Shown: positions 1-64,000 of the stretch, piece after piece
Position numbering within the stretch: position 1 is the first letter of the stretch
How the letters are laid out: the number at the start of each line of letters is the position of its first letter
Origin: Minisyncoccota bacterium
Lineage (GTDB): Bacteria > Patescibacteriota > Minisyncoccia > Phycocordibacterales > JBAZVT01
Direction of reading: 5' to 3'
NCBI GenBank assembly: GCA_041660745.1
Contig: JBAZVT010000003.1
Span: forward strand, 1,880 to 65,879
Length of the DNA stretch: 64,000 nt
The notes under the pieces: model-generated
What the model saw: only the letters and a program-made list of their open reading frames with translations
Told to the model about the DNA's origin: nothing
The model's database searches: none
Translations under genes and position numbers: made by a program

Positions 1-117
1 TGAGTCCATACTGACACCTTCTTCGGTGACCATTCCAGTCTGGCGCATGAGGGCGTCGGTAAGGGTTGTCTTGCCGTGGTCAACGTGTGCGATGATTGCT
101 ATATTTCTGATTTCCAT
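1..117 (-). CDS. typA: GTP-binding protein TypA/BipA, N-terminal 39 codons (gene runs off the window start)
   Basis: Reverse-complement of 1-117 translates as [30 protein letters not shown], the G1 P-loop (AHVDHGKTT) of a translational GTPase; the [17 protein letters not shown] pattern matches TypA/BipA. ATG at 115-117 (minus strand). Confidence 0.65.
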
Positions 118-182
118 TTTGATAAAAAATACTTAAATTACGGAACTAAAAAAACGCCTCTCGGCTGTTTATGTGTGTATAA

Positions 183-1559
<1,377 letters not shown>

Positions 1560-1571
1560 AATTTTTTAGCA

Positions 1572-1607
1572 AAAAAATGACCGCATTGTAAGCGGTCATT
1601 TTTTTTG
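1572..1607 (+). terminator. rho-independent terminator after eno
   Basis: tgaccgc-attgta-gcggtca hairpin followed by a T8 run. Confidence 0.8.
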
Positions 1608-1640
1608 CTCATTTTTCCTTTTTTTCGTATACTTAAATAC

Positions 1641-3161
1641 ATGAAATCAAATCATGGGAAACAAACAGCCTTAATTGTTTTAGACGGGTGGGGCTATCGA
1701 GAAGAAACAAAAGACAATGCCATTGCGGCTGCAAAAAAGCCGAATTTTGATAGGTTGTGGAACATGTATCCTCATACTACCTTAGAGGCGAGCGGGCTCG
1801 CTGTGGGGCTTCCAGAAGGTCAAATGGGTAACAGTGAAGTCGGGCATACTACTATTGGTGCGGGGGCGATTATGGATACTGACTTGGTGAGAATTTCAAA
1901 ATCCGCTAATACTGGTGAGTTTGAAAAAAATCCCGCTTTCAGTACTCTTTTTGAACATGTAAAGAAAAATAATAGCACGTTACATTTTTGCGGACTTATT
2001 GGTCCAGGTGGCGTGCACGCACACAGCGAACATCTCTTTGCATTACTTCGCAGCGCAAAGAACTCGGGTCTTTCTAGAGTAACCGTGCATGCATTTATGG
2101 ATGGTAGGGACACACCCCCACAAAGTGGATCTGGATATCTCAAAGAGCTCGAAGAAAAAATTGCGGAAATTGGCGTGGGACATATTGCAACAGTTTCTGG
2201 TAGGTACTACGCAATGGATCGTGATAGTAATTGGGATCGATTGGCGCAAGCAGAGGCGGCGATATTCTTTGCAAAGGGGAATGAATTTTCTGGCTCCGCA
2301 TCAGCCTATATGGAGCTGCAATATCAGAATGCGGTTGTAGATGAACATGTGATTCCTGCGGTGTGTACAGATATTGGGGCGGGATCATCTATTATCGAAA
2401 AAAATGACGGTGTTTGCTTCTTCAATTTTCGTGCTGATCGTGCTCGCATGTTTACACGTCACTTGTCGGAGAAAATTGTTACTGAAAATTTATTCATAGC
2501 AACGATGACTGTATATGATGAGGCTGTACCTGTATCTGCCGTCGCTTTTCCTCCGATTTCTATTACTGAGACTCTTGCAAAATCTATTTCAGAAGCTGGG
2601 TTATCACAAGTACATGTTGCGGAAACAGAGAAATTTGCGCATGCGACATACTTCCTTAATGGTGGGCATGAGCAACCATATCCAGGGGAAGAACACGTGT
2701 TAATTCCAAGTCACAAAGATGTTGCGACACACGATCTTGCTCCAGAGATGCGTGCTGCGGAAATTGCAGATAAGGTTGTTGAATATATAGAAAAGGGAAC
2801 TGATTTTATTTTTATCAATTTTGCAAACCCAGACATGGTGGGGCATACAGCAAACGTCCCTGCGATTATTACTGCGATTGAGGCAGTGGATACTGTCTTA
2901 GGGAAAGTTATTACTGTCCTAGAAAGGAAAGGTGGAGTTGCTTTTATTACGGCAGATCACGGAAACGCAGAAGTGAATATTGATCCAGAAACAGGGAAGA
3001 GACATACTGCTCACACCACAAATCCTGTCCCGGCAATTCTTACAGAGGTGGGGACTGTTCTCCGGGATGGTTGTGGACTTTCACATATCGCCGCAACAGT
3101 TTTGCAGGTTATGGGTGTTGATGTGCCACGAGAGATGACGGGGAAGAGTTTGATTGGGTAA
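1641..3161 (+). CDS. gpmI: 2,3-bisphosphoglycerate-independent phosphoglycerate mutase
   Basis: ALIVLDGWGYRE...MGNSEVGHTTIGAG and C-terminal ADHGNAE motifs typical of iPGM; ATG at 1641. Confidence 0.95.
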   Translation: MKSNHGKQTALIVLDGWGYREETKDNAIAAAKKPNFDRLWNMYPHTTLEASGLAVGLPEGQMGNSEVGHTTIGAGAIMDTDLVRISKSANTGEFEKNPAFSTLFEHVKKNNSTLHFCGLIGPGGVHAHSEHLFALLRSAKNSGLSRVTVHAFMDGRDTPPQSGSGYLKELEEKIAEIGVGHIATVSGRYYAMDRDSNWDRLAQAEAAIFFAKGNEFSGSASAYMELQYQNAVVDEHVIPAVCTDIGAGSSIIEKNDGVCFFNFRADRARMFTRHLSEKIVTENLFIATMTVYDEAVPVSAVAFPPISITETLAKSISEAGLSQVHVAETEKFAHATYFLNGGHEQPYPGEEHVLIPSHKDVATHDLAPEMRAAEIADKVVEYIEKGTDFIFINFANPDMVGHTANVPAIITAIEAVDTVLGKVITVLERKGGVAFITADHGNAEVNIDPETGKRHTAHTTNPVPAILTEVGTVLRDGCGLSHIAATVLQVMGVDVPREMTGKSLIG

Positions 3162-3185
3162 TGTTGGACGTGTATAAAAAATCTA

Positions 3186-3216
3186 AAAACCTCAAGATTG
3201 TTGGTCTTGGGGTTTT
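3186..3216 (+). terminator. terminator hairpin after gpmI
   Basis: aaaacctcaaga / tcttggggtttt stem (1 mismatch), loop ttgttgg, followed by gtgttt. Confidence 0.6.
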
Positions 3217-3317
3217 GTGTTTAGCGGTTGATTATGAAGAAAAAATAACAGGTGTCTTCATGATTCCTACATGATTAGTGGCTCAAAATATGATGTAATA
3301 GGGTGCCCCTTGTTTTT

Positions 3318-3345
3318 CATGAAGATTATTCATATAATCTTCATG
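3318..3345. promoter_or_regulatory. perfect palindrome CATGAAGATTAT-tcat-ATAATCTTCATG in the response-regulator promoter region (candidate operator); contains TATAAT
   Basis: 12-bp perfect inverted repeat 46 nt upstream of the RR start; a related CATGAAG..CTTCATG palindrome lies upstream of the cognate kinase (6601-6640). Confidence 0.5.
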
Positions 3346-3390
3346 TGATATTCCTACTGTAGAAGAGTAATAGTTTAATATACATTTTAT

Positions 3391-4059
3391 ATGCGAATAC
3401 TAATTGTTGATGATGATGAGAGTATGGGCAAGATGCTCCAAAAGGGTTTAGAAAAAATGGGTTACGCCGCAGATTATCTTTCAGATCCGGAATTGGCAGA
3501 ACGCCGTCTAAGTGTTTCTCATATGGATTATGACGCTGTTATTCTAGACCTCATGATGCCTAAGAAGACTGGTTTTGAAGTTGCAAAAAGTCTTCGTTCT
3601 CAGAAGATTGGTATTCCTATTCTTGTCCTCTCTGGCAAGTATGATATCAATGACAAGGTTGCTGCCCTTGATAGTGGGGCAGATGACTATATGGTTAAGC
3701 CATTTTCTCTTGATGAAGTTGTTGCTCGTATTAGAGCGTTGCTACGTCGTCCAAAAGAAGTGATTCCTGAAGTAATGCATACACGAAACATTACTCTTGA
3801 CCCAGCAACGCGCACTGTTACGGTGAACAACAAAGCAATTGAGCTGACTGTAAAGGAGTTCTCCCTCTTAGAATATTTAATGCGTCATCCTGGACAAGTA
3901 GTAAATCGTAATCAAATTCTTGACCATCTTTGGGGTTTTGATTTTGACTCATTTTCAAACGTTGTTGATGTGCATGTGAAAAACCTGCGTCGTAAGCTTG
4001 GTGGTGCAAAGTCGCCAATAGAAACCATTCGTGGTGTGGGGTATAGGATTAAGACTTAA
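3391..4059 (+). CDS. OmpR/PhoB-family two-component response regulator (receiver + winged-helix)
   Basis: MRILIVDDDESM...DLMMP receiver; C-terminal LTVKEFSLLEYLMRHPGQVVNRNQILDHLWG...VDVHVKNLRRKL winged helix. Confidence 0.92.
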   Translation: MRILIVDDDESMGKMLQKGLEKMGYAADYLSDPELAERRLSVSHMDYDAVILDLMMPKKTGFEVAKSLRSQKIGIPILVLSGKYDINDKVAALDSGADDYMVKPFSLDEVVARIRALLRRPKEVIPEVMHTRNITLDPATRTVTVNNKAIELTVKEFSLLEYLMRHPGQVVNRNQILDHLWGFDFDSFSNVVDVHVKNLRRKLGGAKSPIETIRGVGYRIKT

Positions 4060-4092
4060 TATAGAGTAATAGGATAAAGAGTAATTAAGCAG

Positions 4093-4140
4093 GCAAGACA
4101 AGCCGCGCCCCGCAAGGGCGCGGCTTGTCTTGCTATTTTC
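4093..4140 (+). terminator. rho-independent terminator after the response regulator
   Basis: 18-bp GC-rich perfect stem gcaagacaagccgcgccc/gggcgcggcttgtcttgc, then tattttc. Confidence 0.85.
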
Positions 4141-4195
4141 TCCTTACGTTGCATACTATTTTGAGATATTTGATTTGTCTGTATAATTGCTTCAA

Positions 4196-5326
4196 ATGGC
4201 TTCAGAGAATCTTCACGGAAGAAAAATTTTTAATCATGCAGGAAGTATCGCTGCGAGTAGTTTTTTTCTTTTTATAGCATTGGGCGCTCTCGCTGTTTGC
4301 GCTTTTTTTGCAGAAAGTGTGTTTGAGCAGATTAAGGCAAAAGCTGCTACTGCCTCGGCCAGCCCTTTGGTAAAATTTAAAACAGACTCTGGCAAAAAAC
4401 CTCAATTTATTCTTCTTGGTTTTGATGGATCACGTTCTCTGGATGCGTGGGAAAAGATTCTAGATTTTTCGCAAGAAATGAAGGGGATTGGTACACATGT
4501 TAATTTTACTTTTTTTATAAGCGGAGTGTATTTATTGGATGAACAGAATAAAGATATATACAAAGATCCACTTGGAAGCATTGGGCGGTCTCTTATTGGT
4601 TTTGGAAGATCAGATGACATTGCTCCGCGGGTATCTTTTATTAATAGGGCAATTACTGATGGGCATGAAATCGGTTCTCACGCCAATGGGCATTTTAGTG
4701 GGCATCGGTGGACGTTTGAACAATGGATGCAAGAATTTACATCTTTTAATTTTTTGATTGATGCCATTAAAACAAATAACAGTAATTTGGTTTTACGCGA
4801 ATCTTTGCGAGTTTCCTCGGGCGACATTATTGGTTTCCGTGCACCAGAACTCGCTACCAATGTAAACATGTATCACGCGCTAGCCTCATCAAGTTTTGTG
4901 TATGATGCAAGTGGTATCTCACAAAAAACAGATTGGCCAAAACGAGATAAATTCGGTATATGGCATATTCCATTGTCTACTATTTTCTTGAATCCGGGTC
5001 GTATTCCTACTATTACTATGGATTATAGTGTTTTTATGACTCAAACAGACGCTCAGGACACTGTCTTGAAAGATTCTCCTGAGTGGATGAGACTATATGA
5101 ACAGTTGTCTGGTGCGTACCGGGAATTGTTTGATGGTGTATATGACGGCGGAAGAGAGCCTATTGCTATTGGACATCATTTCTCGGAATGGAATAGTGGG
5201 GTGTACTGGGAAGTTATGAAAGATTTTATTCGTGAAGAATGCGGAAAACCAGAAGTTAATTGTGTGACATACAAGGAGTTGGTGGGGTATATGGAGGCAC
5301 AAGAAAAGAGTCTGGTGAGTTTATAA
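4196..5326 (+). CDS. polysaccharide deacetylase (CE4/NodB-homology) with N-terminal TM segment
   Basis: FILLGFDGSRS...DGHEIGSHANGH motifs resemble CE4 deacetylases; the ORF-track start at 4187 is TTG, first ATG is 4196 with TATAAT at 4182-4187. Confidence 0.6.
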   Translation: MASENLHGRKIFNHAGSIAASSFFLFIALGALAVCAFFAESVFEQIKAKAATASASPLVKFKTDSGKKPQFILLGFDGSRSLDAWEKILDFSQEMKGIGTHVNFTFFISGVYLLDEQNKDIYKDPLGSIGRSLIGFGRSDDIAPRVSFINRAITDGHEIGSHANGHFSGHRWTFEQWMQEFTSFNFLIDAIKTNNSNLVLRESLRVSSGDIIGFRAPELATNVNMYHALASSSFVYDASGISQKTDWPKRDKFGIWHIPLSTIFLNPGRIPTITMDYSVFMTQTDAQDTVLKDSPEWMRLYEQLSGAYRELFDGVYDGGREPIAIGHHFSEWNSGVYWEVMKDFIREECGKPEVNCVTYKELVGYMEAQEKSLVSL

Positions 5327-5350
5327 AAAGAGTGGAAATATCCACTCTTT

Positions 5351-6469
5351 TTATTTTATTTTTTTTGCTGAGTCTTTAATGTTGGGAAGCAGAATAAAAA
5401 ATGTTGTTCCGGCGTGGACTTTTGAGGTAAACCATATTGTCCCGCCCATTTTATCAATAATCGTTTTTACAATATATAGACCCAAGCCCGTTCCTTCTAC
5501 CTTCATGTTTTTGATATTTTTTGCACGATATAGTTTGGTAAATATATTTTTTTGTTCGTGAACGGGGATACCGTAACCATTATCTTTTATGGTAACTAAG
5601 ATCCCATTTTTAATTGACATTTTTTTAGACTGAGTGCAGTGTTGTTGGACTTCAATGGTAACTTTTCCTTTGGTGGGGGTGTATTTTAAGGCGTTTGAAA
5701 TGATATTTTGGATGACAATTCTAGTCAATTTCTCATCAATATTTAACACAGAGTCTTTTAGGTGGGATATAAATTGGAAGTGTATGTTTTTTTCTTTCGC
5801 AATATGATACTGCTCATGCATAATATCTTCGATCATTTTTTCTATATCAGTTTCGTGTGCTTCAATAGAAAATGTTCCTCCTTCAATTTTTGAAATATCG
5901 AGGAGGTTGTTGACCAAATCTGTAAGTTTGTGATTGCTGTCGTGGATTTCTCGGATGTATTCTTTTTGTTCATCCGTCATATTCATGGTTGGGTCGAGAA
6001 GCATTTCTGCGCTCATATTGATAACGGAAAGTGGCCCTCTGAATTGATGTGAAAGGAATGAAATAAATTCGGTTTTTGCTTTATCAATTTCTTTTTCTCG
6101 CGTAATATCCCGTTCTATAGCGAGGAAAAATCTTACATTTCCTTTTGAATCTATAATGGGAGATAGGTGCATTTGTGCTATGTATGTAGAACCATTTTTT
6201 CTTCGGTTCGTGATTTCATATGAGAAATTCTTTTTTTCAATAAGAATTGTCTTCCACAATTCTTTATAAAAATTCTGTGGCATGACTCCGCCCCAAAGTG
6301 ATGGTTTGTGTCCAATGATTTCCTCTTTTGTATATCCCGTCATCTTTTCGCCGACGTGATTTACATAAATGATAGTCCCTTCTTTGTCCGTAATAAAAAT
6401 ATGGTCAAACGCTTGTTCAACAGCGTTCTTAAATAGTTCTGACGAAATTGTGTTGGTAGGTTCGTTCAT
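5351..6469 (-). CDS. cytoplasmic PAS-domain sensor histidine kinase
   Basis: PAS (FDHIFITDKEGTIIYVNHVGEKMTGYTKEEIIG), HisKA H-box (FISFLSHQFRGPL), HATPase (DNGYGIP...GTGLGLYIVK). First ATG at 6467-6469 (the track start at 6475 is TTG). Confidence 0.85.
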   Translation of the reverse strand: MNEPTNTISSELFKNAVEQAFDHIFITDKEGTIIYVNHVGEKMTGYTKEEIIGHKPSLWGGVMPQNFYKELWKTILIEKKNFSYEITNRRKNGSTYIAQMHLSPIIDSKGNVRFFLAIERDITREKEIDKAKTEFISFLSHQFRGPLSVINMSAEMLLDPTMNMTDEQKEYIREIHDSNHKLTDLVNNLLDISKIEGGTFSIEAHETDIEKMIEDIMHEQYHIAKEKNIHFQFISHLKDSVLNIDEKLTRIVIQNIISNALKYTPTKGKVTIEVQQHCTQSKKMSIKNGILVTIKDNGYGIPVHEQKNIFTKLYRAKNIKNMKVEGTGLGLYIVKTIIDKMGGTIWFTSKVHAGTTFFILLPNIKDSAKKIK

Positions 6470-6600
6470 AGACAAGTTCTTTTTTTATGCCAATAAGTCA
6501 TTATTAAGAAATTGTTTCAGAATTATGAAGATGTAGTATTGTATCTATGTGGCTAAATTAAGCCATATAACGTAATTTATTAATACAGTTTTACTATATA

Positions 6601-6640
6601 CATGAAGTATGTGATTTCTGTGTTTATTGTATACTTCATG
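6601..6640. promoter_or_regulatory. CATGAAGTAT...ATACTTCATG inverted repeat in the HK/truB divergent promoter region
   Basis: 10-bp perfect inverted repeat with 20-nt spacer; shares the CATGAAG/CTTCATG half-sites with the palindrome upstream of the response regulator. Confidence 0.45.
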
Positions 6641-6683
6641 AGAATAAATTGCAACTTTGTCAATAGCACGTTAGTATAAACTC

Positions 6684-7322
6684 ATGAAAGATGGAGATAT
6701 TGTTTTGGTTGATAAGCCGAAGGGTATTACATCGTTTGATGTGATACGGAAGTTGTGGCGAACATATGGAAAGATGAAAATGGGGCATGCGGGGACACTT
6801 GATCCAAATGCAACTGGTCTCATGATACTTGCAGTTGGGTCTGCAACAAAGCGCTTAAATGAATTTTTGAAACTGCCCAAGTGTTATGAGGCAGAAATAC
6901 AGTTCGGTATACAGACTGACAGTGGCGATTGCACAGGGAAGATTATTGCAACTACAGATACTGAAGGTCTATCCACACAGCGAATTACAGATACTCTTGT
7001 GGGGATGAAAGGAACACTTGAACTTGCAGTGCCAATGTACTCGGCAATAAAAAAAGATGGGAAAGCGTTGTATGCGTATGCTCGTGCCGGAGAAGCTGTG
7101 GTGGTTCCTGTAAAACCGATGACTATTCGTAATGCGCATTGGGATGGGTATGATTCGGTGACAGCTCGAGCAAAAGTATTCTTTGATGTGGAAAGCGGGA
7201 CGTATATTCGTACCCTTGCAGAGGAATTAGGAAGACGAATGAATACTGTTGCGACATTGGTTGAGCTTCGTCGGCTTTCAATTGGAGAATATAAAGTTGA
7301 AGGTGCTTTAAAATTGGAATAA
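6684..7322 (+). CDS. truB: tRNA pseudouridine(55) synthase TruB (short form lacking PUA domain)
   Basis: LVDKPKGITSFDVIRKL...GHAGTLDPNATGLMILAVGSATK catalytic motif. Confidence 0.9.
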   Translation: MKDGDIVLVDKPKGITSFDVIRKLWRTYGKMKMGHAGTLDPNATGLMILAVGSATKRLNEFLKLPKCYEAEIQFGIQTDSGDCTGKIIATTDTEGLSTQRITDTLVGMKGTLELAVPMYSAIKKDGKALYAYARAGEAVVVPVKPMTIRNAHWDGYDSVTARAKVFFDVESGTYIRTLAEELGRRMNTVATLVELRRLSIGEYKVEGALKLE

Positions 7323-7401
7323 TAAAGGGTATCCACTCCAGGGCAGATCCCTGGACCATTTTTGGAATTCGCAGACTCGCCCAAAACTATAGCAGAGCTA
7401 T

Positions 7402-7480
7402 AGGGTATTTACCCTTTGATGCCTTCCTCGGCTCGGAAGTGAGAAAGGGGACTTTCTCACTTCACTCACTCTACGTCAGC
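7402..7480 (+). repeat. repeat family A copy 1 (GCCTTCCTCGGCTCGGA - variable hairpin - CTCACTCTACGTCAGC)
   Basis: Shares conserved flanks with 30240-30320 (inverted) and 60877-60933; central hairpin agtgagaaag-gggga-ctttctcact differs in sequence but keeps pairing. Confidence 0.75.
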
Positions 7481-7490
7481 AATAAGAGTC

Positions 7491-8213
7491 TTAGAAGGTC
7501 TTTTTAATGTATACGAGGTACTCTATATTGCCAGTTCCGCCAATAATAGGAGATTGGATTGATTCCCATTCTGATAGGTGGTTTGCAGTCGTCCAGGCGT
7601 GAATTTTCTCAAGTGCAGAATTGCGGGCGTTTTTGTCAGTCACAACGCCCTGTCTGTTGAGATTGTCTTGTCCCACTTCAAATTGTGGTTTTACAAGGGC
7701 TATAATTTCGGCATCGTTTTTTAATAATGTCAGTACTGCAGGTAGGACTTGTGTCAGGGAAATAAAAGAAACGTCTATGACTGCGAGATCAACCAGCTCG
7801 GGTAGTTGTACTTTCCTCACATCCATCTGTTCTAGGGTGATGACGCGCGAATCATTTCGTAGTGAAGCATCAAGTTGGTTTGTGCCGACATCAATGGCAT
7901 ATACTTTTTGTGCCCCCGCTTGCAATAGGCAGTCTGTAAAACCTCCGGTTGATGATCCGATATCTGCCACTACATATCCTGATGGTTTTACAGAAAATAC
8001 TTCTAAAGCTTTCTGTAATTTTTCACCACCACGACTCACAAAAGGAAGAGGTTTTATGATATGTATATCTAACTCCTCTTCAATTTCCTCGCTTGGTTTT
8101 ATAATTGATTTGTTATTAATGGTTACCAGGCCGCGTTTAATAAGCTCGGCTGCGGCGGTGCGAGAACGACAAAGCCCTTTTTTAAACATGAGAACATCGA
8201 CTCTTTTTTTCAT
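7491..8213 (-). CDS. tlyA: TlyA-family rRNA 2'-O-methyltransferase (S4 + FtsJ-like domains)
   Basis: N-terminal S4 RNA-binding motif (RVDVLMFKKGLCRSRTAAAELIKRGLV), SAM motif VADIGSSTGGFTDCLLQAGA. Confidence 0.85.
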   Translation of the reverse strand: MKKRVDVLMFKKGLCRSRTAAAELIKRGLVTINNKSIIKPSEEIEEELDIHIIKPLPFVSRGGEKLQKALEVFSVKPSGYVVADIGSSTGGFTDCLLQAGAQKVYAIDVGTNQLDASLRNDSRVITLEQMDVRKVQLPELVDLAVIDVSFISLTQVLPAVLTLLKNDAEIIALVKPQFEVGQDNLNRQGVVTDKNARNSALEKIHAWTTANHLSEWESIQSPIIGGTGNIEYLVYIKKTF

Positions 8214-8319
8214 CAGTAACCAGCATACCGTAAATTTTCTGTAAAATCTAATCCTGAGCTAAAATATAACTATTTTACTACTTTCATTTTTGTACTTGAA
8301 TTTGGGTGGTATAATCCAC

Positions 8320-8886
8320 ATGATGGAAAAAACCGATGAAGAACTTGTCAAAGAGTATAATGTCACCGGGGACACAGATGTATTTGAGGTGCTTGTGAGG
8401 CGGTATGGTAAGTCTATATATAATTTTATCTATCGATATGTTGGCGCTGATTCTTACTCGAATGATTTGGCTCAAGATACGTTTGTAAAAATGTGGAAGA
8501 ATATAAAAAAATTTGATGGTAATAAACGATTTAAAACATGGATATTCCAGATTGCAAAAAATACCGCTTTAGATTGGCTAAAGTCGAAACATTCAAAAAC
8601 TTTTTCTGAGATTGAGGCTCTTATGGGTCTCGACGAGGAGTATTTGTTTGAGGTTATTGATACCGAACCTCTTCCTGATGAGTTAGTGGGAAGAAAGGAA
8701 TTAAAAAAAGAAGTTGAGCAAGCTCTTGTAAATATTAATCCAGAATATCGTGCTGTTGTTTCTTTGCATATTTTTTCAGATCTTACGTTTCAAGAGATAT
8801 CAGATATTACAGGGGTGTCAGTGCATACAGTAAAAAGTCGTTATAGGAGGGCACTCATAATGCTTAAAAAACATCTTATGCCGTAG
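8320..8886 (+). CDS. ECF (sigma-70 group IV) RNA polymerase sigma factor
   Basis: Region 2 (IYNFIYRYVGADSYSNDLAQDTFVKMW) and region 4 HTH (LTFQEISDITGVSVHTVKSRYRRAL). ATG at 8320, TATAAT at 8310-8315 only 4 nt upstream (leaderless-type). Confidence 0.85.
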   Translation: MMEKTDEELVKEYNVTGDTDVFEVLVRRYGKSIYNFIYRYVGADSYSNDLAQDTFVKMWKNIKKFDGNKRFKTWIFQIAKNTALDWLKSKHSKTFSEIEALMGLDEEYLFEVIDTEPLPDELVGRKELKKEVEQALVNINPEYRAVVSLHIFSDLTFQEISDITGVSVHTVKSRYRRALIMLKKHLMP

Positions 8887-8921
8887 TGCACCAAAGCCTT
8901 CCTCTGTGTCGTACTATAAAC

Positions 8922-9329
8922 ATGAATGAATATGAGAAATTAATTCAATGTATACCAGATATACACCCCAGGGAAGATTTTGTGGAGGTGGTTATGTTAC
9001 GAGTTAAAAAAGAATTATACATGCGAGCATGGAGACGTTTTGTTACCGGTTCGTTTTTTGCGGTAGCTTCTTTTGTGGCTCTCGTTCCTGCGGTTGTACA
9101 GTTGTACTCCACATGGTTTCAGTCTGGTTCCGCAGAGATAATCTCCCTTGTTTTTTCAGATTTTACTATCGTGACTACCTACTGGAAAGAATTTCTGCTG
9201 TCGTTTGTAGAATCGGTGCCATTTATTCCTTTTGTGGCGGTGTTGGCTTCAGTGTGGGTATTTCTCGTTTCGGTGAGAAGTTTGTTTAAAATACCGACAA
9301 AATCTTTTGGCTTGTTATTCAATAAGTAA
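8922..9329 (+). CDS. putative membrane-anchored anti-sigma factor partner of the ECF sigma
   Basis: Immediately downstream, overlapping the sigma gene; small protein with TM helices (FFAVASFVALVPAVV; FIPFVAVLASVWVFLVSV). Assignment is by position only. Confidence 0.4.
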   Translation: MNEYEKLIQCIPDIHPREDFVEVVMLRVKKELYMRAWRRFVTGSFFAVASFVALVPAVVQLYSTWFQSGSAEIISLVFSDFTIVTTYWKEFLLSFVESVPFIPFVAVLASVWVFLVSVRSLFKIPTKSFGLLFNK

Positions 9330-9339
9330 TTATTATCAT

Positions 9340-9852
9340 ATGGATTTAGATATAAAAAAGGGAGTTCAGTCAAAAACATTTAAATGGGTTTTGTATAGCA
9401 TAGGAATTTTTCTTATATTAGTTATTGTTTTTCGTGCAGGTATGTTCGTTGGCTTTTATCAGGCGAAATTCTTGGGTAATTGGAATAATAATTATTCTAA
9501 TAATTTTATTGGTCCACGAGAAGGCTTTGGAAGAATGGGACCTGGTGGCACAATGGATTTTAGAGATGACGCCTTTTTTAATTCTCACGGTGTTGTGGGA
9601 TCTGTCTTAAAGACGGCATCCTCATCTTTTATTATTGTGGGGAATGACGGTGTTGAGAAAAAGGTTATTGTTGGTAAAGAAACATCGATACGAAAATTTC
9701 GAGATGAGATTAAGGTTTCGGACATTATTGTTGATGATCAGGTTGTTGTTTTTGGGGCTCCCAATAGCGCTGGACAGATTGAAGCTCGACTTATAAGGAT
9801 TGCACCCATGCCAATGAATGGAAAAGCTTTGCCAAAATCATTTATTCAATAA
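9340..9852 (+). CDS. hypothetical membrane-anchored exported protein
   Basis: N-terminal TM (WVLYSIGIFLILVIVF), Gly/Asn-rich region; no recognisable domain. Confidence 0.45.
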   Translation: MDLDIKKGVQSKTFKWVLYSIGIFLILVIVFRAGMFVGFYQAKFLGNWNNNYSNNFIGPREGFGRMGPGGTMDFRDDAFFNSHGVVGSVLKTASSSFIIVGNDGVEKKVIVGKETSIRKFRDEIKVSDIIVDDQVVVFGAPNSAGQIEARLIRIAPMPMNGKALPKSFIQ

Positions 9853-9854
9853 GT

Positions 9855-11522
9855 ATGAAAAAAACAAACTTCTTTTTACGAATCGGTCGTTTTATAAAGA
9901 GACATAAGATAATTTCTCTTGTAATTATTCTTATTATTATCGTGAGTGGATACTGGTTATATCATTCTAAAACAACAGCAACCGCAGAGACGAAGTATGT
10001 TATCGGCACTGTGCGTGTTGGCGATGTCTCGTCTGTAGTCACTGGTACAGGTCAGGTTTCTGCAGAAAGTAGTGTGGATATTAAATCAAAAGTCTCGGGT
10101 GATATCGTGGCACTATATGTAAAAAATGGTGATGAGGTGGGTGAGGGGAGTATCATTGCTCAGATTGACTCTGAGGATGCATTGAAAAATCTACGAGATG
10201 CGGAAATAAATTTAAAAAGCGCACAAATTTCTTTAGATAAAGTTCTTCAGCCGGCAAATACTTCTACGGTATATGACGATGCTTTTAATACAATTACAAA
10301 TGCATTTCTTGATTTGCCAGTTATTTCAGATGAATTGTATAGCATGTTATATGACCGGAAGCATTCTCTGTACTTGGCTGATGATCAACAGGTTAATTTT
10401 TACTCGGGGAAGACGGGGGTGAGTCTTAAAAGAGGTGCAGAGTTAGAATATAATACCGCCAAAAAACTCCTTAAGAGTTCCTTGGCCACATATAGAACAA
10501 CACCTCGTCTTTCGGAGCCGGCCGTTATAGAATCATTGCTCGGAGATACTTTGGTTACTGTGCGTGCGATGTCGGACGCATTAAAAAACATACAAACAAC
10601 AGTTAATTATATTAGTGATAAAATTGATACAGATAAACCCTCAGAACTTGGTGTTGACCAAAGTGCTCTTGTTTCGTATACATCAAAATTGAATGGCCAT
10701 GTGTCTAATGTACTGTCTTCACAGACATCTATTGAATCTGCAAAAACTTCGGAAGTTAATGATTCTTTAGATATCCAGTCACAGAAACTTTCTCTTGAAC
10801 AAAAGAAAAATGCTGTTTCGGATGCCCAAGACACGCTTTCTGATTATTATGTTCGTGCCCCGTTTGGTGGAGTTGTTGCAGATGTGCCGGTTAGTGTAGG
10901 TGATGGTGCTTCTTCTGCAATGGTACTTGCAACCATTATTACTAAAAAACAGATTGCTACAATACCCCTCAATGAAGTGGATGCTGCAAAAGTAAAAACT
11001 GGTCAAAAGGTAGTCTTAACATTTGATGCAGTGTCGGGTCTAGAAGTCGTTGGGGAAGTGTCTGATGTTCAAACATTAGGAACAGTGAGTCAGGGTGTTG
11101 TCTCTTATGATGTTCAAATATCTTTTGACACCCAAGACACTCGCGTGAAGCCATCTATGAGTGTGTCCGCAGCCATTACGACCGACATAAGGGAGAGTGT
11201 GTTGTCGGTGCCGACATCCGCCGTGAAAACAAGTAGAGGGGGTTTGTATGTTGAAGTCGTTGATAATGTTCCAAAAGGCTCAGGAACGACTACTGCTGTG
11301 GGGGGGATCATATTATCAACGCCACCACGACAGCAGATAGTAGAAGTGGGGCTTACGGGTGATTCACGAATAGAGATTATTTCTGGTCTCAACGAGGGAG
11401 ATCGTATCGTTACACGTACCATCACGGCATCAGGTGCGGCGACGACAGCTAGTGCTGGCAGTATTTTGACGGGTGGAAATCGTAGTACGACTGGGCAGGC
11501 TGCACGGGCGCTCGGACGATAA
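9855..11522 (+). CDS. HlyD/MacA-family periplasmic adaptor (membrane fusion protein) with long coiled-coil insert
   Basis: TM anchor, then TVRVGDVSSVVTGTGQVSAESSVDIKSKVSGDIVALYVKNGDEV biotinyl-lipoyl-like hairpin, C-terminal beta-barrel motifs; precedes the MacB ATPase/permease. Confidence 0.75.
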   Translation: MKKTNFFLRIGRFIKRHKIISLVIILIIIVSGYWLYHSKTTATAETKYVIGTVRVGDVSSVVTGTGQVSAESSVDIKSKVSGDIVALYVKNGDEVGEGSIIAQIDSEDALKNLRDAEINLKSAQISLDKVLQPANTSTVYDDAFNTITNAFLDLPVISDELYSMLYDRKHSLYLADDQQVNFYSGKTGVSLKRGAELEYNTAKKLLKSSLATYRTTPRLSEPAVIESLLGDTLVTVRAMSDALKNIQTTVNYISDKIDTDKPSELGVDQSALVSYTSKLNGHVSNVLSSQTSIESAKTSEVNDSLDIQSQKLSLEQKKNAVSDAQDTLSDYYVRAPFGGVVADVPVSVGDGASSAMVLATIITKKQIATIPLNEVDAAKVKTGQKVVLTFDAVSGLEVVGEVSDVQTLGTVSQGVVSYDVQISFDTQDTRVKPSMSVSAAITTDIRESVLSVPTSAVKTSRGGLYVEVVDNVPKGSGTTTAVGGIILSTPPRQQIVEVGLTGDSRIEIISGLNEGDRIVTRTITASGAATTASAGSILTGGNRSTTGQAARALGR

Positions 11523-11538
11523 AAAAGACGATACTAGT

Positions 11539-12255
11539 ATGATTGAATGTAAAAATATAACAAAAATATATAAAAGTGGAGATACAGAAACATTCGCACT
11601 TAACAATGTTTCTTTTACGATTGCGGACGGTGAGTTTGTGGCAATTATGGGGCCGTCTGGTTCTGGTAAGTCAACACTTATGCATATTCTTGGCGCATTA
11701 GATACTCCCACGTCTGGAACATATGTTCTTGATGGAGAAGATGTTTCTACGCTTTCTGACGATGAACTCGCGGATATCCGAGCGCAAAAAATTGGTTTTG
11801 TATTCCAAGCATTCAATCTTCTACCTCGTGCAACGGTGCTTCGTAATGTTAGTCTTCCTCTCGTGTATTCAGGCGTTTCTGAACAGGAGCGAACAGTGCG
11901 AGCACAGGAGGCATTGCGGTCCGCGGGACTTTCCGAGGATAGGTGGGGTCATCTTTCAAATCAACTCTCGGGCGGTCAAATTCAACGTGTGGCAATTGCG
12001 CGTGCACTTGTGAATAATCCTTCTGTTATTATGGCGGATGAACCTACTGGCAATCTTGATTCAAAAACTGGAGAGATCGTCTTGGGGACGTTTCAACACT
12101 TTAATCGTGAATTAAAACGAACTATTATTTTAATTACGCATGAACTTGATGTCGCACAACATGCTGATCGTATTATCCATATCAAAGATGGAAAAATTGT
12201 TGAAGATAGAAAAAATCTGAATAAGAGAGTAATTGAGCATGTAAAATATTTATGA
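11539..12255 (+). CDS. ABC transporter ATP-binding protein (MacB/LolD family)
   Basis: Walker A GPSGSGKST, signature LSGGQIQRVAIARAL, Walker B IMADEPTGNLD; ATG at 11539. Confidence 0.92.
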   Translation: MIECKNITKIYKSGDTETFALNNVSFTIADGEFVAIMGPSGSGKSTLMHILGALDTPTSGTYVLDGEDVSTLSDDELADIRAQKIGFVFQAFNLLPRATVLRNVSLPLVYSGVSEQERTVRAQEALRSAGLSEDRWGHLSNQLSGGQIQRVAIARALVNNPSVIMADEPTGNLDSKTGEIVLGTFQHFNRELKRTIILITHELDVAQHADRIIHIKDGKIVEDRKNLNKRVIEHVKYL

Positions 12256-13475
12256 CAATAAAAGATTTACTTCACGAAACGACATCGGCATTGCTTGGCA
12301 ACAAGGTTCGTACGGGACTAACAATGCTTGGAATTATTATTGGCATCGCTTCCGTGATTGCCATGCTTGCTGTTGGACAAGGTGCAAGTGGTTCTATTCA
12401 GTCTAGTATTCAGGCACTTGGTTCTAATTTGTTATTGGTGAGTCCTGGAGCTCAAAGAGGACCCGGAGTACAAGTGAGTGCTGGCCGTGGTTCATCGCAG
12501 ACGCTTACCCGGGCAGATGCAGATGCTATTGGAGTATCAGTTTCTTCTGTTGCTGCCGTTGCCGCCAATGTTTCTACTCGCCTACAAATAGTTGTATCTG
12601 GTGCAAATACAAATACGTCTATTATTGGTACGGTGCCAGAGTATGCAGTGGTTCGGAATGTAGAAATTGCAGAAGGCGACTTTATTACCGAAGAAGATGT
12701 AAGAGATTTGGGTCGTGTAGTGGTGCTTGGTCCCACGACACGAGATGATTTATTTGGGATTGACGGAGAGTCTGTCGGGAAAACAGTGCGTGTAAACGGT
12801 ATTAATTTTAAGGTTATTGGAGTTACAAAATCTAAGGGTGGTTCTGGTTTCGGTAATGCTGACGATCGAGCATACATACCACTGACATCTGCACAGAAGT
12901 TTCTAACTGGGAATATATATGTAAGTGAAATAAGTGTACAAGCCGAGAGTTCTGATGTTATGGCTGATGTGCAGAGTCAGATTACAGCGCTTCTTTTAGA
13001 TCGACATAATATTACCGATCCAACATCGGCTGATTTTAATGTATTAAACCAAGCAGATATTATTTCTAGTGCGTCATCTGTTACTAATATTCTCACTATC
13101 CTTTTGGCGTCTGTGGCGGGCATCTCTCTTGTTGTTGGAGGTATTGGAATTATGAATATGATGTTAACCACAGTGACGGAACGTACGAGGGAAATTGGTC
13201 TCAGAAAAGCTATCGGTGCAAAGAAAAAAGATATCAGTGCTCAGTTTTTAATTGAGTCAATTGTTCTTACGTTTACGGGCGGAATTCTTGGGGTAATATT
13301 AGGTTGGACAGTTGCGTTTATTATAACTGCAACAGGATTGTTGACTGCACAGGTCTCTCTTTTTGCAGTGCTGCTTGCATTTGGTGTGGCGGCAGCAATA
13401 GGTATTATTTTTGGTTATTATCCAGCTAAACGTGCTGCGGGTCTGAACCCGATTGAAGCATTGCGTTATGAGTAG
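12252..13475 (+). CDS. ABC transporter permease, MacB/FtsX family
   Basis: N-terminal TM, large extracytoplasmic domain, C-terminal FtsX TM bundle (ILLASVAGISLVVGGIGIMNMMLTTVTERTREIGLRKAIGA). Confidence 0.88.
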   Translation: MTIKDLLHETTSALLGNKVRTGLTMLGIIIGIASVIAMLAVGQGASGSIQSSIQALGSNLLLVSPGAQRGPGVQVSAGRGSSQTLTRADADAIGVSVSSVAAVAANVSTRLQIVVSGANTNTSIIGTVPEYAVVRNVEIAEGDFITEEDVRDLGRVVVLGPTTRDDLFGIDGESVGKTVRVNGINFKVIGVTKSKGGSGFGNADDRAYIPLTSAQKFLTGNIYVSEISVQAESSDVMADVQSQITALLLDRHNITDPTSADFNVLNQADIISSASSVTNILTILLASVAGISLVVGGIGIMNMMLTTVTERTREIGLRKAIGAKKKDISAQFLIESIVLTFTGGILGVILGWTVAFIITATGLLTAQVSLFAVLLAFGVAAAIGIIFGYYPAKRAAGLNPIEALRYE

Positions 13476-13503
13476 AACAAAATACCAGCCCGAAGATGCT
13501 GTT

Positions 13504-13740
13504 TTAGTCGATGGGAATATCTAATATTTTTCCAGGGGAGTGATGTCCAGAAATAATACGTATTTTTTTTGGCGTAATGTTAAAATGCTCCGCGATTATT
13601 TCTATAACTCTTCTATTTGCGCGATTATTTTCTGCTGGTTCTCGTACGGATATATTAAAATGATCCGTGCTTTTTTGTGTAAGAGTATCTTTTTTTGAGT
13701 CGGGAGTGACGCGAACTTTTATATACATACAGGCTATCAT
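13504..13740 (-). CDS. DUF167 (YggU-like) family protein
   Basis: IKVRVTPDSKKD...NRANRRVIEIIAEHFNITPKKIRIISGHHSPGKIL matches the YggU/DUF167 pattern. Confidence 0.6.
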   Translation of the reverse strand: MIACMYIKVRVTPDSKKDTLTQKSTDHFNISVREPAENNRANRRVIEIIAEHFNITPKKIRIISGHHSPGKILDIPID

Positions 13741-14073
13741 ATCAGAAAAAAATATTGTTTGTCATGGAATAATGCCCTTGCACATTTTTATATTTCGTTT
13801 TGATTTTTTAATTACAAAATTGCCGAAGTGGGCCATTTGTGATGACAATACTTTTTTAAATAAAATAAATTAACACATTCTTAATTAACCGTTCACCGCA
13901 TTCTCACTCTTTTGTTTTAATAATTACCCATGAATTATGAAATCCCATTCCTTGTTGCACCAGACTTTTTAAAAAAGTTTTGGCGTGCCGGGGCGCGGAT
14001 TTCATAATTTAAAAAGGTCGGCGAAAATAATTTCTTTAGGTTTTGTATTACTACTTTATTTTAAAAATATATT

Positions 14074-14730
14074 ATGAAAAAAATTTTTGCTTTCACTTCA
14101 ATTATTGCTTTAGCTCTTGTTTTTGCTCCAGCGGCATCTCATGCAGCTTGGAGTAATGACGTAAATATCACGACAACGAATTCTGCAGACATTGTTAATT
14201 CCTTTAATGTATCCGCACACACGGGTGACAATGTCTCAAAAAGTGGTTCTGGAGGTGCGTCTGGGGGTGGTGGTTCAGTAACAAATTCTGGCAGTGCTAA
14301 CACAGGTGGGGCTGGAGGAGCTGGAGGTGCAGGCGGAGAGGGGGGTGTAATTGCAACTGGTGATGCTTCCGTATCAGTTCTGGTCACCAATATAGCAAAT
14401 GATACTGACATAGAGGTTGATTCAACTGCATTGGCGGAGGATGCTTCCGATAACGATGTAAATATTATTACATCAAATACAGCAGCGCTACGAAATGAAG
14501 GAGTTCTATCAGCGTTCACTGGCTCAAATAAGGTAAAAGCTGGTTCAGCATCTAGTGATTTGTCTGGCACTGGTGGCAGTGTTGATTCAAGTGGTAATGA
14601 AAATGTCGCCGGTGCTGGTGGCGCCTCTGGAGCAGGAGGTATGGGTGGATCTATTGTAACTGGTCATAGCACTGTATCTGCAGATGTTATGAGTATTGTT
14701 AATATGACGGTTAAGCGTGTTATGAGATAA
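14074..14730 (+). CDS. secreted Gly/Ser-rich repeat protein, two copies of the TGDN...TGDA...N-x-x-N module
   Basis: Signal peptide MKKIFAFTSIIALALVFAPAASHA. Two tandem ~90-aa modules (SAHTGDNVSKSG...IATGDASVSVLVTNIANDT and SAFTGSNKVKAG...IVTGHSTVSADVMSIVNMT) related to modules in the 916-aa protein downstream. Confidence 0.6.
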   Translation: MKKIFAFTSIIALALVFAPAASHAAWSNDVNITTTNSADIVNSFNVSAHTGDNVSKSGSGGASGGGGSVTNSGSANTGGAGGAGGAGGEGGVIATGDASVSVLVTNIANDTDIEVDSTALAEDASDNDVNIITSNTAALRNEGVLSAFTGSNKVKAGSASSDLSGTGGSVDSSGNENVAGAGGASGAGGMGGSIVTGHSTVSADVMSIVNMTVKRVMR

Positions 14731-14765
14731 CTACTTTTGTCGTCGGAGGAAAGGGATTTTTCCCT

Positions 14766-14809
14766 TCCTTCGGCAAGGTTTTGATGCGATGTCAAAACCT
14801 TGCCGAAGG
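14766..14809 (+). terminator. 18-bp perfect hairpin between secreted-protein genes 1 and 2 (attenuator/terminator-like, no U tract)
   Basis: ccttcggcaaggttttga-tgcgatg-tcaaaaccttgccgaagg. Confidence 0.5.
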
Positions 14810-14825
14810 AAAACCTTCCAATTCT

Positions 14826-15365
14826 ATGAAAAAAGCATCATATATTTTCTGTTGTGTGCTGGTGTATTCTGGCTTCTATACTGCACTGATAGTATCGGCA
14901 GCTTCTTCCTCTGTGGTTAATTCAATCACGATTACTTCAGAAACTGGGGGTAATACTGTATTGGGCGGTGAAGAAAGTCGGGGTACTTCTAATACACATA
15001 TCCAGGCAAAGACAATTATAGATGGTGTTGTAGTAGAGGATATTAATCAGAACTATTCTTCTACGAGTCCGGTTAATTTTAAAGAAACATACAATCAGAA
15101 TATTGGATCGGGAAATGAAACGGAGACAGTGAAAACAATTATAAAAGTTCAGGCGCAGACAGGTCAAAGTTCATTGGTGGAAGATTTTAATAAAAAGAAA
15201 GCGGCGACATCAACAGCCACAACGTCTCTCGCACGTCCTGTGAAGACAACGCAAGATGGTCACGTTGCGGCTTCGAGTTCAGTATTATTAGCCGAAGGGG
15301 GTTTGAAAGCGCGAGGCCTTCTTCAACAATTTATATCATATGTATTTTCAATCTTTCGTTTCTAA
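14826..15365 (+). CDS. exported Ser/Thr-rich protein with a degenerate copy of the TGD module
   Basis: N-terminal signal/TM (ASYIFCCVLVYSGFYTALIVSAA); TSETGGNTVLGG and low-complexity Thr/Ser stretches; sits between two related genes. Confidence 0.5.
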   Translation: MKKASYIFCCVLVYSGFYTALIVSAASSSVVNSITITSETGGNTVLGGEESRGTSNTHIQAKTIIDGVVVEDINQNYSSTSPVNFKETYNQNIGSGNETETVKTIIKVQAQTGQSSLVEDFNKKKAATSTATTSLARPVKTTQDGHVAASSSVLLAEGGLKARGLLQQFISYVFSIFRF

Positions 15366-18090
15366 ACATATTGTTTCACAAGGCAGAGGGATTGTTTCCT
15401 TCTGTATAATTTTTTCTTTGCTCTTGGCCCAAGGTGGTGCGGTTATTGTTGCAGGGGCACAAACACCTGATTCTAGTTTAGGTACGACAACAGAGTCTAG
15501 CACCATAACAGAAGCTGCTATTGTGCCAGAGGAAAATGATTCTGTGACGTCTATTACGACTGGTGACGCATCTGCGGAGAGTAGTGTGGAAACTGGAACA
15601 AATACCAATCTTATTTCTGAGGGGCAGAGTACATCTTCCTCGGACACCCTAATGGCAACGAGTACACACGATTCTTTATTAGAAGTGGCTACGACTAGCG
15701 CAACTACTTCTTCCGATACCACTACCACAGGCACAAGCACGTCTCTAGTACCTGATGAGGGTACAGAGGTTATTGTGGACACAACAAGTACGTCCACTAT
15801 TGTAAATAATGCCACAACTACTGCAAATACAGGTGTAAATGAAATTCAAAACGCAACATCGACCACGGCAACAAGCACTGCCACAAGTACAGCGGTTATC
15901 GATACTGGTGATGCGGCGGCTAGTACAAATATAATTAATGTTGCCAATGTTAATGTGTTTGATTCTAATGGAATGATCATGCTTCTTAATAGTTTATCTG
16001 GTATGACGGGTAATGTTGATTTGCGAGATGCACTCTCGGGAATTACTTTTGAATCATTCTGTGGCGAGGGGTGTGATGGAACGAGTACACCTTTATCTGC
16101 TCTCATTTCAAATAATAGTACATCAACAATTGATAATAACATTGTTGTTGGTGCTCAAACGGGGAATAACGGTATTTCTGGACCAGGCACTGACGGAACT
16201 ATTATGACTGGGGATGCGTATGCGGCAGCCAATGTGGTAAATATGGCAAATACAAATATTGTTGATTCAAATTATCTCCTCTTTGTTTTTAATGGGCTGG
16301 GAAATATGATTAATGGTGATTTTATTTTGCCGAGCGCAGGATTCTTCTCTAACTTTTTTTCTGGAAGTTCAGGAAGTAGTATGTCGGGGCAGTCTACTCC
16401 CGCAGTCTTATCTTCCACAACTGATCTAGATATACAAAATGAGAATTCGTCGATAATCAATAATTCCGTTGATGTTCATGCGGGCACGGGGGATAATAGC
16501 GTGTCGTCTGAAATGGGATCTACAACAGCTTCTAGTAGTATTGTAACGGGAGACGCACAGTCTGGAACAAATATTTTTAACGAGACTAATAGTAATCTTG
16601 TCGGCGGCGGATCGTTCATGGTACTTTTTAGAGTTTTTGGAAAATGGAGTGGAAATGTACTAAATACTCCAGACGGAATTCAATGGAAAGAAACACCTCA
16701 TGGGGTTGAACTTGTTGGAGATGTTCCTTCTGTTCTTGATTCAAGCGAGACAGATTCATCTGATCAAAATATATCAATTTCTAACAACAATAGTTCAAGT
16801 GTCACAAACAATATAGAGGTGTATGCGTTGACCGGAGATAATAAAATTACGGACAAAACTGGAAACTCTGAGATTGAGACTGGAGATGCATATGCAACAG
16901 CGAACGTAGTCAATATTACTAATACCAATATTGTTGGACGTAACTGGATTCTCGCAATCATTAATATCTTTGGTGATTGGGGAGGGAATATTTCTTTTGG
17001 TCAACCTGATTTGTGGGTTGCGGGGGAAGTGGAATCCCCTGGAAAGATTACGCGTGGTTCAGAACTAAAATACACATTTACTATTACAAACAAAGGCGAT
17101 GCTCCCGCGCATGATGTTGTGTTAAAGAATGTTTTTGATAGTCCATACGTGTACTTTGGAGAGAGATCAACTGATGTTCCTAATAATATGTCTGACTGGA
17201 ATATTGGAACATTGGCACCACAACAAACTGTTACTGTAGAAAAAGTGGCAACTGTAGACACGGGCTTGCCACGAGGGTCAACTCCCGTCTCGTCTGAAAT
17301 TTCTGTGCAGGGGAATGAAACTGATGCAAATACAGTAGATAATAGTGACGTTATATCATTTGTAGCTTCCGGATCTACGTCTTCAAGGGGTGGGAGTAGA
17401 CCTCGAGAAACAAAAATGCCATTACCAATACTTCTTGTTTCTACGACAAATGATGCGCTGACGACGCCTCTTATGGCTACTGCAAGTAGTAGTGTAAATT
17501 ATACTATTACAATAGAAAACAATGGGGATACTTCGTATAATTCCATCCTTACAAACACACTCAAGGATAGTTCTGGGGGTATTGTTAGTCAGGAACAGTG
17601 GAATTTGGAAATGATTGCTCCGCGTGAAGAAGTTTCTGTTTCATATACAGCTATCTTTGGCACAAGTACACCCCCCGGAGTGTATACCAATTATGCTCAG
17701 GTGGTCGCGTCCTCTTCGGAACAACTTGGGCAGTCTGTTGTCTCAAATGTGGCGACGAGTGCTGTGGTTATTCTTAGCCCAGAGGTCTTTAATGCAGGAT
17801 TTTCCTTTGCCACAACCACCCCTGTTCTTTCTACAGAGAACATTGAGCCACTTGCAGGGGCTATTTCAGACTCAAACATAGTTGATTCGTCCCCAGACGC
17901 TACTGCTGTGGAAAAAATAGATACTATAGTAAACAATCAGGTTGCAAATGTGGGAAGCGCGTGGAATTTTGTAGTGAGTCCATATTGGCTCATTTTCCCA
18001 ATACTTGGACTGATATCACTGGCATTATTAAAAAAGAAGGGTAGTGTGAGACAGTTTGCGAGGATGAGAAATAAGTTTACGGTTTGGTAA
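15340..18090 (+). CDS. large surface protein: four TGDN/TGDA repeat modules + two DUF11-like repeats + C-terminal TM anchor
   Basis: Signal/TM at N-terminus. Four repeats each ending in TGDA-x(3)-N-[VI]-x-N-x-[AT]-N-[TV]-N-[IV] then F/W-rich FG-W-GN motifs. Two DUF11-type repeats (LKYTFTITNKGDAPAHDVVLKNVFD and VNYTITIENNGDTSYNSILTNTL). C-terminal hydrophobic helix followed by KKKG. Confidence 0.7.
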   Translation: MYFQSFVSKHIVSQGRGIVSFCIIFSLLLAQGGAVIVAGAQTPDSSLGTTTESSTITEAAIVPEENDSVTSITTGDASAESSVETGTNTNLISEGQSTSSSDTLMATSTHDSLLEVATTSATTSSDTTTTGTSTSLVPDEGTEVIVDTTSTSTIVNNATTTANTGVNEIQNATSTTATSTATSTAVIDTGDAAASTNIINVANVNVFDSNGMIMLLNSLSGMTGNVDLRDALSGITFESFCGEGCDGTSTPLSALISNNSTSTIDNNIVVGAQTGNNGISGPGTDGTIMTGDAYAAANVVNMANTNIVDSNYLLFVFNGLGNMINGDFILPSAGFFSNFFSGSSGSSMSGQSTPAVLSSTTDLDIQNENSSIINNSVDVHAGTGDNSVSSEMGSTTASSSIVTGDAQSGTNIFNETNSNLVGGGSFMVLFRVFGKWSGNVLNTPDGIQWKETPHGVELVGDVPSVLDSSETDSSDQNISISNNNSSSVTNNIEVYALTGDNKITDKTGNSEIETGDAYATANVVNITNTNIVGRNWILAIINIFGDWGGNISFGQPDLWVAGEVESPGKITRGSELKYTFTITNKGDAPAHDVVLKNVFDSPYVYFGERSTDVPNNMSDWNIGTLAPQQTVTVEKVATVDTGLPRGSTPVSSEISVQGNETDANTVDNSDVISFVASGSTSSRGGSRPRETKMPLPILLVSTTNDALTTPLMATASSSVNYTITIENNGDTSYNSILTNTLKDSSGGIVSQEQWNLEMIAPREEVSVSYTAIFGTSTPPGVYTNYAQVVASSSEQLGQSVVSNVATSAVVILSPEVFNAGFSFATTTPVLSTENIEPLAGAISDSNIVDSSPDATAVEKIDTIVNNQVANVGSAWNFVVSPYWLIFPILGLISLALLKKKGSVRQFARMRNKFTVW

Positions 18091-18241
18091 ATATCGTTCA
18101 GAATTTCTAAAAAAGAGTACGTGTAAAATTCTACTGAATTTTCACTCGGTCTCGGCTACCCGCCTGCGAAGCCTCATTTTTAGAAAATCCTCACTCCAGT
18201 AGAATAAGGTGTCCTTCGGACTCTAGGATTAGGGTACATAG

Positions 18242-18274
18242 AAAAGCCGCCTGAGTACAGGCGGCTTTTCTTGT
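18242..18274 (+). terminator. rho-independent terminator after the surface-protein cluster
   Basis: aaaagccgcc-tgagtaca-ggcggctttt then cttg. Confidence 0.8.
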
Positions 18275-18317
18275 ATGTAGAGGAGGAAATGCCTTATTTT
18301 AAGCAAAATAACACATA

Positions 18318-18346
18318 TTGACGGAAGTACTCAAAAGGTGTATAAT
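18318..18346 (+). promoter_or_regulatory. near-consensus sigma70 promoter TTGACG-N17-TATAAT driving the GC-rich gene at 18418
   Basis: ttgacg at 18318-18323, tataat at 18341-18346, followed by a leader with small hairpin and canonical SD aaggagg at 18406-18412. Confidence 0.7.
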
Positions 18347-18417
18347 AGTATGTAGAGTGACTGAAGTCACAAACCGACTTCCGCCGGGTTGCGGATTGAA
18401 ATAAAAAGGAGGTCGTT

Positions 18418-18945
18418 ATGACCAAGGTTCAGGGTAATTGCGTTATTTTCTTGCTTGTGTCATTGATCATTGTTGGTTTTTGTATGCTTCCGGTGAACAA
18501 GCGTGAAAAACTGCTTCAGAATCAGTCAACAATGGCGCCGGCGGCAATGTCTCAAAACACCAGAGTCTTTCTGGATTACGTCGCTGGCAAGACAATCTCC
18601 AAGACTGACGTGGACGAAGCCTTTTACATAAGGGGTTCGGCTGGTTGGCTCGACACGGAGAAGATTCTTCGTGTGGCGAATGATCTCAAGGTTCCATGGG
18701 CTCAAGTCCATGATACGCTGGTTGTTCTCAACGAGAACTCGACAGTCATGTACATCGGTTCACAGGACAAGATTCTCGCCAAGTTTCGGGCGACCACTCA
18801 GCCAACCACAGCGCCGACGGTTCAGGTGGAGGCGACAAGTCAGGGTTCGTTGCCACCGGCAAGTGTCGTCGTCTATGGATGCTGGGCTCGCAACTATGTG
18901 GAGTCGGCGTACCAGGCGACTCATGATATGGGTCGGTGGGAATAA
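18418..18945 (+). CDS. hypothetical membrane-anchored protein on a GC-rich (about 52% GC) island
   Basis: N-terminal TM (CVIFLLVSLIIVGFCMLP); canonical AAGGAGG SD 6 nt upstream (unusual here); GC and codon usage differ from neighbours; no recognisable domain. Confidence 0.6.
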   Translation: MTKVQGNCVIFLLVSLIIVGFCMLPVNKREKLLQNQSTMAPAAMSQNTRVFLDYVAGKTISKTDVDEAFYIRGSAGWLDTEKILRVANDLKVPWAQVHDTLVVLNENSTVMYIGSQDKILAKFRATTQPTTAPTVQVEATSQGSLPPASVVVYGCWARNYVESAYQATHDMGRWE

Positions 18946-18968
18946 GGAAGATTACGTTTGGTTCTAGT

Positions 18969-19038
18969 GCCCGTGAACAGCAGTTCGCGGGCATAGTTTT
19001 TATAAAAAAACCGGCTGATGGCAGCCGGTTTTGTTTTT
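18969..19038. terminator. two terminator hairpins: one for the 18418 gene (+) and a bidirectional one shared with the VanY-like gene (-)
   Basis: gcccgtgaac...gttcgcgggc + atagtttttat; then aaccggctg-atgg-cagccggtt flanked by A7 and TTGTTTTT. Confidence 0.75.
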
Positions 19039-19924
19039 AATCAAAAAACTTTATGAGATAGGAGTCGATTTCTCGTTGATCCATATCGTAAAAATTCTTT
19101 TTATCTCGGTAGAGTTTTTTGGCGAGACTCTCTCCGACATATCTCCAATGCCAAGGTTCATATTGATAATAAGCATTGTTCTGCGGGTATGAAAGTATAA
19201 AACCATATTTATAGGCATTATCTTGAAGCCATTTGTATGCAATCGTTCCATCAAATTGAGAATAATCTGAACCTAATTTGGCGGTGGTGAGATCAACTGT
19301 TGTTCCGAGTTGGTGTTCAGAATATCCCTGGTCTGCAGAGAATTTATTCGCGCCCGCACCATAGATCACTTTGTAGCTCGAGTTTAGTGAAGTCTGTTCT
19401 CCAAAAGAGCGGTATGCAGAGATGATTCGTAAGTCAGTCCCTGTAGCTTGTACGTCCTCTAGCATTTCTTTTAGGTGGGGCCAAACACCAGATAGTATTT
19501 CAAGGGGGCGTTCTTTGTTGTTGAGATATTCGGTGGAGATTAGCCGCAGTCTTTTGGGTGTGTAATGTTCGTTAAGAAAAAATACTTTTGAATATTTTTG
19601 TAATAATTGTTCGTCTATTGCGTTAAGTTTTTCTAACTCACTAACAGAGCTAGAAATATCTTCAATCTGTTCATTAAAAAGATTGTTCTTCTCTTGTTCG
19701 GTAGCAAGGGCCTCGCTTAGATTAAACTTATCGGTTTCAACTTGGGTCAGTTTTTCGCTTAGGTCTCTATTGAGCTGAATTTCTGCTTGAAGCGCTTGGT
19801 GAGTGTTGCGTGCGATCAAATAGTAGCGGACTCCTCCCACAGCACATAACACAGTAATCCCAATAGTTATAGGGAACACAAAATGCTTATATTTTGAAAG
19901 GGATTCTGAAAAAGATGGGTTCAT
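19037..19924 (-). CDS. D-alanyl-D-alanine carboxypeptidase, VanY/peptidase M15B family, membrane-anchored with coiled-coil linker
   Basis: TM anchor, coiled-coil region, C-terminal RIISAYRSFGEQ...SEHQLGTTVDL...EPWHWRYVG motifs (Zn-binding H-x-D...H of VanY). Confidence 0.8.
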   Translation of the reverse strand: MNPSFSESLSKYKHFVFPITIGITVLCAVGGVRYYLIARNTHQALQAEIQLNRDLSEKLTQVETDKFNLSEALATEQEKNNLFNEQIEDISSSVSELEKLNAIDEQLLQKYSKVFFLNEHYTPKRLRLISTEYLNNKERPLEILSGVWPHLKEMLEDVQATGTDLRIISAYRSFGEQTSLNSSYKVIYGAGANKFSADQGYSEHQLGTTVDLTTAKLGSDYSQFDGTIAYKWLQDNAYKYGFILSYPQNNAYYQYEPWHWRYVGESLAKKLYRDKKNFYDMDQREIDSYLIKFFD

Positions 19925-19961
19925 GGGTAAGATTATACCATAAATACTGCTGCTTGTGGTT

Positions 19962-20129
19962 TTAGCCGTTACTGAGCTTAAACCCTAACCAAATGCCCCC
20001 AATCCCACCTACTGCGGAGAGCGTGATTGACCACATGGAGAGAAATCCCGCCCCCCAGAGATTTGGTACGTAGCTACCAATAGTAGAACCCACAATCATT
20101 CCGATCCAGATGAGAGATTTTGATTCCAT
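19962..20129 (-). CDS. small (55 aa) two-TM membrane protein, last gene of the ArsR-redox-permease operon
   Basis: MESKSLIWIGMIVGSTIGSYVPNLWGAGFLSMWSITLSAVGGIGGIWLGFKLSNG; ATG at 20127-20129, TAA at 19962-19964; below the ORF-track cutoff. Confidence 0.45.
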   Translation of the reverse strand: MESKSLIWIGMIVGSTIGSYVPNLWGAGFLSMWSITLSAVGGIGGIWLGFKLSNG

Positions 20130-20165
20130 GCGGATAGTATATCAAAAAATTAGTTCTTGTGTTTT

Positions 20166-21134
20166 TTAACTTAATATAATATTAAATATATAGCCCGTCG
20201 CAATAATCCCTGTAGCGACTATGCCAGCAAAAATGAGAATAAGTTGGGTTTTCATAACCTTCTTTAATATGATAAATTCGGGTAATGATAGTGCGGTGAC
20301 TGACATCATGAACGCCAACGCTGTCCCTACACTGACTCCCTTTTCCAAAAGAACACTCACAAGAGGAATGATGCCTGCCGCATTTGAATATAGTGGTATC
20401 CCTATAATTACTGCAACAGGGACGCTGTACCAGTGAGATGAGCCAATAATAGCAGTCAGGGCACTCGCTGGAACATAGCCATGAATAAGTGCTCCCAATC
20501 CGATGCCGACCAAGAGATAGGGCCAGACTTTTTTGATAATACCCAGTGTGTATTCGGAAGCAAAGTAGGCTCGTTTGGAGACGCTTATTTTTGTTTCTTC
20601 AAAATGAGCTGAAATTTTTTGTTTAAACACAAAGTCTTCGATGAGGTTTTCTGGTTTTAGGCGTCCAATGATAATACCACTCAGTATCGCGATTATTAAT
20701 CCTGTGATGACATAGAGGAGTGCAATTTTCCAACCAAACATTCCCAATAGAAGCACAAGAGCGACTTCGTTAATCATTGGAGATGATATGAGAAAAGAAA
20801 ATGTTACTCCAAGTGGCACCCCTGCCTGTATAAAACCTAGGAAAAGGGGAATAGCACTACAAGTACAGAATGGAGTAATGATTCCAAATAAAGACGCCAA
20901 GATATTACCAACGAATTCATTTTTTCTTACGAGAATACTACGTATTTTTTCCGCGGGTATAAAAGTTCTTACAAAAGAAATGGTGAAAATGATAATGACG
21001 AGCAGGAGAAGTATTTTGATTGTGTCATATATGAAGAAGTTCACAACGTGTGCAATGTGTGTTTCTGTCTGGATGTTTAAAATAGTAAAAGTTAGAAAGT
21101 CTGCAACAATTTTAATAGGATAAAATATGTCCAT
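20166..21134 (-). CDS. COG0701/DUF318 permease (ArsP-like, TPFCTCS motif)
   Basis: 8+ TM helices; conserved ITPFCTCSAIPLF motif characteristic of the YraQ/ArsP permease family; operon with thioredoxin-like and ArsR genes. Confidence 0.65.
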   Translation of the reverse strand: MDIFYPIKIVADFLTFTILNIQTETHIAHVVNFFIYDTIKILLLLVIIIFTISFVRTFIPAEKIRSILVRKNEFVGNILASLFGIITPFCTCSAIPLFLGFIQAGVPLGVTFSFLISSPMINEVALVLLLGMFGWKIALLYVITGLIIAILSGIIIGRLKPENLIEDFVFKQKISAHFEETKISVSKRAYFASEYTLGIIKKVWPYLLVGIGLGALIHGYVPASALTAIIGSSHWYSVPVAVIIGIPLYSNAAGIIPLVSVLLEKGVSVGTALAFMMSVTALSLPEFIILKKVMKTQLILIFAGIVATGIIATGYIFNIILS

Positions 21135-21146
21135 GTAAATAAATTA

Positions 21147-21389
21147 TTAAGCAGACTGTTGTAAAATTATATTTTTTATTTTCTCCATATCCGCCGTTGC
21201 TCCAACCAAGACAACCTTATCGTTAATGACAAGCACGGGGCTCTGTAAAAGTCCCATTGCCACTATTTTCTGAATATCGCTTATATATTCGATTTCTGCC
21301 GTAATACCCATATCTCTTACGGTAGTTTGTACCAACTCAAACATTTTTTTACATGTAGGACATCCTGAACCAAGCACTTGGATTTTCAC
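21147..21389 (-). CDS. thioredoxin-fold redox-active disulfide protein 2 family (CPTC motif); GTG start
   Basis: MKIQVLGSGCPTCKK... 80 aa; family typically co-occurs with the COG0701 permease and ArsR. Confidence 0.7.
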   Translation of the reverse strand: MKIQVLGSGCPTCKKMFELVQTTVRDMGITAEIEYISDIQKIVAMGLLQSPVLVINDKVVLVGATADMEKIKNIILQQSA

Positions 21390-21401
21390 GAGATATAGAG
21401 A

Positions 21402-21641
21402 TTATTTAGCGAGTAATGATTTAAATACTTCTGGTTGAAAACCAACAATGATATTGTTATCTATTTGAATTACAGGCACGCCCATCTGACCGCTTTTTTC
21501 TACCATTTCTTCACCAGCCTTTCTATCTTTGCTAACGTCAATATCTTCAAAGGGGACATTATTTTCTTTAAAGAAATCTTTTGCGTAAACACAGTATGGA
21601 CATGTTGGCGTTGAATAGACTTTTACGGTGTGGTTTTTCAT
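21402..21641 (-). CDS. glutaredoxin-like protein (NrdH/YruB type, TCPYC)
   Basis: VKVYSTPTCPYCVYAKDFF...GVPVIQIDNNIIVGFQPE. Confidence 0.75.
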   Translation of the reverse strand: MKNHTVKVYSTPTCPYCVYAKDFFKENNVPFEDIDVSKDRKAGEEMVEKSGQMGVPVIQIDNNIIVGFQPEVFKSLLAK

Positions 21642-21670
21642 ATTGTTTTTTAATTATTGTTAATTTGTAA

Positions 21671-21943
21671 TTATTTGTATTTACAGATCAATTTTTTAAG
21701 ATCTGATACAAAAGGTTTGTCGGGAAGTTGATAAAAAGTACATTTGCCTTCTTGTGTGGGGTTAAGTAAGCCGTCGCGTTCCATAATGTGTAAGTGATGG
21801 GATACAATTGCGACGCTCATGGCGAGTTCTTTTGCAATGTCTGATACGCAAATTTTTTTATTATTAAAAATAACGCATAGAATTTTTAGACGGTTTTCTT
21901 CACCAACAGTCTTTAGTGCTTGTGCTAGTTCGTTCAAATGCAT
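21671..21943 (-). CDS. ArsR/SmtB-family metalloregulatory transcriptional repressor
   Basis: ENRLKILCVIFNNKKICVSDIAKELAMSVAIVSHHLHIMERDGLL winged HTH. Confidence 0.8.
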   Translation of the reverse strand: MHLNELAQALKTVGEENRLKILCVIFNNKKICVSDIAKELAMSVAIVSHHLHIMERDGLLNPTQEGKCTFYQLPDKPFVSDLKKLICKYK

Positions 21944-22022
21944 GTTTGAATGATATACCTAATAGAAAAAGATGTCAACAAAGTAAAAACTCACACAATC
22001 TACAAATTGTGTGAGTTTTTTA

Positions 22023-23066
22023 TTAATTTTTGTTTAAAGTTATTTCTGAAGTTTTTTCTGGGGTTATAGTATTCTTGATAATATCCCAGTAGGTTGAGTC
22101 TCCTTTTTTTGTTTTTTGCCAATACCACCATTCTGATCCCCACATATAGACTCGCGATGCTCCAACACGGCGAGCGTAATTAATATTTTTTTCTAATTGT
22201 CGCGGATTCATTGTTTGTTCTTGTGTAGAAATGTCTGTGGTGAGGGGGGATCCATTATGAAACCATGGTTCACCTTGCAGTTCTGAAATAAAGAAATTAT
22301 CAAAACTGTTACCAAATAAACGTGCTTTTATTCGGTAAAGTCCTGCGGGAAGATAGTCGTAGTGCCACACGAAGCCGTAGCGAGAAATGATAAGTCTGTA
22401 TAGCGTTGAGCCGAGGATGTCTCCTGTTTTTGATGCTGAATACCATATAGACATCTCACCACTGTCCGTCATAACAATTTTACGGGTGGGATCCAATTGT
22501 CGTACGAGTGCGACTTCACGTTCAACGAGTGTTTTGTCAAAGGCATCGCAATCGCCAAAATCAAATTTGATAAAAGGCTCGTTTTCAATTTGCCAGTATT
22601 CTATGGATGGATTATTTTTGTATCTTTCAATCGCGTGTTGTATATAAGAGAGTACTTCTGACTGTCTTTTTTCTTTACTAAGTTCTCTTGCCCACTGGGG
22701 AAAATAACATTCTGGCCACCGGGGTATTTTTTGTCCGACGACAAAAAGAATTTTTGTATTATGTTTTCCCGCCTCATTCACAAGATAATCTGTTTCGGAA
22801 AAATCAAATGTTCCTTGTTGGGGTTCGAGCTTATTCCAGGGAGCGGATAAGCGTATCATTGTGGGTTTGAGGTCAGCAAGTATTGCTTGATATGTTTCTT
22901 TCCAGTCAAGGCCGAGAGACTCAGCGTATTCTGGACTGAAACTTACGCCAAATCGGGTGTTGGAGATATTATAAGAAAGAGTCCATAGAATCCCATATAT
23001 AAGAATGAGTATACCTATCAGTATTACGAGTATTCTTTTAATATATTTTAAAATTTTTTTATACAT
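22023..23066 (-). CDS. membrane-anchored glycoside hydrolase, clan GH-A TIM barrel (family unresolved)
   Basis: N-terminal TM; WQIENEP motif (GH-A catalytic acid/base NEP), WGSEWWYW aromatic C-terminus; last gene of an operon with GT28 and a membrane protein. Confidence 0.5.
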   Translation of the reverse strand: MYKKILKYIKRILVILIGILILIYGILWTLSYNISNTRFGVSFSPEYAESLGLDWKETYQAILADLKPTMIRLSAPWNKLEPQQGTFDFSETDYLVNEAGKHNTKILFVVGQKIPRWPECYFPQWARELSKEKRQSEVLSYIQHAIERYKNNPSIEYWQIENEPFIKFDFGDCDAFDKTLVEREVALVRQLDPTRKIVMTDSGEMSIWYSASKTGDILGSTLYRLIISRYGFVWHYDYLPAGLYRIKARLFGNSFDNFFISELQGEPWFHNGSPLTTDISTQEQTMNPRQLEKNINYARRVGASRVYMWGSEWWYWQKTKKGDSTYWDIIKNTITPEKTSEITLNKN

Positions 23067-23083
23067 ACTATGTTAAATCAGCT

Positions 23084-24004
23084 CTAAAGAAATAAAAGAC
23101 CCGTAACGATAAGTACTATTGCTAGCGTCTGCATGATAAATTCTTTTCGAGTAAAATCTTCGGAGAATATTTTAGGGCGCATTTTTGTAAGAAGAAATAT
23201 AAAAATAAATACAAGGACATATTGTAAGCCAGCAAGCGCATTGACGATTGCCACACTTCCTATTGCAATAGCGTATTGAATACAGAGGGTGGAAACAATC
23301 CCAAGAGTTTTTGTTGTTGCAAACTTTGTGATTGATCCTTTTTGTTTTTCTACAGGTTGTTGCTGTGACTGTTCTGGAATGGCAACTTTTTTGTTGAATA
23401 TTTGTTTTCTAAAGCGGGGAATTAAAATAATGGCAATACCAACAATTCCTATTGAGCTTTTTGTCCAGATGAGTCCATTAATGAAGGGGTAGAGGGTGTA
23501 GATGTGTTTTGCGGAGATGTGTGAAAATGCAAATAGTAATCCGGAAATTATCGCCCACAGGAAGCCAAGATAGAGACCTTTTTCTCTATTGCTTTTTTCA
23601 TAGGAAAGAAAAAAGCTTGCGCCAATGAGAAGGGTGAGTCCTATTTTTTCATGCGGACTAAATGATGTGTTGAGTACAAAATACGAAAGAATAGCAGTTG
23701 CGACTGCGACTACCGCACCGACAAGTGGTGTAAGGTGGCTCGCTTCTCCGTGTCTGAACGCTATGTACATGGCCCACACTCCAAGACCGAAAGATATACC
23801 TGAGCCGAGCGACCACAACAAGTCTATGTTGTGTGGAAATCCAAAAAACGGTAGAAGGACTACAGTTATTGCTGAGAAGATTGTTGTGTAAAAAGCATAT
23901 ACTGCCGGATGTTTGAAGTTTGTTGTCAGAATACTTTTGTCTAATATTGAGACAAAAGCTAGAGCTGCATATCCGACAGATGCAAAGATAAATGAAGTGA
24001 TCAT
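23084..24004 (-). CDS. polytopic membrane protein (about 10 TM; DMT/EamA-like, function unknown)
   Basis: Hydrophobicity pattern only; 4-nt overlap with the upstream GT28 gene. Confidence 0.4.
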   Translation of the reverse strand: MITSFIFASVGYAALAFVSILDKSILTTNFKHPAVYAFYTTIFSAITVVLLPFFGFPHNIDLLWSLGSGISFGLGVWAMYIAFRHGEASHLTPLVGAVVAVATAILSYFVLNTSFSPHEKIGLTLLIGASFFLSYEKSNREKGLYLGFLWAIISGLLFAFSHISAKHIYTLYPFINGLIWTKSSIGIVGIAIILIPRFRKQIFNKKVAIPEQSQQQPVEKQKGSITKFATTKTLGIVSTLCIQYAIAIGSVAIVNALAGLQYVLVFIFIFLLTKMRPKIFSEDFTRKEFIMQTLAIVLIVTGLLFL

Positions 24005-25356
24005 AAGAAGTGGATATCTTGTATCTCTGTTTTGGTGCCTTGAGTAACGACGTTTATAATATTTTTTGTGCCATGTTTCGGACCATTCAAATAACCGTCC
24101 AGCGCTCCTTCAGCGAGAAGTCCTGAATTAATCCAGTCAAAAAGCCATTGGTGGGTATATCGTGAATCATCCTGCTGGAATCCAGCACCAATCATTTGCA
24201 ACCAAGATTTGTTGAATGTTTCTTGGGATCCGACAGTTGGTGCCATGATGATTGGAAGTCCGAGTCCTGCGTAAAATGAAAGCTCGCTCGGTTTTGTCCA
24301 GAGTAGATCAGTTTCTTGTAGGATCATGTCGAACTCCTTGAAATATTCAAATTTGTTTTGGTTGTATATAATCTGTATTCCGTTGTTATAGAGATCTTTT
24401 AAATTATTTTTTTCAATTGCTTCTTCAAATTTTTCTTTAATTATTTTTGATGAGCCTGCTACGAGATTTATTTTGATGGCCCCTTTTTTAATAGCTTCTG
24501 ATAGGGATGAGAGAACTTGAATACCGATTTCACTCTGTGCTCCAGCACCACCAATAGCGAAAGTGATTGTGATAGGAGTGTTGTCATATATCGCTCGCTT
24601 GATTTTTCCACAGTGTGCAGAAATAGTTTTGTTGAATTTTTTTTCAAAAATACCACGTGGGTCAAGTTTAATTATTCTGCGAGAAAGAGCCTTGAGTAGA
24701 ACATTGTCAGTATCGTCTGTTCCAATAAGTTCTTCAGGAAGCGGAAAACCAGTCACAATTATTTTTTGAGAGTTTACGCCATACATCTGTAATCGTTCTT
24801 GCACTCGGCGAGTTGGGGCAAGATAGGTAATTCTGCTTGTCTCTGGATTTAAAGGTGCCCACGCACGAGAGATATCGGTATCCGTGCAAAGACAATAGAT
24901 GTCACCGGCATATCCATGTTCTTCGGCAAAAAAGGCTGCAGTAAAAAATGTCGCCACAAAAGGGAGGGGTTTTTTGTTGAGAGTATCTATCAGATCTTTT
25001 CCAAAACCTTTATGTATTGCTCGGTATGTTTTTTGTAGTTGGGCTGTTGGTTTTGAAAGGTCTCGTTTTGGGTAAAACTGTTCAATCGTCTGAAAGAAAT
25101 CTAAAATACCGAAGATTATTTTCCCAACAAGAGGAAAACTCGTCATTTTGGAAAACCAATTATATCTTTTTTCCATTGTGTCCCAGATAATTTTATCGCT
25201 TTGTGCAATGCCGGGATAATTGTTTGCTGCGATAATCATGGGTTCTTTTATATTCCACTGTGGTGGTGTGGTTGCAATTGAAAGGAGGGGAAAACCGGCT
25301 CGCTGGTGTCCATATCCCATATCAACAGCGACTACGTATACATGTTCATGTTTCAT
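24001..25356 (-). CDS. GT28-family glycosyltransferase (MGDG synthase / UgtP / MurG-like)
   Basis: N-terminal VYVVAVDMGYGHQRAG motif resembling the GGGH motif of monogalactosyldiacylglycerol synthase/MurG N-domains; C-terminal Rossmann-like domain. Confidence 0.5.
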   Translation of the reverse strand: MKHEHVYVVAVDMGYGHQRAGFPLLSIATTPPQWNIKEPMIIAANNYPGIAQSDKIIWDTMEKRYNWFSKMTSFPLVGKIIFGILDFFQTIEQFYPKRDLSKPTAQLQKTYRAIHKGFGKDLIDTLNKKPLPFVATFFTAAFFAEEHGYAGDIYCLCTDTDISRAWAPLNPETSRITYLAPTRRVQERLQMYGVNSQKIIVTGFPLPEELIGTDDTDNVLLKALSRRIIKLDPRGIFEKKFNKTISAHCGKIKRAIYDNTPITITFAIGGAGAQSEIGIQVLSSLSEAIKKGAIKINLVAGSSKIIKEKFEEAIEKNNLKDLYNNGIQIIYNQNKFEYFKEFDMILQETDLLWTKPSELSFYAGLGLPIIMAPTVGSQETFNKSWLQMIGAGFQQDDSRYTHQWLFDWINSGLLAEGALDGYLNGPKHGTKNIINVVTQGTKTEIQDIHFL

Positions 25357-25443
25357 ATAGATAGATTATAGCAAGTAATCTATCTGTTGTGCCATGATAT
25401 AACTGTGAATAATAGAGCCTGTTTACAATCTAATGTTTGAAAC

Positions 25444-25487
25444 AAAAAAGACGAGCGAGTTTTGGAAAACTCGCTCGTCTTTTTTGG
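25444..25487. terminator. bidirectional rho-independent terminator
   Basis: aagacgagcgagtttt-ggaa-aactcgctcgtctt flanked by A6 and T6. Confidence 0.8.
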
Positions 25488-25497
25488 TATGTAATAA

Positions 25498-25653
25498 TTA
25501 CAAGCTGAATGTGGTGCCGAGGAAATATGGCCAAAGGATAATGGCGAGTACTCCTTTCCAGAAGGCGAGGTGAAGAAAGCCTATGGTGAAAAGCCATGCT
25601 CCTACCCATAATAACCCCGCACAACCACCTTGATTGACGTTTATTTTTTGCAT
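25498..25653 (-). CDS. putative small (51 aa) two-TM proteolipid (Pmp3/YqaE-like?)
   Basis: MQKINVNQGGCAGLLWVGAWLFTIGFLHLAFWKGVLAIILWPYFLGTTFSL; inner part of ORF 25498..25800; weak call. Confidence 0.3.
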   Translation of the reverse strand: MQKINVNQGGCAGLLWVGAWLFTIGFLHLAFWKGVLAIILWPYFLGTTFSL

Positions 25654-25724
25654 GGTTTCAGTGTATAATTTTTTTATGTGAAATGAGGGAAGAGTTTTAT
25701 TGCTATGGTAGGATGAGATAAGTA

Positions 25725-25763
25725 TAAAAAATCCGTCGGGAACCACTTGGTGGTTCCCGACGG
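25725..25763 (-). terminator. rho-independent terminator downstream of the purH fragment (minus strand)
   Basis: ccgtcgggaaccac-ttg-gtggttcccgacgg perfect 14-bp stem, followed on the minus strand by a T-run. Confidence 0.75.
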
Positions 25764-25792
25764 GGTATTGGCTGTATGCCGAGATAGGGGGG

Positions 25793-26392
25793 TTACCCAT
25801 GCTTGACTTGCGGAGTGAGGAATCTTTGCCCGCTCGCTTTTTTCTGACGCATCCACTTCGTGATCATCCGGTCGTAGTCCGAGGTAGCTGCAAAGACCTT
25901 GATCACCAACCTCTCGCGCTGGTCTTCCGAGATAGCGCCGGTTACAGTCAGTGATGCAACCACCCACTCATAATCGGTAGGATCAATGACCGGGATTGTC
26001 GAGATCCCGTTCTTGGACGCTGCGCGGATGAGCGAGGGGCCGCCGATATCAATCTCCTCAATGTCAGGTTTGTTCTTGAAGTCGTACAGATTGACCACGA
26101 CGAGATCAATCAGGTCGATGTGGTGCTCGACGAGCGCCGCAAGGTGTGCGGGAATGGCTCGTGCGGCGAGTATGCCGCCGAAGATGTTTGGATGGAGTGT
26201 CTTGACACGGCCGTCCAGCATTTCGGGAAAGCCCGTGACCTGCTCAATCGGAGTTACCTCGATGCCGACTGCCCGCAGTGCTTTCGCCGTCCCGCCGGTA
26301 GAGATGAACTCCCAACCTAGGGTGGCGAGCGGAAGAAGTTTTTCCAACCCACTCTTGTCCGTAACCGACACCAGTGCTCTTGGCATTGCCAT
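25793..26392 (-). pseudogene. purH: purH N-terminal fragment: MGS-like/IMP cyclohydrolase domain only (199 aa), AICAR transformylase domain absent; GC-rich, SD-bearing
   Basis: ALVSVTDKSG...STGGTAKAL...GFPEMLDGRVKTLHPNIFGGIL...VVVNLYDFK...IDIGGPSLIRAASKN matches PurH residues about 1-195; the ORF stops where bifunctional PurH continues. About 55% GC, AAGGAG SD 6 nt upstream. Confidence 0.7.
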
Positions 26393-26479
26393 GAGAACTC
26401 CTTTTTAGGATTTTCTGCCACTGAAAGCCGTGGCCGCTTAACCGTTCTGAATGTAAGACTACGTATTTAATTTTTTATG

Positions 26480-27529
26480 TCAAGATTTTGTACTCGTCCA
26501 CCACATATGAGACTCTGACGCTGGTAATGTAGACACAATATACCTCAAAGGAGATACAAGACCAAGCGACCAATGAGGACGCCTAGTGTTGTACCAAAGT
26601 AACCAATTAATGAGAGCTTCATTAAAAGCATCAATGTCATGAGCTAAAAGTTTTCTGTTTCTGTTAACAAAAGCTTCCACAACAGTTCGGTTGAATCGTT
26701 CAACTTCAGCGTTCATTTTTGGCGATCTTGGATATGTGTGAAAATGAACGATGTTGTTCTTTTCAAGCAGAACGTCAAAGTGGTCAGCAAACTCACTACC
26801 ATTGTCTGTTTGCACATGCGTAACAGGAAGTGGTGCAACATGTTTAAACTTCATCATGAAGTCAGCAGATGCTTTTGATGAATGAGAAGTATACGCATAT
26901 GCAAAAGCAAATTTTGATTCGCAATCAATACCAGTGAGCAAATATCTTTTAATACCATCGGTGAAGCGGATGACCGAATCTGCTTTAACTAGTCCTCCTT
27001 CGTGACCTTTAGAACGCAGTTTCTTGCGTTTAACTCTGATTTTCTCTCGAAAGGTATCTGATTTTGCATAGTATGAAAGTTTCGTATATTTTGGAAGTTT
27101 TCCTTGTTTCTTGAGATCATTTAACATTCGACCGACAGTAGATGCGGAGAGATCGGCAACCTTGTCTTCTTTCATGAGTACCGCCAGTTTGTCTTTGGAA
27201 AGTCTTGGATCATTCTGGCGTTCCTTGAGAATGAAATCTTCTACAACTTTTGGGATGACACGTTTTCTTCTTTGTTTAGGAGCAGTACTTTTTTTGTTGA
27301 GAAACTCCAGTTTTCCCATACCATCTCGAAGTTCTTTTTGCCAGCGAAAAAGAGTTGGTCTTGAAATGCCAAAGGCTTCTTTAGTGGCAGTTGTTCCATA
27401 CTTCTCCCAAAACGCTAATATCCTGCACCTTTCTTTTGCGGTTTCGCTAATCATATACTTGAAGCGTATCACACGCTCCCAAGTACTAATGAAGCCCTTT
27501 GTTCCTCTAAATTTATTGAAAATGCGCAT
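26480..27529 (-). CDS. IS481-family transposase (HTH + rve integrase core, DDE)
   Basis: N-terminal HTH; TGIDCESKFAFAYAY...HVQTDNGSEFADHF...YPRSPKMNAEVERFNRT integrase-core motifs. Confidence 0.85.
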   Translation of the reverse strand: MRIFNKFRGTKGFISTWERVIRFKYMISETAKERCRILAFWEKYGTTATKEAFGISRPTLFRWQKELRDGMGKLEFLNKKSTAPKQRRKRVIPKVVEDFILKERQNDPRLSKDKLAVLMKEDKVADLSASTVGRMLNDLKKQGKLPKYTKLSYYAKSDTFREKIRVKRKKLRSKGHEGGLVKADSVIRFTDGIKRYLLTGIDCESKFAFAYAYTSHSSKASADFMMKFKHVAPLPVTHVQTDNGSEFADHFDVLLEKNNIVHFHTYPRSPKMNAEVERFNRTVVEAFVNRNRKLLAHDIDAFNEALINWLLWYNTRRPHWSLGLVSPLRYIVSTLPASESHMWWTSTKS

Positions 27530-27575
27530 ATGAAAACTCTAATTAAAGAGTCTCATATGTTTCTGAACTTATGCA
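26480..27575 (-). mobile_element. IS481-family insertion sequence (about 1.1 kb) with 14-bp terminal/subterminal inverted repeats ACATATGAGACTCT
   Basis: Single DDE (rve) transposase ORF. acatatgagactct at 26503-26516 and its reverse complement agagtctcatatgt at 27548-27561. Exact ends and target-site duplication not resolved. Confidence 0.7.
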
Positions 27576-27670
27576 GGTTATGGCAAAAAACGCCTTAGCA
27601 GGAGAGCCCCAAGACTAACTGTTGAAAAAAGCCTCAAAAGTGCTAAGGTGTATACATACAAACTTATACC

Positions 27671-29047
27671 ATGAGAATTCTATTCATCTCAAACGACCTT
27701 ATAGCTGGAAATCTCGCCTATCGCCTCAAACAAGAAGGTCATGATGTTAAGTTGTTCGTTGAAGAACCCCTCAGTAAAGAATGCTTCTCTGGATTAGTAG
27801 AAAAAATCGAAGATTGGAAAAAGGAACTTGATTGGGTTGGAAAAGACGGGTTGATTGTTTTTGATGACGCAGGATACGGTGAAATGCAAGAAAAGCTTCG
27901 TAACGATGGCTATACTGTATTTGGCGGTTGCTATGTTGGCGACAAACTTGAAACAGAAAGAGAGTACGGCCAAGCAATCTTCAAAGAATACGGCCTCAAG
28001 ACAGCTCCCCTCAAAAACTTTTCTTCTGTCCAAGATGCAATTGCATATGTAAAGAAAAATGGTGGGTCCTGGGTTATCAAACAAAACAACCACAACTTCA
28101 AACATCTCAGCTACGTGGGTAAATTTGAGGACGGAAGAGATATTGTTAACGTTCTAGAAAACTACGAACTACGCAACGGAGAGATAGACAAAATTACTCT
28201 GCATAAAAAGATTGAAGGCGTGGAAATAGGAGTGGGTAGATATTTTAATGGAACAGACTGGGTAGGGCCAATAGAATATAATATAGAACATACGAAACTA
28301 TTCCCTGGCTGTATTGGACCGACAACGAGCGAAATGGGAACTCTTGCTTGGTATGACGATGATGAATCAGGCAAACTTTTTAAAGAAAATTTAAATCTTC
28401 TCAAGCCATTCCTGCAACATATAGGCTATCGAGGTGATTTTGAAGTCAATTTTATAGTTAACGAGACGGGTGCATATCCACTGGAAGCAACCGCGCGTCT
28501 CGGCACCCCCATCATTCATTTGCATGATGAGATACACGAGAGTCCATGGGGAGAATTTTTATATGCCATCGCCCGTGGTGAACAATATGATTTAAAATAC
28601 AAGAAAGGATTTGGTATTGTCGTTGTTATTGCCACTCCCCCATTCCCATACTCAGAACGTGCTTACAATAGACTTTCAAACAACAACTCATACCGCTACA
28701 ACATATATTTTGATCACGAGATGAGCGCAGAAGAAATGAGCCATATTCATTTTGAAGAGGTGGCTGTGCGTGCTACTGATCCAAAACAACTCTATGTTGC
28801 AGACAGCCGAGGTAATGTTCTCTATGTTACTGGTATGGGACAAACAATCCAGGAAGCACGGGATATCACCTACGAAAAAATAAAACCGATTGTTATTCCT
28901 AAAATGTTCTACAGAAACGATATCGGAGTCGAATTTGAAAAAAATAGTCTTGGAAAACTTAAGGAATGGGGCTACATAGCCGACGGAGAAAAAAGTGAGG
29001 TAGCAGAAATGAACACAATTAGTGAGAAAACGATCGTAGGAATATAA
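27671..29047 (+). CDS. ATP-grasp enzyme of the phosphoribosylamine-glycine ligase (PurD) family, divergent N-domain
   Basis: Collinear with PurD: ...QAIFKEYGLKTAPLKNFSSVQDAIAYVKKNGGSWVIKQNN (A-domain), YRGDFEVNFIVNETGAYPLEATARLGTP (compare FNCRFGDPE), GFGIVVVIATPPFP. Lacks the canonical GNGGREHAL N-terminal motif. Confidence 0.65.
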   Translation: MRILFISNDLIAGNLAYRLKQEGHDVKLFVEEPLSKECFSGLVEKIEDWKKELDWVGKDGLIVFDDAGYGEMQEKLRNDGYTVFGGCYVGDKLETEREYGQAIFKEYGLKTAPLKNFSSVQDAIAYVKKNGGSWVIKQNNHNFKHLSYVGKFEDGRDIVNVLENYELRNGEIDKITLHKKIEGVEIGVGRYFNGTDWVGPIEYNIEHTKLFPGCIGPTTSEMGTLAWYDDDESGKLFKENLNLLKPFLQHIGYRGDFEVNFIVNETGAYPLEATARLGTPIIHLHDEIHESPWGEFLYAIARGEQYDLKYKKGFGIVVVIATPPFPYSERAYNRLSNNNSYRYNIYFDHEMSAEEMSHIHFEEVAVRATDPKQLYVADSRGNVLYVTGMGQTIQEARDITYEKIKPIVIPKMFYRNDIGVEFEKNSLGKLKEWGYIADGEKSEVAEMNTISEKTIVGI

Positions 29048-29064
29048 TTCGCATCCAAAAGAAC

Positions 29065-29090
29065 AAAAAACCGCCACACGGCGGTTTTTT
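29065..29090. terminator. bidirectional terminator between the PurD-like gene and epimerase paralog 1
   Basis: aaaaaaccgcc-acac-ggcggtttttt. Confidence 0.8.
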
Positions 29091-29104
29091 GTTACAGACT
29101 ATTT

Positions 29105-30064
29105 TTATGTTTCTAAAAGCTCTCGTATCCCATCTTCAATATTCACTGTTGGCTTCCAGTCGAGAAGTTTCTTAGCAAGCGCATTATCAGCAAGAGTGTG
29201 TTTCGGTTCTAAACGTCCAGAAATATGTTCAACGGGACCGCCAATAAGCTCGGCAATTTTATTAATTGAAACATTATTCCCCGCCCCAATATTTATCACC
29301 TCACCCTTCCCCACCTTATCACTTTCCATTGCCAAGATATTTGCTCGCACAACATCACGCACATGAGTAAAATCGCGAGTCTGTTTACCATCTCCAACAA
29401 TAGTCATTGGCTTCCCTACCTGTCGCTGTTTCAAAAAACTCGGGATTACAAGTGCATATGCACCCTCAGAACTCTGCCTCAAACCATATACATTAAAATA
29501 TCTGAGACTGACTGTAGGCACCCTGTACACCTCGCTCCATGTCTTGCAATATATTTCTCCAACATATTTTTGTAAGCCATAGGGACTCTTGGGCATTGCA
29601 GTCATAGACTCAACCAGTGGCATTGTTGGTTGGTCACCATATACAGAACTTGAAGCAGAATAAATAAGTTTTTTGACCCCTGCCCATCTACATGCCTCAA
29701 GCACATTTATTGTTCCGCCAATATTAACTTCGTTTGTTTCCTGAGGATGTTCTATAGAATACTGAACGCGAGGCAAAGCAGCACAATGGAAGACGTACTG
29801 AACATCTTTAAATACTTTCTTTATTGATTCCAGACTACACACATCGGCAATATGAAGTGTTGCTTTTTTGTTCACATTTTCTCTCCTCCCTTCAGATAAA
29901 TTATCTATAATATGCACATTGAAACCTCTTTCAACTAATGCATCAACTATATTAGAGCCAATAAAACCGGCACCGCCGGTTACAACAACTTTTATAGTTG
30001 ATGGCGGGATAGTGACTCGTTTTAGTCTACTTCGTTTTGTATTTTTATTTTTCATTATCATCAT
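29105..30064 (-). CDS. NAD-dependent epimerase/dehydratase (extended SDR; UDP-sugar 4-epimerase/UXS-like), paralog 1
   Basis: VVVTGGAGFIGSN Rossmann motif, YxxxK (YGLQKYVGE). The ORF-track start is TTG at 30094; ATGs at 30064, 30061, 30055; start uncertain. Confidence 0.85.
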   Translation of the reverse strand: MMIMKNKNTKRSRLKRVTIPPSTIKVVVTGGAGFIGSNIVDALVERGFNVHIIDNLSEGRRENVNKKATLHIADVCSLESIKKVFKDVQYVFHCAALPRVQYSIEHPQETNEVNIGGTINVLEACRWAGVKKLIYSASSSVYGDQPTMPLVESMTAMPKSPYGLQKYVGEIYCKTWSEVYRVPTVSLRYFNVYGLRQSSEGAYALVIPSFLKQRQVGKPMTIVGDGKQTRDFTHVRDVVRANILAMESDKVGKGEVINIGAGNNVSINKIAELIGGPVEHISGRLEPKHTLADNALAKKLLDWKPTVNIEDGIRELLET

Positions 30065-30177
30065 AGGAAGAGACATTATAACGTATCTAGACAACCAGTC
30101 ACTGTGGATTACTCACAAAAACTACACTAGCCCACAGAATATTTTTTTACGCATGAAAAAATAATTTTTATCCACAC

Positions 30178-30209
30178 ACAAAGCCGTTCGCTGATAAGCG
30201 AACGGCTTT
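30178..30209. other. 13-bp stem hairpin followed by T-rich tract in the inter-paralog spacer
   Basis: caaagccgttcgc-tgataa-gcgaacggctttg then tgatttatttttcg. Confidence 0.5.
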
Positions 30210-30239
30210 GTGATTTATTTTTCGTTTTCTTTTTCTATT

Positions 30240-30320
30240 GCCGACGTAGAGCGAACGAACTGAAAAAGTGCTGACTTTTTCAGTTCTGAGCCGAGGAAGG
30301 CATCAAAGGGTAAATACCCT
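30240..30320 (-). repeat. repeat family A copy 2 (inverted orientation), abutting the stop codon of epimerase paralog 2
   Basis: Reverse complement reads agggtatttaccctttgatgccttcctcggctcagaa-[actgaaaaagt cagc actttttcagt]-tcgttcgctctacgtcggc; flanks match copy 1 at 7402-7480, hairpin sequence differs but pairs. Confidence 0.75.
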
Positions 30321-31244
30321 TTATTTCTCCATCTCCAACAGCTCCCTTATCCCCTCCTCAATTTTCATTGATGGTTTCCAGCCAAGTAACTTACGGGCAC
30401 GTGAATTATCTGCAAGGGTGTGTTTCGGTTCAAGACGTGCGGGGATATGCTCTGCGGGACCGCCAATGAGTTTGGCGATTTCATTCACGGAAATATTCTG
30501 TCCGGATCCTATATTAATCACCTCGCCCTTCCCCACCTTATCGCTCCCCATCGCTAAAATATTTGCTTGTACAATATCTCGCACATGAGTGAAGTCGCGA
30601 GTCTGTGTACCATCTCCTGTAATAGTCATCTTCTTGCCCTCACGATGCTGTTTGAGAAACCGGGCAATAACAAGTGCATAAGCACCCTCTTCGCTCTGGC
30701 GAGGGCCGTAGGCATTAAAATAGCGCAAACTGACGGTAGACAAGCCATACACCTCACTCCACGTTTTACAATAGAGTTCCCCGACATATTTCTGTAAACC
30801 ATAGGGACTTTTTGGACTGGCAAGCATACCTTCCACAAGAGGCATTTTTGTCTGATCACCATATGCCGCAGATGAGGCGGAATAGATAAGTTTTTTCACC
30901 CCTGAAGCGCGACAGGCCTCAAGCACATTTATTGTTCCGCCAATATTAACCTCGTTTGTTTCTTGAGGATGTTCTATAGAATACTGAACTCGAGGCATCG
31001 CAGCAAGATGGAATACATAGTCAGCACCTTTGAATAATTTTTTCAGAGCTGTGAAATTACAAATATCTGCGACATGAAGATGTGCCTTTTTATGCACATT
31101 CTTTCTCTTCCCCTCCGAAAGATTATCTACAACATGAACATCGAAACCCTTCTCCACAAGTGCATCTGTTAGATTTGAACCTATAAATCCTGCTCCACCA
31201 GTGACGACAACTTTGATTTTTGAATCATTCTTCAATGCAGGCAT
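30321..31244 (-). CDS. NAD-dependent epimerase/dehydratase, paralog 2 (about 75% aa identity to paralog 1)
   Basis: MPALKNDSKIKVVVTGGAGFIGSN...; collinear with paralog 1 throughout. Confidence 0.88.
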   Translation of the reverse strand: MPALKNDSKIKVVVTGGAGFIGSNLTDALVEKGFDVHVVDNLSEGKRKNVHKKAHLHVADICNFTALKKLFKGADYVFHLAAMPRVQYSIEHPQETNEVNIGGTINVLEACRASGVKKLIYSASSAAYGDQTKMPLVEGMLASPKSPYGLQKYVGELYCKTWSEVYGLSTVSLRYFNAYGPRQSEEGAYALVIARFLKQHREGKKMTITGDGTQTRDFTHVRDIVQANILAMGSDKVGKGEVINIGSGQNISVNEIAKLIGGPAEHIPARLEPKHTLADNSRARKLLGWKPSMKIEEGIRELLEMEK

Positions 31245-31249
31245 AAAAA

Positions 31250-31702
31250 TTAAATATGATTTTTAATGTATTCAAACGCCTCTTTAAACATGTCGCGAGC
31301 ATCGTCAAAAGAAATTGTGGCAAGTGCTTGCTCAAATGGGAACCACTGACAATCACGGATCTCGGAAGGTTGTGGAGTGACAGACTGCCCTGGTGCGATG
31401 CCCACAAAAAATGTGAGTGTCCTGTGATATTTCTTTCCTTCACGCTCAAAGGAATACTCATTTACATACTTAGGCGAGTCTTGTATAAGAACCCCCGTAA
31501 GCCCAGTCTCCTCTCGAAGCTCTCTTTCGGCAGCAGCAACATCGGTTTCATTACCCTCTCGGTGACCCTTTGGGAAAAACCAATTTCCTGTCTTAGAACT
31601 TCGGACAAGTAAAAAGAACAGCTCGTTATCTTTCTTAAACACAGGAATAACCCCGTAAGAACTGTCTTCTATTACAGTTTCGTTTGTAGTCATTTGTTCC
31701 AT
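31250..31702 (-). CDS. NUDIX hydrolase
   Basis: Nudix box GHREGNETDVAAAERELREETGL; start probably MEQMTT (31702) rather than the upstream extension to 31792, which overlaps the preceding gene. Confidence 0.8.
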   Translation of the reverse strand: MEQMTTNETVIEDSSYGVIPVFKKDNELFFLLVRSSKTGNWFFPKGHREGNETDVAAAERELREETGLTGVLIQDSPKYVNEYSFEREGKKYHRTLTFFVGIAPGQSVTPQPSEIRDCQWFPFEQALATISFDDARDMFKEAFEYIKNHI

Positions 31703-31745
31703 GATAGCATAAAATCGGGGTGTTTTCCTAAACGCCCCGATTTTC

Positions 31746-33137
31746 TTAAACCCCAGTTCGTGAAATAAGAGCCTTGAGCGTTTTAAGTGCAATTTTAATG
31801 TCTAGCACAACAGAGCGATTTTTGATGTAATACAAGTCGTAGGAAAGCTTTGTTTTAGTCTCAGATGCTGCCGCGTCAAACTTGGGCGGAGCGACCTGGT
31901 ACAGCTGTGCCCACCCAGAAAGACCGGGCTTAATTAAGTGGCGGATATTGTAATATGGAATCTCTTTTTCATACACCTTCACAAGTTCCGGCATTTCAGG
32001 ACGAGGACCAATAAGTGACAAGTCCCCTTTCATCACATTCCACAACTGAGGCAACTCATCAATACGAGTCTTACGAAGAAAAGCGCCAACACGAGTAATG
32101 CGACGTGCATTATTACCCTCGCGAAGATCCACAGACATGCTGCGGAATTTAATCACTCGAACAGTTTTGTTGTTTACCCCCACACGCTCTTGAATAAAGA
32201 AAAATGGCTTGCCGTCTTCTATCAAAATCGCAAACATAACAAAAGGAGTAATAATAAGAGCAATGATTCCGAGAATAACAGCAATAATAATATCCATCAC
32301 ACGCTTTAGGGCATCATAGGTCACTTTTGGTGAAACAGAAATGTTTTCCAAAAACCAATTATATCTCACAAGTGAAAGAGGAATCCGATCGAAAATATCC
32401 TCATATATTTTATGCATATCAATAAAATGTACCTTTGAAAAAATGAGATTGTATAATGAGGGCAAAATAGGTTCCACTTTTTCATTACGCAAATCAATGG
32501 CGATCATATGAATATCCTCTCCGTACACCCGAGAGACAATCTCTTGTTGAAAATCAACACCCTGAACCTTGTCCAAGTCTAACGACGACACGAAGCGAAT
32601 ATTATAACGTGAATTATTATTAACCTCCTCCACCAGTTCTTTCATTTCTGAACCAGATGCTACAATAATTGCATTCTCTTTCTTCCCTGCTCCAAAAAAC
32701 TCCACCCCATAAATACGCCATAGAAGCATGAAGCCAAAAGATATAATGAGATATATAAAAAGATTTGTTTTTGGGGTTATTCCAAAGTACGGAATGAAGT
32801 AAAAGAAAAGAACAGCAATAATGCTATTTATTACCTGAGCCTGAAATATAATATGCGGCAATTTCTTTTTAAGAAAAACTGTGTGCTTTTCATAGAGGCC
32901 AGCAATATAGAAGACAGCAATCCACACCGCAAAAAGCATTGAAAACGGTACGGCATGACTCACGAAGAGTTCTTGGGATGGTAATCCACCATATCGGACG
33001 ACGAGCATTATCCATAGAGAAATAAAGAAAAAAATGATATCCCCAAGGAATAGCACGAGTGACTCTTTTTTACCGTTATAAACCATAATGAAGCATACTA
33101 CAACAGTTTTGGCATTTGATAAAGACCTCAAATTCAC
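31746..33137 (-). CDS. polyprenyl-phosphate sugar phosphotransferase (WbaP/CpsE bacterial sugar transferase family)
   Basis: N-terminal TM helices and C-terminal PF02397-type domain: KPFFFIQERVGVNNKTVRVIKFRSM...RIDELPQLWNVMKGDLSLIGPRP. Confidence 0.85.
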   Translation of the reverse strand: MNLRSLSNAKTVVVCFIMVYNGKKESLVLFLGDIIFFFISLWIMLVVRYGGLPSQELFVSHAVPFSMLFAVWIAVFYIAGLYEKHTVFLKKKLPHIIFQAQVINSIIAVLFFYFIPYFGITPKTNLFIYLIISFGFMLLWRIYGVEFFGAGKKENAIIVASGSEMKELVEEVNNNSRYNIRFVSSLDLDKVQGVDFQQEIVSRVYGEDIHMIAIDLRNEKVEPILPSLYNLIFSKVHFIDMHKIYEDIFDRIPLSLVRYNWFLENISVSPKVTYDALKRVMDIIIAVILGIIALIITPFVMFAILIEDGKPFFFIQERVGVNNKTVRVIKFRSMSVDLREGNNARRITRVGAFLRKTRIDELPQLWNVMKGDLSLIGPRPEMPELVKVYEKEIPYYNIRHLIKPGLSGWAQLYQVAPPKFDAAASETKTKLSYDLYYIKNRSVVLDIKIALKTLKALISRTGV

Positions 33138-33235
33138 CGCCCCACCCTAAAAAGGTCGGACCTTTTTATGACAACTTTTGAAATACTTGTCTAGGAATTG
33201 CTGTTTTAAAGGGTTATTTTGTGTATAATACAACA

Positions 33236-34366
33236 ATGAAAAACAAGAAAAAGGTCCTTCATCTCATTACCAAATCCAACTTTGGTGGCGCACAACGGTA
33301 CGTCTTTGACCTAGCGACATCTCTACCGAAAGAAGCGTACGAAACAACTGTAGCATTTGGTGGACATGGAATTCTTGAAGAAAAGCTACACACTGCAGGC
33401 ATACGGACAATCACCATACAAAACCTAGAGCGCAATATTGGTATTTTGAAAGATATCTCACTTGTATTTTCATTACGAAAGTTATTCAAGAGCGAAAAAC
33501 CAGATATTGTACACGTAAATAGCTCAAAAATAGGCGGCGTAGGAGCCTTGGCAGCACGCTGGGCCGGTATTCCGAAAATCGTCTTCACAGCTCACGGCTG
33601 GGCATTCAACGAGCCACGTGGATATTTTTCACAAACAGCCATCAAGTTCCTCTCGTGGCTCACCGTGCTTTTTTCTACCGATGTAATCGTACTTTCACAA
33701 AAAGAATTTGACCAGGCGAGCGATTGGCTCTGCACACAAAAGAAGCTGCGGATCATTCCTACAAGCGTCACGGCGACAACCTTTGCAACCCAGACAGAAT
33801 CACGCAATGCAGTGGCGCCACACATAGAACCGGGGAAAGTATGGCTTGGAAGTATCGCGGAACTGCATCGCAACAAAGGACTCGATATTCTCGTGGATGT
33901 TTTTGCAGAGATTGCACACACATACCCCAACACAGTCTTGGTTTTGATTGGCGGCGGCGAGGAAGAAGAAAATCTCAAGAAAAAAATATCTGAGTATGGG
34001 TTGCAAGAGCGAGTGGTTCTGCCTGGATATATACTCGACGCAAAAAAATATCTTCCAGCGTTTGATATATTTGTACTCCCCTCCCGCAAAGAAGGCTTGC
34101 CGTATGTGATTTTAGAGGCTGGGCAAGCAGGTGTACCAATTATCTCAACAAGTGTTGGGGGAATACCAGAAATAATAGAAGATATGAAAAGTGGCATACT
34201 CGTGCGCCCACAGTCTGTATACGAACTCAAAAAAGGGCTAGAATATGCACTCACCCATTCCGAAGAAATGAAAAAGTATGCGCGAACACTTCAAGAAAAA
34301 ATCACTCAAAATTATTCACTGGAAAAACTTTTAGAAAAAACAGAAGAAGTATATAGAAAAAAATAA
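33236..34366 (+). CDS. GT4-family glycosyltransferase
   Basis: KVLHLITKSNFGGAQRYVFDL N-domain; C-terminal EGLPYVILEAGQAGVPIISTSVGGIPEII (E-x7-E motif). Confidence 0.8.
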   Translation: MKNKKKVLHLITKSNFGGAQRYVFDLATSLPKEAYETTVAFGGHGILEEKLHTAGIRTITIQNLERNIGILKDISLVFSLRKLFKSEKPDIVHVNSSKIGGVGALAARWAGIPKIVFTAHGWAFNEPRGYFSQTAIKFLSWLTVLFSTDVIVLSQKEFDQASDWLCTQKKLRIIPTSVTATTFATQTESRNAVAPHIEPGKVWLGSIAELHRNKGLDILVDVFAEIAHTYPNTVLVLIGGGEEEENLKKKISEYGLQERVVLPGYILDAKKYLPAFDIFVLPSRKEGLPYVILEAGQAGVPIISTSVGGIPEIIEDMKSGILVRPQSVYELKKGLEYALTHSEEMKKYARTLQEKITQNYSLEKLLEKTEEVYRKK

Positions 34367-34408
34367 GGAGAAATAAACCGCGCCCCATGGGGCGCGGTTT
34401 ATTTCTCC
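34367..34408. terminator. bidirectional terminator between GT4 (+) and ftsW/rodA (-)
   Basis: ggagaaataaaccgcgcccc-atg-gggcgcggtttatttctcc. Confidence 0.8.
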
Positions 34409-34418
34409 TTATACTTTA

Positions 34419-35576
34419 TTATGCCCCCACCCCCACAATCTCGTTTCGAGCACTGTCTTTATGTGCTGGGCGACTATATCGACGCATGCCCATCAACAAA
34501 CCAATTGCGCCAAATTCAGTGAGCAAATGTGATCCTCCATAACTCATAAAAGGCACAGTAACACCAGTTACAGGCAACAAACCAATATTCATACCGATAT
34601 GGACAAGAAAATGACTGATAAACAATATAGCAACCCCACACCCGAACAATATCTCAAAATTTGTGGCTCCCCTCACTGCATTTGCAAGAACACGCCAAAT
34701 AATCACTCCGTACAAAACAAACAAAAGCATCACTCCAACATACCCCCACTCTTCAGCAAACGCTGCAAAAATAAAGTCCGTTTCATATTCAGGCAAGAAT
34801 TTTAATCGTGACTGCGTGCCGTAGCCAACACCCTTACCGAGGATCTGTCCCGAACCAACCGCAACTGTTGACTGATACGCATTGTATCCTGTACCACGAA
34901 TATCCGCGAGAGGATGTATAAAATTCATAATACGATTTTTTTGATAATCCTTAAACACCCCTACCCATAACCCACCAAAGACAAGCGCACCAATCAGAAA
35001 CACCGCAAACAAATGCTTTTTATTAATTCCAGAAACGAGCACCATTCCAAGCCAAATACAAAACATAATAATTGCTGATCCAAAATCTGGCTGGAGAAAG
35101 ACGAGCCCGAAGATAATAAACGCGTACACACCCGAAACAAGGATGTGTCGGATGTTGGCAATCTCAATATGTCGTCGCGAAAAATATTTTGCCAATACTA
35201 AAATAAGTATAACCTTGATTGGATCAGAAGGTTGAAACGACACGCCGCCTAGTTTAAACCAACTCTCTGCACCCTTTGTCGCAGTAACAAAGCCCAGAAG
35301 CACAAGGAGCACCACACATGATGAAGCAAATAATGCAACAAGGACACCTGTGCGACGCAAGAAACGAAAATCAATAAAACTAATTCCTATAGAAAAAAAA
35401 GTCATAATAAACACCCACAAAAGTTGTTTTTCAAACTGAAAATTACTTCCAACAAAGGAATTCATTGTTACCATCCCTGCAGCAGCAACAAGAAAAACTG
35501 CACACATAAGAATCCAATCAACAGAAAAGAAACTAGCGAAACGATGTGTGATATTTCTGCGAAAATCTTCTATCAT
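34419..35576 (-). CDS. SEDS-family peptidoglycan glycosyltransferase FtsW/RodA
   Basis: 10 TM; conserved GYNAYQSTVAVGSGQILGKGVGYGTQSRLKFLPEYETDFIFAAFAEEWG region. Confidence 0.9.
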   Translation of the reverse strand: MIEDFRRNITHRFASFFSVDWILMCAVFLVAAAGMVTMNSFVGSNFQFEKQLLWVFIMTFFSIGISFIDFRFLRRTGVLVALFASSCVVLLVLLGFVTATKGAESWFKLGGVSFQPSDPIKVILILVLAKYFSRRHIEIANIRHILVSGVYAFIIFGLVFLQPDFGSAIIMFCIWLGMVLVSGINKKHLFAVFLIGALVFGGLWVGVFKDYQKNRIMNFIHPLADIRGTGYNAYQSTVAVGSGQILGKGVGYGTQSRLKFLPEYETDFIFAAFAEEWGYVGVMLLFVLYGVIIWRVLANAVRGATNFEILFGCGVAILFISHFLVHIGMNIGLLPVTGVTVPFMSYGGSHLLTEFGAIGLLMGMRRYSRPAHKDSARNEIVGVGA

Positions 35577-35585
35577 AATGGGTTA

Positions 35586-36971
35586 CTATTTCAGACTGGA
35601 ATAAACCCGAGAAACTATTTCTATGGAAGTAGGGCCCTTCTTACAGATAGAAGTGGCAATATTATTATAAATACCTTTCAACTGATCGGTTGTTGCTGCA
35701 GTGTAGAAATGACCAGCCGAACTTGCTGCGTTTTTCAAGAAATCAGAACTCACCTTTGCACCGAGACCGATTGTATAAACTTCCACCCCACTCTCCTTTG
35801 CAGATGAGACGGCTGCCAACGCTTGTTGTTCAGGATATTTTACACTTTCACCAGCAGGATCCCGCGGTAACGTTGCGGCACCATCAGTGAGTAGTACGAG
35901 CACTTTACCCGCACGCTCATTATGTCGCGGCGATTCAAGCTCCTCCCGTGCTTTTGTAATCGCATCCGCGATATTTGTATTTTGCAAAACACCGGTCTTA
36001 ATTGAAATAGCGGTGATAGACTGCTTCAATACATCATACGCATTTGACAAGACGCTCGTTGTTGCGATCGTTGCTTCGTTAGCAAAAGAAACTACACCCG
36101 CCTGATCTTCTTTTCGAAGTTGCCCGAGAAAAGAAGCGGCAGCATTTTTTACATCAGTAAGTGGTTGGGGCGGATTCTTGTTGTCATCAGCCATACTGCC
36201 AGAACGATCCAGCGCAAGCACTATATCCACAGGAACATCACACATACCCTCACCTGCATCTATCGGCATTGGCCATGTAAACGTAACCCTCTTCTTCTCA
36301 CCGCCCAAGAGACCGTCTACAATTGTGCGAGATGAAGCTATGACATTTTCTTTACTATCAAAAATCAAAGCTATAAGTTCTATATTTTGATACGGATCAA
36401 CTCCAGGATTAGACACTGTTACATCCAAACGTGGTGTGGTATCTCTACCCGTGAGAACTGTATTTTCTGTTTTTATTTCAGGTTCTTGTCCTGAAAACTT
36501 TTTCCAAAGTATTTTACCGGGGAACTCAAGCGTCACACGATTAGGTTTTGCTTTGTCCAAGACTAAATTTTGTTCAAAAATAGCAGTACTTTTCCGTGCA
36601 GGAAGAAACGTAACCCCTTCTTTCGTCGCAAGAAGATTGTTCTGCCTATCAAATACTCTAAAAATATATGGGGCACTAACAGCACGAGCAGTAGCGTTTG
36701 GATTTTCTACATACGCAGCCAAACTGTATACATTCCCTTTTATATTAAAAGACCGAGCCCAATGGATAATAGGGTTAATCGTCTGCGCAGTACAAAGCAG
36801 TGAACATGTTCCCCCACAATCAATCCCTTCTTCAACACCATTCTGCTTGCCATCTGCACATGTTGGACGTTGATATATGAGAATCGCTAAAGGAATAGCA
36901 ATAATTAGAAAAACGGTTAAGAAAAAACCGCCGCCATATAACATTTTTCTACGCGTTGCCCATGCTGACAT
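35586..36971 (-). CDS. membrane-anchored von Willebrand factor A (VWA) domain protein
   Basis: N-terminal TM; MIDAS motif DIVLALDRSGSM...VLVLLTDG; co-directional and adjacent to ftsW/rodA. Confidence 0.8.
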   Translation of the reverse strand: MSAWATRRKMLYGGGFFLTVFLIIAIPLAILIYQRPTCADGKQNGVEEGIDCGGTCSLLCTAQTINPIIHWARSFNIKGNVYSLAAYVENPNATARAVSAPYIFRVFDRQNNLLATKEGVTFLPARKSTAIFEQNLVLDKAKPNRVTLEFPGKILWKKFSGQEPEIKTENTVLTGRDTTPRLDVTVSNPGVDPYQNIELIALIFDSKENVIASSRTIVDGLLGGEKKRVTFTWPMPIDAGEGMCDVPVDIVLALDRSGSMADDNKNPPQPLTDVKNAAASFLGQLRKEDQAGVVSFANEATIATTSVLSNAYDVLKQSITAISIKTGVLQNTNIADAITKAREELESPRHNERAGKVLVLLTDGAATLPRDPAGESVKYPEQQALAAVSSAKESGVEVYTIGLGAKVSSDFLKNAASSAGHFYTAATTDQLKGIYNNIATSICKKGPTSIEIVSRVYSSLK

Positions 36972-37250
36972 GCGAATATTATATCATATATTAAAATAAC
37001 TATGCGCAACAAAAAACTGCACTCTGGCAGTTTTTAAATCTAAATGAGTATCGAATACTAAGTTCTGGGTCATGCTTCTCCTTCTTACAGAAGCTGTACA
37101 CCTTTTGGATATAATTTCGCAAAACTCAATTCTATCTCAAAAGGTCTTGCGCTGGGGACCCAACCCCAGCTCACCCTCCAATGGAGGGGAAAGTAATAAA
37201 AAAACACTCGAGTGGAGTGCTTTTTTCATCTTCTGTAATCGAATACTAAG

Positions 37251-37361
37251 TTCTGGCGGCTAGCTACTTTCCCCTCCATAAGAGTATCATCACCGCAAGA
37301 GAGCTTAACTTCTGAGTTCGGAATGAGATCAGGTGTATCCCCTCCGCCATACCACCAGAAC
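37251..37361 (-). rRNA. rrf: 5S ribosomal RNA
   Basis: Minus-strand sequence gttctggtggtatggcggagggg...ccgaactcagaagttaagctct...gccgccagaac matches the 5S consensus (CCGAACUCAGAAGUGAAAC loop C). Confidence 0.85.
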
Positions 37362-37519
37362 TTAAAATTCGATATATCAAAAAACAAACCTAATAATTAC
37401 ACGGAAATACACACATCTCGCCCATCGCGAGTAGTATATAATTCCATGTAACAGGGTAAAAAACAAAAAATCTTTCTGTGACGTATCACAGAAGTGGATC
37501 TCAAATTTCCTAATAGAAA

Positions 37520-40895
<3,376 letters not shown>

Positions 40896-41221
40896 TTCCC
40901 ATTAGGAAATTTAAGAACCACAATATATTTTTTGTTTTTGTTTTACCCTGTTACATAGAATCATCTACATAACAAGTTACTTCTACATTTTACCTGCGTA
41001 TCTCCAGCTTCGAAAAGACCATATAAAATGGTTGCTGGGATACAATGAACAAATCTTATCCCGATGTGAATCGAGAATCAGCAAATGTTATTTTTCAAGG
41101 TATCGATCGTTCGGAAATAAAAAACCGCTTTTTGAGGCGGGGGTGGACTACACAAGAATACTTGGTCGTCTAACTCCGCTTTAAAATGTGGTTAGTGATC
41201 TGCATATCTGTAATGGGTATT

Positions 41222-41249
41222 AGTATACTCATAGAATAAATCCTGTCAA
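41222..41249 (-). promoter_or_regulatory. candidate rRNA promoter TTGACA-N16-TATACT (minus strand) about 330 nt upstream of 23S
   Basis: Plus-strand tgtcaa at 41244-41249 and agtata at 41222-41227, read on the minus strand. Confidence 0.5.
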
Positions 41250-41500
41250 CACTTTTTCATTCCTTTTACATATTGCACATACAGACACCTCTTTTGTATA
41301 CATTTTAGCCCTAAGATCCTATTCAAAATCTAAACGCAAAATAGTAATATAAATATTTGCTTGTCTGTCTAAACTTCCAAATTTCGGCTACAAATCAATT
41401 ATTTCTCCTCAACAGGTCTCGACATGCTTCGTCGAAATAAATTATTTTTCGCTCGAAATTTGGAAGTTTATTTCAGACATTAGATATTGAACAGGCTCTT

Positions 41501-41533
41501 AAACAAAAATCACTTTCTTTTTGAAGAAAGCGA
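41501..41533 (-). terminator. rho-independent terminator of the 41568-42251 membrane-protein gene
   Basis: Minus strand: ctttctt-caaa-aagaaag followed by tgatttttgttt. Confidence 0.65.
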
Positions 41534-41567
41534 TTTTTGCACGGTATATGTAGAGAATTACTACGTA

Positions 41568-42251
41568 TTATCTATTTGAAATCTCCTCGCGAGTTTTTTC
41601 AATAAAACGCGCTGCGGCCTGTTGGCCACCAAGACCAAAGGAGAGACCAAAGGCGAGAGCAACAGCAACCACAACACCAGTGAAGAGTGTCTGGATAAGT
41701 GAAGTTGCAATACCAAGTTGAACGAGAGCCATAAGAATCGCAAAGATCCAAATTGTCCAACGAGAAACCGTACCGATAAATCTTGCAGACTTTACACCAG
41801 CAGCTGTTGCTGAACCGGTAATCAATCTACTAACAATATCAGCAAAGACTGCACCGGCCACAAGGATGATTGCAGCAATTATTACCTGTGGCAAAAAGCC
41901 GACAACAAGCTGAGTCAGGATTCCTTTTACTTGCGAGAGACCAAGCACATCCACAGCAGCAATAAGGAAAGCGATTATGATAAACCACTTTACTACCCCA
42001 CCAATAAATGCACTTGAGTTCAATCTGAACCCGCCACGTGCAAGAACTTTTTCTAAGTTTGCTCTGCGAAGAACATCATCAAGCTTAATAACTGCGACAA
42101 GGCGAGCGATTGCTGAACCCACAAAAATCGCAACTACCCAGCCAATAAGAATAATAAGAATCGCTACGACAACTACTGGGACAAATCCTGCAACTCCAAA
42201 CCAGAGATTTTGGAATGAACCGAGTAAAACTTCTTTCCACGTTATTAACAT
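41568..42251 (-). CDS. integral membrane protein with internal repeat of a conserved TM-helix motif (MscS-associated TM_helix-like?)
   Basis: Two similar hydrophobic segments (FGVAGFVPVVVVAILIILIGWVVAIF and GGVVKWFIIIAFLIAAVDVLGL...); function not assignable. Confidence 0.4.
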   Translation of the reverse strand: MLITWKEVLLGSFQNLWFGVAGFVPVVVVAILIILIGWVVAIFVGSAIARLVAVIKLDDVLRRANLEKVLARGGFRLNSSAFIGGVVKWFIIIAFLIAAVDVLGLSQVKGILTQLVVGFLPQVIIAAIILVAGAVFADIVSRLITGSATAAGVKSARFIGTVSRWTIWIFAILMALVQLGIATSLIQTLFTGVVVAVALAFGLSFGLGGQQAAARFIEKTREEISNR

Positions 42252-42362
42252 TGTTCGTGATTAATTATTACTAGTAATGAACCCCTTTATTATAGCATTT
42301 ATGAAGATGGTGGGTAGTCCTTTCACCATGCTCCCACAAGGTGAAAGCCTCGTGAAGTAGCT

Positions 42363-42409
42363 GGGAATAAAAATAGGGCGTTCTCAAAGAACGCCCTATT
42401 TTTATTCCC
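42363..42409 (-). terminator. 21-bp perfect-stem terminator downstream of the 42435-43064 gene
   Basis: gggaataaaaatagggcgttc-tcaaa-gaacgccctatttttattccc. Confidence 0.75.
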
Positions 42410-42434
42410 ACCTTCTACCTCCATTCTTCTTAAT

Positions 42435-43064
42435 TTATATAATGTTCAATTTATTGAAAACTTTCTCGTGTGGGTAATCAAGAATATCTCTCACAAGCTT
42501 GTCACAGACACCAAGACGGTACAGAAAATCGTCTGTCTCAAAAACAGAATATACAAGCTCCTTCCCCACTTCAGATTCCAATCCTTTCACCGCATTATCA
42601 AGAGCTGTTTTTTTAATGTTGTCGCCAACAATAAGAAGATCAACACGAGCATCCCAGTACTGATTGAACACTCCCGATGTTACTACCATTTTTATTTTTC
42701 CTGCCTTCATGAATCGCTCTGCGAGATCCCCTTTTGTAACTGGCATCATACTAATAAGAAATGTCTGAAGCGGTAAGAGATACTGACATTTATCATTAAG
42801 CTTCCAACCATGAAATTTCTTTGAAACAAAAACTTTCTTTTTTCCCTTTTTTACCTCGACAGATTTATGCACATCGCGCTTTATAAGCATACCGATACTT
42901 TCTAGGAGAGCGATTTCTTTCCGTGTTTCAGCTTTGCCAGTTTTAGAACGAGCCATGACATCATCGAGATCAAAAACCATCTTCTGATTAAACAAGAAGA
43001 GACGCATGATTTTTACTTTTGCGGCGCTTCCAAACAATTTCTGTAATGTGTCCATAGTATTCAT
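42435..43064 (-). CDS. hypothetical protein, N-terminal winged-helix-like segment + unknown C-terminal domain
   Basis: AAKVKIMRLFLFNQKMVFDLDDVMARSKTGKAETRKEIALLESIGMLIKR resembles an ArsR/MarR-type wHTH; the rest has no recognisable similarity. Confidence 0.4.
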   Translation of the reverse strand: MNTMDTLQKLFGSAAKVKIMRLFLFNQKMVFDLDDVMARSKTGKAETRKEIALLESIGMLIKRDVHKSVEVKKGKKKVFVSKKFHGWKLNDKCQYLLPLQTFLISMMPVTKGDLAERFMKAGKIKMVVTSGVFNQYWDARVDLLIVGDNIKKTALDNAVKGLESEVGKELVYSVFETDDFLYRLGVCDKLVRDILDYPHEKVFNKLNII

Positions 43065-43115
43065 AATGGGTAATAGTATACCACACTCTTTTACAGTTTT
43101 TTAGTACCAATATTT

Positions 43116-43180
43116 CTGTCATTGCGAGCGACTTCAGCAGCTGGTACCCGAGAGCGGTATACTCGCGTGGCAATCCAGTC
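43116..43180 (-). repeat. repeat family B copy 1 (unit ...CTGGATTGC...CTCGCAATGACAG, inverted)
   Basis: ctgtcattgcgag...caatccagtc is the reverse complement of the CTGGATTGC-(variable stem-loop)-CTCGCAATGACAG unit seen at 53815, 54360, 55771 and 61593. Confidence 0.7.
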
Positions 43181-43312
43181 TAATACCCACACCCCCAGTC
43201 GCATGCGAGGATGTACACAAAAAGCGGTATAGAAAAATTTTTAAACCAATTTCTTTTTCTAACAAAATTCGAGCTTTTGTACGCATGCAACGGGGTTCCG
43301 TTGAAATAAAAT

Positions 43313-43338
43313 AAAAACCCGCCTTTCGGCGGGTTTTT
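43313..43338 (-). terminator. rho-independent terminator of rplL
   Basis: aaaaacccgcc-tttc-ggcgggttttt overlapping the stop-codon region; T-run on the minus strand. Confidence 0.85.
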
Positions 43339-43341
43339 ATT

Positions 43342-43737
43342 TTATTTCAACTCCACTTTTGCACCTGCATCCTCAAGAGCTTTCTTGAGAGCCTCTGCAT
43401 CTTCTTTCTTCATACCTTCCTTGAGCATCTTTGGAGCTGCATCAACGAGGTCTTTTGCTTCCTTGAGACCAAGAGCAAGAGCTTCTTTTACAACCTTAAT
43501 AACTGCAATCTTCTGAGCACCTGCATCTGCGAGGTTAACACTGAAAATTGTTTTCTCTTCTGCCGCACCCGCTGCTGCTGGAGCTGCGACTGCTGTTGCT
43601 GCTGCAGAAACACCAAACTTAACTTCAAAGAATTTTACAAGCTCGTTGAGATCAAGTACTGACATGTTCTCAATTGCTGTTACGATATCCTTGAATTTTG
43701 CTGGAGTCTCAACAACTGTATTCTGTGCGTTGTCCAT
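43342..43737 (-). CDS. rplL: 50S ribosomal protein L7/L12
   Basis: Ala-rich hinge [15 protein letters not shown]-terminal [23 protein letters not shown]...AGAKVELK. Confidence 0.96.
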
Positions 43738-43807
43738 AATAATTCGTAATAATTAATAAATATTAAGCCTGCTTTTTCCTAAACCCTTCGGGTCGGACGA
43801 ACCTCAT

Positions 43808-44299
43808 TTATGAGGTTTTAGTCTTTGCGATAGCATCGAGAGCGATAACAAGTCCCTGTATTGGAGAATTGATAACGTTGACGAACATACCATAAAGAGT
43901 TTTCTGAGAAGGAATGAGGGCGATAGCCATCATCTCTTCTTTGTTCATAAACTTACCTTCGAAGACACCTCCGAGGATTTGAATTTTCTTGTCGAGCTTC
44001 TTCTGGAAGTCATAGACTTCGCGAGCTGCATCGGTAAGATCTTTACTGAATGCCATTCCAAGTTCGCCTGGGAGTTCTGGCAACGTACCAGTGACACCAC
44101 CATCAACAAGAGCTTTCTTAGTGATAGTTTTCTTAGCAATCTTGTACCCTATTCCCAAGCCCTTGAGAGTCTTGCGAATAATAGTAGCGTCAGCAACTGT
44201 CAATCCATGGAAGTTGAAGAGAACGATAGAACCAGAGGTTTTTACCGCATCACTTACTTCTGCATAAATTTCCTTTTTCTTTTCTTTTGAGATAGCCAT
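43808..44299 (-). CDS. rplJ: 50S ribosomal protein L10
   Basis: MAISKEKKKEIYAEVSDAVK...; directly upstream of rplL. Confidence 0.95.
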   Translation of the reverse strand: MAISKEKKKEIYAEVSDAVKTSGSIVLFNFHGLTVADATIIRKTLKGLGIGYKIAKKTITKKALVDGGVTGTLPELPGELGMAFSKDLTDAAREVYDFQKKLDKKIQILGGVFEGKFMNKEEMMAIALIPSQKTLYGMFVNVINSPIQGLVIALDAIAKTKTS

Positions 44300-44660
44300 T
44301 TGGAATTTTTTACGAACGTAGTGAGTTTAAAATTCCCACCCTGTTAAATCCCCTGAGTACAGGGAATCATAGAAATCTGATTTCTATGACATTTAACAGG
44401 GTTGTGAAAATATATTCGCTAGGCTCGTTATTTTCTACAAAATAAATCGACCCGTAAGGGCCTGATAAAAGTGAGATCTCACATATCAATAGATATGTGA
44501 GTAAACCTCGATAGGCTATTCCAGCAAAGCTGGACGCCCGTCCACCGAAGGTGGATTAGGGACCTGTATTAAAGCGGTTTTCCGCTGCCTATTGTCTTTG
44601 GCCTTACGAGGTACATATTTACATAAAATAGTTCACTTGTAAAGCAAGTACCCGCAGAAC
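44300..44660 (-). promoter_or_regulatory. rplJ (L10) 5' leader, likely autoregulatory L10-leader structure
   Basis: About 360-nt structured non-coding region upstream of rplJ with multiple hairpins; position is canonical for the L10(L12)4-binding leader. Includes the family E palindrome at 44337-44403. Confidence 0.45.
44337..44403. repeat. repeat family E copy 1 (CACCCTGTTAAATCC ... ATTTAACAGGGTT with variable hairpin core)
   Basis: Same 11-bp terminal inverted repeat ccctgttaaat/atttaacaggg as at 60946-61002; inner sequence differs but is itself a hairpin. Confidence 0.7.
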
Positions 44661-44707
44661 AATCTTTTTAAAAAATATATAATTTTCTACTAAAACCCTC
44701 CATTATA

Positions 44708-44741
44708 AAAAGGGTGCGGTCCGCAGCGGACCGCACCCTTT
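44708..44741. terminator. GC-rich terminator hairpin bounding GC-island 3 (bidirectional)
   Basis: aaagggtgcggtccgc-agc-ggaccgcaccctt followed by TGTTTT (+) and preceded by TTTTTATAATG (-). Confidence 0.75.
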
Positions 44742-44770
44742 GTTTTCCAACCGAGCGACACAGGTGGTCG

Positions 44771-45031
44771 CTACTCTTCTTGACCGTTTTCAGGGCAGTC
44801 CGGTTCCAACTCACAAGAGAAGTAGTACCCGAGACAGACTCCAAAGAGAATGAAACCAATCGGTCCCCCAACAACAGTAAGAGCCCTGCCCCAGAAGTCC
44901 GATTCCCTTGGCTCAAGATGACTCCGGAAAAGTCCGAAATCCTGCCAAAGAAATATCAAAACGCTCCAGACAGAACAGCAGGCCCAAAGACATGGAAGCC
45001 ACTGATAAGGATTGTGAAAAAAGGCACTCAT
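44771..45031 (-). CDS. small two-TM membrane protein (86 aa) on GC-rich island, canonical SD
   Basis: MSAFFHNPYQWLPCLWACCSVWSVLIFLWQDFGLF...ALTVVGGPIGFILFGVCLGYYFS; AGGAG 9 nt upstream of the ATG at 45031; the ORF-track entry 44771..45271 is an upstream over-extension. Confidence 0.5.
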   Translation of the reverse strand: MSAFFHNPYQWLPCLWACCSVWSVLIFLWQDFGLFRSHLEPRESDFWGRALTVVGGPIGFILFGVCLGYYFSCELEPDCPENGQEE

Positions 45032-45077
45032 ACAGCATCTCCTTTCCCGAAAGTTCCTACACAGAAGGCAAGTACGA

Positions 45078-45365
45078 TTACTCCTGCATTGGTTTGTGCA
45101 GTATTCTTTCACGCCTCGCAAGCGCCCCCGCAAAATCGTGAGCACATATTGAGATGGGTCCGAAGAGGACCCTGAATATGTACAGACGCCACGATGCCCA
45201 CGAGAATTTCCCCCGAGAAAGATCTGGGAAGAAAACGAACGCAGCGCCGATTGAGTAGCGCAGCCACGCAAGAACCGCGAGGCCTACAACAACAGCAACG
45301 ATCCCGACGGGTACAACCAGACATTCCCACATAAGAATCTCCTTCCAAAAAATAAACATCCACAT
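45078..45365 (-). CDS. small membrane protein (95 aa) on GC-rich island, SD-bearing
   Basis: MWMFIFWKEILMWECLVVPVGIVAVVVGLAVLAWLRYSIGAAFVFF...; GGATGAGGAAAG upstream of the ATG at 45365; the track entry 45078..45458 starts at TTG. Confidence 0.45.
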   Translation of the reverse strand: MWMFIFWKEILMWECLVVPVGIVAVVVGLAVLAWLRYSIGAAFVFFPDLSRGKFSWASWRLYIFRVLFGPISICAHDFAGALARRERILHKPMQE

Positions 45366-45407
45366 TCTTTCCTCATCCTTTATACCACACCTCATATCTA
45401 ATATCAA

Positions 45408-45439
45408 AAAGACCCGGGCATGTGTATGCCCGGGTCTTT
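45408..45439 (-). terminator. terminator hairpin inside GC-island 3
   Basis: aaagacccgggcat-gtgt-atgcccgggtcttt; T-run on the minus strand. Confidence 0.7.
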
Positions 45440-45464
45440 GTCCTAATGATTTGGACAAACTACT

Positions 45465-45704
45465 TCACCCCTGAAACATGTTCGCAAGAGCAATGCGCTG
45501 ACCGACACCGACGTATGGCTTCTGTTCAGAAGCAGGGAAACAACCTGCTAGCGGTGTTCCATACCCCTCGGGACCCCACAACGAACCAGGCTTGTGATAC
45601 CCACGTCCACACGATGCGACAGCCGCCAAGTCGCAAGGAGGCAGGCCACTCACATCTGCCCACGTCAGATCGCTCACCTCAGCAGTAACGTAACCGCCAC
45701 GCAT
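45465..45704 (-). CDS. hypothetical 79-aa protein on GC-rich island, GGAGG SD 5 nt upstream
   Basis: MRGGYVTAEVSDLTWADVSGLPPCDLAAVASCGRGYHKPGSLWGPEGYG...; no similarity recognised. Confidence 0.4.
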   Translation of the reverse strand: MRGGYVTAEVSDLTWADVSGLPPCDLAAVASCGRGYHKPGSLWGPEGYGTPLAGCFPASEQKPYVGVGQRIALANMFQG

Positions 45705-45783
45705 AGTGCCTCCATAGGTAAAAGAAAAGTTTATTCCGCGAACGCTCTATCACCAGAGTACCATATTGGAAGCATCGTGGGTA

Positions 45784-48700
45784 TTATTCTTCTTTTACCT
45801 CGTGTCCACCTTCAACAAAAATAATTTCCGGCACAACAACTTCTTCCGTTTGTAATTCTAATACCTCTAAAGGTTTATTTAGGGCATCATTTTTTTCCTC
45901 AACAACACCCTCCCCGCTTTCTAAATTATCGGGTTCTTTGTATTCATCGGCAATAGGTGTGGGAGTCTCTCCTTCTGTTTTTTCTTCAGAACTCACAGGG
46001 ACCTCCTCTTCCGTTTTTTCTAAAGTAGTGCTTGCTATTGATGCAGATTCCGTTTCTTCTAACATGGCCATTTGCATAGCACCGAAGACACCATCTTCGT
46101 GTATTTCAATAGCCTCAGAAAGAAGTGCAACAGTCACTGGATCTTCTGCATATGCGAGCTTAGGATTTCCTGACGGCACAGCATCAAACCATGGTGAAAA
46201 ATCGACAAGACCAAAGACTGAATCCCCCACTGCAAGATTATTTTTTATCTCTTCAAATGGCCCCGTCGCGTCACCCCACCAATTTTCTTGTGCGAGGATA
46301 GTATTTTCACCCGTAGAAAGAATGCCGTTTGAACGATTTCCAAATATTTGACTGCGAGCAACCGAAGCACTGTCCCCAAAGAAAAGAATCCCATATTCAT
46401 TACGGGCAAGTGTACTTGAAGCAATCACAACTTTCCCATCATCAAATATCCCAACACCCTCAGCTTCATTATCTGAAATATTTGAATTTGTAATCGTCAT
46501 TAAACCCGATGCCAAACTATTTCCAAATATTTCTACACCTGCACCACAATAAGAAATATCTGCATCAGAAATTTCTGCGGAAGAATTGTCGTATACATAC
46601 ACCCCTACCCCGTCCACACGGGAAATATTTGGACGTGTGACTTGGGCGGTGCTATTGGCATATATAGACAAAGCATCTCCAGAAATATTTGAAAGAGCGA
46701 GGTCAGAAAAAATCCCATGAGAATCCATGTACAGATTAATTCCGCCCGTAGTATTTTCAGCGCGCACGTCAGAAAGAGTGACCTCGGCCCCGTCGTATGC
46801 ATTCACAATGGAATCACCGCCAGAAATACTAGTATCCTGTATCGCAAGCGTACACTGTCTACAGGTGACGGTATCAGTATATGGAGAGCCTGTGATTGTG
46901 CTGTTTGAAATAACCACTGAAGAACTTGCCTGTGCACTTATTCCATCCTCAAGTTTTTTTATTTTTGTATATCCAAATACATTTCCTACAGACCCTGAAT
47001 AAAACTCCGTTGCACCAGTGCCATATTCAGAGAGTTCCCCATTATCAGAAGACCTCAAATCTCCCCCGACAGAATCATCTGTAAATTCAGTAAAAATAAC
47101 TGGATTGTCTGATGTGCCAAGCGACTTGATAGTACCCTCCACAGAAAGTCCTGTTGCATAACTCCCCCAACTTCCATTATCGTAAAATTTTACAATCGTC
47201 CCAGGCAAGAGTGTCAGCGTTGTTCCTGAAGCGACGTGTATATTACCTTCAAACACATACGGACTTTCTTCTGGAGTGAGTATCATATCTTCTGTAAAAG
47301 TTTCCCCTCTATACCACACAGTCGAAACACTGTTACGTGACTTTGGCGTGCCTAGGATATATCCATCTTTTGAATCTTTTCCATTTGCAATTTCTCCGGT
47401 GTTCGCATTCCAGTTTTCATAATCAAATCCCCCAACATACGGCGAGACCCGTTCCATGGTTCTTTTGTCACCAGTATCATTACTCCCCCCTGGCCAACTT
47501 CCTTCAACCAACACTGTCGTGTCTATGGTTGTAGATCCGTAATTTAGATTCAATATAACACCACTATTGTTGAGAGCTCCGACATATACAAGGTCTGCTT
47601 GGATATCTGAAACAGAAGTATTGTCTGTTCTCTCCAAGAGAAAGTAGCCATGGGCAGGAATTGTTTTTGATAATGAAATACGCGGTGTTCCAGTAGCTTT
47701 ACTATTAACAAGAGCCCAGCCCGAAAGATCTATATCATACGGAGTCGTGTTATACAGCTCCAACCATTCATCATTAGCATCAGCCTCTGTGCCCATCCAA
47801 GCAACTTCATTAATAACTACAGGCATCGTCGCAACAGACACACTCACTGCAACAGGCTCAGAATCACCACCTGCATTGTGTGCTGAGACAGTAAATTGTA
47901 AGTCACTTCTATCATCAACAACCACGCTGAGCCCAGAGTATGTGGTTGTAGAAACAAGACCGTTTAAATTAAATGTAAAATATTCAGCAATACCAAGAGA
48001 TTCATCTGCTTGCCAGGTCAACGTCAGGGTTGTTGTTGCAACTAGACAGCCAGTCGAGACGAGAGACTGCGAACACTCAGCGACTGAAAAATTTGTAACT
48101 CCAGGAAGCTCAGGAAGAAACGGTGACGGGATTACAGGAACCTCCGGTTCTCCGGGAGATGCTGTGTGGCGGGATCTATTTGACCCAGAATAAATAACCT
48201 GTGTTGGGTTATAAAAAGGCGCAAACACCCCAGTTGGGAAATTTGCGTCAGCTACTTTTGATTGATCTATAAAGCTCGGTGTAGAATTAAGTTCCAATCC
48301 CTCACCCTCATCAAGGACTGTGGTGATACTATTAGTAGTCTTTGACTGTAAAAAAGTAATTGATTTTATTGCAGACTGTGCAAAAGTCTGAGCACTTTCA
48401 CCTGTCTTTTTCGCAACAACCGTTGCTGTTGTCTTTCCGGTATATCCAAGAACGGAAGCGATATTCCCACCCGTTTGCACTGTCCACAACGTTCCATAAT
48501 TAGCACCCCTCCAGGCGCTTGTCGCAACTTTTGCCACAGGTGCACCTATGTAATCTGAGAAAAGATACGCAAAGCCAATTGGTATAAGTTGAAAAATATT
48601 TTTCTTCGCAAGACCCTCAGCAAGCTCTTTATCCTTCAGCGCCTCTTCTACTTGCTCCTGCTTTTGCTCTGCAAGATATTCCTCGCGCGCCGCTTTCGCC

Positions 48701-49575
48701 TCTTTCAAAAACAGCTCTATCACTCCCGCCGACGCCAGCACAGCTTGTTTTGAAAGACGATCAAAGTAGGAAGAGAGGACGGAGTCAGAAAAATAATATG
48801 TCCTTACACCATCCAAACTTATTTTTGTATTTAAAATTTCATATTTTTGGTTATCCAAACCGTCAACACCATAAATAACTGACCCGTCAGAATTTTCAAT
48901 TTCTGGATTTTCAAAATAATTTTCTGAATTATCTATTGTATCTGCACTAAAAAAATTCTTATTTGAGTAGTCTGCAAGATATTCAAAATATTCTGAGATG
49001 TCTGAAAAAGTTATTGGTTCATATCTCCGGTCAACATATTCCTTTGCAGTGCCCGTAAGCGCACTACCATCTTTCCTGCGAGCCCAATTCTCATAAGGAC
49101 TATCTCCTGTATATAACCCGGAAGCACCGTCTCCTTTATGTGGATCATTTCTTGTATGTTCAGGAACAGTCATATCCTGAATAAGATGCAGTACATGACC
49201 TAGCGACAAGAACGCTTTATTATCATTCCCCTCAGCATAATATTGGATCGCTTTTGGCCAAGAAAATTCATTAGCAACAAGCACCCCATCCGTACCCCAA
49301 TCTTTTGCTGAGCGATAGTTATTAAAACCGATTTCTCCTCTCGGATCATAAAAATGATTGAGGGCTCGAATCCCAGCATCCTCATCGACTGATCCCTGAA
49401 TAATTAAACGTTTTTCTGAATCATGTATTTTATCCGTTATGGACTGTAAATTATAAAACTCTATCCCCTGCTCGGTTATGCCAGGGTGAGTTGTTCCAGA
49501 ATGGTATGCACTCACAAAAAATATAGCCCCAAGAAATAAAGGCCCAAAAAACATTCTAAAAAATATCTTTTTCAT
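45784..49575 (-). CDS. 1263-aa secreted multidomain protein: zinc-dependent phospholipase C-like domain + Ig/Fn3-like + lamin-tail domain (LTD) + right-handed beta-helix repeats
   Basis: Signal peptide. N-terminus ALNHFYDPRGEIG...FLSLGHVLHLIQDMTVPEH resembles the Zn-PLC/alpha-toxin H-F-W/Y-D-P and H-x(2)-GD-x(2)-P-x-H motifs. VVINEVAWMGTEADANDEWLELYNTTPYDIDLSGWALV is a lamin-tail-domain signature. Repetitive NISGD/SNISDN pectate-lyase-like beta-helix repeats. Acidic C-terminal tail. Confidence 0.7.
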   Translation of the reverse strand: MKKIFFRMFFGPLFLGAIFFVSAYHSGTTHPGITEQGIEFYNLQSITDKIHDSEKRLIIQGSVDEDAGIRALNHFYDPRGEIGFNNYRSAKDWGTDGVLVANEFSWPKAIQYYAEGNDNKAFLSLGHVLHLIQDMTVPEHTRNDPHKGDGASGLYTGDSPYENWARRKDGSALTGTAKEYVDRRYEPITFSDISEYFEYLADYSNKNFFSADTIDNSENYFENPEIENSDGSVIYGVDGLDNQKYEILNTKISLDGVRTYYFSDSVLSSYFDRLSKQAVLASAGVIELFLKEAKAAREEYLAEQKQEQVEEALKDKELAEGLAKKNIFQLIPIGFAYLFSDYIGAPVAKVATSAWRGANYGTLWTVQTGGNIASVLGYTGKTTATVVAKKTGESAQTFAQSAIKSITFLQSKTTNSITTVLDEGEGLELNSTPSFIDQSKVADANFPTGVFAPFYNPTQVIYSGSNRSRHTASPGEPEVPVIPSPFLPELPGVTNFSVAECSQSLVSTGCLVATTTLTLTWQADESLGIAEYFTFNLNGLVSTTTYSGLSVVVDDRSDLQFTVSAHNAGGDSEPVAVSVSVATMPVVINEVAWMGTEADANDEWLELYNTTPYDIDLSGWALVNSKATGTPRISLSKTIPAHGYFLLERTDNTSVSDIQADLVYVGALNNSGVILNLNYGSTTIDTTVLVEGSWPGGSNDTGDKRTMERVSPYVGGFDYENWNANTGEIANGKDSKDGYILGTPKSRNSVSTVWYRGETFTEDMILTPEESPYVFEGNIHVASGTTLTLLPGTIVKFYDNGSWGSYATGLSVEGTIKSLGTSDNPVIFTEFTDDSVGGDLRSSDNGELSEYGTGATEFYSGSVGNVFGYTKIKKLEDGISAQASSSVVISNSTITGSPYTDTVTCRQCTLAIQDTSISGGDSIVNAYDGAEVTLSDVRAENTTGGINLYMDSHGIFSDLALSNISGDALSIYANSTAQVTRPNISRVDGVGVYVYDNSSAEISDADISYCGAGVEIFGNSLASGLMTITNSNISDNEAEGVGIFDDGKVVIASSTLARNEYGILFFGDSASVARSQIFGNRSNGILSTGENTILAQENWWGDATGPFEEIKNNLAVGDSVFGLVDFSPWFDAVPSGNPKLAYAEDPVTVALLSEAIEIHEDGVFGAMQMAMLEETESASIASTTLEKTEEEVPVSSEEKTEGETPTPIADEYKEPDNLESGEGVVEEKNDALNKPLEVLELQTEEVVVPEIIFVEGGHEVKEE

Positions 49576-49576
49576 G

Positions 49577-50185
49577 TTAGTTTTCTATTTTCCAAATATT
49601 TTTATAAGGATTTAACACGAATCCCACAGACCAATTTTCCTTACTACCTGCAGGAGTTGTAAAAGAGTATTCCCTCCCAGCTATTACACTAGAAGAAGTA
49701 GCTGCTTCTGTTGTCACATGAACGCTAGTAAAAAAGCACACTTCCTTGATGATGCCGGGGCCATTAGAACCTATATATTTTTCACACTTCTTAAATCCAG
49801 AATCTCTGACAACAGTAAGATAATTAAACATGAAACTCTTTTTTTCTTCTGACTCAAAGACACTCCTCAGACTCTCCTTTTGTTTTTCTTGCATTTCGAC
49901 AACATAATATTTGCTTGCCTCTTCAAGATTATTCTTCTTAAGAGCTGCAATAAACATATCCAACGTCCCCTCAGGCGTAGTACTCCCCATTGTGTCTTTC
50001 TTGTATGCCTCCTCCAGTTTCTGTCTTGGCTCTACAACCAATCTATTATAAATCGCTTCCTGACGTTGGTTCTCCATCCACAACGTAATCTTCTCACCGT
50101 ACACACCTAGAAAATAAAAAAGAATAAAAAGAGCAACAATAACAACCCCGCCAACAATGAGAGATTTTTTCAAAAAAGGAGACAT
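49577..50185 (-). CDS. hypothetical membrane-anchored protein, start adjacent to the stop of the 1263-aa gene (likely co-operonic)
   Basis: N-terminal TM (LIVGGVVIVALFILFYFLGV); no recognisable domain. Confidence 0.5.
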   Translation of the reverse strand: MSPFLKKSLIVGGVVIVALFILFYFLGVYGEKITLWMENQRQEAIYNRLVVEPRQKLEEAYKKDTMGSTTPEGTLDMFIAALKKNNLEEASKYYVVEMQEKQKESLRSVFESEEKKSFMFNYLTVVRDSGFKKCEKYIGSNGPGIIKEVCFFTSVHVTTEAATSSSVIAGREYSFTTPAGSKENWSVGFVLNPYKNIWKIEN

Positions 50186-50342
50186 TTTACGTAATATTTA
50201 ATTTAGAAATAATAATTACCAAAAACTTTTTTATTGACACACCCCACAAACCATTTTCTATATTGTATCACCCGCCCCACCAAAAATCTTCATTCCCTTT
50301 TAATAAAAACTGTGGATAACTTTTTCTTCCTTAGGACTCTTC

Positions 50343-50382
50343 CATAGGACCGCCCTATGTTTTCACATAGGGCGGTCCTATG
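50343..50382. repeat. REP-like hairpin D1 flanking the RAYT gene (CATAGGACCGCCCTATG-ttttca-CATAGGGCGGTCCTATG)
   Basis: 17-bp perfect stem; ends 4 nt from the RAYT stop codon; identical stem to D2 at 51105-51144. Confidence 0.85.
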
Positions 50383-50386
50383 GAAA

Positions 50387-51082
50387 TTATTTTGGCTCAC
50401 CTCTTAAATCTCCAAGATCCCTGAACTCAAGCCAGTCAGAAACAATACTTTCAAAAGATGGCGCTGGAGACGAAAAGTAATCCGGAAACTCATCAGCTTT
50501 TAGTATTTTTGATTCAGGTCTTAAATTAAAGTTAATTTCCACATATTCCTTGTAACTTGAATATTTATAATTATCTAAGAAATTCTCAGCTTTTTGCATG
50601 TCCACAACCCCCCTCTCTTTCCACGCAGGATCAATAATCTTTACCGGATTTAAATGTATATATGAAACTAAATACTTTAAATATTCGTCGGTATTTGCAT
50701 GAACTGCTTTAAATCGGCTCTCAAAAAGACTTCCGGTCCGTGTATTTTTTCTATTGAAATACATTGAGTATGACGTAAGCAATTTACCCAAAAATTTACT
50801 TATACCACCTTCTTCTGTTTCTTTTAAAAGTATGTGGAAATGATTTGGCATCAAACAGTATGCGCCGACAGAAACAATACTATCTTTCTTTTGAAAATTA
50901 AAAATATCCTTAAATTCCTTCTCAATCTCCCTAAAAGTTATATTTTGAGATGTATTATAAACAAATAAACCTTTAATAAAACGTTGATAATCTCTTTCGT
51001 CCTGAAAAATAAAGCGTTTATCAACGCCTCGAGCATAAATGTGATAGTACTCTCCTACACTAAATTCGATTTTTCTTTGCAT
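50387..51082 (-). CDS. REP-associated tyrosine transposase (RAYT) / IS200-like Y1 HUH transposase (COG1943)
   Basis: HUH motif LMPNHFHILL; C-terminal SRFKAVHANTDEYLKYLVSYIHLNPVK matches the RAYT catalytic-Tyr region (compare RFWEH...DYIYINPVK). Confidence 0.85.
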   Translation of the reverse strand: MQRKIEFSVGEYYHIYARGVDKRFIFQDERDYQRFIKGLFVYNTSQNITFREIEKEFKDIFNFQKKDSIVSVGAYCLMPNHFHILLKETEEGGISKFLGKLLTSYSMYFNRKNTRTGSLFESRFKAVHANTDEYLKYLVSYIHLNPVKIIDPAWKERGVVDMQKAENFLDNYKYSSYKEYVEINFNLRPESKILKADEFPDYFSSPAPSFESIVSDWLEFRDLGDLRGEPK

Positions 51083-51104
51083 TTTTATAAGAATAGAGGT
51101 TTTA

Positions 51105-51144
51105 CATAGGACCGCCCTATGTTTTTACATAGGGCGGTCCTATG
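51105..51144. repeat. REP-like hairpin D2 immediately upstream of the RAYT start
   Basis: cataggaccgccctatg-ttttta-catagggcggtcctatg; same stem as D1. Confidence 0.85.
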
Positions 51145-51412
51145 TTCTATCTATTGCTATTGTCTAAAGCATTAATGACAGAAGATGGGGTTGGGTTGGA
51201 AGCACGAAGATCGTTGCCGGAAACATAGCTGTTGTAAGAGAGGATGCCGGTGACGATGAGGCTTGCAAGAAGGATCGCGATAAAACTGAGGAAAAAATTG
51301 AAGAATGTTTTATCGAAGCAGTCTGACATTGTAATCGTATTATAACAAAGGCCTTCAGATAAGGGAAAAATGTTGCTCATAATCTGTGGATAACTCAAGA
51401 ATATATAAAATG

Positions 51413-51482
51413 CATACGACCGCCCTATGTATGTCACGGGAAAATTCCCAACTCCCTACCCTAGGGATGTCCTATGTATACG
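51413..51482. repeat. degenerate third copy (D3) of the RAYT-associated REP with a 30-nt insertion in the loop
   Basis: catacgaccgccctatgta ... cctagggatgtcctatgtatacg. Confidence 0.6.
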
Positions 51483-51573
51483 CCACTGAAAAAATCAGGC
51501 AAAACAAAAACCACCCGAAGGTGGTTTTTGTAAATCTGTCTAGCTAAAACTAGTGCTTAGCTTAGAGGGTAGA

Positions 51574-53454
51574 TTATTTAAGTCTTGATACTTCTGTATC
51601 AATGTCATTCAAGCCAGCTACGTATGATGTTGCGGCTGAAGTAACTGCATCACTGAAGTTAACTTCTGCAAGCTTAACACCTACATAGTTTGTTGATGAT
51701 GTTGCACCGTTCTCAACAGTAACCTTCAAAGTGAATGTTTCTGTCTGTCCCTCTTGAACGAGGTATGAGCCACCGGTCAAATCAGCATCTGAACTGAGAT
51801 CACTTGAAACTGTTGAACCTGAAATTGGGTTAACAATTGCAAACTGAACGCCAGTTGAAGTTGCTGTTGTTGTTGCACCCTTGAGGATGTAAGCATCTTC
51901 ACCAAATGATGTAACACTGAACTTGATTGTGTATTCGTTTCCAAATACTGTTTCTGAGTCGTTAGAAGCAACAACTGAAGTGCTGACTTCCTTGACTGAG
52001 ATACCATTTACGTAGAATGTCATAGTTTCACCGTTTGCAGAACCTGAAACTGAAACTACATCACCCTGAACGTTTTCAACGTCGAAGTCGTTTGAAACTC
52101 CAACAGAGACTTCTGCAGCATCACCGTTTGCGAATGTTGCATCGTCTGTGTCATTGAGGTCAACTTTAACAGTCAAAGTAACTGTATCATCTTCGTCAAT
52201 TGAAAGATCGAGATCTTCAAACAATACTTCACCTGAAGCATTAGCTGAAGCGATAGTTACAGAATCAAGAAGATCTGAACCGTCGTAAAGGTAAACTTTC
52301 TTGAACATACCTGTGATTGTACTTGTTGCACCTGAAGTTGTTGCAATAACAACTGGGATTTCATTAACAACCATATCTCCATCGTTTGCCTTGAGCTTGA
52401 AGACAAGAGCTGTAACATCTGTTGTGTCATCAGACTCGTCAACTTCAATACTCTGAGCGTCTGGATTTGAAGTTGCTTCACTTACAACGAGATCCTCACC
52501 TGAGAGGCCAGCAACATCAAAGGTTTCAACTGTACCCTCGAGGTCTGTCTGAGATCCAGCAACCTTACTGTAGGTATCACTGATTCCAGCACCATCAACT
52601 GCGCGGATTCCACTTACTGGAATTGCAACAGTCCATGTTGTACCTTCGTCATCTCCGTCAACGTTCTCAACTGCAGTAACCTCAACAAAGAGTTCTGCAA
52701 CTTCATCTGCTTTTACAACACCACTAAGGCCTGTAAAGCGGAATGAGTATACATCACTGTCTTCGTCTGCTTCTGAAGCATCCATAGTGTCAATGGTCTT
52801 ACCATCAAGGACGAGAGCTACTGAGTCAATGTATCGTGTCAAACGATCTGATGCACCTGTAGCAACTGTTGTTGCTTTGAAGTCAACATCAATACGTGAA
52901 ATAACGATATCTGAATCTTTTGCTTCAACCTCAAGACCGAGAACCTGAACATCTTCGTCACCTTCTTCAATTGATGAATCAACTGAAAGTGTGTCATTGA
53001 TGTCAAGAGAACCTTCTTCGCCAGATGTTGTTACAACTGGTGTTGTTGGTGTTCCTGGTGTAACTACAACTGGAGCTGCAACATTCAATGCTGCGCGGGT
53101 CAAAGGACCAACGTAACCTGTTGCACTGATTCCCTTTGTAGCTTGGTATGCCTGTACAGCTGCTTTGGTGATAGCACCGAAGTAACCTGTAGCTGGTGTA
53201 ACACCGAGCTTTGCCTGGAGAGCTGAAACATCAGCACCTCGTGAGCCTACAGTAAGATCTGTTGAGTAAACATATCCTGCTGGTGTTGATACTGTTGAAC
53301 CACTAAGCTGGGCGATCTGGGCCTGGAGCTGAGCGATCATTGCGTTCAAAGCTGCAATGTCTGTTGTCTGTGCCTTTGCTACTGGAGCGAAGACAAGACC
53401 AAGGACGATAGCAACTGCCGCAACTACTGCGAACAATTTTGTTGTTTTTGTCAT
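51574..53454 (-). CDS. acidic Thr/Val/Asp-rich surface protein with N-terminal peptidoglycan-binding (PG_binding_1) domain
   Basis: Signal peptide; LTVGSRGADVSALQAKLGV...TGYFGAITKAAVQAYQATKGISATGYVGPLTRAAL is a classic PG_binding_1 repeat; long acidic repetitive Ig-like region. Start taken at MTKTTKLF (53454). Confidence 0.65.
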   Translation of the reverse strand: MTKTTKLFAVVAAVAIVLGLVFAPVAKAQTTDIAALNAMIAQLQAQIAQLSGSTVSTPAGYVYSTDLTVGSRGADVSALQAKLGVTPATGYFGAITKAAVQAYQATKGISATGYVGPLTRAALNVAAPVVVTPGTPTTPVVTTSGEEGSLDINDTLSVDSSIEEGDEDVQVLGLEVEAKDSDIVISRIDVDFKATTVATGASDRLTRYIDSVALVLDGKTIDTMDASEADEDSDVYSFRFTGLSGVVKADEVAELFVEVTAVENVDGDDEGTTWTVAIPVSGIRAVDGAGISDTYSKVAGSQTDLEGTVETFDVAGLSGEDLVVSEATSNPDAQSIEVDESDDTTDVTALVFKLKANDGDMVVNEIPVVIATTSGATSTITGMFKKVYLYDGSDLLDSVTIASANASGEVLFEDLDLSIDEDDTVTLTVKVDLNDTDDATFANGDAAEVSVGVSNDFDVENVQGDVVSVSGSANGETMTFYVNGISVKEVSTSVVASNDSETVFGNEYTIKFSVTSFGEDAYILKGATTTATSTGVQFAIVNPISGSTVSSDLSSDADLTGGSYLVQEGQTETFTLKVTVENGATSSTNYVGVKLAEVNFSDAVTSAATSYVAGLNDIDTEVSRLK

Positions 53455-53814
53455 ATAGTAATGAATTCTAATAAATGAGTATTTGTGCAAGACACGTTAC
53501 TTAATAAAAAGGTGTGTTCACACAACTACTGTAATAAATTTCACGATCGTACTATATATAGTACGTTAGTGAACCTAATAATGCGTCATCACTCTTGCGA
53601 GCGACAACAAACTACACATTCACTAATCTCGGGGGCTTTATTACTCAACCGCCCCAGGTGGACAAAAGAATTTATTCATTCGTCCACGCGAGGCAGTTAA
53701 ATCGACACAAAGCTTTTACGAGTTTAGGTGATGAAAGTAGGTCTGAGTTCTATCGGAAGCAACCATGTCTGAAGAAGTGTACGGGAATGTCTTTTAGACT
53801 GGGAATAAGAAATC

Positions 53815-53891
53815 CTGGATTGCTTCGGATGATTACATCCTCGCAAAGACAGAAACTGGATCCCCGCATCCGCGAGGATGACAGAGAAAAG
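53815..53891 (+). repeat. repeat family B copy 2 (two tandem direct units)
   Basis: ctggattgcttcggatgattacatcctcgcaaagacagaaa + ctggatccccgcatccgcgaggatgacagagaaaag. Confidence 0.7.
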
Positions 53892-54250
53892 ATGTCTTAA
53901 TTCAAAGTCTTACTGCGCTATTTAATTGTCAAAGGTCTATCGTATTATCCACCCTCTCTGTAACATCTTACGAACACCGCGTGTATTCGTTACATGCCTT
54001 CATTAACTTTCTATCTGTAATGTGGACGTACCATGAAGATACATCTACTGGATAATTATATTCCTTATACAGGTACACTGCAAAGGATACTGTGGATAAC
54101 TTCTAAAAAATCCCGCACGGGACACATCTAGAAGTGGGTATAAGTATAGTCTTTTTATGAAGAAAGTCAATGAAGAAAAGGATTAAAAAGTAATTATGTG
54201 GCTAAAAGCATACGTATTTAGTATGAGTATAAGGAGGTAAAAGAATGCTA

Positions 54251-54300
54251 AAAACAGAGGCTTAGCCTTTTTGAAGATCCAAGGCTAAGCCTCTGTTTTT
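54251..54300. repeat. repeat family C copy 1: terminator-like palindrome AAAACAGAGGCTTAGCCTT-loop-AAGGCTAAGCCTCTGTTTT
   Basis: 19-bp stem flanked by A-run and T-run; same stem core as 54557-54608 and 63516-63564. Confidence 0.75.
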
Positions 54301-54359
54301 AAAAGAAAAAAGGAGAAGGTTAAATCATAGACTGTTCTCTACTACACAAAAAGCCACAT

Positions 54360-54436
54360 GTCATTCCCACGAAGGCGGGAATCTGGATTTGCATTGAACC
54401 TGGATTCCCGCCTTCGCGGGAATGACAGAGAGGAGG
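54360..54436. repeat. repeat family B copy 3 (inverted pair of units forming a long hairpin)
   Basis: gtcattcccacgaaggcgggaatctggatt-tgcattgaa-cctggattcccgccttcgcgggaatgacagag. Confidence 0.7.
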
Positions 54437-54488
54437 ACAAAAAAGATATTAGAAGGCTCGCAAAGACAGGAGAGGAAAAAAGCAAAGA

Positions 54489-54529
54489 CAAAAGTCCGAC
54501 CTTTTTGCAGTAAAAAGGTCGGACTTTTG
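54489..54529. other. 18-bp perfect hairpin containing the AAAAAGGTCGGAC motif
   Basis: caaaagtccgaccttttt-gcagt-aaaaaggtcggacttttg; related AAAAAGGTCGG words at 33147 and 14012. Confidence 0.6.
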
Positions 54530-54556
54530 GAAAGACGAGATATGAAAGAAAATATG

Positions 54557-54608
54557 AAAATACAGAGGCTAAGCCTTTCTGGGGATTTAAGGCTTAGCCT
54601 CTGTATTT
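54557..54608. repeat. repeat family C copy 2; functions as terminator of the 54619-55506 gene
   Basis: aaaatacagaggctaagcctt-tctggggattt-aaggcttagcctctgtatttatttt; sits 10 nt downstream of the stop on the minus strand. Confidence 0.75.
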
Positions 54609-54618
54609 ATTTTGTCCT

Positions 54619-55506
54619 TTAAGCGAACGCGAGAGAGTATGTACTCCAACGGCGTTCCCCTTCTTTCTTAAGGACACCTTCGGCAACAAGGGCGAGAAGC
54701 TCGCGTTGGAGAGTTTTCTCACTACACCCCTTCACCACATCAGCAATATCTTTCACACTAACTTTACTCTTTCTGGTTACAAGGGCGAGAATTGCAGTAA
54801 CACGTTTTGTCTTCTTTTCCTCCACAGGAGACACATGAGCTGGTCGTGCCGGAGCTATATTTTGAGTAAATGTCTTTTTGACAGAAGTGGACGATGAAAC
54901 AAACGGAGCCTCTGCAGGTCGAGATTGTTCACGAGATATAAAGGACACTTTTTGTGAGGGCATAAAGTTGTCTTTTATAACTTTTCTTTCTTCCTCTCGG
55001 ACGGCTGACACATCTGCGTGCGTGGAATTTATTTCTGGTTTTTTTACATGGAAAAATGATTCCCCAAATGCCATCGGATTCACTCCAATAGTTTCAGAGG
55101 CCTCTTTCTTGTCCACAAGATTTATAAGTGCTGTAAACTCCCGTAAAAGTATCGTGTGGTTCATCGGACTAATGAGTCCAGCGGTATGTGCTATTTCTAC
55201 GAGCGTTGCAAGATGGGTAATTCCCTTCTTCACACTTACAAGCGAAAACCCTGAACCTGTTCCTGAGATGGACATAGCCGTGAGAATGTCTGAGAGAATT
55301 GTTGACGATGCGGAGCGCATATTCCACTTCATCGGCTCATTGTCCGAGAAGAAATTTGTAATGAGGTAGAGTGCAGTAGCGAGACGTTCTGTCTTTTTGT
55401 ATATAAAAGCAGATCCAGCATCACCATTAAAGACACTTAAAGAAACCTCTTTCTTTTCAGGGGTATTTTGTACGGCTGTATTCTGGATGTCTTTTTGATT
55501 ATCCAT
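54619..55506 (-). CDS. hypothetical protein with C-terminal winged-helix DNA-binding domain, embedded in a repeat-rich non-coding island
   Basis: C-terminus VSVKDIADVVKGCSEKTLQRELLALVAEGVLKKEGERRWSTYSL is a typical wHTH; N-terminal 200 aa without recognisable similarity. Confidence 0.5.
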   Translation of the reverse strand: MDNQKDIQNTAVQNTPEKKEVSLSVFNGDAGSAFIYKKTERLATALYLITNFFSDNEPMKWNMRSASSTILSDILTAMSISGTGSGFSLVSVKKGITHLATLVEIAHTAGLISPMNHTILLREFTALINLVDKKEASETIGVNPMAFGESFFHVKKPEINSTHADVSAVREEERKVIKDNFMPSQKVSFISREQSRPAEAPFVSSSTSVKKTFTQNIAPARPAHVSPVEEKKTKRVTAILALVTRKSKVSVKDIADVVKGCSEKTLQRELLALVAEGVLKKEGERRWSTYSLAFA

Positions 55507-55770
55507 AGTATTGTCTTTTATGTATTAAACGTACCTTCTAAAGTGTCCTTTATAGCACTTCCTTCCCGAGACATTTGTAATGGACATTAGTATACACCTG
55601 ACCCCAGAAATTGCAATAGGTCAAAGAATTGCAATGTCTTTTATATGTCTTTGAACATGTTTATACGGCGAAGTACGGGGATAAAAACGGTGGATAACAT
55701 TGTAGTTACTATAAGACGAACGTGATATAATAAGAGAAGTATAAGGAAGGGTGTGAGAAAGAGAAAAATA

Positions 55771-55913
55771 CTGGATTGCTTCGGAATACCTCGCAACTAG
55801 AGCACCTGATACCCGCGAGCGGTAAAGACAGAATGGAAAAGGTAGGAGAAAATAGAGGAACAAAGACTGGATTGCCACGTCGGCAACCTCCTCGCAATGA
55901 CAGAATGGAAAAG
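55771..55913 (+). repeat. repeat family B copy 4 (two direct units) in the ftsK 5' UTR
   Basis: ctggattgcttcggaatacctcgcaa...gacagaatggaaaag and ctggattgccacgtcggcaacctcctcgcaatgacagaatggaaaag; ORF-track entries 55621-55958 here are spurious. Confidence 0.7.
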
Positions 55914-55939
55914 ACAAAAAACATAAAAACTAAACTATC

Positions 55940-58297
55940 ATGGCACGAGAAAAATTAGAAAAAGAAACACGAACAGAGCGCGAGGAACGTGGCGAGAAAT
56001 TTGAACGTTCCCAAAGAAAACAGAAAAAACAACGTGGTGTTTTTCGAGACCTCCAAGACGAGACCCGTCAGCATGTCTGGGGGATCGTATTTTTTGTTAT
56101 TGGAATTTTTCTCATTTTGGCAGCATTCGGCGGCAGCGATAGTAACCTCGCAGGACGAGCTGGTGGATTCTTCTATGGGACATTTCACACCCTACTCGGT
56201 ATCGGTTATTACATGATTCCCCTTCTCATGTTCATGCTCGGCATATCTTTTATGAAAGCTATGGAGAGAAGTTTTGCACTTACAAAAACTATTGGTGCGG
56301 TAATCTTCTTCCTCTCTTCTCTCGGAACAATTGGCACTATCGGTATCATTGTTGATGATCGCATCGGTGGCATCCTCGGATATTATGTTGCCCTACCCCT
56401 TGTCGGACTTTTTGATATTTATGCGACGCTCATCTTCCTCCTCGCACTCGTCGGTATTTCTTGTCTCATCATATTTGATACACACATCAACTTCAGCACC
56501 TTTGCTTTCGTAAAAAGAATGTTTGCACGGAAAGAAAAAGTACTCTCTGCAGAATTGGATACCGAGGAGGAGAAAAAGGCAGATGCAGCTATTGCTGTTG
56601 AGATGAAAAAAGTAGAAGAAAAGCCAGAACAAGCAGCCCAGAAAAAAGCACCTCTCGGAAAGATAGATGATAAAGATTTTTCTGTCTCTCAGAGGCACTT
56701 TGCCCTTGGGGTAAAGTTCATCCCTCCCCCGCTCTCCCTGCTGGAACGAGATAAAGGGAAACCAGAAGTTGGTGATATCAAAGCACAAGCAAACATCATC
56801 AAGCGTTGTTTACAGAATTTCGGCATCACTGTGGAAATGGACGAAATCTCTATCGGACCAACTGTCACACGATACGCACTCAAACCCGCAGAAGGTGTGA
56901 AACTTTCAAAGATAGTCTCACTCCAAAACGACCTATCTCTAGCTCTCGCTGCCCACCCCATCCGTATTGAAGCACCTATCCCCGGCAAGTCGCTCGTAGG
57001 TGTTGAAATACCAAACGTTACCAAAACCATGGTTGGTCTTGGATCCATGTTTGCTATGCCAGAATTCTTGGAATCACCAAAACCAATGCTTGTATCTATC
57101 GGTCGCGGTATTTCTGGAGCATCGCATTTCTCCGACTTGGCAAAAATGCCCCACCTCCTTGTTGCTGGTGCTACCGGTTCCGGTAAGTCTGTGACCATCC
57201 ACACACTCATCACTTCGCTTCTCTACCGCAACTCACCAGAAGACATGAAATTCATTATGATTGACCCGAAGCGTGTGGAACTTACTCTCTACAACAAAAT
57301 CCCCCACCTCCTTACCCCCGTTATTACTGATGCGAAGAAAACTATTCTATCTCTGAAGTGGGCAGCTAAAGAAATGGACCGACGCTATGATGTGTTGCAG
57401 ATTGAAAAGTGTAGAGATATAAACTCGTACCACAAGAACATCCTCGGTCCCGCCATGAAGAAATATGAGGAAAAGCTAGCAAAAGGAACCGTAAGCGAGG
57501 AGGACCAGAAAAAGATGCCTGAGACGATGCCTTACATCGTGATTATTATAGACGAGCTCGCAGACCTCATGCAGGCATACCCACGAGAACTGGAATCAGC
57601 GATCGTCCGCCTCGCACAAATGAGTCGTGCTGTTGGTATTCATCTCATTATTTCCACACAACGTCCATCTGTAAACGTTATCACCGGTCTTATCAAAGCA
57701 AACATTCCGACTCGTATTGCTCTTCAGGTGGCTAGTCAGATAGATTCACGCACAATTTTAGATATGGGAGGTGCCGAAGAATTGCTCGGCGCCGGAGATA
57801 TGTTGTATCTCTCCCCTGATATTTCCAAACCAATCCGCGTACAGTGTCCGTTCATATCTGAAAGCGAGGTTAAAAAGGTAGTGGATCATGTTGCGGAACA
57901 ATACGCAGGATCAATTCCAAGCGAAATTAACTTTAGTGAAGAACAACAAAAAAATGCCCTCTTTGACGCACAGCTCGACGAAGTAGCTGATATGGAAGAC
58001 GAGGACGAACTCTATGAAGAGGCTCGAGAGATTGTTATTGCATCACATAAAGCATCTACTTCATTTCTTCAGCGAAAGCTGGGGGTTGGATATGCTCGCG
58101 CGGCAAAACTTATTGATTCACTGGAAGCACGCGGTGTCGTGGGTCCTGGAAACGGATCTAAGGCTCGTGATGTCCTGGAAAGTGCCCCTCAAGGCATTGG
58201 GGAGGACTTTGCAGCAGCAAGTGCAGAAGCAGCACGAGAAGATGCTAGATCTGGTGGTAATACAGATACAGAAGAAGAAGAGGCTAAAACGTTTTGA
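55940..58297 (+). CDS. ftsK: DNA translocase FtsK/SpoIIIE
   Basis: N-terminal 4-TM domain, motor domain with Walker A GATGSGKS and DELADL Walker B, C-terminal gamma wHTH (STSFLQRKLGVGYARAAKLIDSLEARGVVGP). Confidence 0.95.
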   Translation: MAREKLEKETRTEREERGEKFERSQRKQKKQRGVFRDLQDETRQHVWGIVFFVIGIFLILAAFGGSDSNLAGRAGGFFYGTFHTLLGIGYYMIPLLMFMLGISFMKAMERSFALTKTIGAVIFFLSSLGTIGTIGIIVDDRIGGILGYYVALPLVGLFDIYATLIFLLALVGISCLIIFDTHINFSTFAFVKRMFARKEKVLSAELDTEEEKKADAAIAVEMKKVEEKPEQAAQKKAPLGKIDDKDFSVSQRHFALGVKFIPPPLSLLERDKGKPEVGDIKAQANIIKRCLQNFGITVEMDEISIGPTVTRYALKPAEGVKLSKIVSLQNDLSLALAAHPIRIEAPIPGKSLVGVEIPNVTKTMVGLGSMFAMPEFLESPKPMLVSIGRGISGASHFSDLAKMPHLLVAGATGSGKSVTIHTLITSLLYRNSPEDMKFIMIDPKRVELTLYNKIPHLLTPVITDAKKTILSLKWAAKEMDRRYDVLQIEKCRDINSYHKNILGPAMKKYEEKLAKGTVSEEDQKKMPETMPYIVIIIDELADLMQAYPRELESAIVRLAQMSRAVGIHLIISTQRPSVNVITGLIKANIPTRIALQVASQIDSRTILDMGGAEELLGAGDMLYLSPDISKPIRVQCPFISESEVKKVVDHVAEQYAGSIPSEINFSEEQQKNALFDAQLDEVADMEDEDELYEEAREIVIASHKASTSFLQRKLGVGYARAAKLIDSLEARGVVGPGNGSKARDVLESAPQGIGEDFAAASAEAAREDARSGGNTDTEEEEAKTF

Positions 58298-58397
58298 TTA
58301 CAAAACATTCGCCCAGGGAAAAAGATTATTAATCGGTCGGAGATTAACCAACACATCTATGAGGATAGAAAACAACAGAGGAAAAATTATTTTGAAA

Positions 58398-58716
58398 ATG
58401 AGCGTTGTTATTGTTGTTATCCTGGGCGTTGCTGGATATTGCTACCATCAATCCTCAAGACTCATAGATGGGCCTCAGGTCACCATCATCTCCCCTCTCA
58501 ACGGCTCAAGCTCTTCATCACCTCTTACAGAAATTGTTGGTATCGCCAAAAAATATTTCAAAAATCACACTCAACGATCGCCAAATTTTTATTGATGATA
58601 ATGGGAACTTTAGTGAACGGCTTTTATTATCAGATGGGTATAATATTTTAAAGATTGACGCTCAAGATAAGTTTGGAAAGAAAACGGAAAAAAAGATAGA
58701 AATCGTTAGAATTTAA
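58398..58716 (+). pseudogene. small membrane-anchored protein gene split by a +1 frameshift in an A6 homopolymer (58548-58553)
   Basis: Frame A 58398-58595 (MSVVIVVILGVAGYCYH...IVGIAKK) and frame B 58468-58716 (...ISKITLNDRQIFIDDNGNFSERLLLSDGYNILKIDAQDKFGKK...) are contiguous if one A is removed; could be a sequencing error or a genuine frameshift. Confidence 0.4.
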
Positions 58717-58743
58717 TACAATTAATAATAAAAGGAAATTTTT

Positions 58744-59820
58744 ATGGTGAAGAAAGAAAAAAAGGAAGCTAATTCAGGAGTGCGAGAAATCGAAGCGGCT
58801 ATTGCAGAAATCAAAACGAAATTTGGCGATGAATCAATCATGCGTCTCGGCGAAAGACCTCATGTGGATGTAGATGTAATCCCCACAGGCTCTATTGGTC
58901 TCGATGCGGCGCTTGGTGTCGGAGGTCTTCCGCGCGGAAGAATTGTTGAAATATTTGGTCCAGAATCATCTGGTAAGACTACCCTCGCCCTTCATGTCGT
59001 GGCAGAGGCTCAAAAGAAAGGCGGTGTCTGTGCATATATTGATGCAGAACACGCAATGGATCCAGAATACGCAACTAAACTTGGTGTTAATATCGACAAC
59101 CTCCTCCTCTCTCAACCAGATACGGGCGAACAGGGTCTTGATATTGTGGACAGTCTAGTCAGAACAGGAAAAATCGATGTTATTGTCATAGACTCAGTCG
59201 CAGCACTCACACCAAAAGACGAAATTGAGGGAGAAATGGGCGCATACCATGTCGGCAAACAAGCTCGCCTTATGTCACAAGCTCTCCGCAAGCTCACTGG
59301 TATCGTTGCAAAAAGCAAAACCATTGTCATTTTCATTAACCAGATCCGCATGCAAATCGGTGTGATGTTTGGCAACCCAGAAACAACACCGGGAGGAAAG
59401 GCCTTAAAATTCTACACCTCCATACGTATTGATATCAGAAAAATAGCTCAGATCAAGAAAGGAGAAGAAATCATGGGAAGCCGTGTCCGCGTAAAAGTGG
59501 TCAAAAACAAGGTGGCTGCCCCATTCAGGCAGACCGAGTTCGATCTTATGTACAACGAAGGTATCTCTATTGAAGGTGAGATCCTCGCTCTCGGAGAAAA
59601 AATGGGCATGATTTCAAAGAGTGGTGGTGCTTCCTATACCTATGGTGAAATGAAACTTGGACGTGGCTATGACGCAACACGAACATTCCTCCGCACCAAT
59701 CCAAAAATAAAAGACGAAATCCTCGGCAAGATTCGCAACGAGCTCAAAGAAGGTAAAATTATGACCGTTGGAAAAACAAAAGAAGAAGTGGAGGATGAGA
59801 AGGAAGAAGAGCCAAGCTAA
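58744..59820 (+). CDS. recA: recombinase RecA
   Basis: [13 protein letters not shown] Walker A, full-length RecA collinearity, acidic C-terminal tail. Confidence 0.97.
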
Positions 59821-59900
59821 GATACCGCACACTACTTAAAAATAGACAAAAACGGCCAATTAGCATAGAATTGCGAGGTTACTATAATATAAAAGGCACA

Positions 59901-60485
59901 ATGTCACTTCTTGAATATAATGAAGTCGTAGAACGAAAATATATCATATTGGACGGACAACCATACGAAGTTCTCACTTCACATGTTTTTCGTAAACAAC
60001 AGAGAAAGCCTGTTAATGCAGCAAAACTCAAGAACCTTATCACAGGTAAAGTCACGGAACATTCATTCCACGTATCCGAGAAAACTGAAGAAGCAGAAAT
60101 TGAAACACGAGAGGTAAAGTATCTGTATACAAGCAAGGGTGAATACTGGTTCTGTGAAGCTGAAGACCCTGCAAAACGTTTCCAGCTCTCTGCAGAAATT
60201 GTCGGGACAGCAATACAATTTATAAGAACAAATACAGTGATGGACTCGTATGTTTTTGATGACAAAATCATGGGCGTCCGCCTCCCTATCAAAGCCGACC
60301 TCAAAGTTGTAGATGCTCCTCCTGCAGTCAAAGGCGACACCGCAAAGGGTGGCAACAAGCAACTCAAACTTGAAACAGGTGCTGTTATCAACGGCCCCCT
60401 CTTCATTGAAGAAGGAGAGACCATCCGTGTTAATACAGAAACTGGAGAATACGTGGAGCGAGTAAACGAAGGAAAGAAGTTCTAA
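59901..60485 (+). CDS. efp: translation elongation factor P
   Basis: Three OB/KOW-like domains with EF-P collinearity. ATG at 59901 with TATAAT at 59884-59889, 11 nt upstream. Confidence 0.93.
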   Translation: MSLLEYNEVVERKYIILDGQPYEVLTSHVFRKQQRKPVNAAKLKNLITGKVTEHSFHVSEKTEEAEIETREVKYLYTSKGEYWFCEAEDPAKRFQLSAEIVGTAIQFIRTNTVMDSYVFDDKIMGVRLPIKADLKVVDAPPAVKGDTAKGGNKQLKLETGAVINGPLFIEEGETIRVNTETGEYVERVNEGKKF

Positions 60486-60523
60486 GACAAGGCACTAGCT
60501 ATTAGCCTCTAGAATCTAGCCAT

Positions 60524-60610
60524 AAAAAATATCAAGGTTCGACCTTGATATTTTTTGTATCCAACACCAAATACAAAAGCCGCGCCCAGAGGGCGCGGCT
60601 TTTGTTTTTC
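60524..60610. terminator. two consecutive terminators: efp terminator (atatcaaggt-tcg-accttgatat+T6) and a bidirectional GC-rich hairpin (aaaagccgcgccc-aga-gggcgcggctttt+T-run) shared with rpsR
   Basis: Sequence inspection. Confidence 0.8.
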
Positions 60611-60623
60611 TTATGTAACTAAT

Positions 60624-60827
60624 TTAATTAGCTACGAATGGGAGAAGGCCCATGAAACGAGCACGCTTTACAGCTTCTGAAAGCTTGCGCTGATTCTTGG
60701 AGCTAACACCACTGCGCTTGTGTGATGTGATACGGCCATGAGGATTGAGGAACTTTTTGAGGACCTCTATATCCTTATAGTCTATATGCTTTATGTTGTT
60801 TTGCGCAAAATAGCACTGTTTTTTCAT
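60624..60827 (-). CDS. rpsR: 30S ribosomal protein S18
   Basis: ...HIDYKDIEVLKKFLNPHGRITSHKRSGVSSKNQRKLSEAVKRARFMGLLPF. Confidence 0.9.
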   Translation of the reverse strand: MKKQCYFAQNNIKHIDYKDIEVLKKFLNPHGRITSHKRSGVSSKNQRKLSEAVKRARFMGLLPFVAN

Positions 60828-60876
60828 GTCTGATTTTTTAAGAGCGAAGCGATATAAAAGATGCCAAACTTTTGTT

Positions 60877-60933
60877 GCCTTCCTCGGCTCGGAAATGAGA
60901 AAATTTTTCTCATTTCTCTCACCCTACGTCGGC
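60877..60933 (+). repeat. repeat family A copy 3, in the ssb-rpsR spacer
   Basis: gccttcctcggctcggaa-[atgagaaaa ttt ttctcat]-ttctctcaccctacgtcggc. Confidence 0.75.
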
Positions 60934-60945
60934 AAGAAAAATCGG

Positions 60946-61002
60946 CACCCTGTTAAATCCGCTTCGCGGTATCTGCTTTCCAAGCAGATATTTAACAGGG
61001 TT
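60946..61002. repeat. repeat family E copy 2, directly adjacent to family A copy 3
   Basis: caccctgttaaatcc-gcttcgcggtatctgctttccaagcagat-atttaacagggtt. Confidence 0.7.
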
Positions 61003-61054
61003 AAGATTTTGTAACCGCACAATGTCGCTTTCGCTTCATTCTACGGACAAAATC

Positions 61055-61507
61055 TTAAAATGGAATGTCTTCAGGGTTAATCTCTTCTTCTGGATATTCT
61101 ATCGCTGGAGCATCTGCCGTCGGAGCCGGTGCGCCTTTCGTATCCTTTTCAGGATATGCGGCACCTGGTGTTCCTCCCTCTTTACGAGGACCAAACTGAA
61201 TTCGGTCTGCAATAACTTCTGTGCGATATTTTTTCTCTCCATCTTTACCATCCCAACTGCGTGTCTGCATTCTTCCCTCCACGAGGATAGAAGAGCCTTT
61301 TTTCATGTATTGAGCTGTTGTTGCAGCTTGATTTCCAAACACTACCACGTTGTGATAATCTGTCGCATCCTGGCGAACACCGCTCTTGTCCTTCCACGTT
61401 CTATTAGTTGCAACTGAGAAGGTGCATACTTTTATACCAGAAGGTAAAGATTTCAATTCTGGATCACGAACCAAATTACCTATGATAATTGCTTTGTTGA
61501 GATACAT
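61055..61507 (-). CDS. ssb: single-stranded DNA-binding protein
   Basis: OB-fold (IIGNLVRDPELK...VVVFGNQAAT...VEGRMQTRSW), Gly/Pro-rich tail ending in the acidic DIPF motif. Confidence 0.92.
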   Translation of the reverse strand: MYLNKAIIIGNLVRDPELKSLPSGIKVCTFSVATNRTWKDKSGVRQDATDYHNVVVFGNQAATTAQYMKKGSSILVEGRMQTRSWDGKDGEKKYRTEVIADRIQFGPRKEGGTPGAAYPEKDTKGAPAPTADAPAIEYPEEEINPEDIPF

Positions 61508-61592
61508 CCTGAGAATTAGTTAATTGATAATCTATCCTCATTATACTCCAAATGGAGTCTTTTTGCTTTGAGTTACAGTATCTCTTCTTACG

Positions 61593-61691
61593 GTCATTGC
61601 GAGTGCGTCCGAAGCAATCCAGTTTTTCTTGAATCTTGAATCAAATTCCTGGATTGCCACGTCGGAAGACCTCCTCGCAAAGACAGAGGAG
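61593..61691. repeat. repeat family B copy 5 (inverted pair) in the rpsF-ssb spacer
   Basis: gtcattgcgagtgcgtccgaagcaatccag-tttttcttgaatcttgaatcaaattc-ctggattgccacgtcggaagacctcctcgcaaagacagaggag. Confidence 0.7.
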
Positions 61692-61713
61692 AAATATTTG
61701 TAATTAAAGGTAC

Positions 61714-62220
61714 CTATTTAATTTCAGTAACAAGACTATCGATTTGCTTGTCAATTTCAGCCTCGTTAACAGGAAGAGCTTCTGCTGTCTCTATCTTCTT
61801 GTCTGCTGCAATTTCTGCAGACTTTTCTCTGATTTTCAGCATGTTGCTGATAAGAGTATTTTCTCTGACGGTTTTGATGATGAGGTAACGTAGAACCATT
61901 GGACTTGCACCCAACGCTTCCTTAACGTTCTTAATCATTGCTGGGTCAAGATCAAACTTAATCCAACCAAAATACGCCTTGTTATACTTGTCATGACGAG
62001 CTTCTGCAATCTTCGTCATTTCATACGCGAGAGGGATAAGCTTAGGAAAATCGTCGGAGATAAACATACCGCCATTCTTCTCAATCATGTCTTTGATTGT
62101 GGCGAATTCTCCGGCAAGCTTTTCCTCTGGAAGAGACGGTATCAAGTGAAAACCGATTTCATACACTTGAGTTCGCTCTGCTTGCCCTACTTGCGCAGTA
62201 ACTGTCTTTTTTATAGCCAT
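61714..62220 (-). CDS. rpsF: 30S ribosomal protein S6 with extended C-terminal tail
   Basis: MAIKKTVTAQ...YEIGFHLIPSLPEEKLAGEFATIKDMIEKNGG S6 fold; ATG at 62218-62220. The track ORF 61714..62385 is an N-terminal over-extension. Confidence 0.8.
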   Translation of the reverse strand: MAIKKTVTAQVGQAERTQVYEIGFHLIPSLPEEKLAGEFATIKDMIEKNGGMFISDDFPKLIPLAYEMTKIAEARHDKYNKAYFGWIKFDLDPAMIKNVKEALGASPMVLRYLIIKTVRENTLISNMLKIREKSAEIAADKKIETAEALPVNEAEIDKQIDSLVTEIK

Positions 62221-62327
62221 TGTACTGCGTTTTAAACTTAATAATGAAGAGATATCGAAATCTCCCAAACCTCCGCTTGAGCAGTGATTCAGGAGGTACA
62301 TTAACACAAAAGCGGTTAGAAGTAAAT

Positions 62328-62678
62328 CTAACCCTGGATATAAAATAGAAGGAAAGGAATCGCCAAAGGTAATATCAGGAACCAAAAAAAGACACAGTAC
62401 ATCCGTCGTTTTTCCAACTTTTTATCCGCAGTTAAATTGTATTTTCGAATATTATAGAAATAAAATTCCAAGCCAACATGTTCTGCAAAATTAACCAGTG
62501 CAATTGGTATACCAAATATCAAAAGCGCAAACGCGCCGAGACTCTCATTAAAACTAGTTGACGGAGCTGGAAAAGAGGCTCGAAATTTAAATAAAATAAA
62601 TAACAAGGCTATTCCACTAAGAAATAAACTGATTGTTATTACATTTTTTTGTAGTTTTAATTTTTTATCTATATCCAT
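62328..62678 (-). CDS. hypothetical small membrane protein (3-4 TM)
   Basis: Hydrophobic segments only; lies between tatD and rpsF. Confidence 0.4.
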   Translation of the reverse strand: MDIDKKLKLQKNVITISLFLSGIALLFILFKFRASFPAPSTSFNESLGAFALLIFGIPIALVNFAEHVGLEFYFYNIRKYNLTADKKLEKRRMYCVFFWFLILPLAIPFLLFYIQG

Positions 62679-62685
62679 GTAAAAA

Positions 62686-63498
62686 TTATATCATGTTTAT
62701 AATAAACACTCTTTTCACATTCTTTAATAACTGCACCCTGACAGTTTCTACATCCCCTCCTCTAATTTCTGCCATGGTTTTTACAACTTCGGACACAAAT
62801 GTCGGTTCGTTACGCTTGCCGCGATACGGTACAGGTGCAACGTAGGGCGAGTCTGTTTCAGCCATAATCATGCCTGATGGTGCAAATCGAATCACTTCGT
62901 CATATTGGCGAGCAAATGTAATTACACCAGTAAAGGAAAGTGTAAAACCAATCTCAATAGCATCTTTTGCTATACCCATATCCCCAGCAAAGAAATGAAA
63001 ATTTGCCCGTACCGGAGCTTTTTCCCGTGCAGTCTTTAACATTTCCAAAACATCTCTATACGCATCCATACTCCCCTTAGTGGGTCGAGCATGAATCATA
63101 AGAGGAAGATTGTGCTTCTGAGCAAAAGCAATATGCTGGGCAAAAAGTTCTTTCTGTCTGTTTTTTTCTACCTCGATGTCACCAGTGAGATTAAAATATT
63201 CTAAGCCACACTCCCCCACAGCAACCACTTTCTCTGATTCTGCAAGCTTTTCAAAAACTGCTTCGTCAAAAATCGCACCAGCATCATCTGCAGGATGAAC
63301 ACCAATTGATGCGTAAATATTTTCATTCTCTTCTGCAAGAGCGACCGCTTTTTTTGAATCTTCGACATCAGTTCCAATTGTAATAGTCCCCACCCCAACA
63401 TCTCTCATACGTGCCAAAACAGCATCCCTATCTGAATCAAATTCAGATCCGTGGAGATGTGAGTGGATGTCGAAGTATTTAATAGACTCGGGAGTCAT
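62686..63498 (-). CDS. tatD: TatD-family metal-dependent hydrolase (DNase)
   Basis: FDIHSHLH...GVHP...VAVGECGLEY...MIHAR...AETDSPY conserved TatD motifs; classic metG-tatD linkage. Confidence 0.9.
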   Translation of the reverse strand: MTPESIKYFDIHSHLHGSEFDSDRDAVLARMRDVGVGTITIGTDVEDSKKAVALAEENENIYASIGVHPADDAGAIFDEAVFEKLAESEKVVAVGECGLEYFNLTGDIEVEKNRQKELFAQHIAFAQKHNLPLMIHARPTKGSMDAYRDVLEMLKTAREKAPVRANFHFFAGDMGIAKDAIEIGFTLSFTGVITFARQYDEVIRFAPSGMIMAETDSPYVAPVPYRGKRNEPTFVSEVVKTMAEIRGGDVETVRVQLLKNVKRVFIINMI

Positions 63499-63515
63499 AA
63501 TTTTAAATTTGGAAA

Positions 63516-63564
63516 CTACAGAGGCTAAGCCTTGGCGTCGAACGCCAAGGCTTAGCCTCTGTAG
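63516..63564. repeat. repeat family C copy 3; terminator hairpin downstream of metG
   Basis: ctacagaggctaagccttggcg-tcgaa-cgccaaggcttagcctctgtag. Confidence 0.75.
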
Positions 63565-63572
63565 TAAAATTC

Positions 63573-64000
63573 CTAATCTTTTCTCATAAAGAGAGGCTTT
63601 GCTGGCATTTCTCGATTCAAAATTGCATGTTGAATTTTTCCTGCTGTTTCAGGAAGGATTGGTACAAGCAAGAGTGAGATAAGATAAAGATTTTCTAGCA
63701 CAAACTCAACGTCTTTAATTGCTGCAGCGGGATCACTCTTATGTTTCTTAAAAGGCTCGTTTTTCTGTATATAACCATCCGTATCTTTTATGAGGCTCCA
63801 CACAGCATCGCAAGCTATGGTCGTATTATATGCATCTAACGCATTTTTGTACGTTCGCACCACATCTATCGTAGCCTTAGTCACAGAGTCCTCTATGGCC
63901 TCTTTGCGGGCTTCTGCAAGCATCGCGCCATACGTAACAGCCATCTTTAATGATCGATTAACAAGATTTCCTAGACCATTTGCAAGGTTTGCATTGTATA
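63573..64000 (-). CDS. metG: methionyl-tRNA synthetase, C-terminal (anticodon-binding) portion; gene continues beyond the window end
   Basis: DAVWSLIKDTDGYIQKNEPFK...LYLISLLLVPILPETAGKI resembles the MetRS anticodon-binding helix bundle (compare AIWELVRAANKYID...LAILLSPFMPETAEKI). Confidence 0.7.
   Translation of the reverse strand, partial: YNANLANGLGNLVNRSLKMAVTYGAMLAEARKEAIEDSVTKATIDVVRTYKNALDAYNTTIACDAVWSLIKDTDGYIQKNEPFKKHKSDPAAAIKDVEFVLENLYLISLLLVPILPETAGKIQHAILNREMPAKPLFMRKD

Follow-up and report, generated by a model that had tools for sequence, protein, structure and literature searches.

A small GC-rich islet with three small genes, probably of foreign origin, beside rplJ in a Candidatus Paceibacterota genome

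A stretch of about 1.1 kb in a Candidatus Paceibacterota (CPR) genome is best explained as horizontally acquired DNA that carries three very small genes and comes from a donor with a higher GC content and genes led by Shine-Dalgarno (SD) sites; we put the probability of this reading at about 0.6. The fragment would have settled in the spacer between a large secreted-protein gene and the promoter and leader of rplJ. It is an ordinary small genomic islet: it deviates from its surroundings in composition, has a compact anatomy of ORFs and terminators, bears expression signals foreign to the host, is absent from relatives, and encodes products for which no homologues were found. Positions below refer to the window, the whole 64,000-nt stretch that was analyzed, and the elements of the region are as follows.

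44653-45783, no strand assigned: the whole strain-specific islet, which separates the large-gene stop codon (45784) from the conserved rplJ promoter
45465-45704, minus strand: ORF C, 79 aa; SD GGAGG at 45709-45713, 4 nt before the ATG
45408-45439, minus strand: terminator T1, a 14-bp perfect GC-rich stem with a 4-nt loop, -25.5 kcal/mol, z -6.2
45379-45407, minus strand: candidate sigma-70-type promoter of the B-A unit, TTGATA (45407-45402), a 17-nt spacer and TATAAA (45384-45379)
45078-45365, minus strand: ORF B, 95 aa; SD GAGGA, 4 nt before the ATG
44771-45031, minus strand: ORF A, 86 aa; SD AAGGAG at 45039-45044, 7 nt before the ATG
44708-44741, minus strand: terminator T2, a 15-16-bp perfect GC-rich palindrome, -36.3 kcal/mol, z -5.75, followed by UUUUUAU
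about 44620-44652, minus strand: rplJ promoter (TTTACA...TAAATA), native, outside the islet
44431-44619, minus strand: L10 leader, native, outside the islet; Rfam L10_leader at 31.6 bits (E 0.0078), which falls under the Rfam gathering score of 44

The edge of the islet on the rplJ side is given by alignment breakpoints, where homology to relatives restarts at TTGCTTTACAAG (about 44652). The rplJ promoter and L10 leader beyond this edge are conserved with the related loci L001 and L010 and have strong folding z-scores. On the other side lies a native gene (45784-49575) of the secreted-protein type, with Zn-PLC-like, LTD and beta-helix features. The GC-richness described in the initial annotation holds, at 51% rather than the 52% or so given there: 44700-45780 has 51.0% GC, compared to a window mean of 41.1% (sd 3.1%, windows of 1081 nt), and 44708-45704 has 51.7%. 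At the 1.08-kb scale, the region is the GC maximum of the window and exceeds the 23S rRNA. It has no paralogy with the other GC-rich islands or the rest of the window, and only trivial tandem repeats.

All three minus-strand ORFs proposed earlier are present at their positions, do not overlap, and are each preceded by an SD site; the longer ORF-track calls of 166 aa and 126 aa, which run from TTG starts, are over-extended, as had been suspected. Together, the ORFs fill the intervals left by the terminators. In dinucleotide shuffles of the island, three non-overlapping same-strand ATG ORFs of at least 75 aa appeared in 3 of 3000 cases, and the same layout with a 5-mer SD on each ORF in none of 3000. 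The ORF-plus-SD layout is, thus, far beyond chance. Hydrophobic ORFs arise more readily by chance on the minus strand, because it is rich in U.

When an AT-rich CPR genome has a GC-rich stretch, an RNA gene is usually the reason, and the island is about as enriched in GC as the rRNA in the window. A structured non-coding RNA gene or element, in which the ORFs are incidental, would also fit the 16 stop-free segments of at least 40 aa in the island, which leave many frames open simultaneously, and one internal imperfect hairpin (45137-45188, z -2.7 to -4.7). However, a scan of the whole window with Rfam 15 at the gathering threshold finds no family in the island. In its vicinity, the one genuine match is to the L10 leader, which lies beyond its edge. 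A relaxed scan of 44200-46000 (E up to 10) adds, within the island, sub-threshold matches only, centred on both terminator hairpins, the best of them at 31.9 bits against a gathering score of 90; a weak mir-6 match in the island reaches 20.6 bits against a gathering score of 58. ARAGORN detects no tRNA or tmRNA, and the window as a whole contains no tRNA. The folding z stays close to 0 (+0.9 to -1.9) in most of ORF B and throughout the bodies of ORFs A and C; strongly negative values are confined to the terminators, the internal hairpin and the L10 leader, which reaches -5 to -10. Given also a layout far beyond chance, the RNA reading is disfavoured and we consider it highly improbable. The initial preference for coding ORFs, in two units delimited by terminators, over a structured RNA is borne out by the negative Rfam scan, the near-zero z of the ORF bodies and the absence of the layout among 3000 shuffles.

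The clearest sign of foreign origin comes from the SD sites. Among the 50 long ORFs (at least 150 aa) in the window, 43 lack an SD match of even 4 nt. Matches of at least 6 nt at the first ATG of such ORFs are restricted to two GC-rich islands, 18418-18945 and 25793-26392, and the SD sites of the small ORFs A, B and C are comparable to those of these islands. Since the native genes are SD-less and strong SD sites are confined to three GC-rich islands, we regard the islet as horizontally acquired DNA. The lack of SD sites in host genes, which marks the islet as foreign, had been overlooked in the initial annotation. A second GC-rich island (island 2) contains a truncated purH (199 aa, 56% GC; the MGS domain plus the start of AICARFT) that adjoins an rve-type (IS481-type) transposase, which indicates that foreign fragments do land in this genome. 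If the host ribosome does not use SD sites, the islet genes may be poorly translated here. No 16S rRNA gene, sought for its anti-SD tail, is present among the called genes of a 5.7-kb Logan contig.

Comparison with related loci supports an insertion between the rplJ leader/promoter and the large PLC-LTD gene, as originally suggested. In locus L010, where RAYT, p202, the large gene and rplJ follow one another in this order, the spacer between the last two measures just 300 nt or so and contains no island. The corresponding junction in L024 carries a different insert, rsmE and another gene. A tblastn search with the products of ORFs A, B and C across 59 related loci gave no match. Close relatives (L001-L009) lack the entire block 44648-51170, and the relatives that have a comparable junction are distant (L10 proteins 53-61% identical); the time of acquisition is, as a result, poorly bounded. 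An insertion of the whole 6.5-kb block (44648-51170) in one event was considered and rejected. The p202 and large genes adjoin rplJ in both L010 and L024 and are, therefore, native.

The abrupt change in GC content, the origin of the sequence in a metagenome-assembled genome, and its occurrence in a single sample are what would be expected if reads of a higher-GC organism had been chimerically joined into a Paceibacterota contig during assembly or binning. Against this, an independent Logan assembly (SRR18595301) contains a 4875-nt contig, spanning the large gene, the island, rplJ-rplL and beyond, that is 100% identical over 41599-46473, both junctions included. Host sequence is in the correct syntenic order on both flanks, and two chimeric joins exactly 1.1 kb apart are unlikely. 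We therefore give an artefact very little weight.

No integrase, transposase, tRNA target or clear target-site duplication was found in the islet. The nearest transposase is a RAYT-like Y1 enzyme (50387-51082), 4.6 kb away. The only candidate flanking repeat is 10 nt long with one mismatch (45785-45794 and 44772-44781). Twenty repeat families of similar quality occur within the same 1.6 kb.

The product of ORF A is acidic, including its C-terminus, rich in Trp and Cys, and devoid of Lys. It contains two hydrophobic segments (residues 11–29 and 50–68) and is predicted to be a small membrane protein with a helical-hairpin topology. Gene callers disagree across 44714-45175. ORF A is called by JGI only, while Logan calls an antisense ORF of 153 aa (44714-45175) instead; a search for an NCBI record of ORF A was negative, and the NCBI locus tags run on consecutively, without a gap for it.

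ORF B encodes a small basic protein with one strong hydrophobic segment (residues 15–33, KD 2.89) and a charged C-terminus (...ALARRERILHKPMQE). The single-sequence AlphaFold2 model is a helical hairpin (helices 2–45 and 56–89, pLDDT 79.4). The second helix is amphipathic and lies under the 1.4 hydropathy cut-off that was applied, so the earlier description of two 2-TM proteins is secure for ORF A alone, ORF B having one clear TM segment. The model suggests that ORF B, too, encodes a small helical-hairpin membrane protein. Its start is variously placed: NCBI, JGI and Logan call a 105-aa ORF from 45395, a start without an SD, while the best SD (AAGGAG, 6-nt spacer) precedes an alternative in-frame ATG at 45332 that would give 84 aa. 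Codon-position periodicity is ambiguous for both A and B, each of which has fewer than 100 codons.

ORF C is present in the NCBI (WC757_01165), JGI and Logan annotations. Its codon positions show in-frame G1 and RNY periodicity; the third position has the lowest GC content, which is unusual for a GC-rich gene. The product is rich in Gly, Pro and Ala, slightly acidic, and without a hydrophobic segment. AlphaFold2 yields no fold (pLDDT 38.7), and this small soluble protein is probably disordered. Inspection of the sequence revealed neither a signal peptide nor a double-glycine leader, and the N-terminus does not fit LSxxELxxIxGG.

Both strong terminator hairpins reported previously were recovered at their positions, with folding energies near -25 (T1) and -36 kcal/mol (T2). 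The T1 hairpin is followed by UUUUUGAU; with an A-tract before the stem and a U-tract after it, T1 can act in both directions. There is no terminator between ORF C and the large gene, so transcription of the p202/large-gene operon upstream probably continues into ORF C and ends at T1. ORFs B and A probably start from a promoter of their own, for which TTGATA-17-TATAAA is a plausible sigma-70-type candidate, and would end at T2. This promoter was read by eye and was missed by the promoter scan, which demands a T at position 6 of the -10 hexamer. T2 might also shield the rplJ promoter and prevent read-through into the rplJ-rplL operon. T2 itself may not have been imported, but may instead be the large gene's own, native terminator. 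The transcription units of the islet are predictions from these signals.

Among 5.8 billion protein clusters, each of the three products is a singleton that matches only itself. Pfam, NCBIfam, PHROGs and PADLOC models gave nothing above noise for A, B or C, including no toxin, antitoxin or defence protein (PADLOC, Pfam, NCBIfam), and Pfam likewise gave nothing for ten alternative-frame segments of the island. At the DNA level, neither the island (blastn, phages and plasmids) nor the products A, B and C (tblastn, phages) gave a significant match. Neither 50,697 phage genomes nor IMG/VR contigs contain a match to the islet; no related loci were seen in viral contigs searched with A, B and C, or in metagenome contigs searched with B and C. 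Three lines of follow-up proposed in the initial annotation, namely product homologues (sought by profile and sequence methods other than HHpred), the cassette in other genomes, and a DNA-level match of the whole island, were all negative; its remark that no family is recognizable agrees with the profile, sequence and PDB searches of all three products. Sequence matches in the PDB are low-complexity noise from designed SAKe propellers. A HMMER search with ORF C in 1.84 billion representatives returned one non-self match (E 3e-6), a eukaryote-type protein of 4632 aa (P0010) built of near-identical DOMON repeats. It was rejected as a relative, as the score is summed over at least 10 repeats; a single repeat aligns with ORF C over 67 residues (28% identity, 26.6 bits), which cover a strand and a Pro/Ser linker.

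Since all three are singleton ORFans, A, B and C are best seen as accessory, envelope-associated cargo, like that of genomic islets and phage "morons". If they have any activity, it is most likely through insertion into the cytoplasmic membrane. The predicted segments suggest this location, and any function is likewise conjectural.

A less probable but serious alternative is that the DNA is foreign and inert, having entered, for example, by natural transformation and illegitimate recombination, so that its ORFs, SD sites and terminators are leftovers of the donor that are neither expressed nor selected and await decay. The singleton status of all three ORFs fits this alternative, as do the lack of SD use by native genes, the weak codon periodicity of A and B, the lack of a predicted fold for C, and the neighbouring GC-rich island with its demonstrably broken purH. 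However, each ORF still has an intact start, SD and stop, and the palindromes of both terminators are perfect, which points to recent arrival or to maintenance; ORF B is modelled confidently as a helical hairpin, and a plausible sigma-70-type promoter precedes the B-A unit.

The initial annotation had compared the cassette to toxin/immunity, holin-like or bacteriocin-immunity modules. Small-protein modules of these types are often ORFans in islets. As a special case of the acquired-cargo reading, a toxin/immunity, holin/antiholin or bacteriocin/immunity module, with C soluble or secreted and B and A in the membrane, would agree with this habit, with the size and topology of A and B, with the charged C-terminus of B, and with a tandem arrangement that has its own promoter and terminators. 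We regard it as unlikely: Pfam, NCBIfam, PHROGs and PADLOC provide no match; no endolysin, phage, C39/ABC transporter or regulator gene occurs in the islet or its called neighbours, and the ORFs and annotated genes between 43.3 and 54 kb include neither a transporter nor a C39 peptidase gene; ORF C has no signal peptide or double-glycine leader; and a strong terminator sets C apart from B-A. The proposed resemblance, thus, finds no family match, partner gene or leader behind it. More speculative still is the idea that all three SD-led islets were captured from a higher-GC host or a phage of that host, with the present one being a previously unseen small-membrane-protein module (e.g. toxin/immunity or exclusion) at the interface between epibiont and host. 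Such a module would stand beside the large secreted PLC-like/beta-helix protein.

Among known systems, phage morons are accessory genes that carry a promoter and a terminator of their own, are transcribed independently and deviate in GC content. The islet resembles them in its putative promoter, SD-led small genes, factor-independent terminator, deviant GC and small membrane proteins, but it has no surrounding prophage and no match in PHROGs, phage genomes or IMG/VR. Class II holins, bacteriocin-immunity proteins and small membrane toxins are similar in length (80-95 aa), in having 1-2 TM helices, and in the tandem arrangement of their genes; the charged C-terminal tail of ORF B is also shared with them, a feature that is not specific to holins. 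The likeness is one of size and topology only, as the islet lacks a family match, a partner endolysin, a bacteriocin, a transporter and a phage context. For holins in particular, neither Pfam nor PHROGs gave a match and no endolysin or phage gene is adjacent, the neighbours being ORF C, rplJ and the large beta-helix gene.

The closest parallel is with ORFan-rich genomic islets, which share an atypical composition, absence from the syntenic site of relatives, foreign expression signals and hypothetical genes without homologues; the host genome also holds other foreign pieces, one of them beside a transposase. The present islet differs in being very small (1.1 kb), in lacking an integrase, tRNA target, flanking repeats and mobility gene of its own, and in its position just upstream of a ribosomal-protein operon. 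Both genomic islands and horizontal transfer have been described in Patescibacteria (PMC12455944), where Hsiao et al. 2005 is cited for the novel gene pool of genomic islands.

These results are of value mainly for annotation. They extend the pool of islet ORFans by three singleton families of small proteins and correct gene models in the region, concerning the start of ORF B and the choice between ORF A and the antisense 153-aa call. If the products were shown to be made and to be active in the membrane, they would form a small new family in a group whose accessory functions are almost unknown. More generally, a GC-rich patch in an AT-rich CPR genome need not be an RNA gene, and in this lineage, whose own genes lack SD sites, an SD site together with raised GC content serves as an inexpensive internal sign that DNA was imported recently.

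Islet 3, the GC-rich stretch at 44700–45780, lies on an 80,824-nt contig of a metagenome-assembled genome of Candidatus Paceibacterota (CPR/Patescibacteria; NCBI locus tags WC757_*), and all genes flanking it are on the minus strand. Its GC content of 51.0%, against a window mean of 41.1% (sd 3.1%, windows of equal size), makes it the most GC-rich 1.08-kb stretch in the window, exceeding the 23S rRNA; the enrichment reported in the initial annotation thus stands, at a figure slightly below its approximately 52%. Gene order confirms the proposed position between the rplJ promoter/leader and the large PLC-LTD gene, and the three minus-strand ORFs with Shine-Dalgarno (SD) sites and the two strong terminator hairpins described there are all present.

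Features of islet 3 and its neighbors
43342–43737, minus strand: rplL, neighboring gene
43808–44299, minus strand: rplJ, neighboring gene
44431–44619, minus strand: L10-leader-like structured region (Rfam RF00557, 31.6 bits, E = 0.0078, below the gathering score of 44)
44708–44741, minus strand: terminator hairpin T2 (−36.3 kcal/mol, z −5.75)
44771–45031, minus strand: ORF A, 86 aa, SD AAGGAG 7 nt upstream
45078–45365, minus strand: ORF B, 95 aa, SD GAGGA 4 nt upstream
45408–45439, minus strand: terminator hairpin T1 (−25.5 kcal/mol, z −6.2)
45465–45704, minus strand: ORF C, 79 aa, SD GGAGG 4 nt upstream
45784–49575, minus strand: large gene, 1263 aa, with Beta_helix and LTD matches and a weak Zn-dependent PLC match

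The combination of ORFs and SD sites is real and beyond chance. Of 3000 shuffles of the island that kept its dinucleotide composition, 3 contained a set of three non-overlapping ATG ORFs (each at least 75 aa, all on one strand), and none contained such a set with an SD before every ORF. For ORF B, an alternative in-frame ATG at 45332 (84 aa) has a better-placed SD (AAGGAG, 6-nt spacer), while public annotations start at 45395 (105 aa), without an SD. Gene calls for ORF A conflict: JGI calls ORF A, whereas Logan places a 153-aa ORF antisense to it, with its start within T2 and no SD; no NCBI record of ORF A was found. Both hairpins are flanked by A- and U-tracts and fold as strong intrinsic terminators.

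A structured RNA gene was considered and rejected. Rfam 15 at the gathering threshold detects only 23S and 5S rRNA in the whole window and no family in the island, upholding the earlier preference for a coding interpretation. Under permissive settings, a scan of 44200–46000 additionally yields the L10 leader, below threshold, and noise that is almost entirely centered on the terminator hairpins; ARAGORN found nothing. Sliding-window folding z-scores are −5 to −10 in the leader and strongly negative at the terminators, but near 0 over ORF A, ORF C and the greater part of ORF B; the islet contains one imperfect internal hairpin (45137–45188) and no meaningful tandem repeats. An assembly artefact was likewise rejected, as an independent assembler gives the same sequence through the island: a 4875-nt contig of the Logan assembly of SRR18595301, spanning the large gene, island, rplJ, rplL and further, is 100% identical to 41599–46473.

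The three products are singletons, matching only themselves among 5.8 billion protein clusters, and have no match in Pfam, NCBIfam, PHROGs, PADLOC or PDB, in agreement with the earlier statement that no family is recognizable. The one further match of ORF C in a full HMMER search, to a giant protein of near-identical DOMON repeats, was a summation artefact. The DNA-level search that had been suggested gave no significant match among phage and plasmid records, nor did tblastn of A, B and C against phages; viral contigs (A, B and C) and metagenome contigs (B and C) yielded no related loci, and alternative frames of the islet had no match. Two segments of ORF A are hydrophobic, and its tail is acidic and Cys-rich. 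ORF B is modeled, without an alignment, as two long helices (2–45 and 56–89; mean pLDDT 79.4), with a single strong TM segment and a basic C-terminus; of the "two 2-TM proteins" proposed previously, only A is therefore secure. ORF C, rich in Gly, Pro and Ala, has no predicted fold (pLDDT 38.7) but shows the clearest in-frame G1/RNY periodicity of the three.

The suggested likeness to toxin/immunity, holin-like or bacteriocin-immunity modules is confined to size and topology, the other testable signs of membership having failed. A and B are best seen as predicted accessory small membrane proteins, and C as a small soluble peptide, carried as cargo of an acquired islet. At least one of the three is somewhat more probably than otherwise a functional gene in this host.

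In the close relatives (L001–L009, PRJEB14718), whose flanking genes are 80–87% identical at the nucleotide level, synteny holds on either side of a variable block. These genomes join a conserved 59-aa gene (window 51147–51326) nearly directly to the rplJ promoter/leader and so lack all of 44648–51170, a 6.5-kb block comprising a REP-associated tyrosine transposase (RAYT)-like gene, p202 (a neighbor of the large gene), the large beta-helix gene and the island. Insertion of this block as a single unit was rejected, since p202 and the large gene lie directly upstream of rplJ in two more distant relatives, L010 and L024; L010 also carries a RAYT-like gene. By this comparison p202 and the large gene are ancestral neighbors of rplJ, and the L001–L009 state is a deletion or replacement specific to that lineage, at a variable site preceding the rplJ operon. 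Only ∼300 nt, holding a palindrome, promoter and leader, separate the large gene stop from rplJ in L010, while rsmE and another gene fill this space in L024. As tblastn with A, B and C found no match in the 59 related loci, these junctions delimit the genome-specific DNA to ∼44653–45783, matching the original placement of the island.

The block's 231-aa IS200-like Y1 transposase (50387–51082, minus strand; Pfam Y1_Tnp, E = 4.7e-11) has the same ∼44-nt palindrome, CATAGGACCGCCCTATG-TTTT-CATAGGGCGGTCCTATG, on both flanks (50343–51144), resembling a RAYT with REP hairpins; a third, partial copy lies at 51405–51430, and close relatives have a different palindrome, CCTAGGCCGGGCCTAGG, at equivalent places. 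The minus strand carries the motif GTTATCCACAG, which includes a perfect DnaA-box-like TTATCCACA, in three exact copies (50310–50320, 51384–51394 and 54090–54100) and in six with at most one mismatch, versus 0.72 expected. Of the exact copies, two or more directly precede genes (p202 and the 59-aa gene), and one is shared with L001; the motif may serve as a promoter or regulator site particular to this lineage. Between the L10 leader, here expanded by 52 nt relative to L001, and the rplJ start codon is a ∼120-nt imperfect palindromic element (44305–44430; arms 44312–44349 and 44391–44428; core CACCCTGTTAAAT ... ATTTAACAGGGTT) with very strong folding (z −6 to −10). It is missing in L001 and L010, its core recurs as an inverted pair at 60946–61002 (region 60938–61002), and it may be a small MITE/REP-like mobile hairpin.

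Because the large gene is not followed by a terminator, its transcript probably reads through into ORF C, and would stop at T1. TTGATA-17-TATAAA (45407–45379), immediately past T1 on the minus strand, is a plausible candidate promoter for a B–A unit, which favors the 45332 start of ORF B. T2 would terminate this unit ∼55 nt short of the conserved rplJ promoter, insulating the ribosomal operon. The stop codons of the large gene and ORF A each fall within a copy of a 10-nt direct repeat, AAGAAGA(A/G)TA, the two copies lying 1013 nt apart. The repeat could mark a microhomology junction, and T2 would then be the original terminator of the large gene; repeats of similar quality are common in the region, and it is thus only a lead.

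Elsewhere in the window, the 23S rRNA match (37507–40906, minus strand) is 3400 nt long against a 2925-nt model, indicating ∼475 nt of insertions, with no group I or II intron family in it at the gathering threshold; the 64 kb contain no 16S rRNA gene or tRNA. Cumulative GC skew climbs steadily up to ∼29 kb and declines steadily beyond it (switch at ∼28500–29000); long plus-strand genes are among the ORFs examined before 29 kb, and nearly all of those examined past ∼35 kb lie on the minus strand. The change could be a replication-related switch (terminus- or origin-like) or simply convergent gene blocks.

Initiation signals bear on the origin of islet 3. The window has 50 ORFs of 150 aa or longer, and in 43 of them the first ATG is preceded by no SD match, not even one of 4 nt. 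At such starts, matches of at least 6 nt occur only in two other GC-rich islands:

18418–18945, plus strand: island 1, 175-aa orphan (singleton) ORF, SD AAGGAGGT, 51% GC, N-terminal hydrophobic segment
25793–26392: island 2 (25498–27529), 199-aa ORF, SD AAGGAG, 56% GC

The first ORF, which has no Pfam match, carries the window's best SD and shares the foreign signature of islet 3. The second is a truncated purH (MGS domain plus the first 60 residues of AICARFT) adjoining an rve-type, IS481-like transposase (26480–27529), in an island that also holds a 100-aa hydrophobic ORF; island 2 is a gene fragment of foreign origin in a CPR genome. With most long ORFs lacking SD sites and the strong ones confined to GC-rich islands, raised GC together with an SD marks imported DNA, a pattern that islet 3 fits. 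Its products are also compositionally foreign, ORF A having no lysine against Lys-rich native proteins. Genomic islands and horizontal transfer, plausibly via competence pili, are documented in Patescibacteria (PMC12455944). We consider the DNA of islet 3 to be foreign with a probability of roughly 0.85. The islet is real and was correctly located and largely correctly described from the outset. In kind it is ordinary: a small islet of ORFans, strain-specific, within a metagenome-assembled genome. The one useful generalization is that, within a CPR genome that is SD-less, raised GC combined with an SD serves to mark imported DNA.

Follow-up and report, generated by a model that had tools for sequence, protein, structure and literature searches.

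A conserved gene pair of Patescibacteria encodes a putative exported phosphodiesterase related to zinc phospholipase C and a small membrane protein

Results

The window – the whole 64,000-nucleotide stretch of DNA analysed here – carries on its minus strand two closely abutting genes. The larger (45784-49575) is a single unbroken open reading frame of 1263 aa; the smaller (49577..50185) encodes a single-pass membrane protein of 202 aa, recognised from its reading frame, its transmembrane helix and an AF2 model. A first-pass annotation of this DNA had placed the small gene downstream, beginning 2 nt past the large-gene stop. In the sense of transcription it lies upstream, both genes being on the minus strand, and the junction is that of the small-gene TAA (49579-49577), 1 nt, and the large-gene ATG at 49575. 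The large gene would be second in an operon and translationally coupled to its partner. A candidate promoter element, the extended -10 sequence TGaTACAAT (50262..50270, minus strand), was read ~75 nt upstream of the small-gene ATG; lacking a good -35 element, it escaped a consensus scan. The first strong intrinsic terminator, a perfect 14-bp stem with a T-run (45408..45439, minus strand), stands 345 nt past the large-gene stop. Between the two is a non-conserved 79-aa reading frame (45465-45704) with a GGAGG ribosome-binding site, for which no homologue was found in 81 related loci.

In 75 of 81 related loci the partner gene is the one immediately preceding the large gene, and the spacing falls between -30 and +60 nt in 71 of 76 pairs. 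With this conservation and tight coupling the membrane protein is, as had been proposed, a genuine partner in the operon. Nearly all of the best 80 genome loci are labelled as Patescibacteria lineages – the organism is a patescibacterium and, as earlier described, has a reduced genome – and the two-gene operon is conserved in the ultra-small Parcubacteria/Paceibacteria, a group of Patescibacteria. Such recurrence, taken with motifs invariant in 244 relatives (below), is far beyond chance. The large-protein family numbers 7331 cluster representatives without functional annotation; the partner has more than 1626 homologues, every one named 'hypothetical'. Among the neighbours, a PG_binding_1 surface protein recurs (25 of 81 loci; 51574-53490 in the window). 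No lipid-related gene was recurrent in the neighbourhoods. Within its lineage the family is almost universally present, and it keeps synteny with housekeeping genes. Neighbourhood synteny may reflect shared ancestry alone.

The large protein opens with a predicted signal peptide (residues 1-23; 49507..49575, minus strand; hydrophobic core score 1.92) and a predicted signal peptidase I cut at VSA|Y24. Among relatives the hydrophobic region is conserved, position -1 is A, G or S in 224 of 226, position -3 is small or aliphatic, position +1 is Tyr in 237 of 238, and the distance from this Tyr to the following His is fixed. The partner has a strong transmembrane helix at about residues 10-30 (Kyte-Doolittle 2.82); a secreted protein with a membrane-bound companion, as first suggested, is what both signals predict. 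Behind the signal peptide lies a divergent Zn-PLC-like phosphoesterase domain (residues 24-300; 48676..49506, minus strand), recognised by AF2, Foldseek, hhalign and ligand conservation. There follow, at 48109..48675 (minus strand), a charged helix to residue 329 (264-329 in the head-domain model), a weakly hydrophobic segment (327-350) whose hydrophobicity of 1.3 is under the transmembrane range, and a Ser/Thr-rich low-complexity linker to residue 489 (23% S+T). Where relatives have split genes, the break falls in the equivalent helix/linker region.

The remaining modules, all on the minus strand, are largely those named in the first-pass annotation. Its Ig-like repeats come down to one recognisable Ig/Fn3-like module (residues 490-582; 47830..48108) that contains a Cys pair, the 150 residues ahead of it being low-complexity linker; the family profile matches chitinase Fn3 and, at E 1.4e-9, the BIg domains of SiiE (2yn3), and Big_13 and Big_6 are present in relatives. 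The lamin-tail domain (residues 583 to ~745; 47341..47829), already apparent from the motifs INEVAW, DEWLELYNTT and LSGWAL at residues 587-621, passes the Pfam LTD threshold (44.7 bits, cut-off 34.3); it is found in 37 of 38 full-length relatives, with near-invariant residues from I588, N589, E590 and W593 through to N748. The right-handed parallel beta-helix (residues 746-1135; 46171..47340) is likewise borne out by Pfam Beta_helix (74.9 bits, E 7e-21) and NosD (30.3 bits, E 3.4e-7), both above threshold, and the family profile matches NosD 7o0y in the PDB at E 0.011; 26 of the 38 relatives have it. The tail (residues 1136-1263; 45784..46170, stop codon included) is indeed acidic, with 27% D+E. 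Reading of the large-protein sequence revealed no LPXTG-type sorting motif.

We compared the AF2 model of the head domain (pLDDT 82, pTM 0.82) with known structures by Foldseek: the top 17 matches were all Zn-PLCs (2fgn at 9.6e-5, 8cqm, 1ca1, 1olp and 1ah7 among them; probability 1.0), with E of 1e-4 to 1e-3 across PC-PLC, PlcB and alpha-toxin, TM of 0.57-0.59 per target and 13-17% sequence identity. The nucleases 3w52 and 4cxo appeared only at E 0.4-1.1. With hhalign, a 244-sequence profile aligned to 1AH7 over 217 columns that begin at the N-terminus and reach the final helix (probability 93%, P 2.9e-7), and to S1 nuclease weakly, through the ligand motifs (probability 12%, P 2.5e-3). A profile search of the PDB recovered PLCs only (8cqm, E 1.1e-3), with no S1/P1 chain at E<=10. 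Pfam Zn_dep_PLPC (PF00882) was the sole clan member matched, in 10 of 21 family members; its match scores 18.7-21.9 bits, under the cut-off of 26.8. S1-P1_nuclease gave no match. The first-pass annotation had itself raised the prospect of a better fit to S1/P1 nuclease, and Foldseek, hhalign and the PDB profile search all went the other way. The head domain is a member of the PLC/P1-nuclease superfamily, with bacterial Zn-PLC as a closer relative than S1/P1 nuclease.

Conservation of the candidate metal-ligand positions is near-absolute, against a mean column identity of only about 23% in the alignment of 244 relatives: Y24 is kept in 237/238, H30 in 239/239, D66 and H74 in 242/242, H130, D134, H146 and E162 in 244/244, and H140 in 243/244; R70 and R142 are near-invariant or invariant. 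The HFYDP motif noted earlier occupies residues 74-78. The second motif, first given as H-x-L-x-D-x(2)-V-P-x-H, is present as HLIQDMTVPEH, its spacing properly H130-x3-D134-x2-V-P-x-H140. Eight of nine PLC ligand positions are essentially invariant, including the Tyr at the mature N-terminus; the position of PLC H142 is Gly, Glu, Ala or Asp and not His. The invariant H146 may take its place, in a loop modelled at low confidence (pLDDT 56-59). A ligand set and processed N-terminal residue held near-absolutely in such divergent sequences bear the mark of an active site that has been kept. Conservation does not extend to the PC-PLC choline pocket (E4/Y56/F66), and alpha-toxin-like specificity is therefore not to be assumed.

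The AF2 model of the partner (pLDDT 95) has a helix at residues 3-63, forming a stalk to residue 63, then four helices and six strands. No Pfam family matches the window protein itself; 21 of 55 homologues match DUF4878 below threshold, the profile finds a de novo NTF2 protein (5l33) in the PDB at E 0.11, and the best Foldseek match is SnoaL-like 3i0y at E 0.3. The alpha+beta ectodomain, placed outside, looks NTF2-like or DUF4878-like. It shares with extracytoplasmic (lipo)proteins of that kind the T-P-E-E-T...F..A...GD...A..Y signature and the order of secondary structure, but relies for its anchoring on a transmembrane helix and long stalk instead of a lipobox. Seven of its polar residues (D64, T70, E72, T74, Y93, W198, K199) are invariant and specific to the family.

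Discussion

Our analysis establishes fold, conserved ligands, export signals, domain architecture and a conserved operon. Phosphodiesterase chemistry is well supported for the head domain; what we infer beyond it are metal identity, catalysis, interaction with the partner, any host role and the nature of the substrate, whether phospholipid, nucleic acid or envelope polymer. The large protein would be exported by Sec and cut after Ala23, leaving Tyr24 as the new N-terminus. This residue would fold back, as Trp1 does in zinc phospholipase C and P1 nuclease, and complete a tri-metal (zinc) centre together with H30, D66, H74, H130, D134, H140, E162 and probably H146 – a centre that would therefore make the head an active extracytoplasmic Zn-PLC-type phosphodiesterase. 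The long helix and flexible linker would tether it to the Ig-like, lamin-tail and beta-helix modules, which may bind a target surface or extend to it. The partner would display its stalk and NTF2-like domain on the cell exterior, perhaps as anchor, guard or product acceptor of the enzyme.

Phospholipid head groups in neighbour-cell or host-cell membranes are the likeliest substrates, and their hydrolysis would provide an organism unable to make lipids with diacylglycerol and phosphate esters. Patescibacteria lack lipid synthesis, and no mechanism of lipid uptake or breakdown is known for them (PMC11665869); in Vampirococcus a secreted phospholipase has been proposed to harvest host lipids (PMC8080830). 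The divergent, apparently active head is thus a candidate means by which lipid-dependent bacteria attack or harvest the envelopes of other cells, and the earlier terms 'membrane-active', 'adhesin', 'host-interaction effector' and 'lipid acquisition' may plausibly apply to it. Against this reading we count the sub-threshold Pfam score, the low identity, the missing H142 and choline pocket, the low-confidence loop of H146, nuclease-like N-terminal spacing, a lamin-tail domain typical of extracellular nucleases and the lack of recurrent lipid-related neighbours. The reading as a whole – conserved operon, exported Zn-PLC-type enzyme, phospholipid substrates, attendant partner – seems to us evenly poised between right and wrong.

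A different substrate is envisaged if the head is an extracellular S1/P1-like nuclease or nucleotidase, degrading environmental or host nucleic acids for nucleotide salvage, with the lamin-tail domain aiding DNA or surface binding. We think this unlikely. Patescibacteria are unable to make nucleotides (PMC11665869), and the S1/P1 enzymes (5FB9, 1AK0, 3W52; PF02265) share with the head a superfamily, tri-zinc chemistry, secretion and a short N-terminal spacing, mature Y1...H7 being nearer to their W1...H6 than to the W1...H14 of PLC; R70 and R142 moreover adjoin the metal ligands. Yet fold and profile similarity is much the stronger to PLC, the last ligand motif is the PLC-like S-x-Y-E and not H-x-x-W-D, and the GGN motif is absent. 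Lamin-tail domains occur in extracellular nucleases (PMC6085458, PMC8289736) and are typical of enzymes like ExeM (PMC6085458), and ExeM/NucH likewise combine signal peptide, lamin-tail domain and phosphoesterase module in one surface or secreted protein (PMC6085458). Their catalytic modules, however, are EEP and OB-fold nucleases rather than PLC-like, the ExeM lamin-tail domain is N-terminal, and both lack a beta-helix and an NTF2-like partner.

Alternatively, the enzyme might cut phosphodiesters of envelope polymers (teichoic or lipoteichoic acids, phosphorylated capsules, cell-wall linkages) and not membrane lipids, its beta-helix, Ig and lamin-tail modules binding polysaccharide of a host wall or, in growth, of its own wall or S-layer. 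As a rule, Beta_helix/NosD (CASH-type) modules either bind polysaccharides or cleave them, the invariant arginines would suit polyanionic substrates, and the unconserved choline pocket and the PG_binding_1 neighbour point the same way; near-universality and housekeeping synteny would fit a self-envelope role, but the synteny may be common descent only. About one third of full-length relatives, moreover, keep enzyme domain and lamin-tail domain without a beta-helix, and no member of the Zn-PLC/P1 superfamily is known to act on teichoic acids. We consider this distinctly improbable. Least probable is that the protein is chiefly a structural adhesin or S-layer-associated fibre with a non-catalytic PLC-like binding head: the modules and acidic tail are adhesin-like (the SiiE BIg matches, for example) and the Pfam PLC score is sub-threshold, but the near-absolute invariance of the ligand set and processed N-terminal residue argues against it.

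Returning to the Zn-PLC-type enzyme, its closest comparators are B. cereus PC-PLC (1AH7), Listeria PlcB (8CQM) and the N-domain of C. perfringens alpha-toxin (1CA1; PF00882). These too are secreted and all-helical, with a processed N-terminal aromatic residue placed as metal ligand, HFYDP, the H-x3-D-x5-H and S-x-Y-E motifs and an Asp equivalent to D55. The family departs from them in that its +1 residue is Tyr rather than Trp, with only 5 residues between it and the first His; in the family-specific H-T-R-N-D-P-H that contains H146; in a beta-hairpin insert at residues 226-261; and in an N-terminus made directly by signal peptidase, with no propeptide. Zn-PLCs stand alone or carry a PLAT domain, whereas here helix, linker, Ig, lamin-tail and beta-helix are fused and an apparently obligatory NTF2-like membrane partner is encoded upstream. 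A phospholipase C gene and a small accessory protein in one operon are also found in PlcH-PlcR of Pseudomonas aeruginosa. The parallel is one of analogy only: PlcH belongs to the non-zinc PLC/acid-phosphatase family, unrelated to Zn-PLC, and PlcR is encoded downstream and is neither NTF2-like nor membrane-anchored.

A PLC-like head on a large, multi-domain protein

The 1263-residue protein encoded at 45784-49575 (-) is composed, to judge from hydropathy and composition, an AF2 model of the N-terminal domain, a family-profile search of the PDB and Pfam, of a succession of dissimilar parts. A signal peptide (residues 1-23) is followed by an enzyme-like head (residues 24 to about 300, with a beta-hairpin insert at 226-261), a very long helix (264-329), a weakly hydrophobic stretch (327-350), a Ser/Thr-rich linker that extends to residue 489, a single Ig/Fn3-like module (490-582), a lamin-tail domain (LTD; 583 to about 745), a beta-helix (746-1135) and a tail in which 27% of the residues are acidic (1136-1263). 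The possibility that residues 327-350 form a transmembrane helix was rejected on the basis of a hydrophobicity score (1.3) that lies below the transmembrane range. Pfam models for LTD (PF00932; 44.7 versus 34.3 bits, E 2e-11, residues 583-675), Beta_helix (PF13229; 74.9 versus 25.9 bits, E 7e-21) and NosD (PF05048; 30.3 versus 23.6 bits, E 3.4e-7) all scored above their gathering thresholds, while single-sequence searches of the PDB returned nothing useful for either the N-domain or the LTD/beta-helix region. An identical protein is public under MFA6094481.1 (from a Candidatus Paceibacterota MAG), where it is named 'right-handed parallel beta-helix repeat-containing protein'.

Evidence that the head adopts the all-alpha fold of zinc-dependent phospholipases C (PLCs) came firstly from an AF2 model built on an alignment of 20 homologues (pLDDT 82, pTM 0.82). 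The top 17 matches to this model in a Foldseek search of the PDB were zinc PLCs (E 1e-4 to 7.5e-3, probability 1.0; TM 0.57-0.59 relative to 245-aa PLCs), among them Bacillus cereus PC-PLC, Listeria PlcB and the alpha-toxins of Clostridium perfringens and C. absonum; the first-pass annotation had named 1AH7 and 1OLP as the folds for comparison, and both were recovered here. Nucleases of the S1/P1 type came next (E 0.43-1.1, probability 0.18-0.41). A profile search of PDB sequences with the head found PLCs only (8cqm at E 1.1e-3), with no S1/P1 chain at E<=10, and neither the large protein nor its relatives matched the Pfam S1/P1 nuclease family (PF02265) at E<=1. Finally, the profile of 244 family sequences was compared by hhalign with the sequences of PC-PLC (1AH7) and S1 nuclease (5FB9), both checked against the PDB. 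The local alignment to PC-PLC had a probability of 93% (P 2.9e-7, 217 columns, PLC residues 11-244), against 12% for S1 (P 2.5e-3); globally, the PLC alignment begins at W1/Y24, whereas that to S1 fails (probability 0.04%). A better alignment to S1/P1 nuclease, which had been set out beforehand as grounds for abandoning the PLC assignment, was thus not found. Because Foldseek, the PDB profile search and hhalign all favour PLC, we place the head, on model and profile, within the PLC/P1 superfamily as a divergent member on the PLC side.

Metal ligands and the processed N-terminus

PC-PLC binds zinc through nine ligands: W1 (N and O), H14, D55, H69, H118, D122, H128, H142 and E146. In the alignment W1 corresponds to Y24 of the large protein, H14 to H30, D55 to D66, H69 to H74, H118 to H130, D122 to D134, H128 to H140 and E146 to E162, and these eight positions are invariant or near-invariant among 244 relatives. 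Conservation of the zinc ligands, the check that had been proposed, extends to eight of the nine PLC positions but not to that of H142, at which the family, in contrast to PC-PLC, has G, E, A or D and no histidine. Six residues beyond H140, inside the signature P-[ED]-H-T-R-N-D-P-H, is an absolutely invariant histidine, H146, an obvious candidate and possible replacement for H142; model confidence is low in the loop that bears it (pLDDT 56-59).

One of the eight positions, Y24, is the predicted mature N-terminus. In PLC and P1 nuclease W1 ligates metal via main-chain atoms. The large-protein family has tyrosine at +1 where PC-PLC has W1, and does so in 237 of 238 sequences; the preceding residue is A, G or S in 224 of 226, that at -3 is small or aliphatic, and a hydrophobic signal-peptide core is present in 99%. 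Between this tyrosine and H30 there are always five residues, apart from 13 cases with four. Such a pattern is as expected if signal peptidase I were to make the tyrosine the N-terminus, from which main-chain atoms would ligate the metal.

The head very probably works in the manner of a Zn-PLC-type enzyme. The pocket that holds the phosphocholine head group in PC-PLC, formed by E4, Y56 and F66, is a further point of difference: the hhalign alignment places a gap, A67 and A71 at these positions, and the enzyme, were its substrate a lipid, would therefore not share the head-group specificity of PC-PLC. Two arginines beside the ligands, R70 and R142, are invariant or nearly so. Zn_dep_PLPC (PF00882) scored 18.7 bits with the full protein (residues 53-145) and 21.9 bits with the N-domain alone, below the Pfam cut-off of 26.8, and was matched in 10 of 21 relatives, in every case sub-threshold. 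Given these scores and the displacement of one ligand, the large protein is, by sequence, no bona fide member of PF00882.

A conserved two-gene operon

The gene for a 202-aa membrane protein, here called the partner, runs from 50185 to 49577 (-) and that for the enzyme from 49575 to 45784 (-), with a single nucleotide between the partner's TAA stop (49579-49577) and the enzyme's ATG (49575). The first-pass annotation had the membrane protein downstream of the large gene; the order is in fact the reverse, the partner being the first, upstream gene of a pair that lies wholly on the minus strand. Upstream of the partner gene a perfect 20-bp palindrome closes the preceding gene and gives way to AT-rich sequence that includes the element TGaTACAAT; the first strong terminator 3' of the enzyme gene is at 45439-45408.

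The arrangement recurs: of 81 related loci, 73 by phmmer and 75 by profile have a partner homologue directly 5' of the enzyme gene, and four of the six partner-less loci have no upstream sequence to inspect. Measured from the partner stop to the nearest possible start of the enzyme gene, the spacing is between -30 and +60 nt for 71 of 76 pairs, and between -8 and +10 nt for 37 of them. Partner and enzyme thus constitute a conserved two-gene operon, on the same strand and tightly spaced. No partner-enzyme fusion was present among 168 family members, and physical interaction between the two therefore draws no 'Rosetta-stone' support.

At its N-terminal end the partner has a single, strongly scoring transmembrane helix (2.82), and its AF2 model (pLDDT 95) comprises a 60-residue helix, made up of the transmembrane segment and a stalk, four helices and a six-stranded sheet. 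Queried as a single sequence, the partner recovered only itself and one relative; by profile, more than 1626 homologues came up, not one of which bears a functional name or a Pfam domain. The partner in the window matched no Pfam family, DUF4878 (PF12870) included; DUF4878 was matched sub-threshold in 21 of 55 homologues (best E 1.2e-4). The partner profile gave weak matches in the PDB to de novo NTF2 proteins (5l33 at E 0.11), and Foldseek placed the SnoaL-like 3i0y first at E 0.3 only, a score probably penalized by the 60-residue N-terminal helix. These lines and the sequence signature K-x-D-x-x-G-G-K-T-P-E-E-T...F..A.K.GD.ELASKYY, none individually significant, point to a putative NTF2-like (DUF4878-like) ectodomain, and two conserved cysteines fit a predicted extracytoplasmic location. 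The public name of the partner is 'hypothetical protein', and neither it nor the enzyme was matched by NCBIfam.

A large family in Patescibacteria

An exhaustive profile search with the enzyme returned 7331 cluster representatives (50% identity) at E<=1e-3 and 1557 at E<=1e-30; 85 of the best 146 representatives are at least 1100 aa in length. Scanning one genome per species gave 465 loci, the best 80 of which are nearly all labelled as Patescibacteria lineages (Taylor-, Vogel-, Lloyd-, Azam-, Yanofsky-, Terry-, Specht- and Sungbacteria, Minisyncoccia and Paceibacterota). Some automated MAG labels in the locus set read Saccharibacteria or Gammaproteobacteria and are putative. To judge from the names of its homologues, the window itself also belongs to Patescibacteria (CPR). 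One MAG (CAZQSS01) contributed two loci, showing that a genome can carry two paralogous enzyme genes. The HTRNDPH motif also occurs in a distant relative (P0019, at locus L082), the neighbours of which, ankyrin-repeat proteins and unknowns, were uninformative.

An LTD is present in 37 of 38 full-length members and a beta-helix in 26 of 38, and a subset of about 800 aa is without the beta-helix; the conserved core, as read from these sequences, therefore comprises the signal peptide, PLC-like head, helix, linker, Ig module and LTD. Three loci (L001, 6639-10591; L077; L043) have the gene divided inside the linker: a head gene of about 390-530 aa is accompanied by a second gene, overlapping or adjacent, for the Ig-LTD-beta-helix part. 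Such loci may reflect either a genuine two-gene form or frameshifts in the assemblies.

The family is captured by neither Pfam nor NCBIfam; among the members seen none is functionally annotated, and a literature search (Patescibacteria, CPR or Parcubacteria with LTD, phospholipase C or beta-helix) found no account of it. An altered third metal site, a tyrosine N-terminal ligand made by signal peptidase, a fusion to LTD and beta-helix, and an obligatory NTF2-like membrane partner would, as predicted here, make a combination new to the literature searched. With the first two of these features, the family would form a third branch of the PLC/P1-nuclease superfamily, distinct in structure.

What the gene pair may do

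Our data support the view that the large protein is a predicted exported, N-terminally processed, metal-dependent phosphodiesterase. Its head would be carried on a long helix and flexible linker, in company with surface-binding modules, and would be made together with a membrane-anchored partner. We consider phospholipid the most likely substrate, a proposal to which we give about an even chance, because PLC is closest over the whole fold and because the organism needs external lipids (PMC11665869, PMC8080830). Patescibacteria are unable to synthesize their own lipids or nucleotides, and a 2024 review notes that no mechanism of lipid uptake or breakdown has been identified in them (PMC11665869).

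That the head is instead a nuclease is unlikely, although in its favour are the distance between the N-terminus and the first histidine, which is P1-like, the arginines next to the ligands and the known association of LTDs with extracellular nucleases (PMC6085458, PMC8289736): the nuclease motifs (GGN after the third histidine and a terminal H-x-x-W-D) are absent, and the family has H-T-R-N-D-P-H and S-P-Y-E in their place. Less likely again is a phosphodiesterase that would act on an envelope polymer. A non-catalytic adhesin, for which the head would serve no enzymatic purpose, is very improbable.

As to the partner, it may be an anchor for the enzyme, for instance through pairing of helices, a shield for the membrane of the producer, or an acceptor of a hydrophobic product. 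The last of these can be extended, rather speculatively, to a dedicated lipid-harvesting device specific to Parcubacteria/Paceibacteria – an improbable reading in its entirety – in which the surface-tethered enzyme would strip head groups from the phospholipids of a neighbour or host, and the partner would carry the product: the cone-shaped pocket of its NTF2-like domain would catch diacylglycerol or lysolipid and hand it to the symbiont's own membrane. Alternatively, the partner could be an immunity protein that protects the producer against the enzyme. Were the harvesting proposal true, the pair would be the first machinery for lipid acquisition to be identified in Patescibacteria. While the chemistry is familiar, the size of the family, its distribution among lineages and its bearing on an explicitly open question make testing worthwhile; moreover, since active-site residues, export signal and partner gene are strongly conserved, a well-defined candidate enzyme is available for cloning, together with a candidate interaction.

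Genomic surroundings

The recurrent neighbours of the related loci – a surface protein with PG_binding_1 in 25 of them, a Y1_Tnp-like gene in 22 and downstream L10 and L7/L12 genes in 8 – are all present in the window too, which points to synteny by inheritance and not to a functional link that reaches outside the pair. The first of them is represented at 51574-53490 by a 638-aa secreted protein with a coiled N-terminal region, PG_binding_1 and a long acidic Thr/Ser/Asp-rich region. Homologues of this protein lie close to the operon at the 25 loci (of 81) just mentioned; it is possibly a surface protein associated with the S-layer or cell wall.

The IS200-like Y1 transposase-family gene (50387-51082, -) lies between near-identical perfect palindromes of 42-46 nt (50340-50385 and 51104-51145), with a third, degenerate copy at 51413-51476. 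Their core, CATAGGGCGGTCCTATG, has 10 matches, against 0.05 expected by chance. By analogy, the gene and its palindromes resemble REP elements with a RAYT-type transposase; since homologues recur as neighbours of the operon (22 of the 81 loci), the gene behaves as a resident and not as a mobile element.

Between the stop of the large gene and the L10 leader and gene is a stretch of about 1.1 kb (44709-45783) with a GC content of 0.49-0.53, against 0.37-0.42 around it. It holds three small ORFs on the minus strand, one of 79 aa with a GGAGG ribosome-binding site and two hydrophobic and Cys-rich, together with two perfect intrinsic terminators (45439-45408 and 44741-44709). The ORFs had no Pfam match, and the stretch had no counterpart in 81 related loci, the same junction in one of them (L073) being 134 nt. 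A structured RNA was considered and set aside, Rfam matches being sub-threshold only, as was phage DNA, which gave no match; the stretch looks like a small foreign insertion. Beyond it, a short way 5' of the L10-L7/L12 genes (43342-44299, -), the model of the ribosomal protein L10 leader (RF00557) matched at 44431-44619 with 31.6 bits, short of its gathering threshold of 44; this is plausibly a divergent CPR version of that element.

Neither 16S rRNA nor tRNA genes were found across the 64-kb window. It does contain a 23S rRNA gene (37507-40906), followed by a 5S gene (37251-37359). Introns in 23S rRNA are common in CPR, and the gene here, at 3400 nt for 2925 model positions, includes about 475 nt of insertions that are possibly of this kind.

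Follow-up and report, generated by a model that had tools for sequence, protein, structure and literature searches.

Domesticated Y1 transposases (RAYTs), together with their palindromes, are among the few mobile-element enzymes that bacteria have kept long-term, which poses the question of how RAYTs benefit their hosts. The 64-kb stretch of DNA analysed here as a whole (the window) contains a Y1 gene bracketed by two palindromes, which a sequence-only reading had taken for the canonical REPIN/RAYT arrangement and for this genome's bona fide REP. This raises the question of whether gene and palindromes belong to a REP system spread through the genome or form a unit of another kind. The locus bears on the matter of host benefit in that Patescibacteria have very small genomes and lie outside the RAYT surveys (PMC3733652, PMC6006769, PMC5581495), and its protein appears to belong to a subclass reported without associated palindromes; taken alone, it leaves knowledge of how RAYT systems work unchanged.

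The gene at the centre of the locus is the following:

50387..51082, minus strand: putative HUH/Y1 single-strand DNA endonuclease gene (231 aa, MFA6094483.1), from the ORF list, Pfam and AlphaFold/Foldseek

The sequence-only reading had described a 231-aa protein with MPNHFHILL as its HUH motif and VSYIHLNPVK as its catalytic block, and both coordinates and sequences hold. The HUH motif contributes H81 and H83 and the catalytic block Y141, and the protein matches the Pfam Y1_Tnp domain with 43.3 bits (cut-off 23; E 4.7e-11). In the alignment of 51 homologues, H81, H83, Y141 and N145 are all invariant. The AlphaFold model (pLDDT 91.3) retrieved 4ER8, E. coli TnpA-REP bound to REP, as its top PDB match in Foldseek (E 1.4e-5, TMt 0.66); the TnpA structures of IS608 and ISDra2 came next. 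A phmmer search of PDB sequences with the Y1 protein gave no match, and a profile of the 51 homologues found nothing significant there, with only matches of E 0.3-0.6 around the HUH motif; the link to TnpA-REP is therefore one of fold and motifs.

Assigning the protein to a class of RAYT is less direct. It scores 43.9 bits against NCBIfam NF047646 (REP_Tyr_transpos equivalog), below the cut-off of 80, and matches to this model are weak for all 51 homologues (best E 7e-14). The Class 2 Y motif, Y-x-x-x-N-P (criterion taken from PMC6006769), is present as YIHLNP at residues 141-146. Subclass 2.1 is characterised by NH[YF]H, F/W-[EQ], Y[IV]HLNP, a length of about 238 aa and a C-terminal tail with a conserved SS (PMC6006769); the Y1 protein has NHFH, LFESRF, YIHLNP and YSSY at 174-177 in its C-terminal SS tail, a match made by inspection against Table 1 of PMC6006769 only. 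By sequence, the protein thus appears RAYT-like and closest to TnpAY1 subclass 2.1 or Bertels Group 1 ("TIRYT"). The TIRtron/TIRYT units of Di Nocera et al. 2013 (PMC3733652) largely correspond to TnpAY1 subclass 2.1 of Quentin et al. 2018 (PMC6006769) and to Bertels Group 1 RAYTs (PMC5581495), for which Quentin et al. found no REP association or REP-like structures; the canonical REP-linked set, with which the motifs of the protein disagree, comprises subclasses 2.2, 2.4, 2.5, 2.7 and 2.8, or Bertels Groups 2-3. No Pfam match to an HTH or Bac_DnaA_C-like C-terminal domain was found in the 51 members at E up to 1, and the C-terminal 89 residues modelled by themselves (pLDDT 71) yielded no PDB fold match. 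The window holds a single copy of the gene, whose protein cluster has one member on one contig, within a close family of about 350 clusters at 50% identity (E up to 1e-30). A phage or viral origin was also considered and rejected, as viral contigs contained no match to the 17-nt hairpin arm described below and only one distant relative.

Three hairpin elements accompany the gene:

50340..50385, no strand: 3' hairpin hp1, perfect palindrome, stem 21 bp, loop 4 nt (palindrome search, folding)
51104..51145, no strand: 5' hairpin hp2, perfect palindrome, stem 19 bp, loop 4 nt (palindrome search, folding)
51413..51476, no strand: decayed third doublet hp3, consisting of CATACGACCGCCCTATG, a 30-nt spacer and CCTAGGGATGTCCTATG (mismatch search)

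The hp1 core, CATAGGACCGCCCTATG-N6-CATAGGGCGGTCCTATG, lies at 50343-50382, 4 nt from the Y1 stop codon, and the identical core of hp2 at 51105-51144, 22 nt upstream of the Y1 ATG and, on its other side, with the hairpin 1 nt past the stop of a small upstream ORF. The earlier claim of identical perfect palindromes at these two distances is borne out, as is that of a degenerate copy 270 bp further on, which is hp3, whose halves, 51413-51429 and 51460-51476, carry 1 and 3 mismatches, respectively. The 17-nt arms are mini-palindromes in their own right, of the form CATAGG-N5-CCTATG (CATAGG-ACCGC-CCTATG in hp1), so that every hairpin amounts to an inverted doublet of this smaller unit, a REPIN-like build. 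As single-stranded DNA, hp1 folds at -25.6 kcal/mol (z -12.6) and hp2 at -22.9 kcal/mol (z -13.3); for hp3, the fold is no more stable than that of shuffles (z -1.4 to -1.8). Searched with a tolerance of 3 mismatches, the 17-mer matches only at hp1, hp2 and hp3 in the 64 kb (mean by chance in shuffles, 0.09), leaving no copies in the remaining 63 kb, and the most exact units in any one of 185,579 GTDB representative genomes, among which the source genome does not figure, is three. These counts do not support the palindrome as the genome's bona fide REP: all three copies in the window sit at the locus. Canonical REPs have a 5' GT[AG]G tetranucleotide at the stem foot (PMC6006769); neither GTAG nor GTGG occurs in or beside the unit, whose foot reads (A/C)CATAGG. 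An Rfam search at the gathering threshold found only 23S and 5S rRNA.

What stands of the REPIN/RAYT claim is thus a Y1 HUH protein of RAYT type, its own palindromes bracketing the gene in the REPtron layout, and the inverted doublets; the word "canonical" falls, given the subthreshold equivalog score, the subclass 2.1 / Group 1 motifs and the missing GT[AG]G foot. The same reading had set these palindromes apart from the other palindromic families of the window, and here a second family, that of CAGAGGCTWAGCCT, has to be considered, which occurs at three sites:

54249..54301, no strand: sister-family nested palindrome ACAGAGGCTTAGCCTT-N11-AAGGCTAAGCCTCTGT (palindrome search)
54558..54608, no strand: sister-family nested palindrome ending 10 nt past the stop of a 295-aa gene (54619..55506, minus strand)
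63515..63565, no strand: sister-family nested palindrome ending 7 nt past the stop of the gene at 63573..63944 (minus strand)

The CAGAGGCTWAGCCT family is more dispersed in the window than the Y1-flanking family and has A/T tracts at its flanks, like bidirectional terminators. Both families have the ACAnAGG-N5-CCT design in common, and the Y1-flanking family is therefore not fully distinct.

Comparison with homologous loci (designated L with a number) shows how gene and hairpins have been inherited. The gene order in the window is FtsK ... PG-binding giant / Y1 / small protein / LTD giant / L10 / L12, and eight of the nine Paceibacteria species examined have an orthologue, ~55% identical, in the same syntenic place; species-specific hairpins likewise bracket the Y1 gene in 8/9. 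An exact word of 19-40 nt is shared between the 150 nt upstream and the 150 nt downstream of Y1 in seven of the nine species, as compared with a median of 8, a 95th percentile of 10 and a maximum of 17 for 117 control ORFs from the same loci. L030 was added to these seven after correction of its start codon, and in L039 the match between left and right hairpins is weak only. The distant homologues L019 and L046 (28-30% identity) are also bracketed by hairpins of their own. The hairpins vary between species, yet left equals right inside each species, and hairpin type showed no correlation with protein similarity, all protein pairs being 50-66% identical. In three species, in-frame copies of the species' own unit lie inside the Y1 gene at the same protein loop (IIQGVPLDR, FREGRAFAE, PIGRAYE). 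Copies also cluster nearby, with four identical doublets within 2.3 kb in L034 and five (L029) and four (L043) hairpin copies near the Y1 gene; about 145 kb of homologue loci contained no distant copies of each species' own unit. One clear compensatory change was seen in the unit (T:A to C:G, L034), too few for formal covariation evidence.

Comparisons between strains found no hairpin gain or loss pointing to recent mobility, and the only strain difference at a hairpin, a scaffold gap of N's in L040, is an assembly artefact. Perfect palindromes break assemblers whatever their copy number, and contig ends at hairpins were for that reason not counted as evidence. Taken together, the conserved synteny, the species-specific hairpins and the in-frame copies point to a vertically inherited enzyme co-evolving with private hairpins, although the likeness of left and right could also come from selection for protein binding alone, without copying. 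A gene of fixed place with changing yet matched hairpins makes a clean natural series for enzyme-hairpin co-evolution, and that genomes so reduced have kept the Y1 gene speaks for a function in the host.

Among known systems, the locus is like TIRtron/TIRYT units in its ~230-aa Y1 protein with NH[YF]H, Y[IV]HLNP and an SS tail, in its single-copy gene, and in its flanking inverted repeats, which may be self-complementary or "double palindromic" and which in TIRtrons are absent or only moderately abundant elsewhere in the genome, as here they are absent from the rest of the window. It differs from them in its Patescibacteria lineage, not found in those surveys by literature search, in its strict cross-species synteny and in-frame intragenic hairpin copies, and in that the window's repeats lack GGGGWSAS, a motif of some TIRs (the flanking repeats of L029 contain GGGG[TA]CCCC). 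Unlike subclass 2.1.2, the protein showed no sign of an HTH or Bac_DnaA_C-like domain at its C-terminus, and unlike in subclass 2.1 of Quentin et al., bracketing hairpins are nearly universal. The E. coli REPtron (TnpA-REP, subclass 2.2, 4ER8) provides the best structural match and likewise has a domesticated single-copy gene bracketed by inverted pairs (REP/BIME in E. coli), with hairpins downstream of genes. In contrast to that system, the protein is only about 12% identical in sequence, with no significant sequence-level match; the hairpins of the window pair perfectly, with neither a bulge nor a GTAG foot, and the copies found number a handful rather than hundreds. The model also predicts an extra ~85-residue C-terminal region packing on the core, unlike in E. 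coli TnpA-REP. Cognate hairpin copies inside the enzyme's gene with the reading frame kept are a feature of TnpAY1 subclass 2.4 (Cyanobacteria/Bacteroidetes, PMC6006769), which has YIxNNP where YIHLNP is found here. With IS200/IS605 elements (IS608, ISDra2 TnpA) the locus has in common the HUH/Y1 fold, hairpins near both gene ends and, presumably, recognition of single-stranded DNA hairpins; unlike them, it is not mobile as a unit, has another Y motif and identical rather than distinct ends, and lacks tnpB.

We consider it probable that the locus is a REPtron/TIRtron-like unit, in which a fixed, vertically inherited, single-copy HUH/Y1 endonuclease is kept together with the few hairpins that the enzyme recognises. 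It is a recognisable but non-canonical, low-copy form of a known arrangement and not a proven high-copy REP system. There is precedent: terminal inverted repeats that are self-complementary and low in copy number are known from TIRtrons (PMC3733652), and E. coli TnpA-REP has been shown in vitro to cleave folded single-stranded REP and to rejoin it (PMC8266576). We infer that the Y1 enzyme binds, cleaves and copies its hairpins in a comparable manner: the palindromes would fold in DNA made single-stranded by replication or transcription; the enzyme would bind the folded hairpin, with the common AGG-loop-CCT apex as the likely determinant; the HUH-bound metal and Tyr141 would then cut beside the hairpin, and the strand would be rejoined; and over time hairpins would be copied or converted within and near the locus. 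Such copying or conversion would explain why left equals right inside a genome despite differences between species, why additional copies accumulate in the 1-2 kb around the Y1 gene, and why in-frame copies occur inside it.

A canonical REPIN-RAYT system, in which the RAYT spreads a large REPIN population through the genome and the flanking doublets happen to be the only two of its members inside the window, would account for the layout and for the unit/doublet build, but we regard it as rather unlikely. It is in keeping with several scattered occurrences: one Minisyncoccia MAG (JBARNW01) has the exact 17-mer at three intergenic sites spread over three contigs, and four other Patescibacteria MAGs have it as orphan singlets or doublets far from any Y1 homologue; two doublet arrangements exist (that of L007 and that of the window); the CAGAGGCTWAGCCT sister family is dispersed in the window; and L030 has a hybrid doublet at a distance of 4.2 kb from its Y1 gene. 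Nevertheless, flanking 16-mers of the REP-linked Groups 2 and 3 occur 57-140 times (PMC5581495), whereas here the 63 kb beyond the locus, the 145 kb of homologue loci and the GTDB representatives, with at most three exact units each, gave the low counts reported above, and foot, equivalog score and subclass 2.1 motifs all depart from the canonical type. The sequence-only reading had itself named IS200-like ends as the alternative should the hairpin be confined to the locus, as it is within the window. An active IS200-like insertion sequence with the two subterminal hairpins as its ends would also fit the Y1_Tnp domain and the presence of hairpins at both ends, but it is extremely improbable and we reject it because the Y1 gene is syntenic across species, keeping the same chromosomal neighbours in 8/9 of them at ~55% protein identity. 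Moreover, the gene is single-copy without a near-identical paralogue, carries Y-x-x-x-N-P and not the IS200 Y-x-x-x-Q, has identical perfect palindromes where distinct left and right ends would be expected, has no tnpB, and is essentially absent from viral contigs.

Two further explanations were considered. In one, hairpin (or hairpin plus promoter) modules beside the Y1 gene delimit slots for small accessory genes, with insertion and exchange by single-strand cut-and-paste, as an integron analogue driven by the HUH enzyme. The content between hairpins does vary while the outer flanks stay syntenic: L034 has a HicA-type and another two-gene cassette between its four identical doublets, L039 a 238-aa gene between two 79-nt palindromic elements and L029 a 214-aa gene among its five hairpins, ~100-nt hairpin+promoter modules are duplicated in L043 and L034, and the window itself has an orphan ORF:

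51147..51329, minus strand: orphan 60-aa ORF with one predicted membrane helix, between hp3 and hp2 (ORF list)

Against this, no cassette recurred in a second context, excised or empty sites were not seen, four species lack any extra gene, and local duplication and decay account for the same pattern. A cassette platform of this kind is very unlikely. The proposal that the private, often promoter-joined hairpins of the Paceibacteria Y1 enzyme mark insertion slots for small accessory genes (toxin-antitoxin pairs, orphan membrane ORFs) is a long shot; if true, it would represent a single-strand-DNA, HUH-driven counterpart of the integron platform in minimal-genome organisms. The 60-aa ORF may be an accessory cassette or no real gene; with a GC3 of 0.53 it departs from what is typical of the region, and its sole match among the fetched loci is L001, a contig copy of the same locus.

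In the other explanation, the hairpins are unrelated to the Y1 enzyme and serve in the ordinary way to end or regulate transcripts, as terminators, RNA stabilisers or binding sites of another protein. They adjoin stop codons, a conserved box and a promoter come after them, they pass a terminator-like scan on the plus strand, and the A/T tracts of the sister family resemble bidirectional terminators. On the gene strand, however, no T-run follows either hairpin, the left/right identity is specific to the Y1 gene among 118 ORFs tested, the bracketing recurs with different sequences in 8/9 species and two distant homologues, and copies are found inside coding sequence too, making it unlikely that the hairpins are unrelated to the enzyme. 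Within the REPtron/TIRtron-like unit that we favour, the hairpins, which stand just past stop codons and ahead of the next promoter, probably also act as transcript-end or insulator elements, an effect on transcription that we infer. The conserved box occurs twice:

50311..50319, minus strand: AGTTATCCACAG box, matching the DnaA-box consensus (sequence inspection)
51385..51393, minus strand: second AGTTATCCACAG box (sequence inspection)

In gene-strand direction, the former lies 21 nt past hp1, with the TGATACAAT -10 element of the following gene another 39 nt on, and the latter about 20 nt past hp3, ahead of TGTTATAAT and the small ORF. A AGTTATCCACAG box also follows the 3' hairpin in L030, L037, L039 and L043.

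The gene under study, a RAYT-like HUH/Y1 gene (the Y1 gene), is accompanied by three hairpins of one family, here called the flanking family, which are arranged as follows.

The Y1 gene and its hairpins (window coordinates)
50343-50382: 3' hairpin, CATAGGACCGCCCTATG-N6-CATAGGGCGGTCCTATG, 4 nt from the Y1 stop
50387..51082, minus strand: Y1 ORF, 231 aa, with MPNHFHILL and VSYIHLNPVK
51105-51144: 5' hairpin, second copy of CATAGGACCGCCCTATG-N6-CATAGGGCGGTCCTATG, 22 nt from the Y1 ATG
51413-51476: degenerate third doublet with a 30-nt spacer

The sequence-only reading had described identical perfect palindromes on both sides of the gene and a degenerate third copy, and both the sequences and the positions were confirmed. 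The arm, allowing up to three mismatches, occurs at these three sites only in 64 kb, and shuffles yield 0.09 matches. Folded as single strands, the two perfect copies form highly stable hairpins (-25.6 and -22.9 kcal/mol, z about -13), and the third has decayed (z -1.4 to -1.8). Because the arm is in turn a short palindrome, CATAGG-N5-CCTATG, a hairpin amounts to an inverted doublet of a 17-19-nt unit.

The HUH/Y1 identity of the protein held up, per a Pfam match to Y1_Tnp (43 bits) and an alignment of 51 homologues in which H81, H83, Y141 and N145 are invariant. Its assignment as a RAYT is borne out by fold but not by family score: the protein scores 43.9 bits on the NCBIfam REP-associated tyrosine transposase equivalog, whose cut-off is 80, and all 51 homologues tested also match it weakly (best E 7e-14). 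Sequence searches of the PDB with the single sequence and with the 51-member profile retrieved no significant relative. An alignment-based AlphaFold model is confident (pLDDT 91.3), and its top PDB match is 4ER8, the E. coli TnpA-REP with bound REP hairpin (E 1.4e-5, TMt 0.66), followed by IS608 and ISDra2 TnpA structures. Compared by eye with the motifs tabulated by Quentin et al. 2018 (PMC6006769, Table 1), the protein's features (NHFH, LFESRF, YIHLNP, 231 aa, C-tail YSSY) fit subclass 2.1, or Bertels Group 1. Subclass 2.1 largely coincides with what Di Nocera et al. 2013 (PMC3733652) called "TIRYT" proteins, and in the survey of Quentin et al. it had no REP-like structures. Highly abundant flanking 16-mers were reported in Groups 2 and 3 only (57 and 140 occurrences), the Group 1 flanking 16-mer having 12 (Bertels et al. 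2017, PMC5581495). A literature search retrieved no paper tying RAYTs or REPs to Patescibacteria.

The protein has the accession MFA6094483.1 and is encoded on an 80.8-kb contig of a Candidatus Paceibacterota MAG. Homologues number in the thousands, nearly all in Patescibacteria, the closest at just 57% identity; a scan of 1.84 billion representatives gave 350 clusters at E <=1e-30 and 6,159 at E <=1e-10, and viral contigs are essentially without family members. The gene order around it is given below.

Gene order around the Y1 gene in the window
55940-58297, strand opposite to the Y1 gene: FtsK
minus: 295-aa protein
51574-53490, minus: PG_binding giant
50387..51082, minus: Y1 gene
minus: 202-aa protein
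45784-49575, minus: LTD/beta-helix giant
43808-44299, minus: L10
43342-43737, minus: L7/L12
minus: MS-channel protein

This order is kept around the homologue in eight of the nine other species fetched (including those of P0050, P0006, P0110, P0016, P0094, P0109 and P0026), the exception being P0119 (locus L034). Since the window also holds a single copy, the Y1 gene is an old, vertically inherited resident; the same two observations rule out a moving insertion sequence, and an IS200-type element was rejected as the identity of the locus.

Every species has its own palindrome on both sides of its Y1 gene.

Flanking palindromes at homologue loci
L029: TATCCAAGGGG-N-CCCCTTGGATA
L030: ACCACCAAGGCCCGGCCTATGT / ACATAGGCCGGGCCTTGGTGGT
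L031: TACGGAGGG-CTA-CCCTCCGTA
L034: ACACAGG-GTAGT-CCTGTGT doublets
L037: TTTACTAAGGC-AAG-GCCTTAGTAAA
L041: ACATAGG-GGTAC-CCTATGT doublets
L043: CTTGCGAAGG-CCCGC-CCTTCGCAAG

As a control, the longest exact word common to the 150 nt upstream and 150 nt downstream of each ORF was determined; it measures 19-40 nt for seven of nine Y1 genes, versus a median of 8 and a maximum of 17 for 117 other ORFs of those loci. Correcting an over-long annotated start added L030 to the seven, and L039 has a weak left/right match. Distant homologues (28-30% identity) in L019 and L046 are each bracketed by hairpins of their own. An AGG-loop-CCT apex is common to most species' hairpins, and five species share stems CA[CT]AGG...CCT[AG]TG around differing 5-nt loops (ACCGC, GGTAC, GTAGT, CCGGG, TCTGG). 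In three species an in-frame copy of the species' own unit lies inside the Y1 gene, each time within one and the same variable loop of the protein (aa ~52-62), where it encodes IIQGVPLDR, FREGRAFAE or PIGRAYE; this is reminiscent of the REPs found inside genes in subclass 2.4 (PMC6006769). Hairpins that match within a genome yet differ from one genome to the next, beside a syntenic gene, argue for concerted evolution, which could stem from hairpins being actively copied or converted, or from strong selection acting jointly on them and the enzyme. Locus L031 also carries, two genes upstream of the orthologue, a second Y1_Tnp paralogue (8058-8732; just 25% identical) with a different 3' hairpin of its own, GGAAGCCCCCGTACGGGGGCTTCC.

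Units gather within 1-2 kb of the Y1 gene: the window contains three, L029 and L043 have five and four copies respectively, and L034 has four identical doublets. Each species' own units were sought elsewhere in ~63 kb of the window and ~145 kb of homologue loci, and none were found. Among 185,579 representative genomes, a set without the source genome, the exact 17-mer occurs in 11 stretches only, and no genome of the set has more than three. Seven of the stretches are in five Patescibacteria MAGs, where the 17-mer is intergenic, often a few nt past a stop codon, and has no homologue of the Y1 gene or of its neighbours nearby. In the metagenome contig L027 the unit lies directly 3' of a 50%-identical Y1 homologue. 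Both doublet orientations exist (L007 versus the window), and the basic element is therefore the 17-19-nt unit, not the 40-mer. From this distribution, the hairpins are a genuine family with some dispersal in the lineage, yet low-copy. Of the "canonical REPIN/RAYT arrangement" proposed earlier, the bracketing hairpins stand but high copy number finds no support, the units in the window being confined to the locus. We consider it reasonably probable that a domesticated, subclass-2.1-like Y1 endonuclease and its private, co-evolving hairpins together make up a REPtron/TIRtron-like unit here.

Each hairpin of the flanking family in the window lies directly 3' of a stop codon (gene strand), and two of the three are followed ~20 nt on by AGTTATCCACAG and then an extended -10 element. 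This extended motif matches the DnaA-box consensus TTATCCACA exactly, and occurs in the window at 50311-50319(-), 51385-51393(-), 54091-54099(-) and 30168-30176(+), as well as 3' of the 3' hairpin in L030, L037, L039 and L043. Syntenic loci (209 kb) hold 25 exact boxes versus ~1.6 expected, 21 on the gene strand. The box sits 28-42 nt upstream of TGnTAnAAT -10 boxes on the coding strand, often just past a hairpin. It is a probable promoter-proximal site for a regulator, specific to the lineage; no connection with the C-terminus of the Y1 protein was found. A different reading is that hairpin(+promoter) modules mark slots for accessory genes beside the Y1 gene. It is raised because in several species the hairpins enclose extra genes of varying identity and because L043 and L034 contain duplicated modules of ~100 nt, hairpin plus box/promoter, ahead of consecutive genes. 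The two L043 copies (10668-10768 and 11673-11773; hairpin, TTATCCACAGG box, -10 element and ribosome-binding site) are almost exact duplicates, behaving like a portable terminator-promoter unit. In L034 (3466-5737), a HicA-containing gene pair, another pair of ~81-aa genes and the Y1 gene are set apart by four identical 40-nt doublets, of which the first two each continue into ~55 nt of near-identical promoter-like sequence. We assign this slot reading a low probability.

Most other palindromes in the window are single, A/T-flanked and terminator-like. Unlike these, a sister family, CAGAGGCTWAGCCT, is a nested palindrome (54249-54301, 54558-54608 and 63515-63565), with at least two of its three copies adjoining a stop codon; no second Y1 gene accompanies it in the window. 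The flanking family had been thought distinct from other palindromic families, which must be revised, as it shares the half-pattern ACAnAGG-N5-CCT with the sister family. This pattern has six matches in the whole window (simulated mean 0.19), all within these two families. In L030, at a distance of 4.2 kb from the Y1 gene, there is a doublet of hybrid type, CATAGG-TCCGA-CCTCTGT / ACAGAGG-TCGGA-CCTATG. The flanking family thus belongs, as a single branch, to a larger superfamily of hairpins, whose sister branch is more dispersed in the window.

The 1.1 kb at 53491-54618 is without a convincing gene and dense in palindromes, including a nested ATTCCCGCGAAGGCGGGAAT-type pair (54359-54427) and a hairpin (54489-54529); it has no Rfam match at gathering threshold, and small genes or an RNA missed by annotation could lie there. 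The window contains no 16S rRNA gene. The 23S rRNA gene (37507-40906, minus), followed by 5S rRNA at 37251-37359, spans ~3.4 kb where the model has 2.9 kb; the excess implies one or more insertions totalling roughly 475 nt, perhaps an intron. Cumulative GC skew peaks at about 26000-28000, where gene orientation turns from mostly plus to mostly minus, which together suggest a replication-related or large-scale strand switch.
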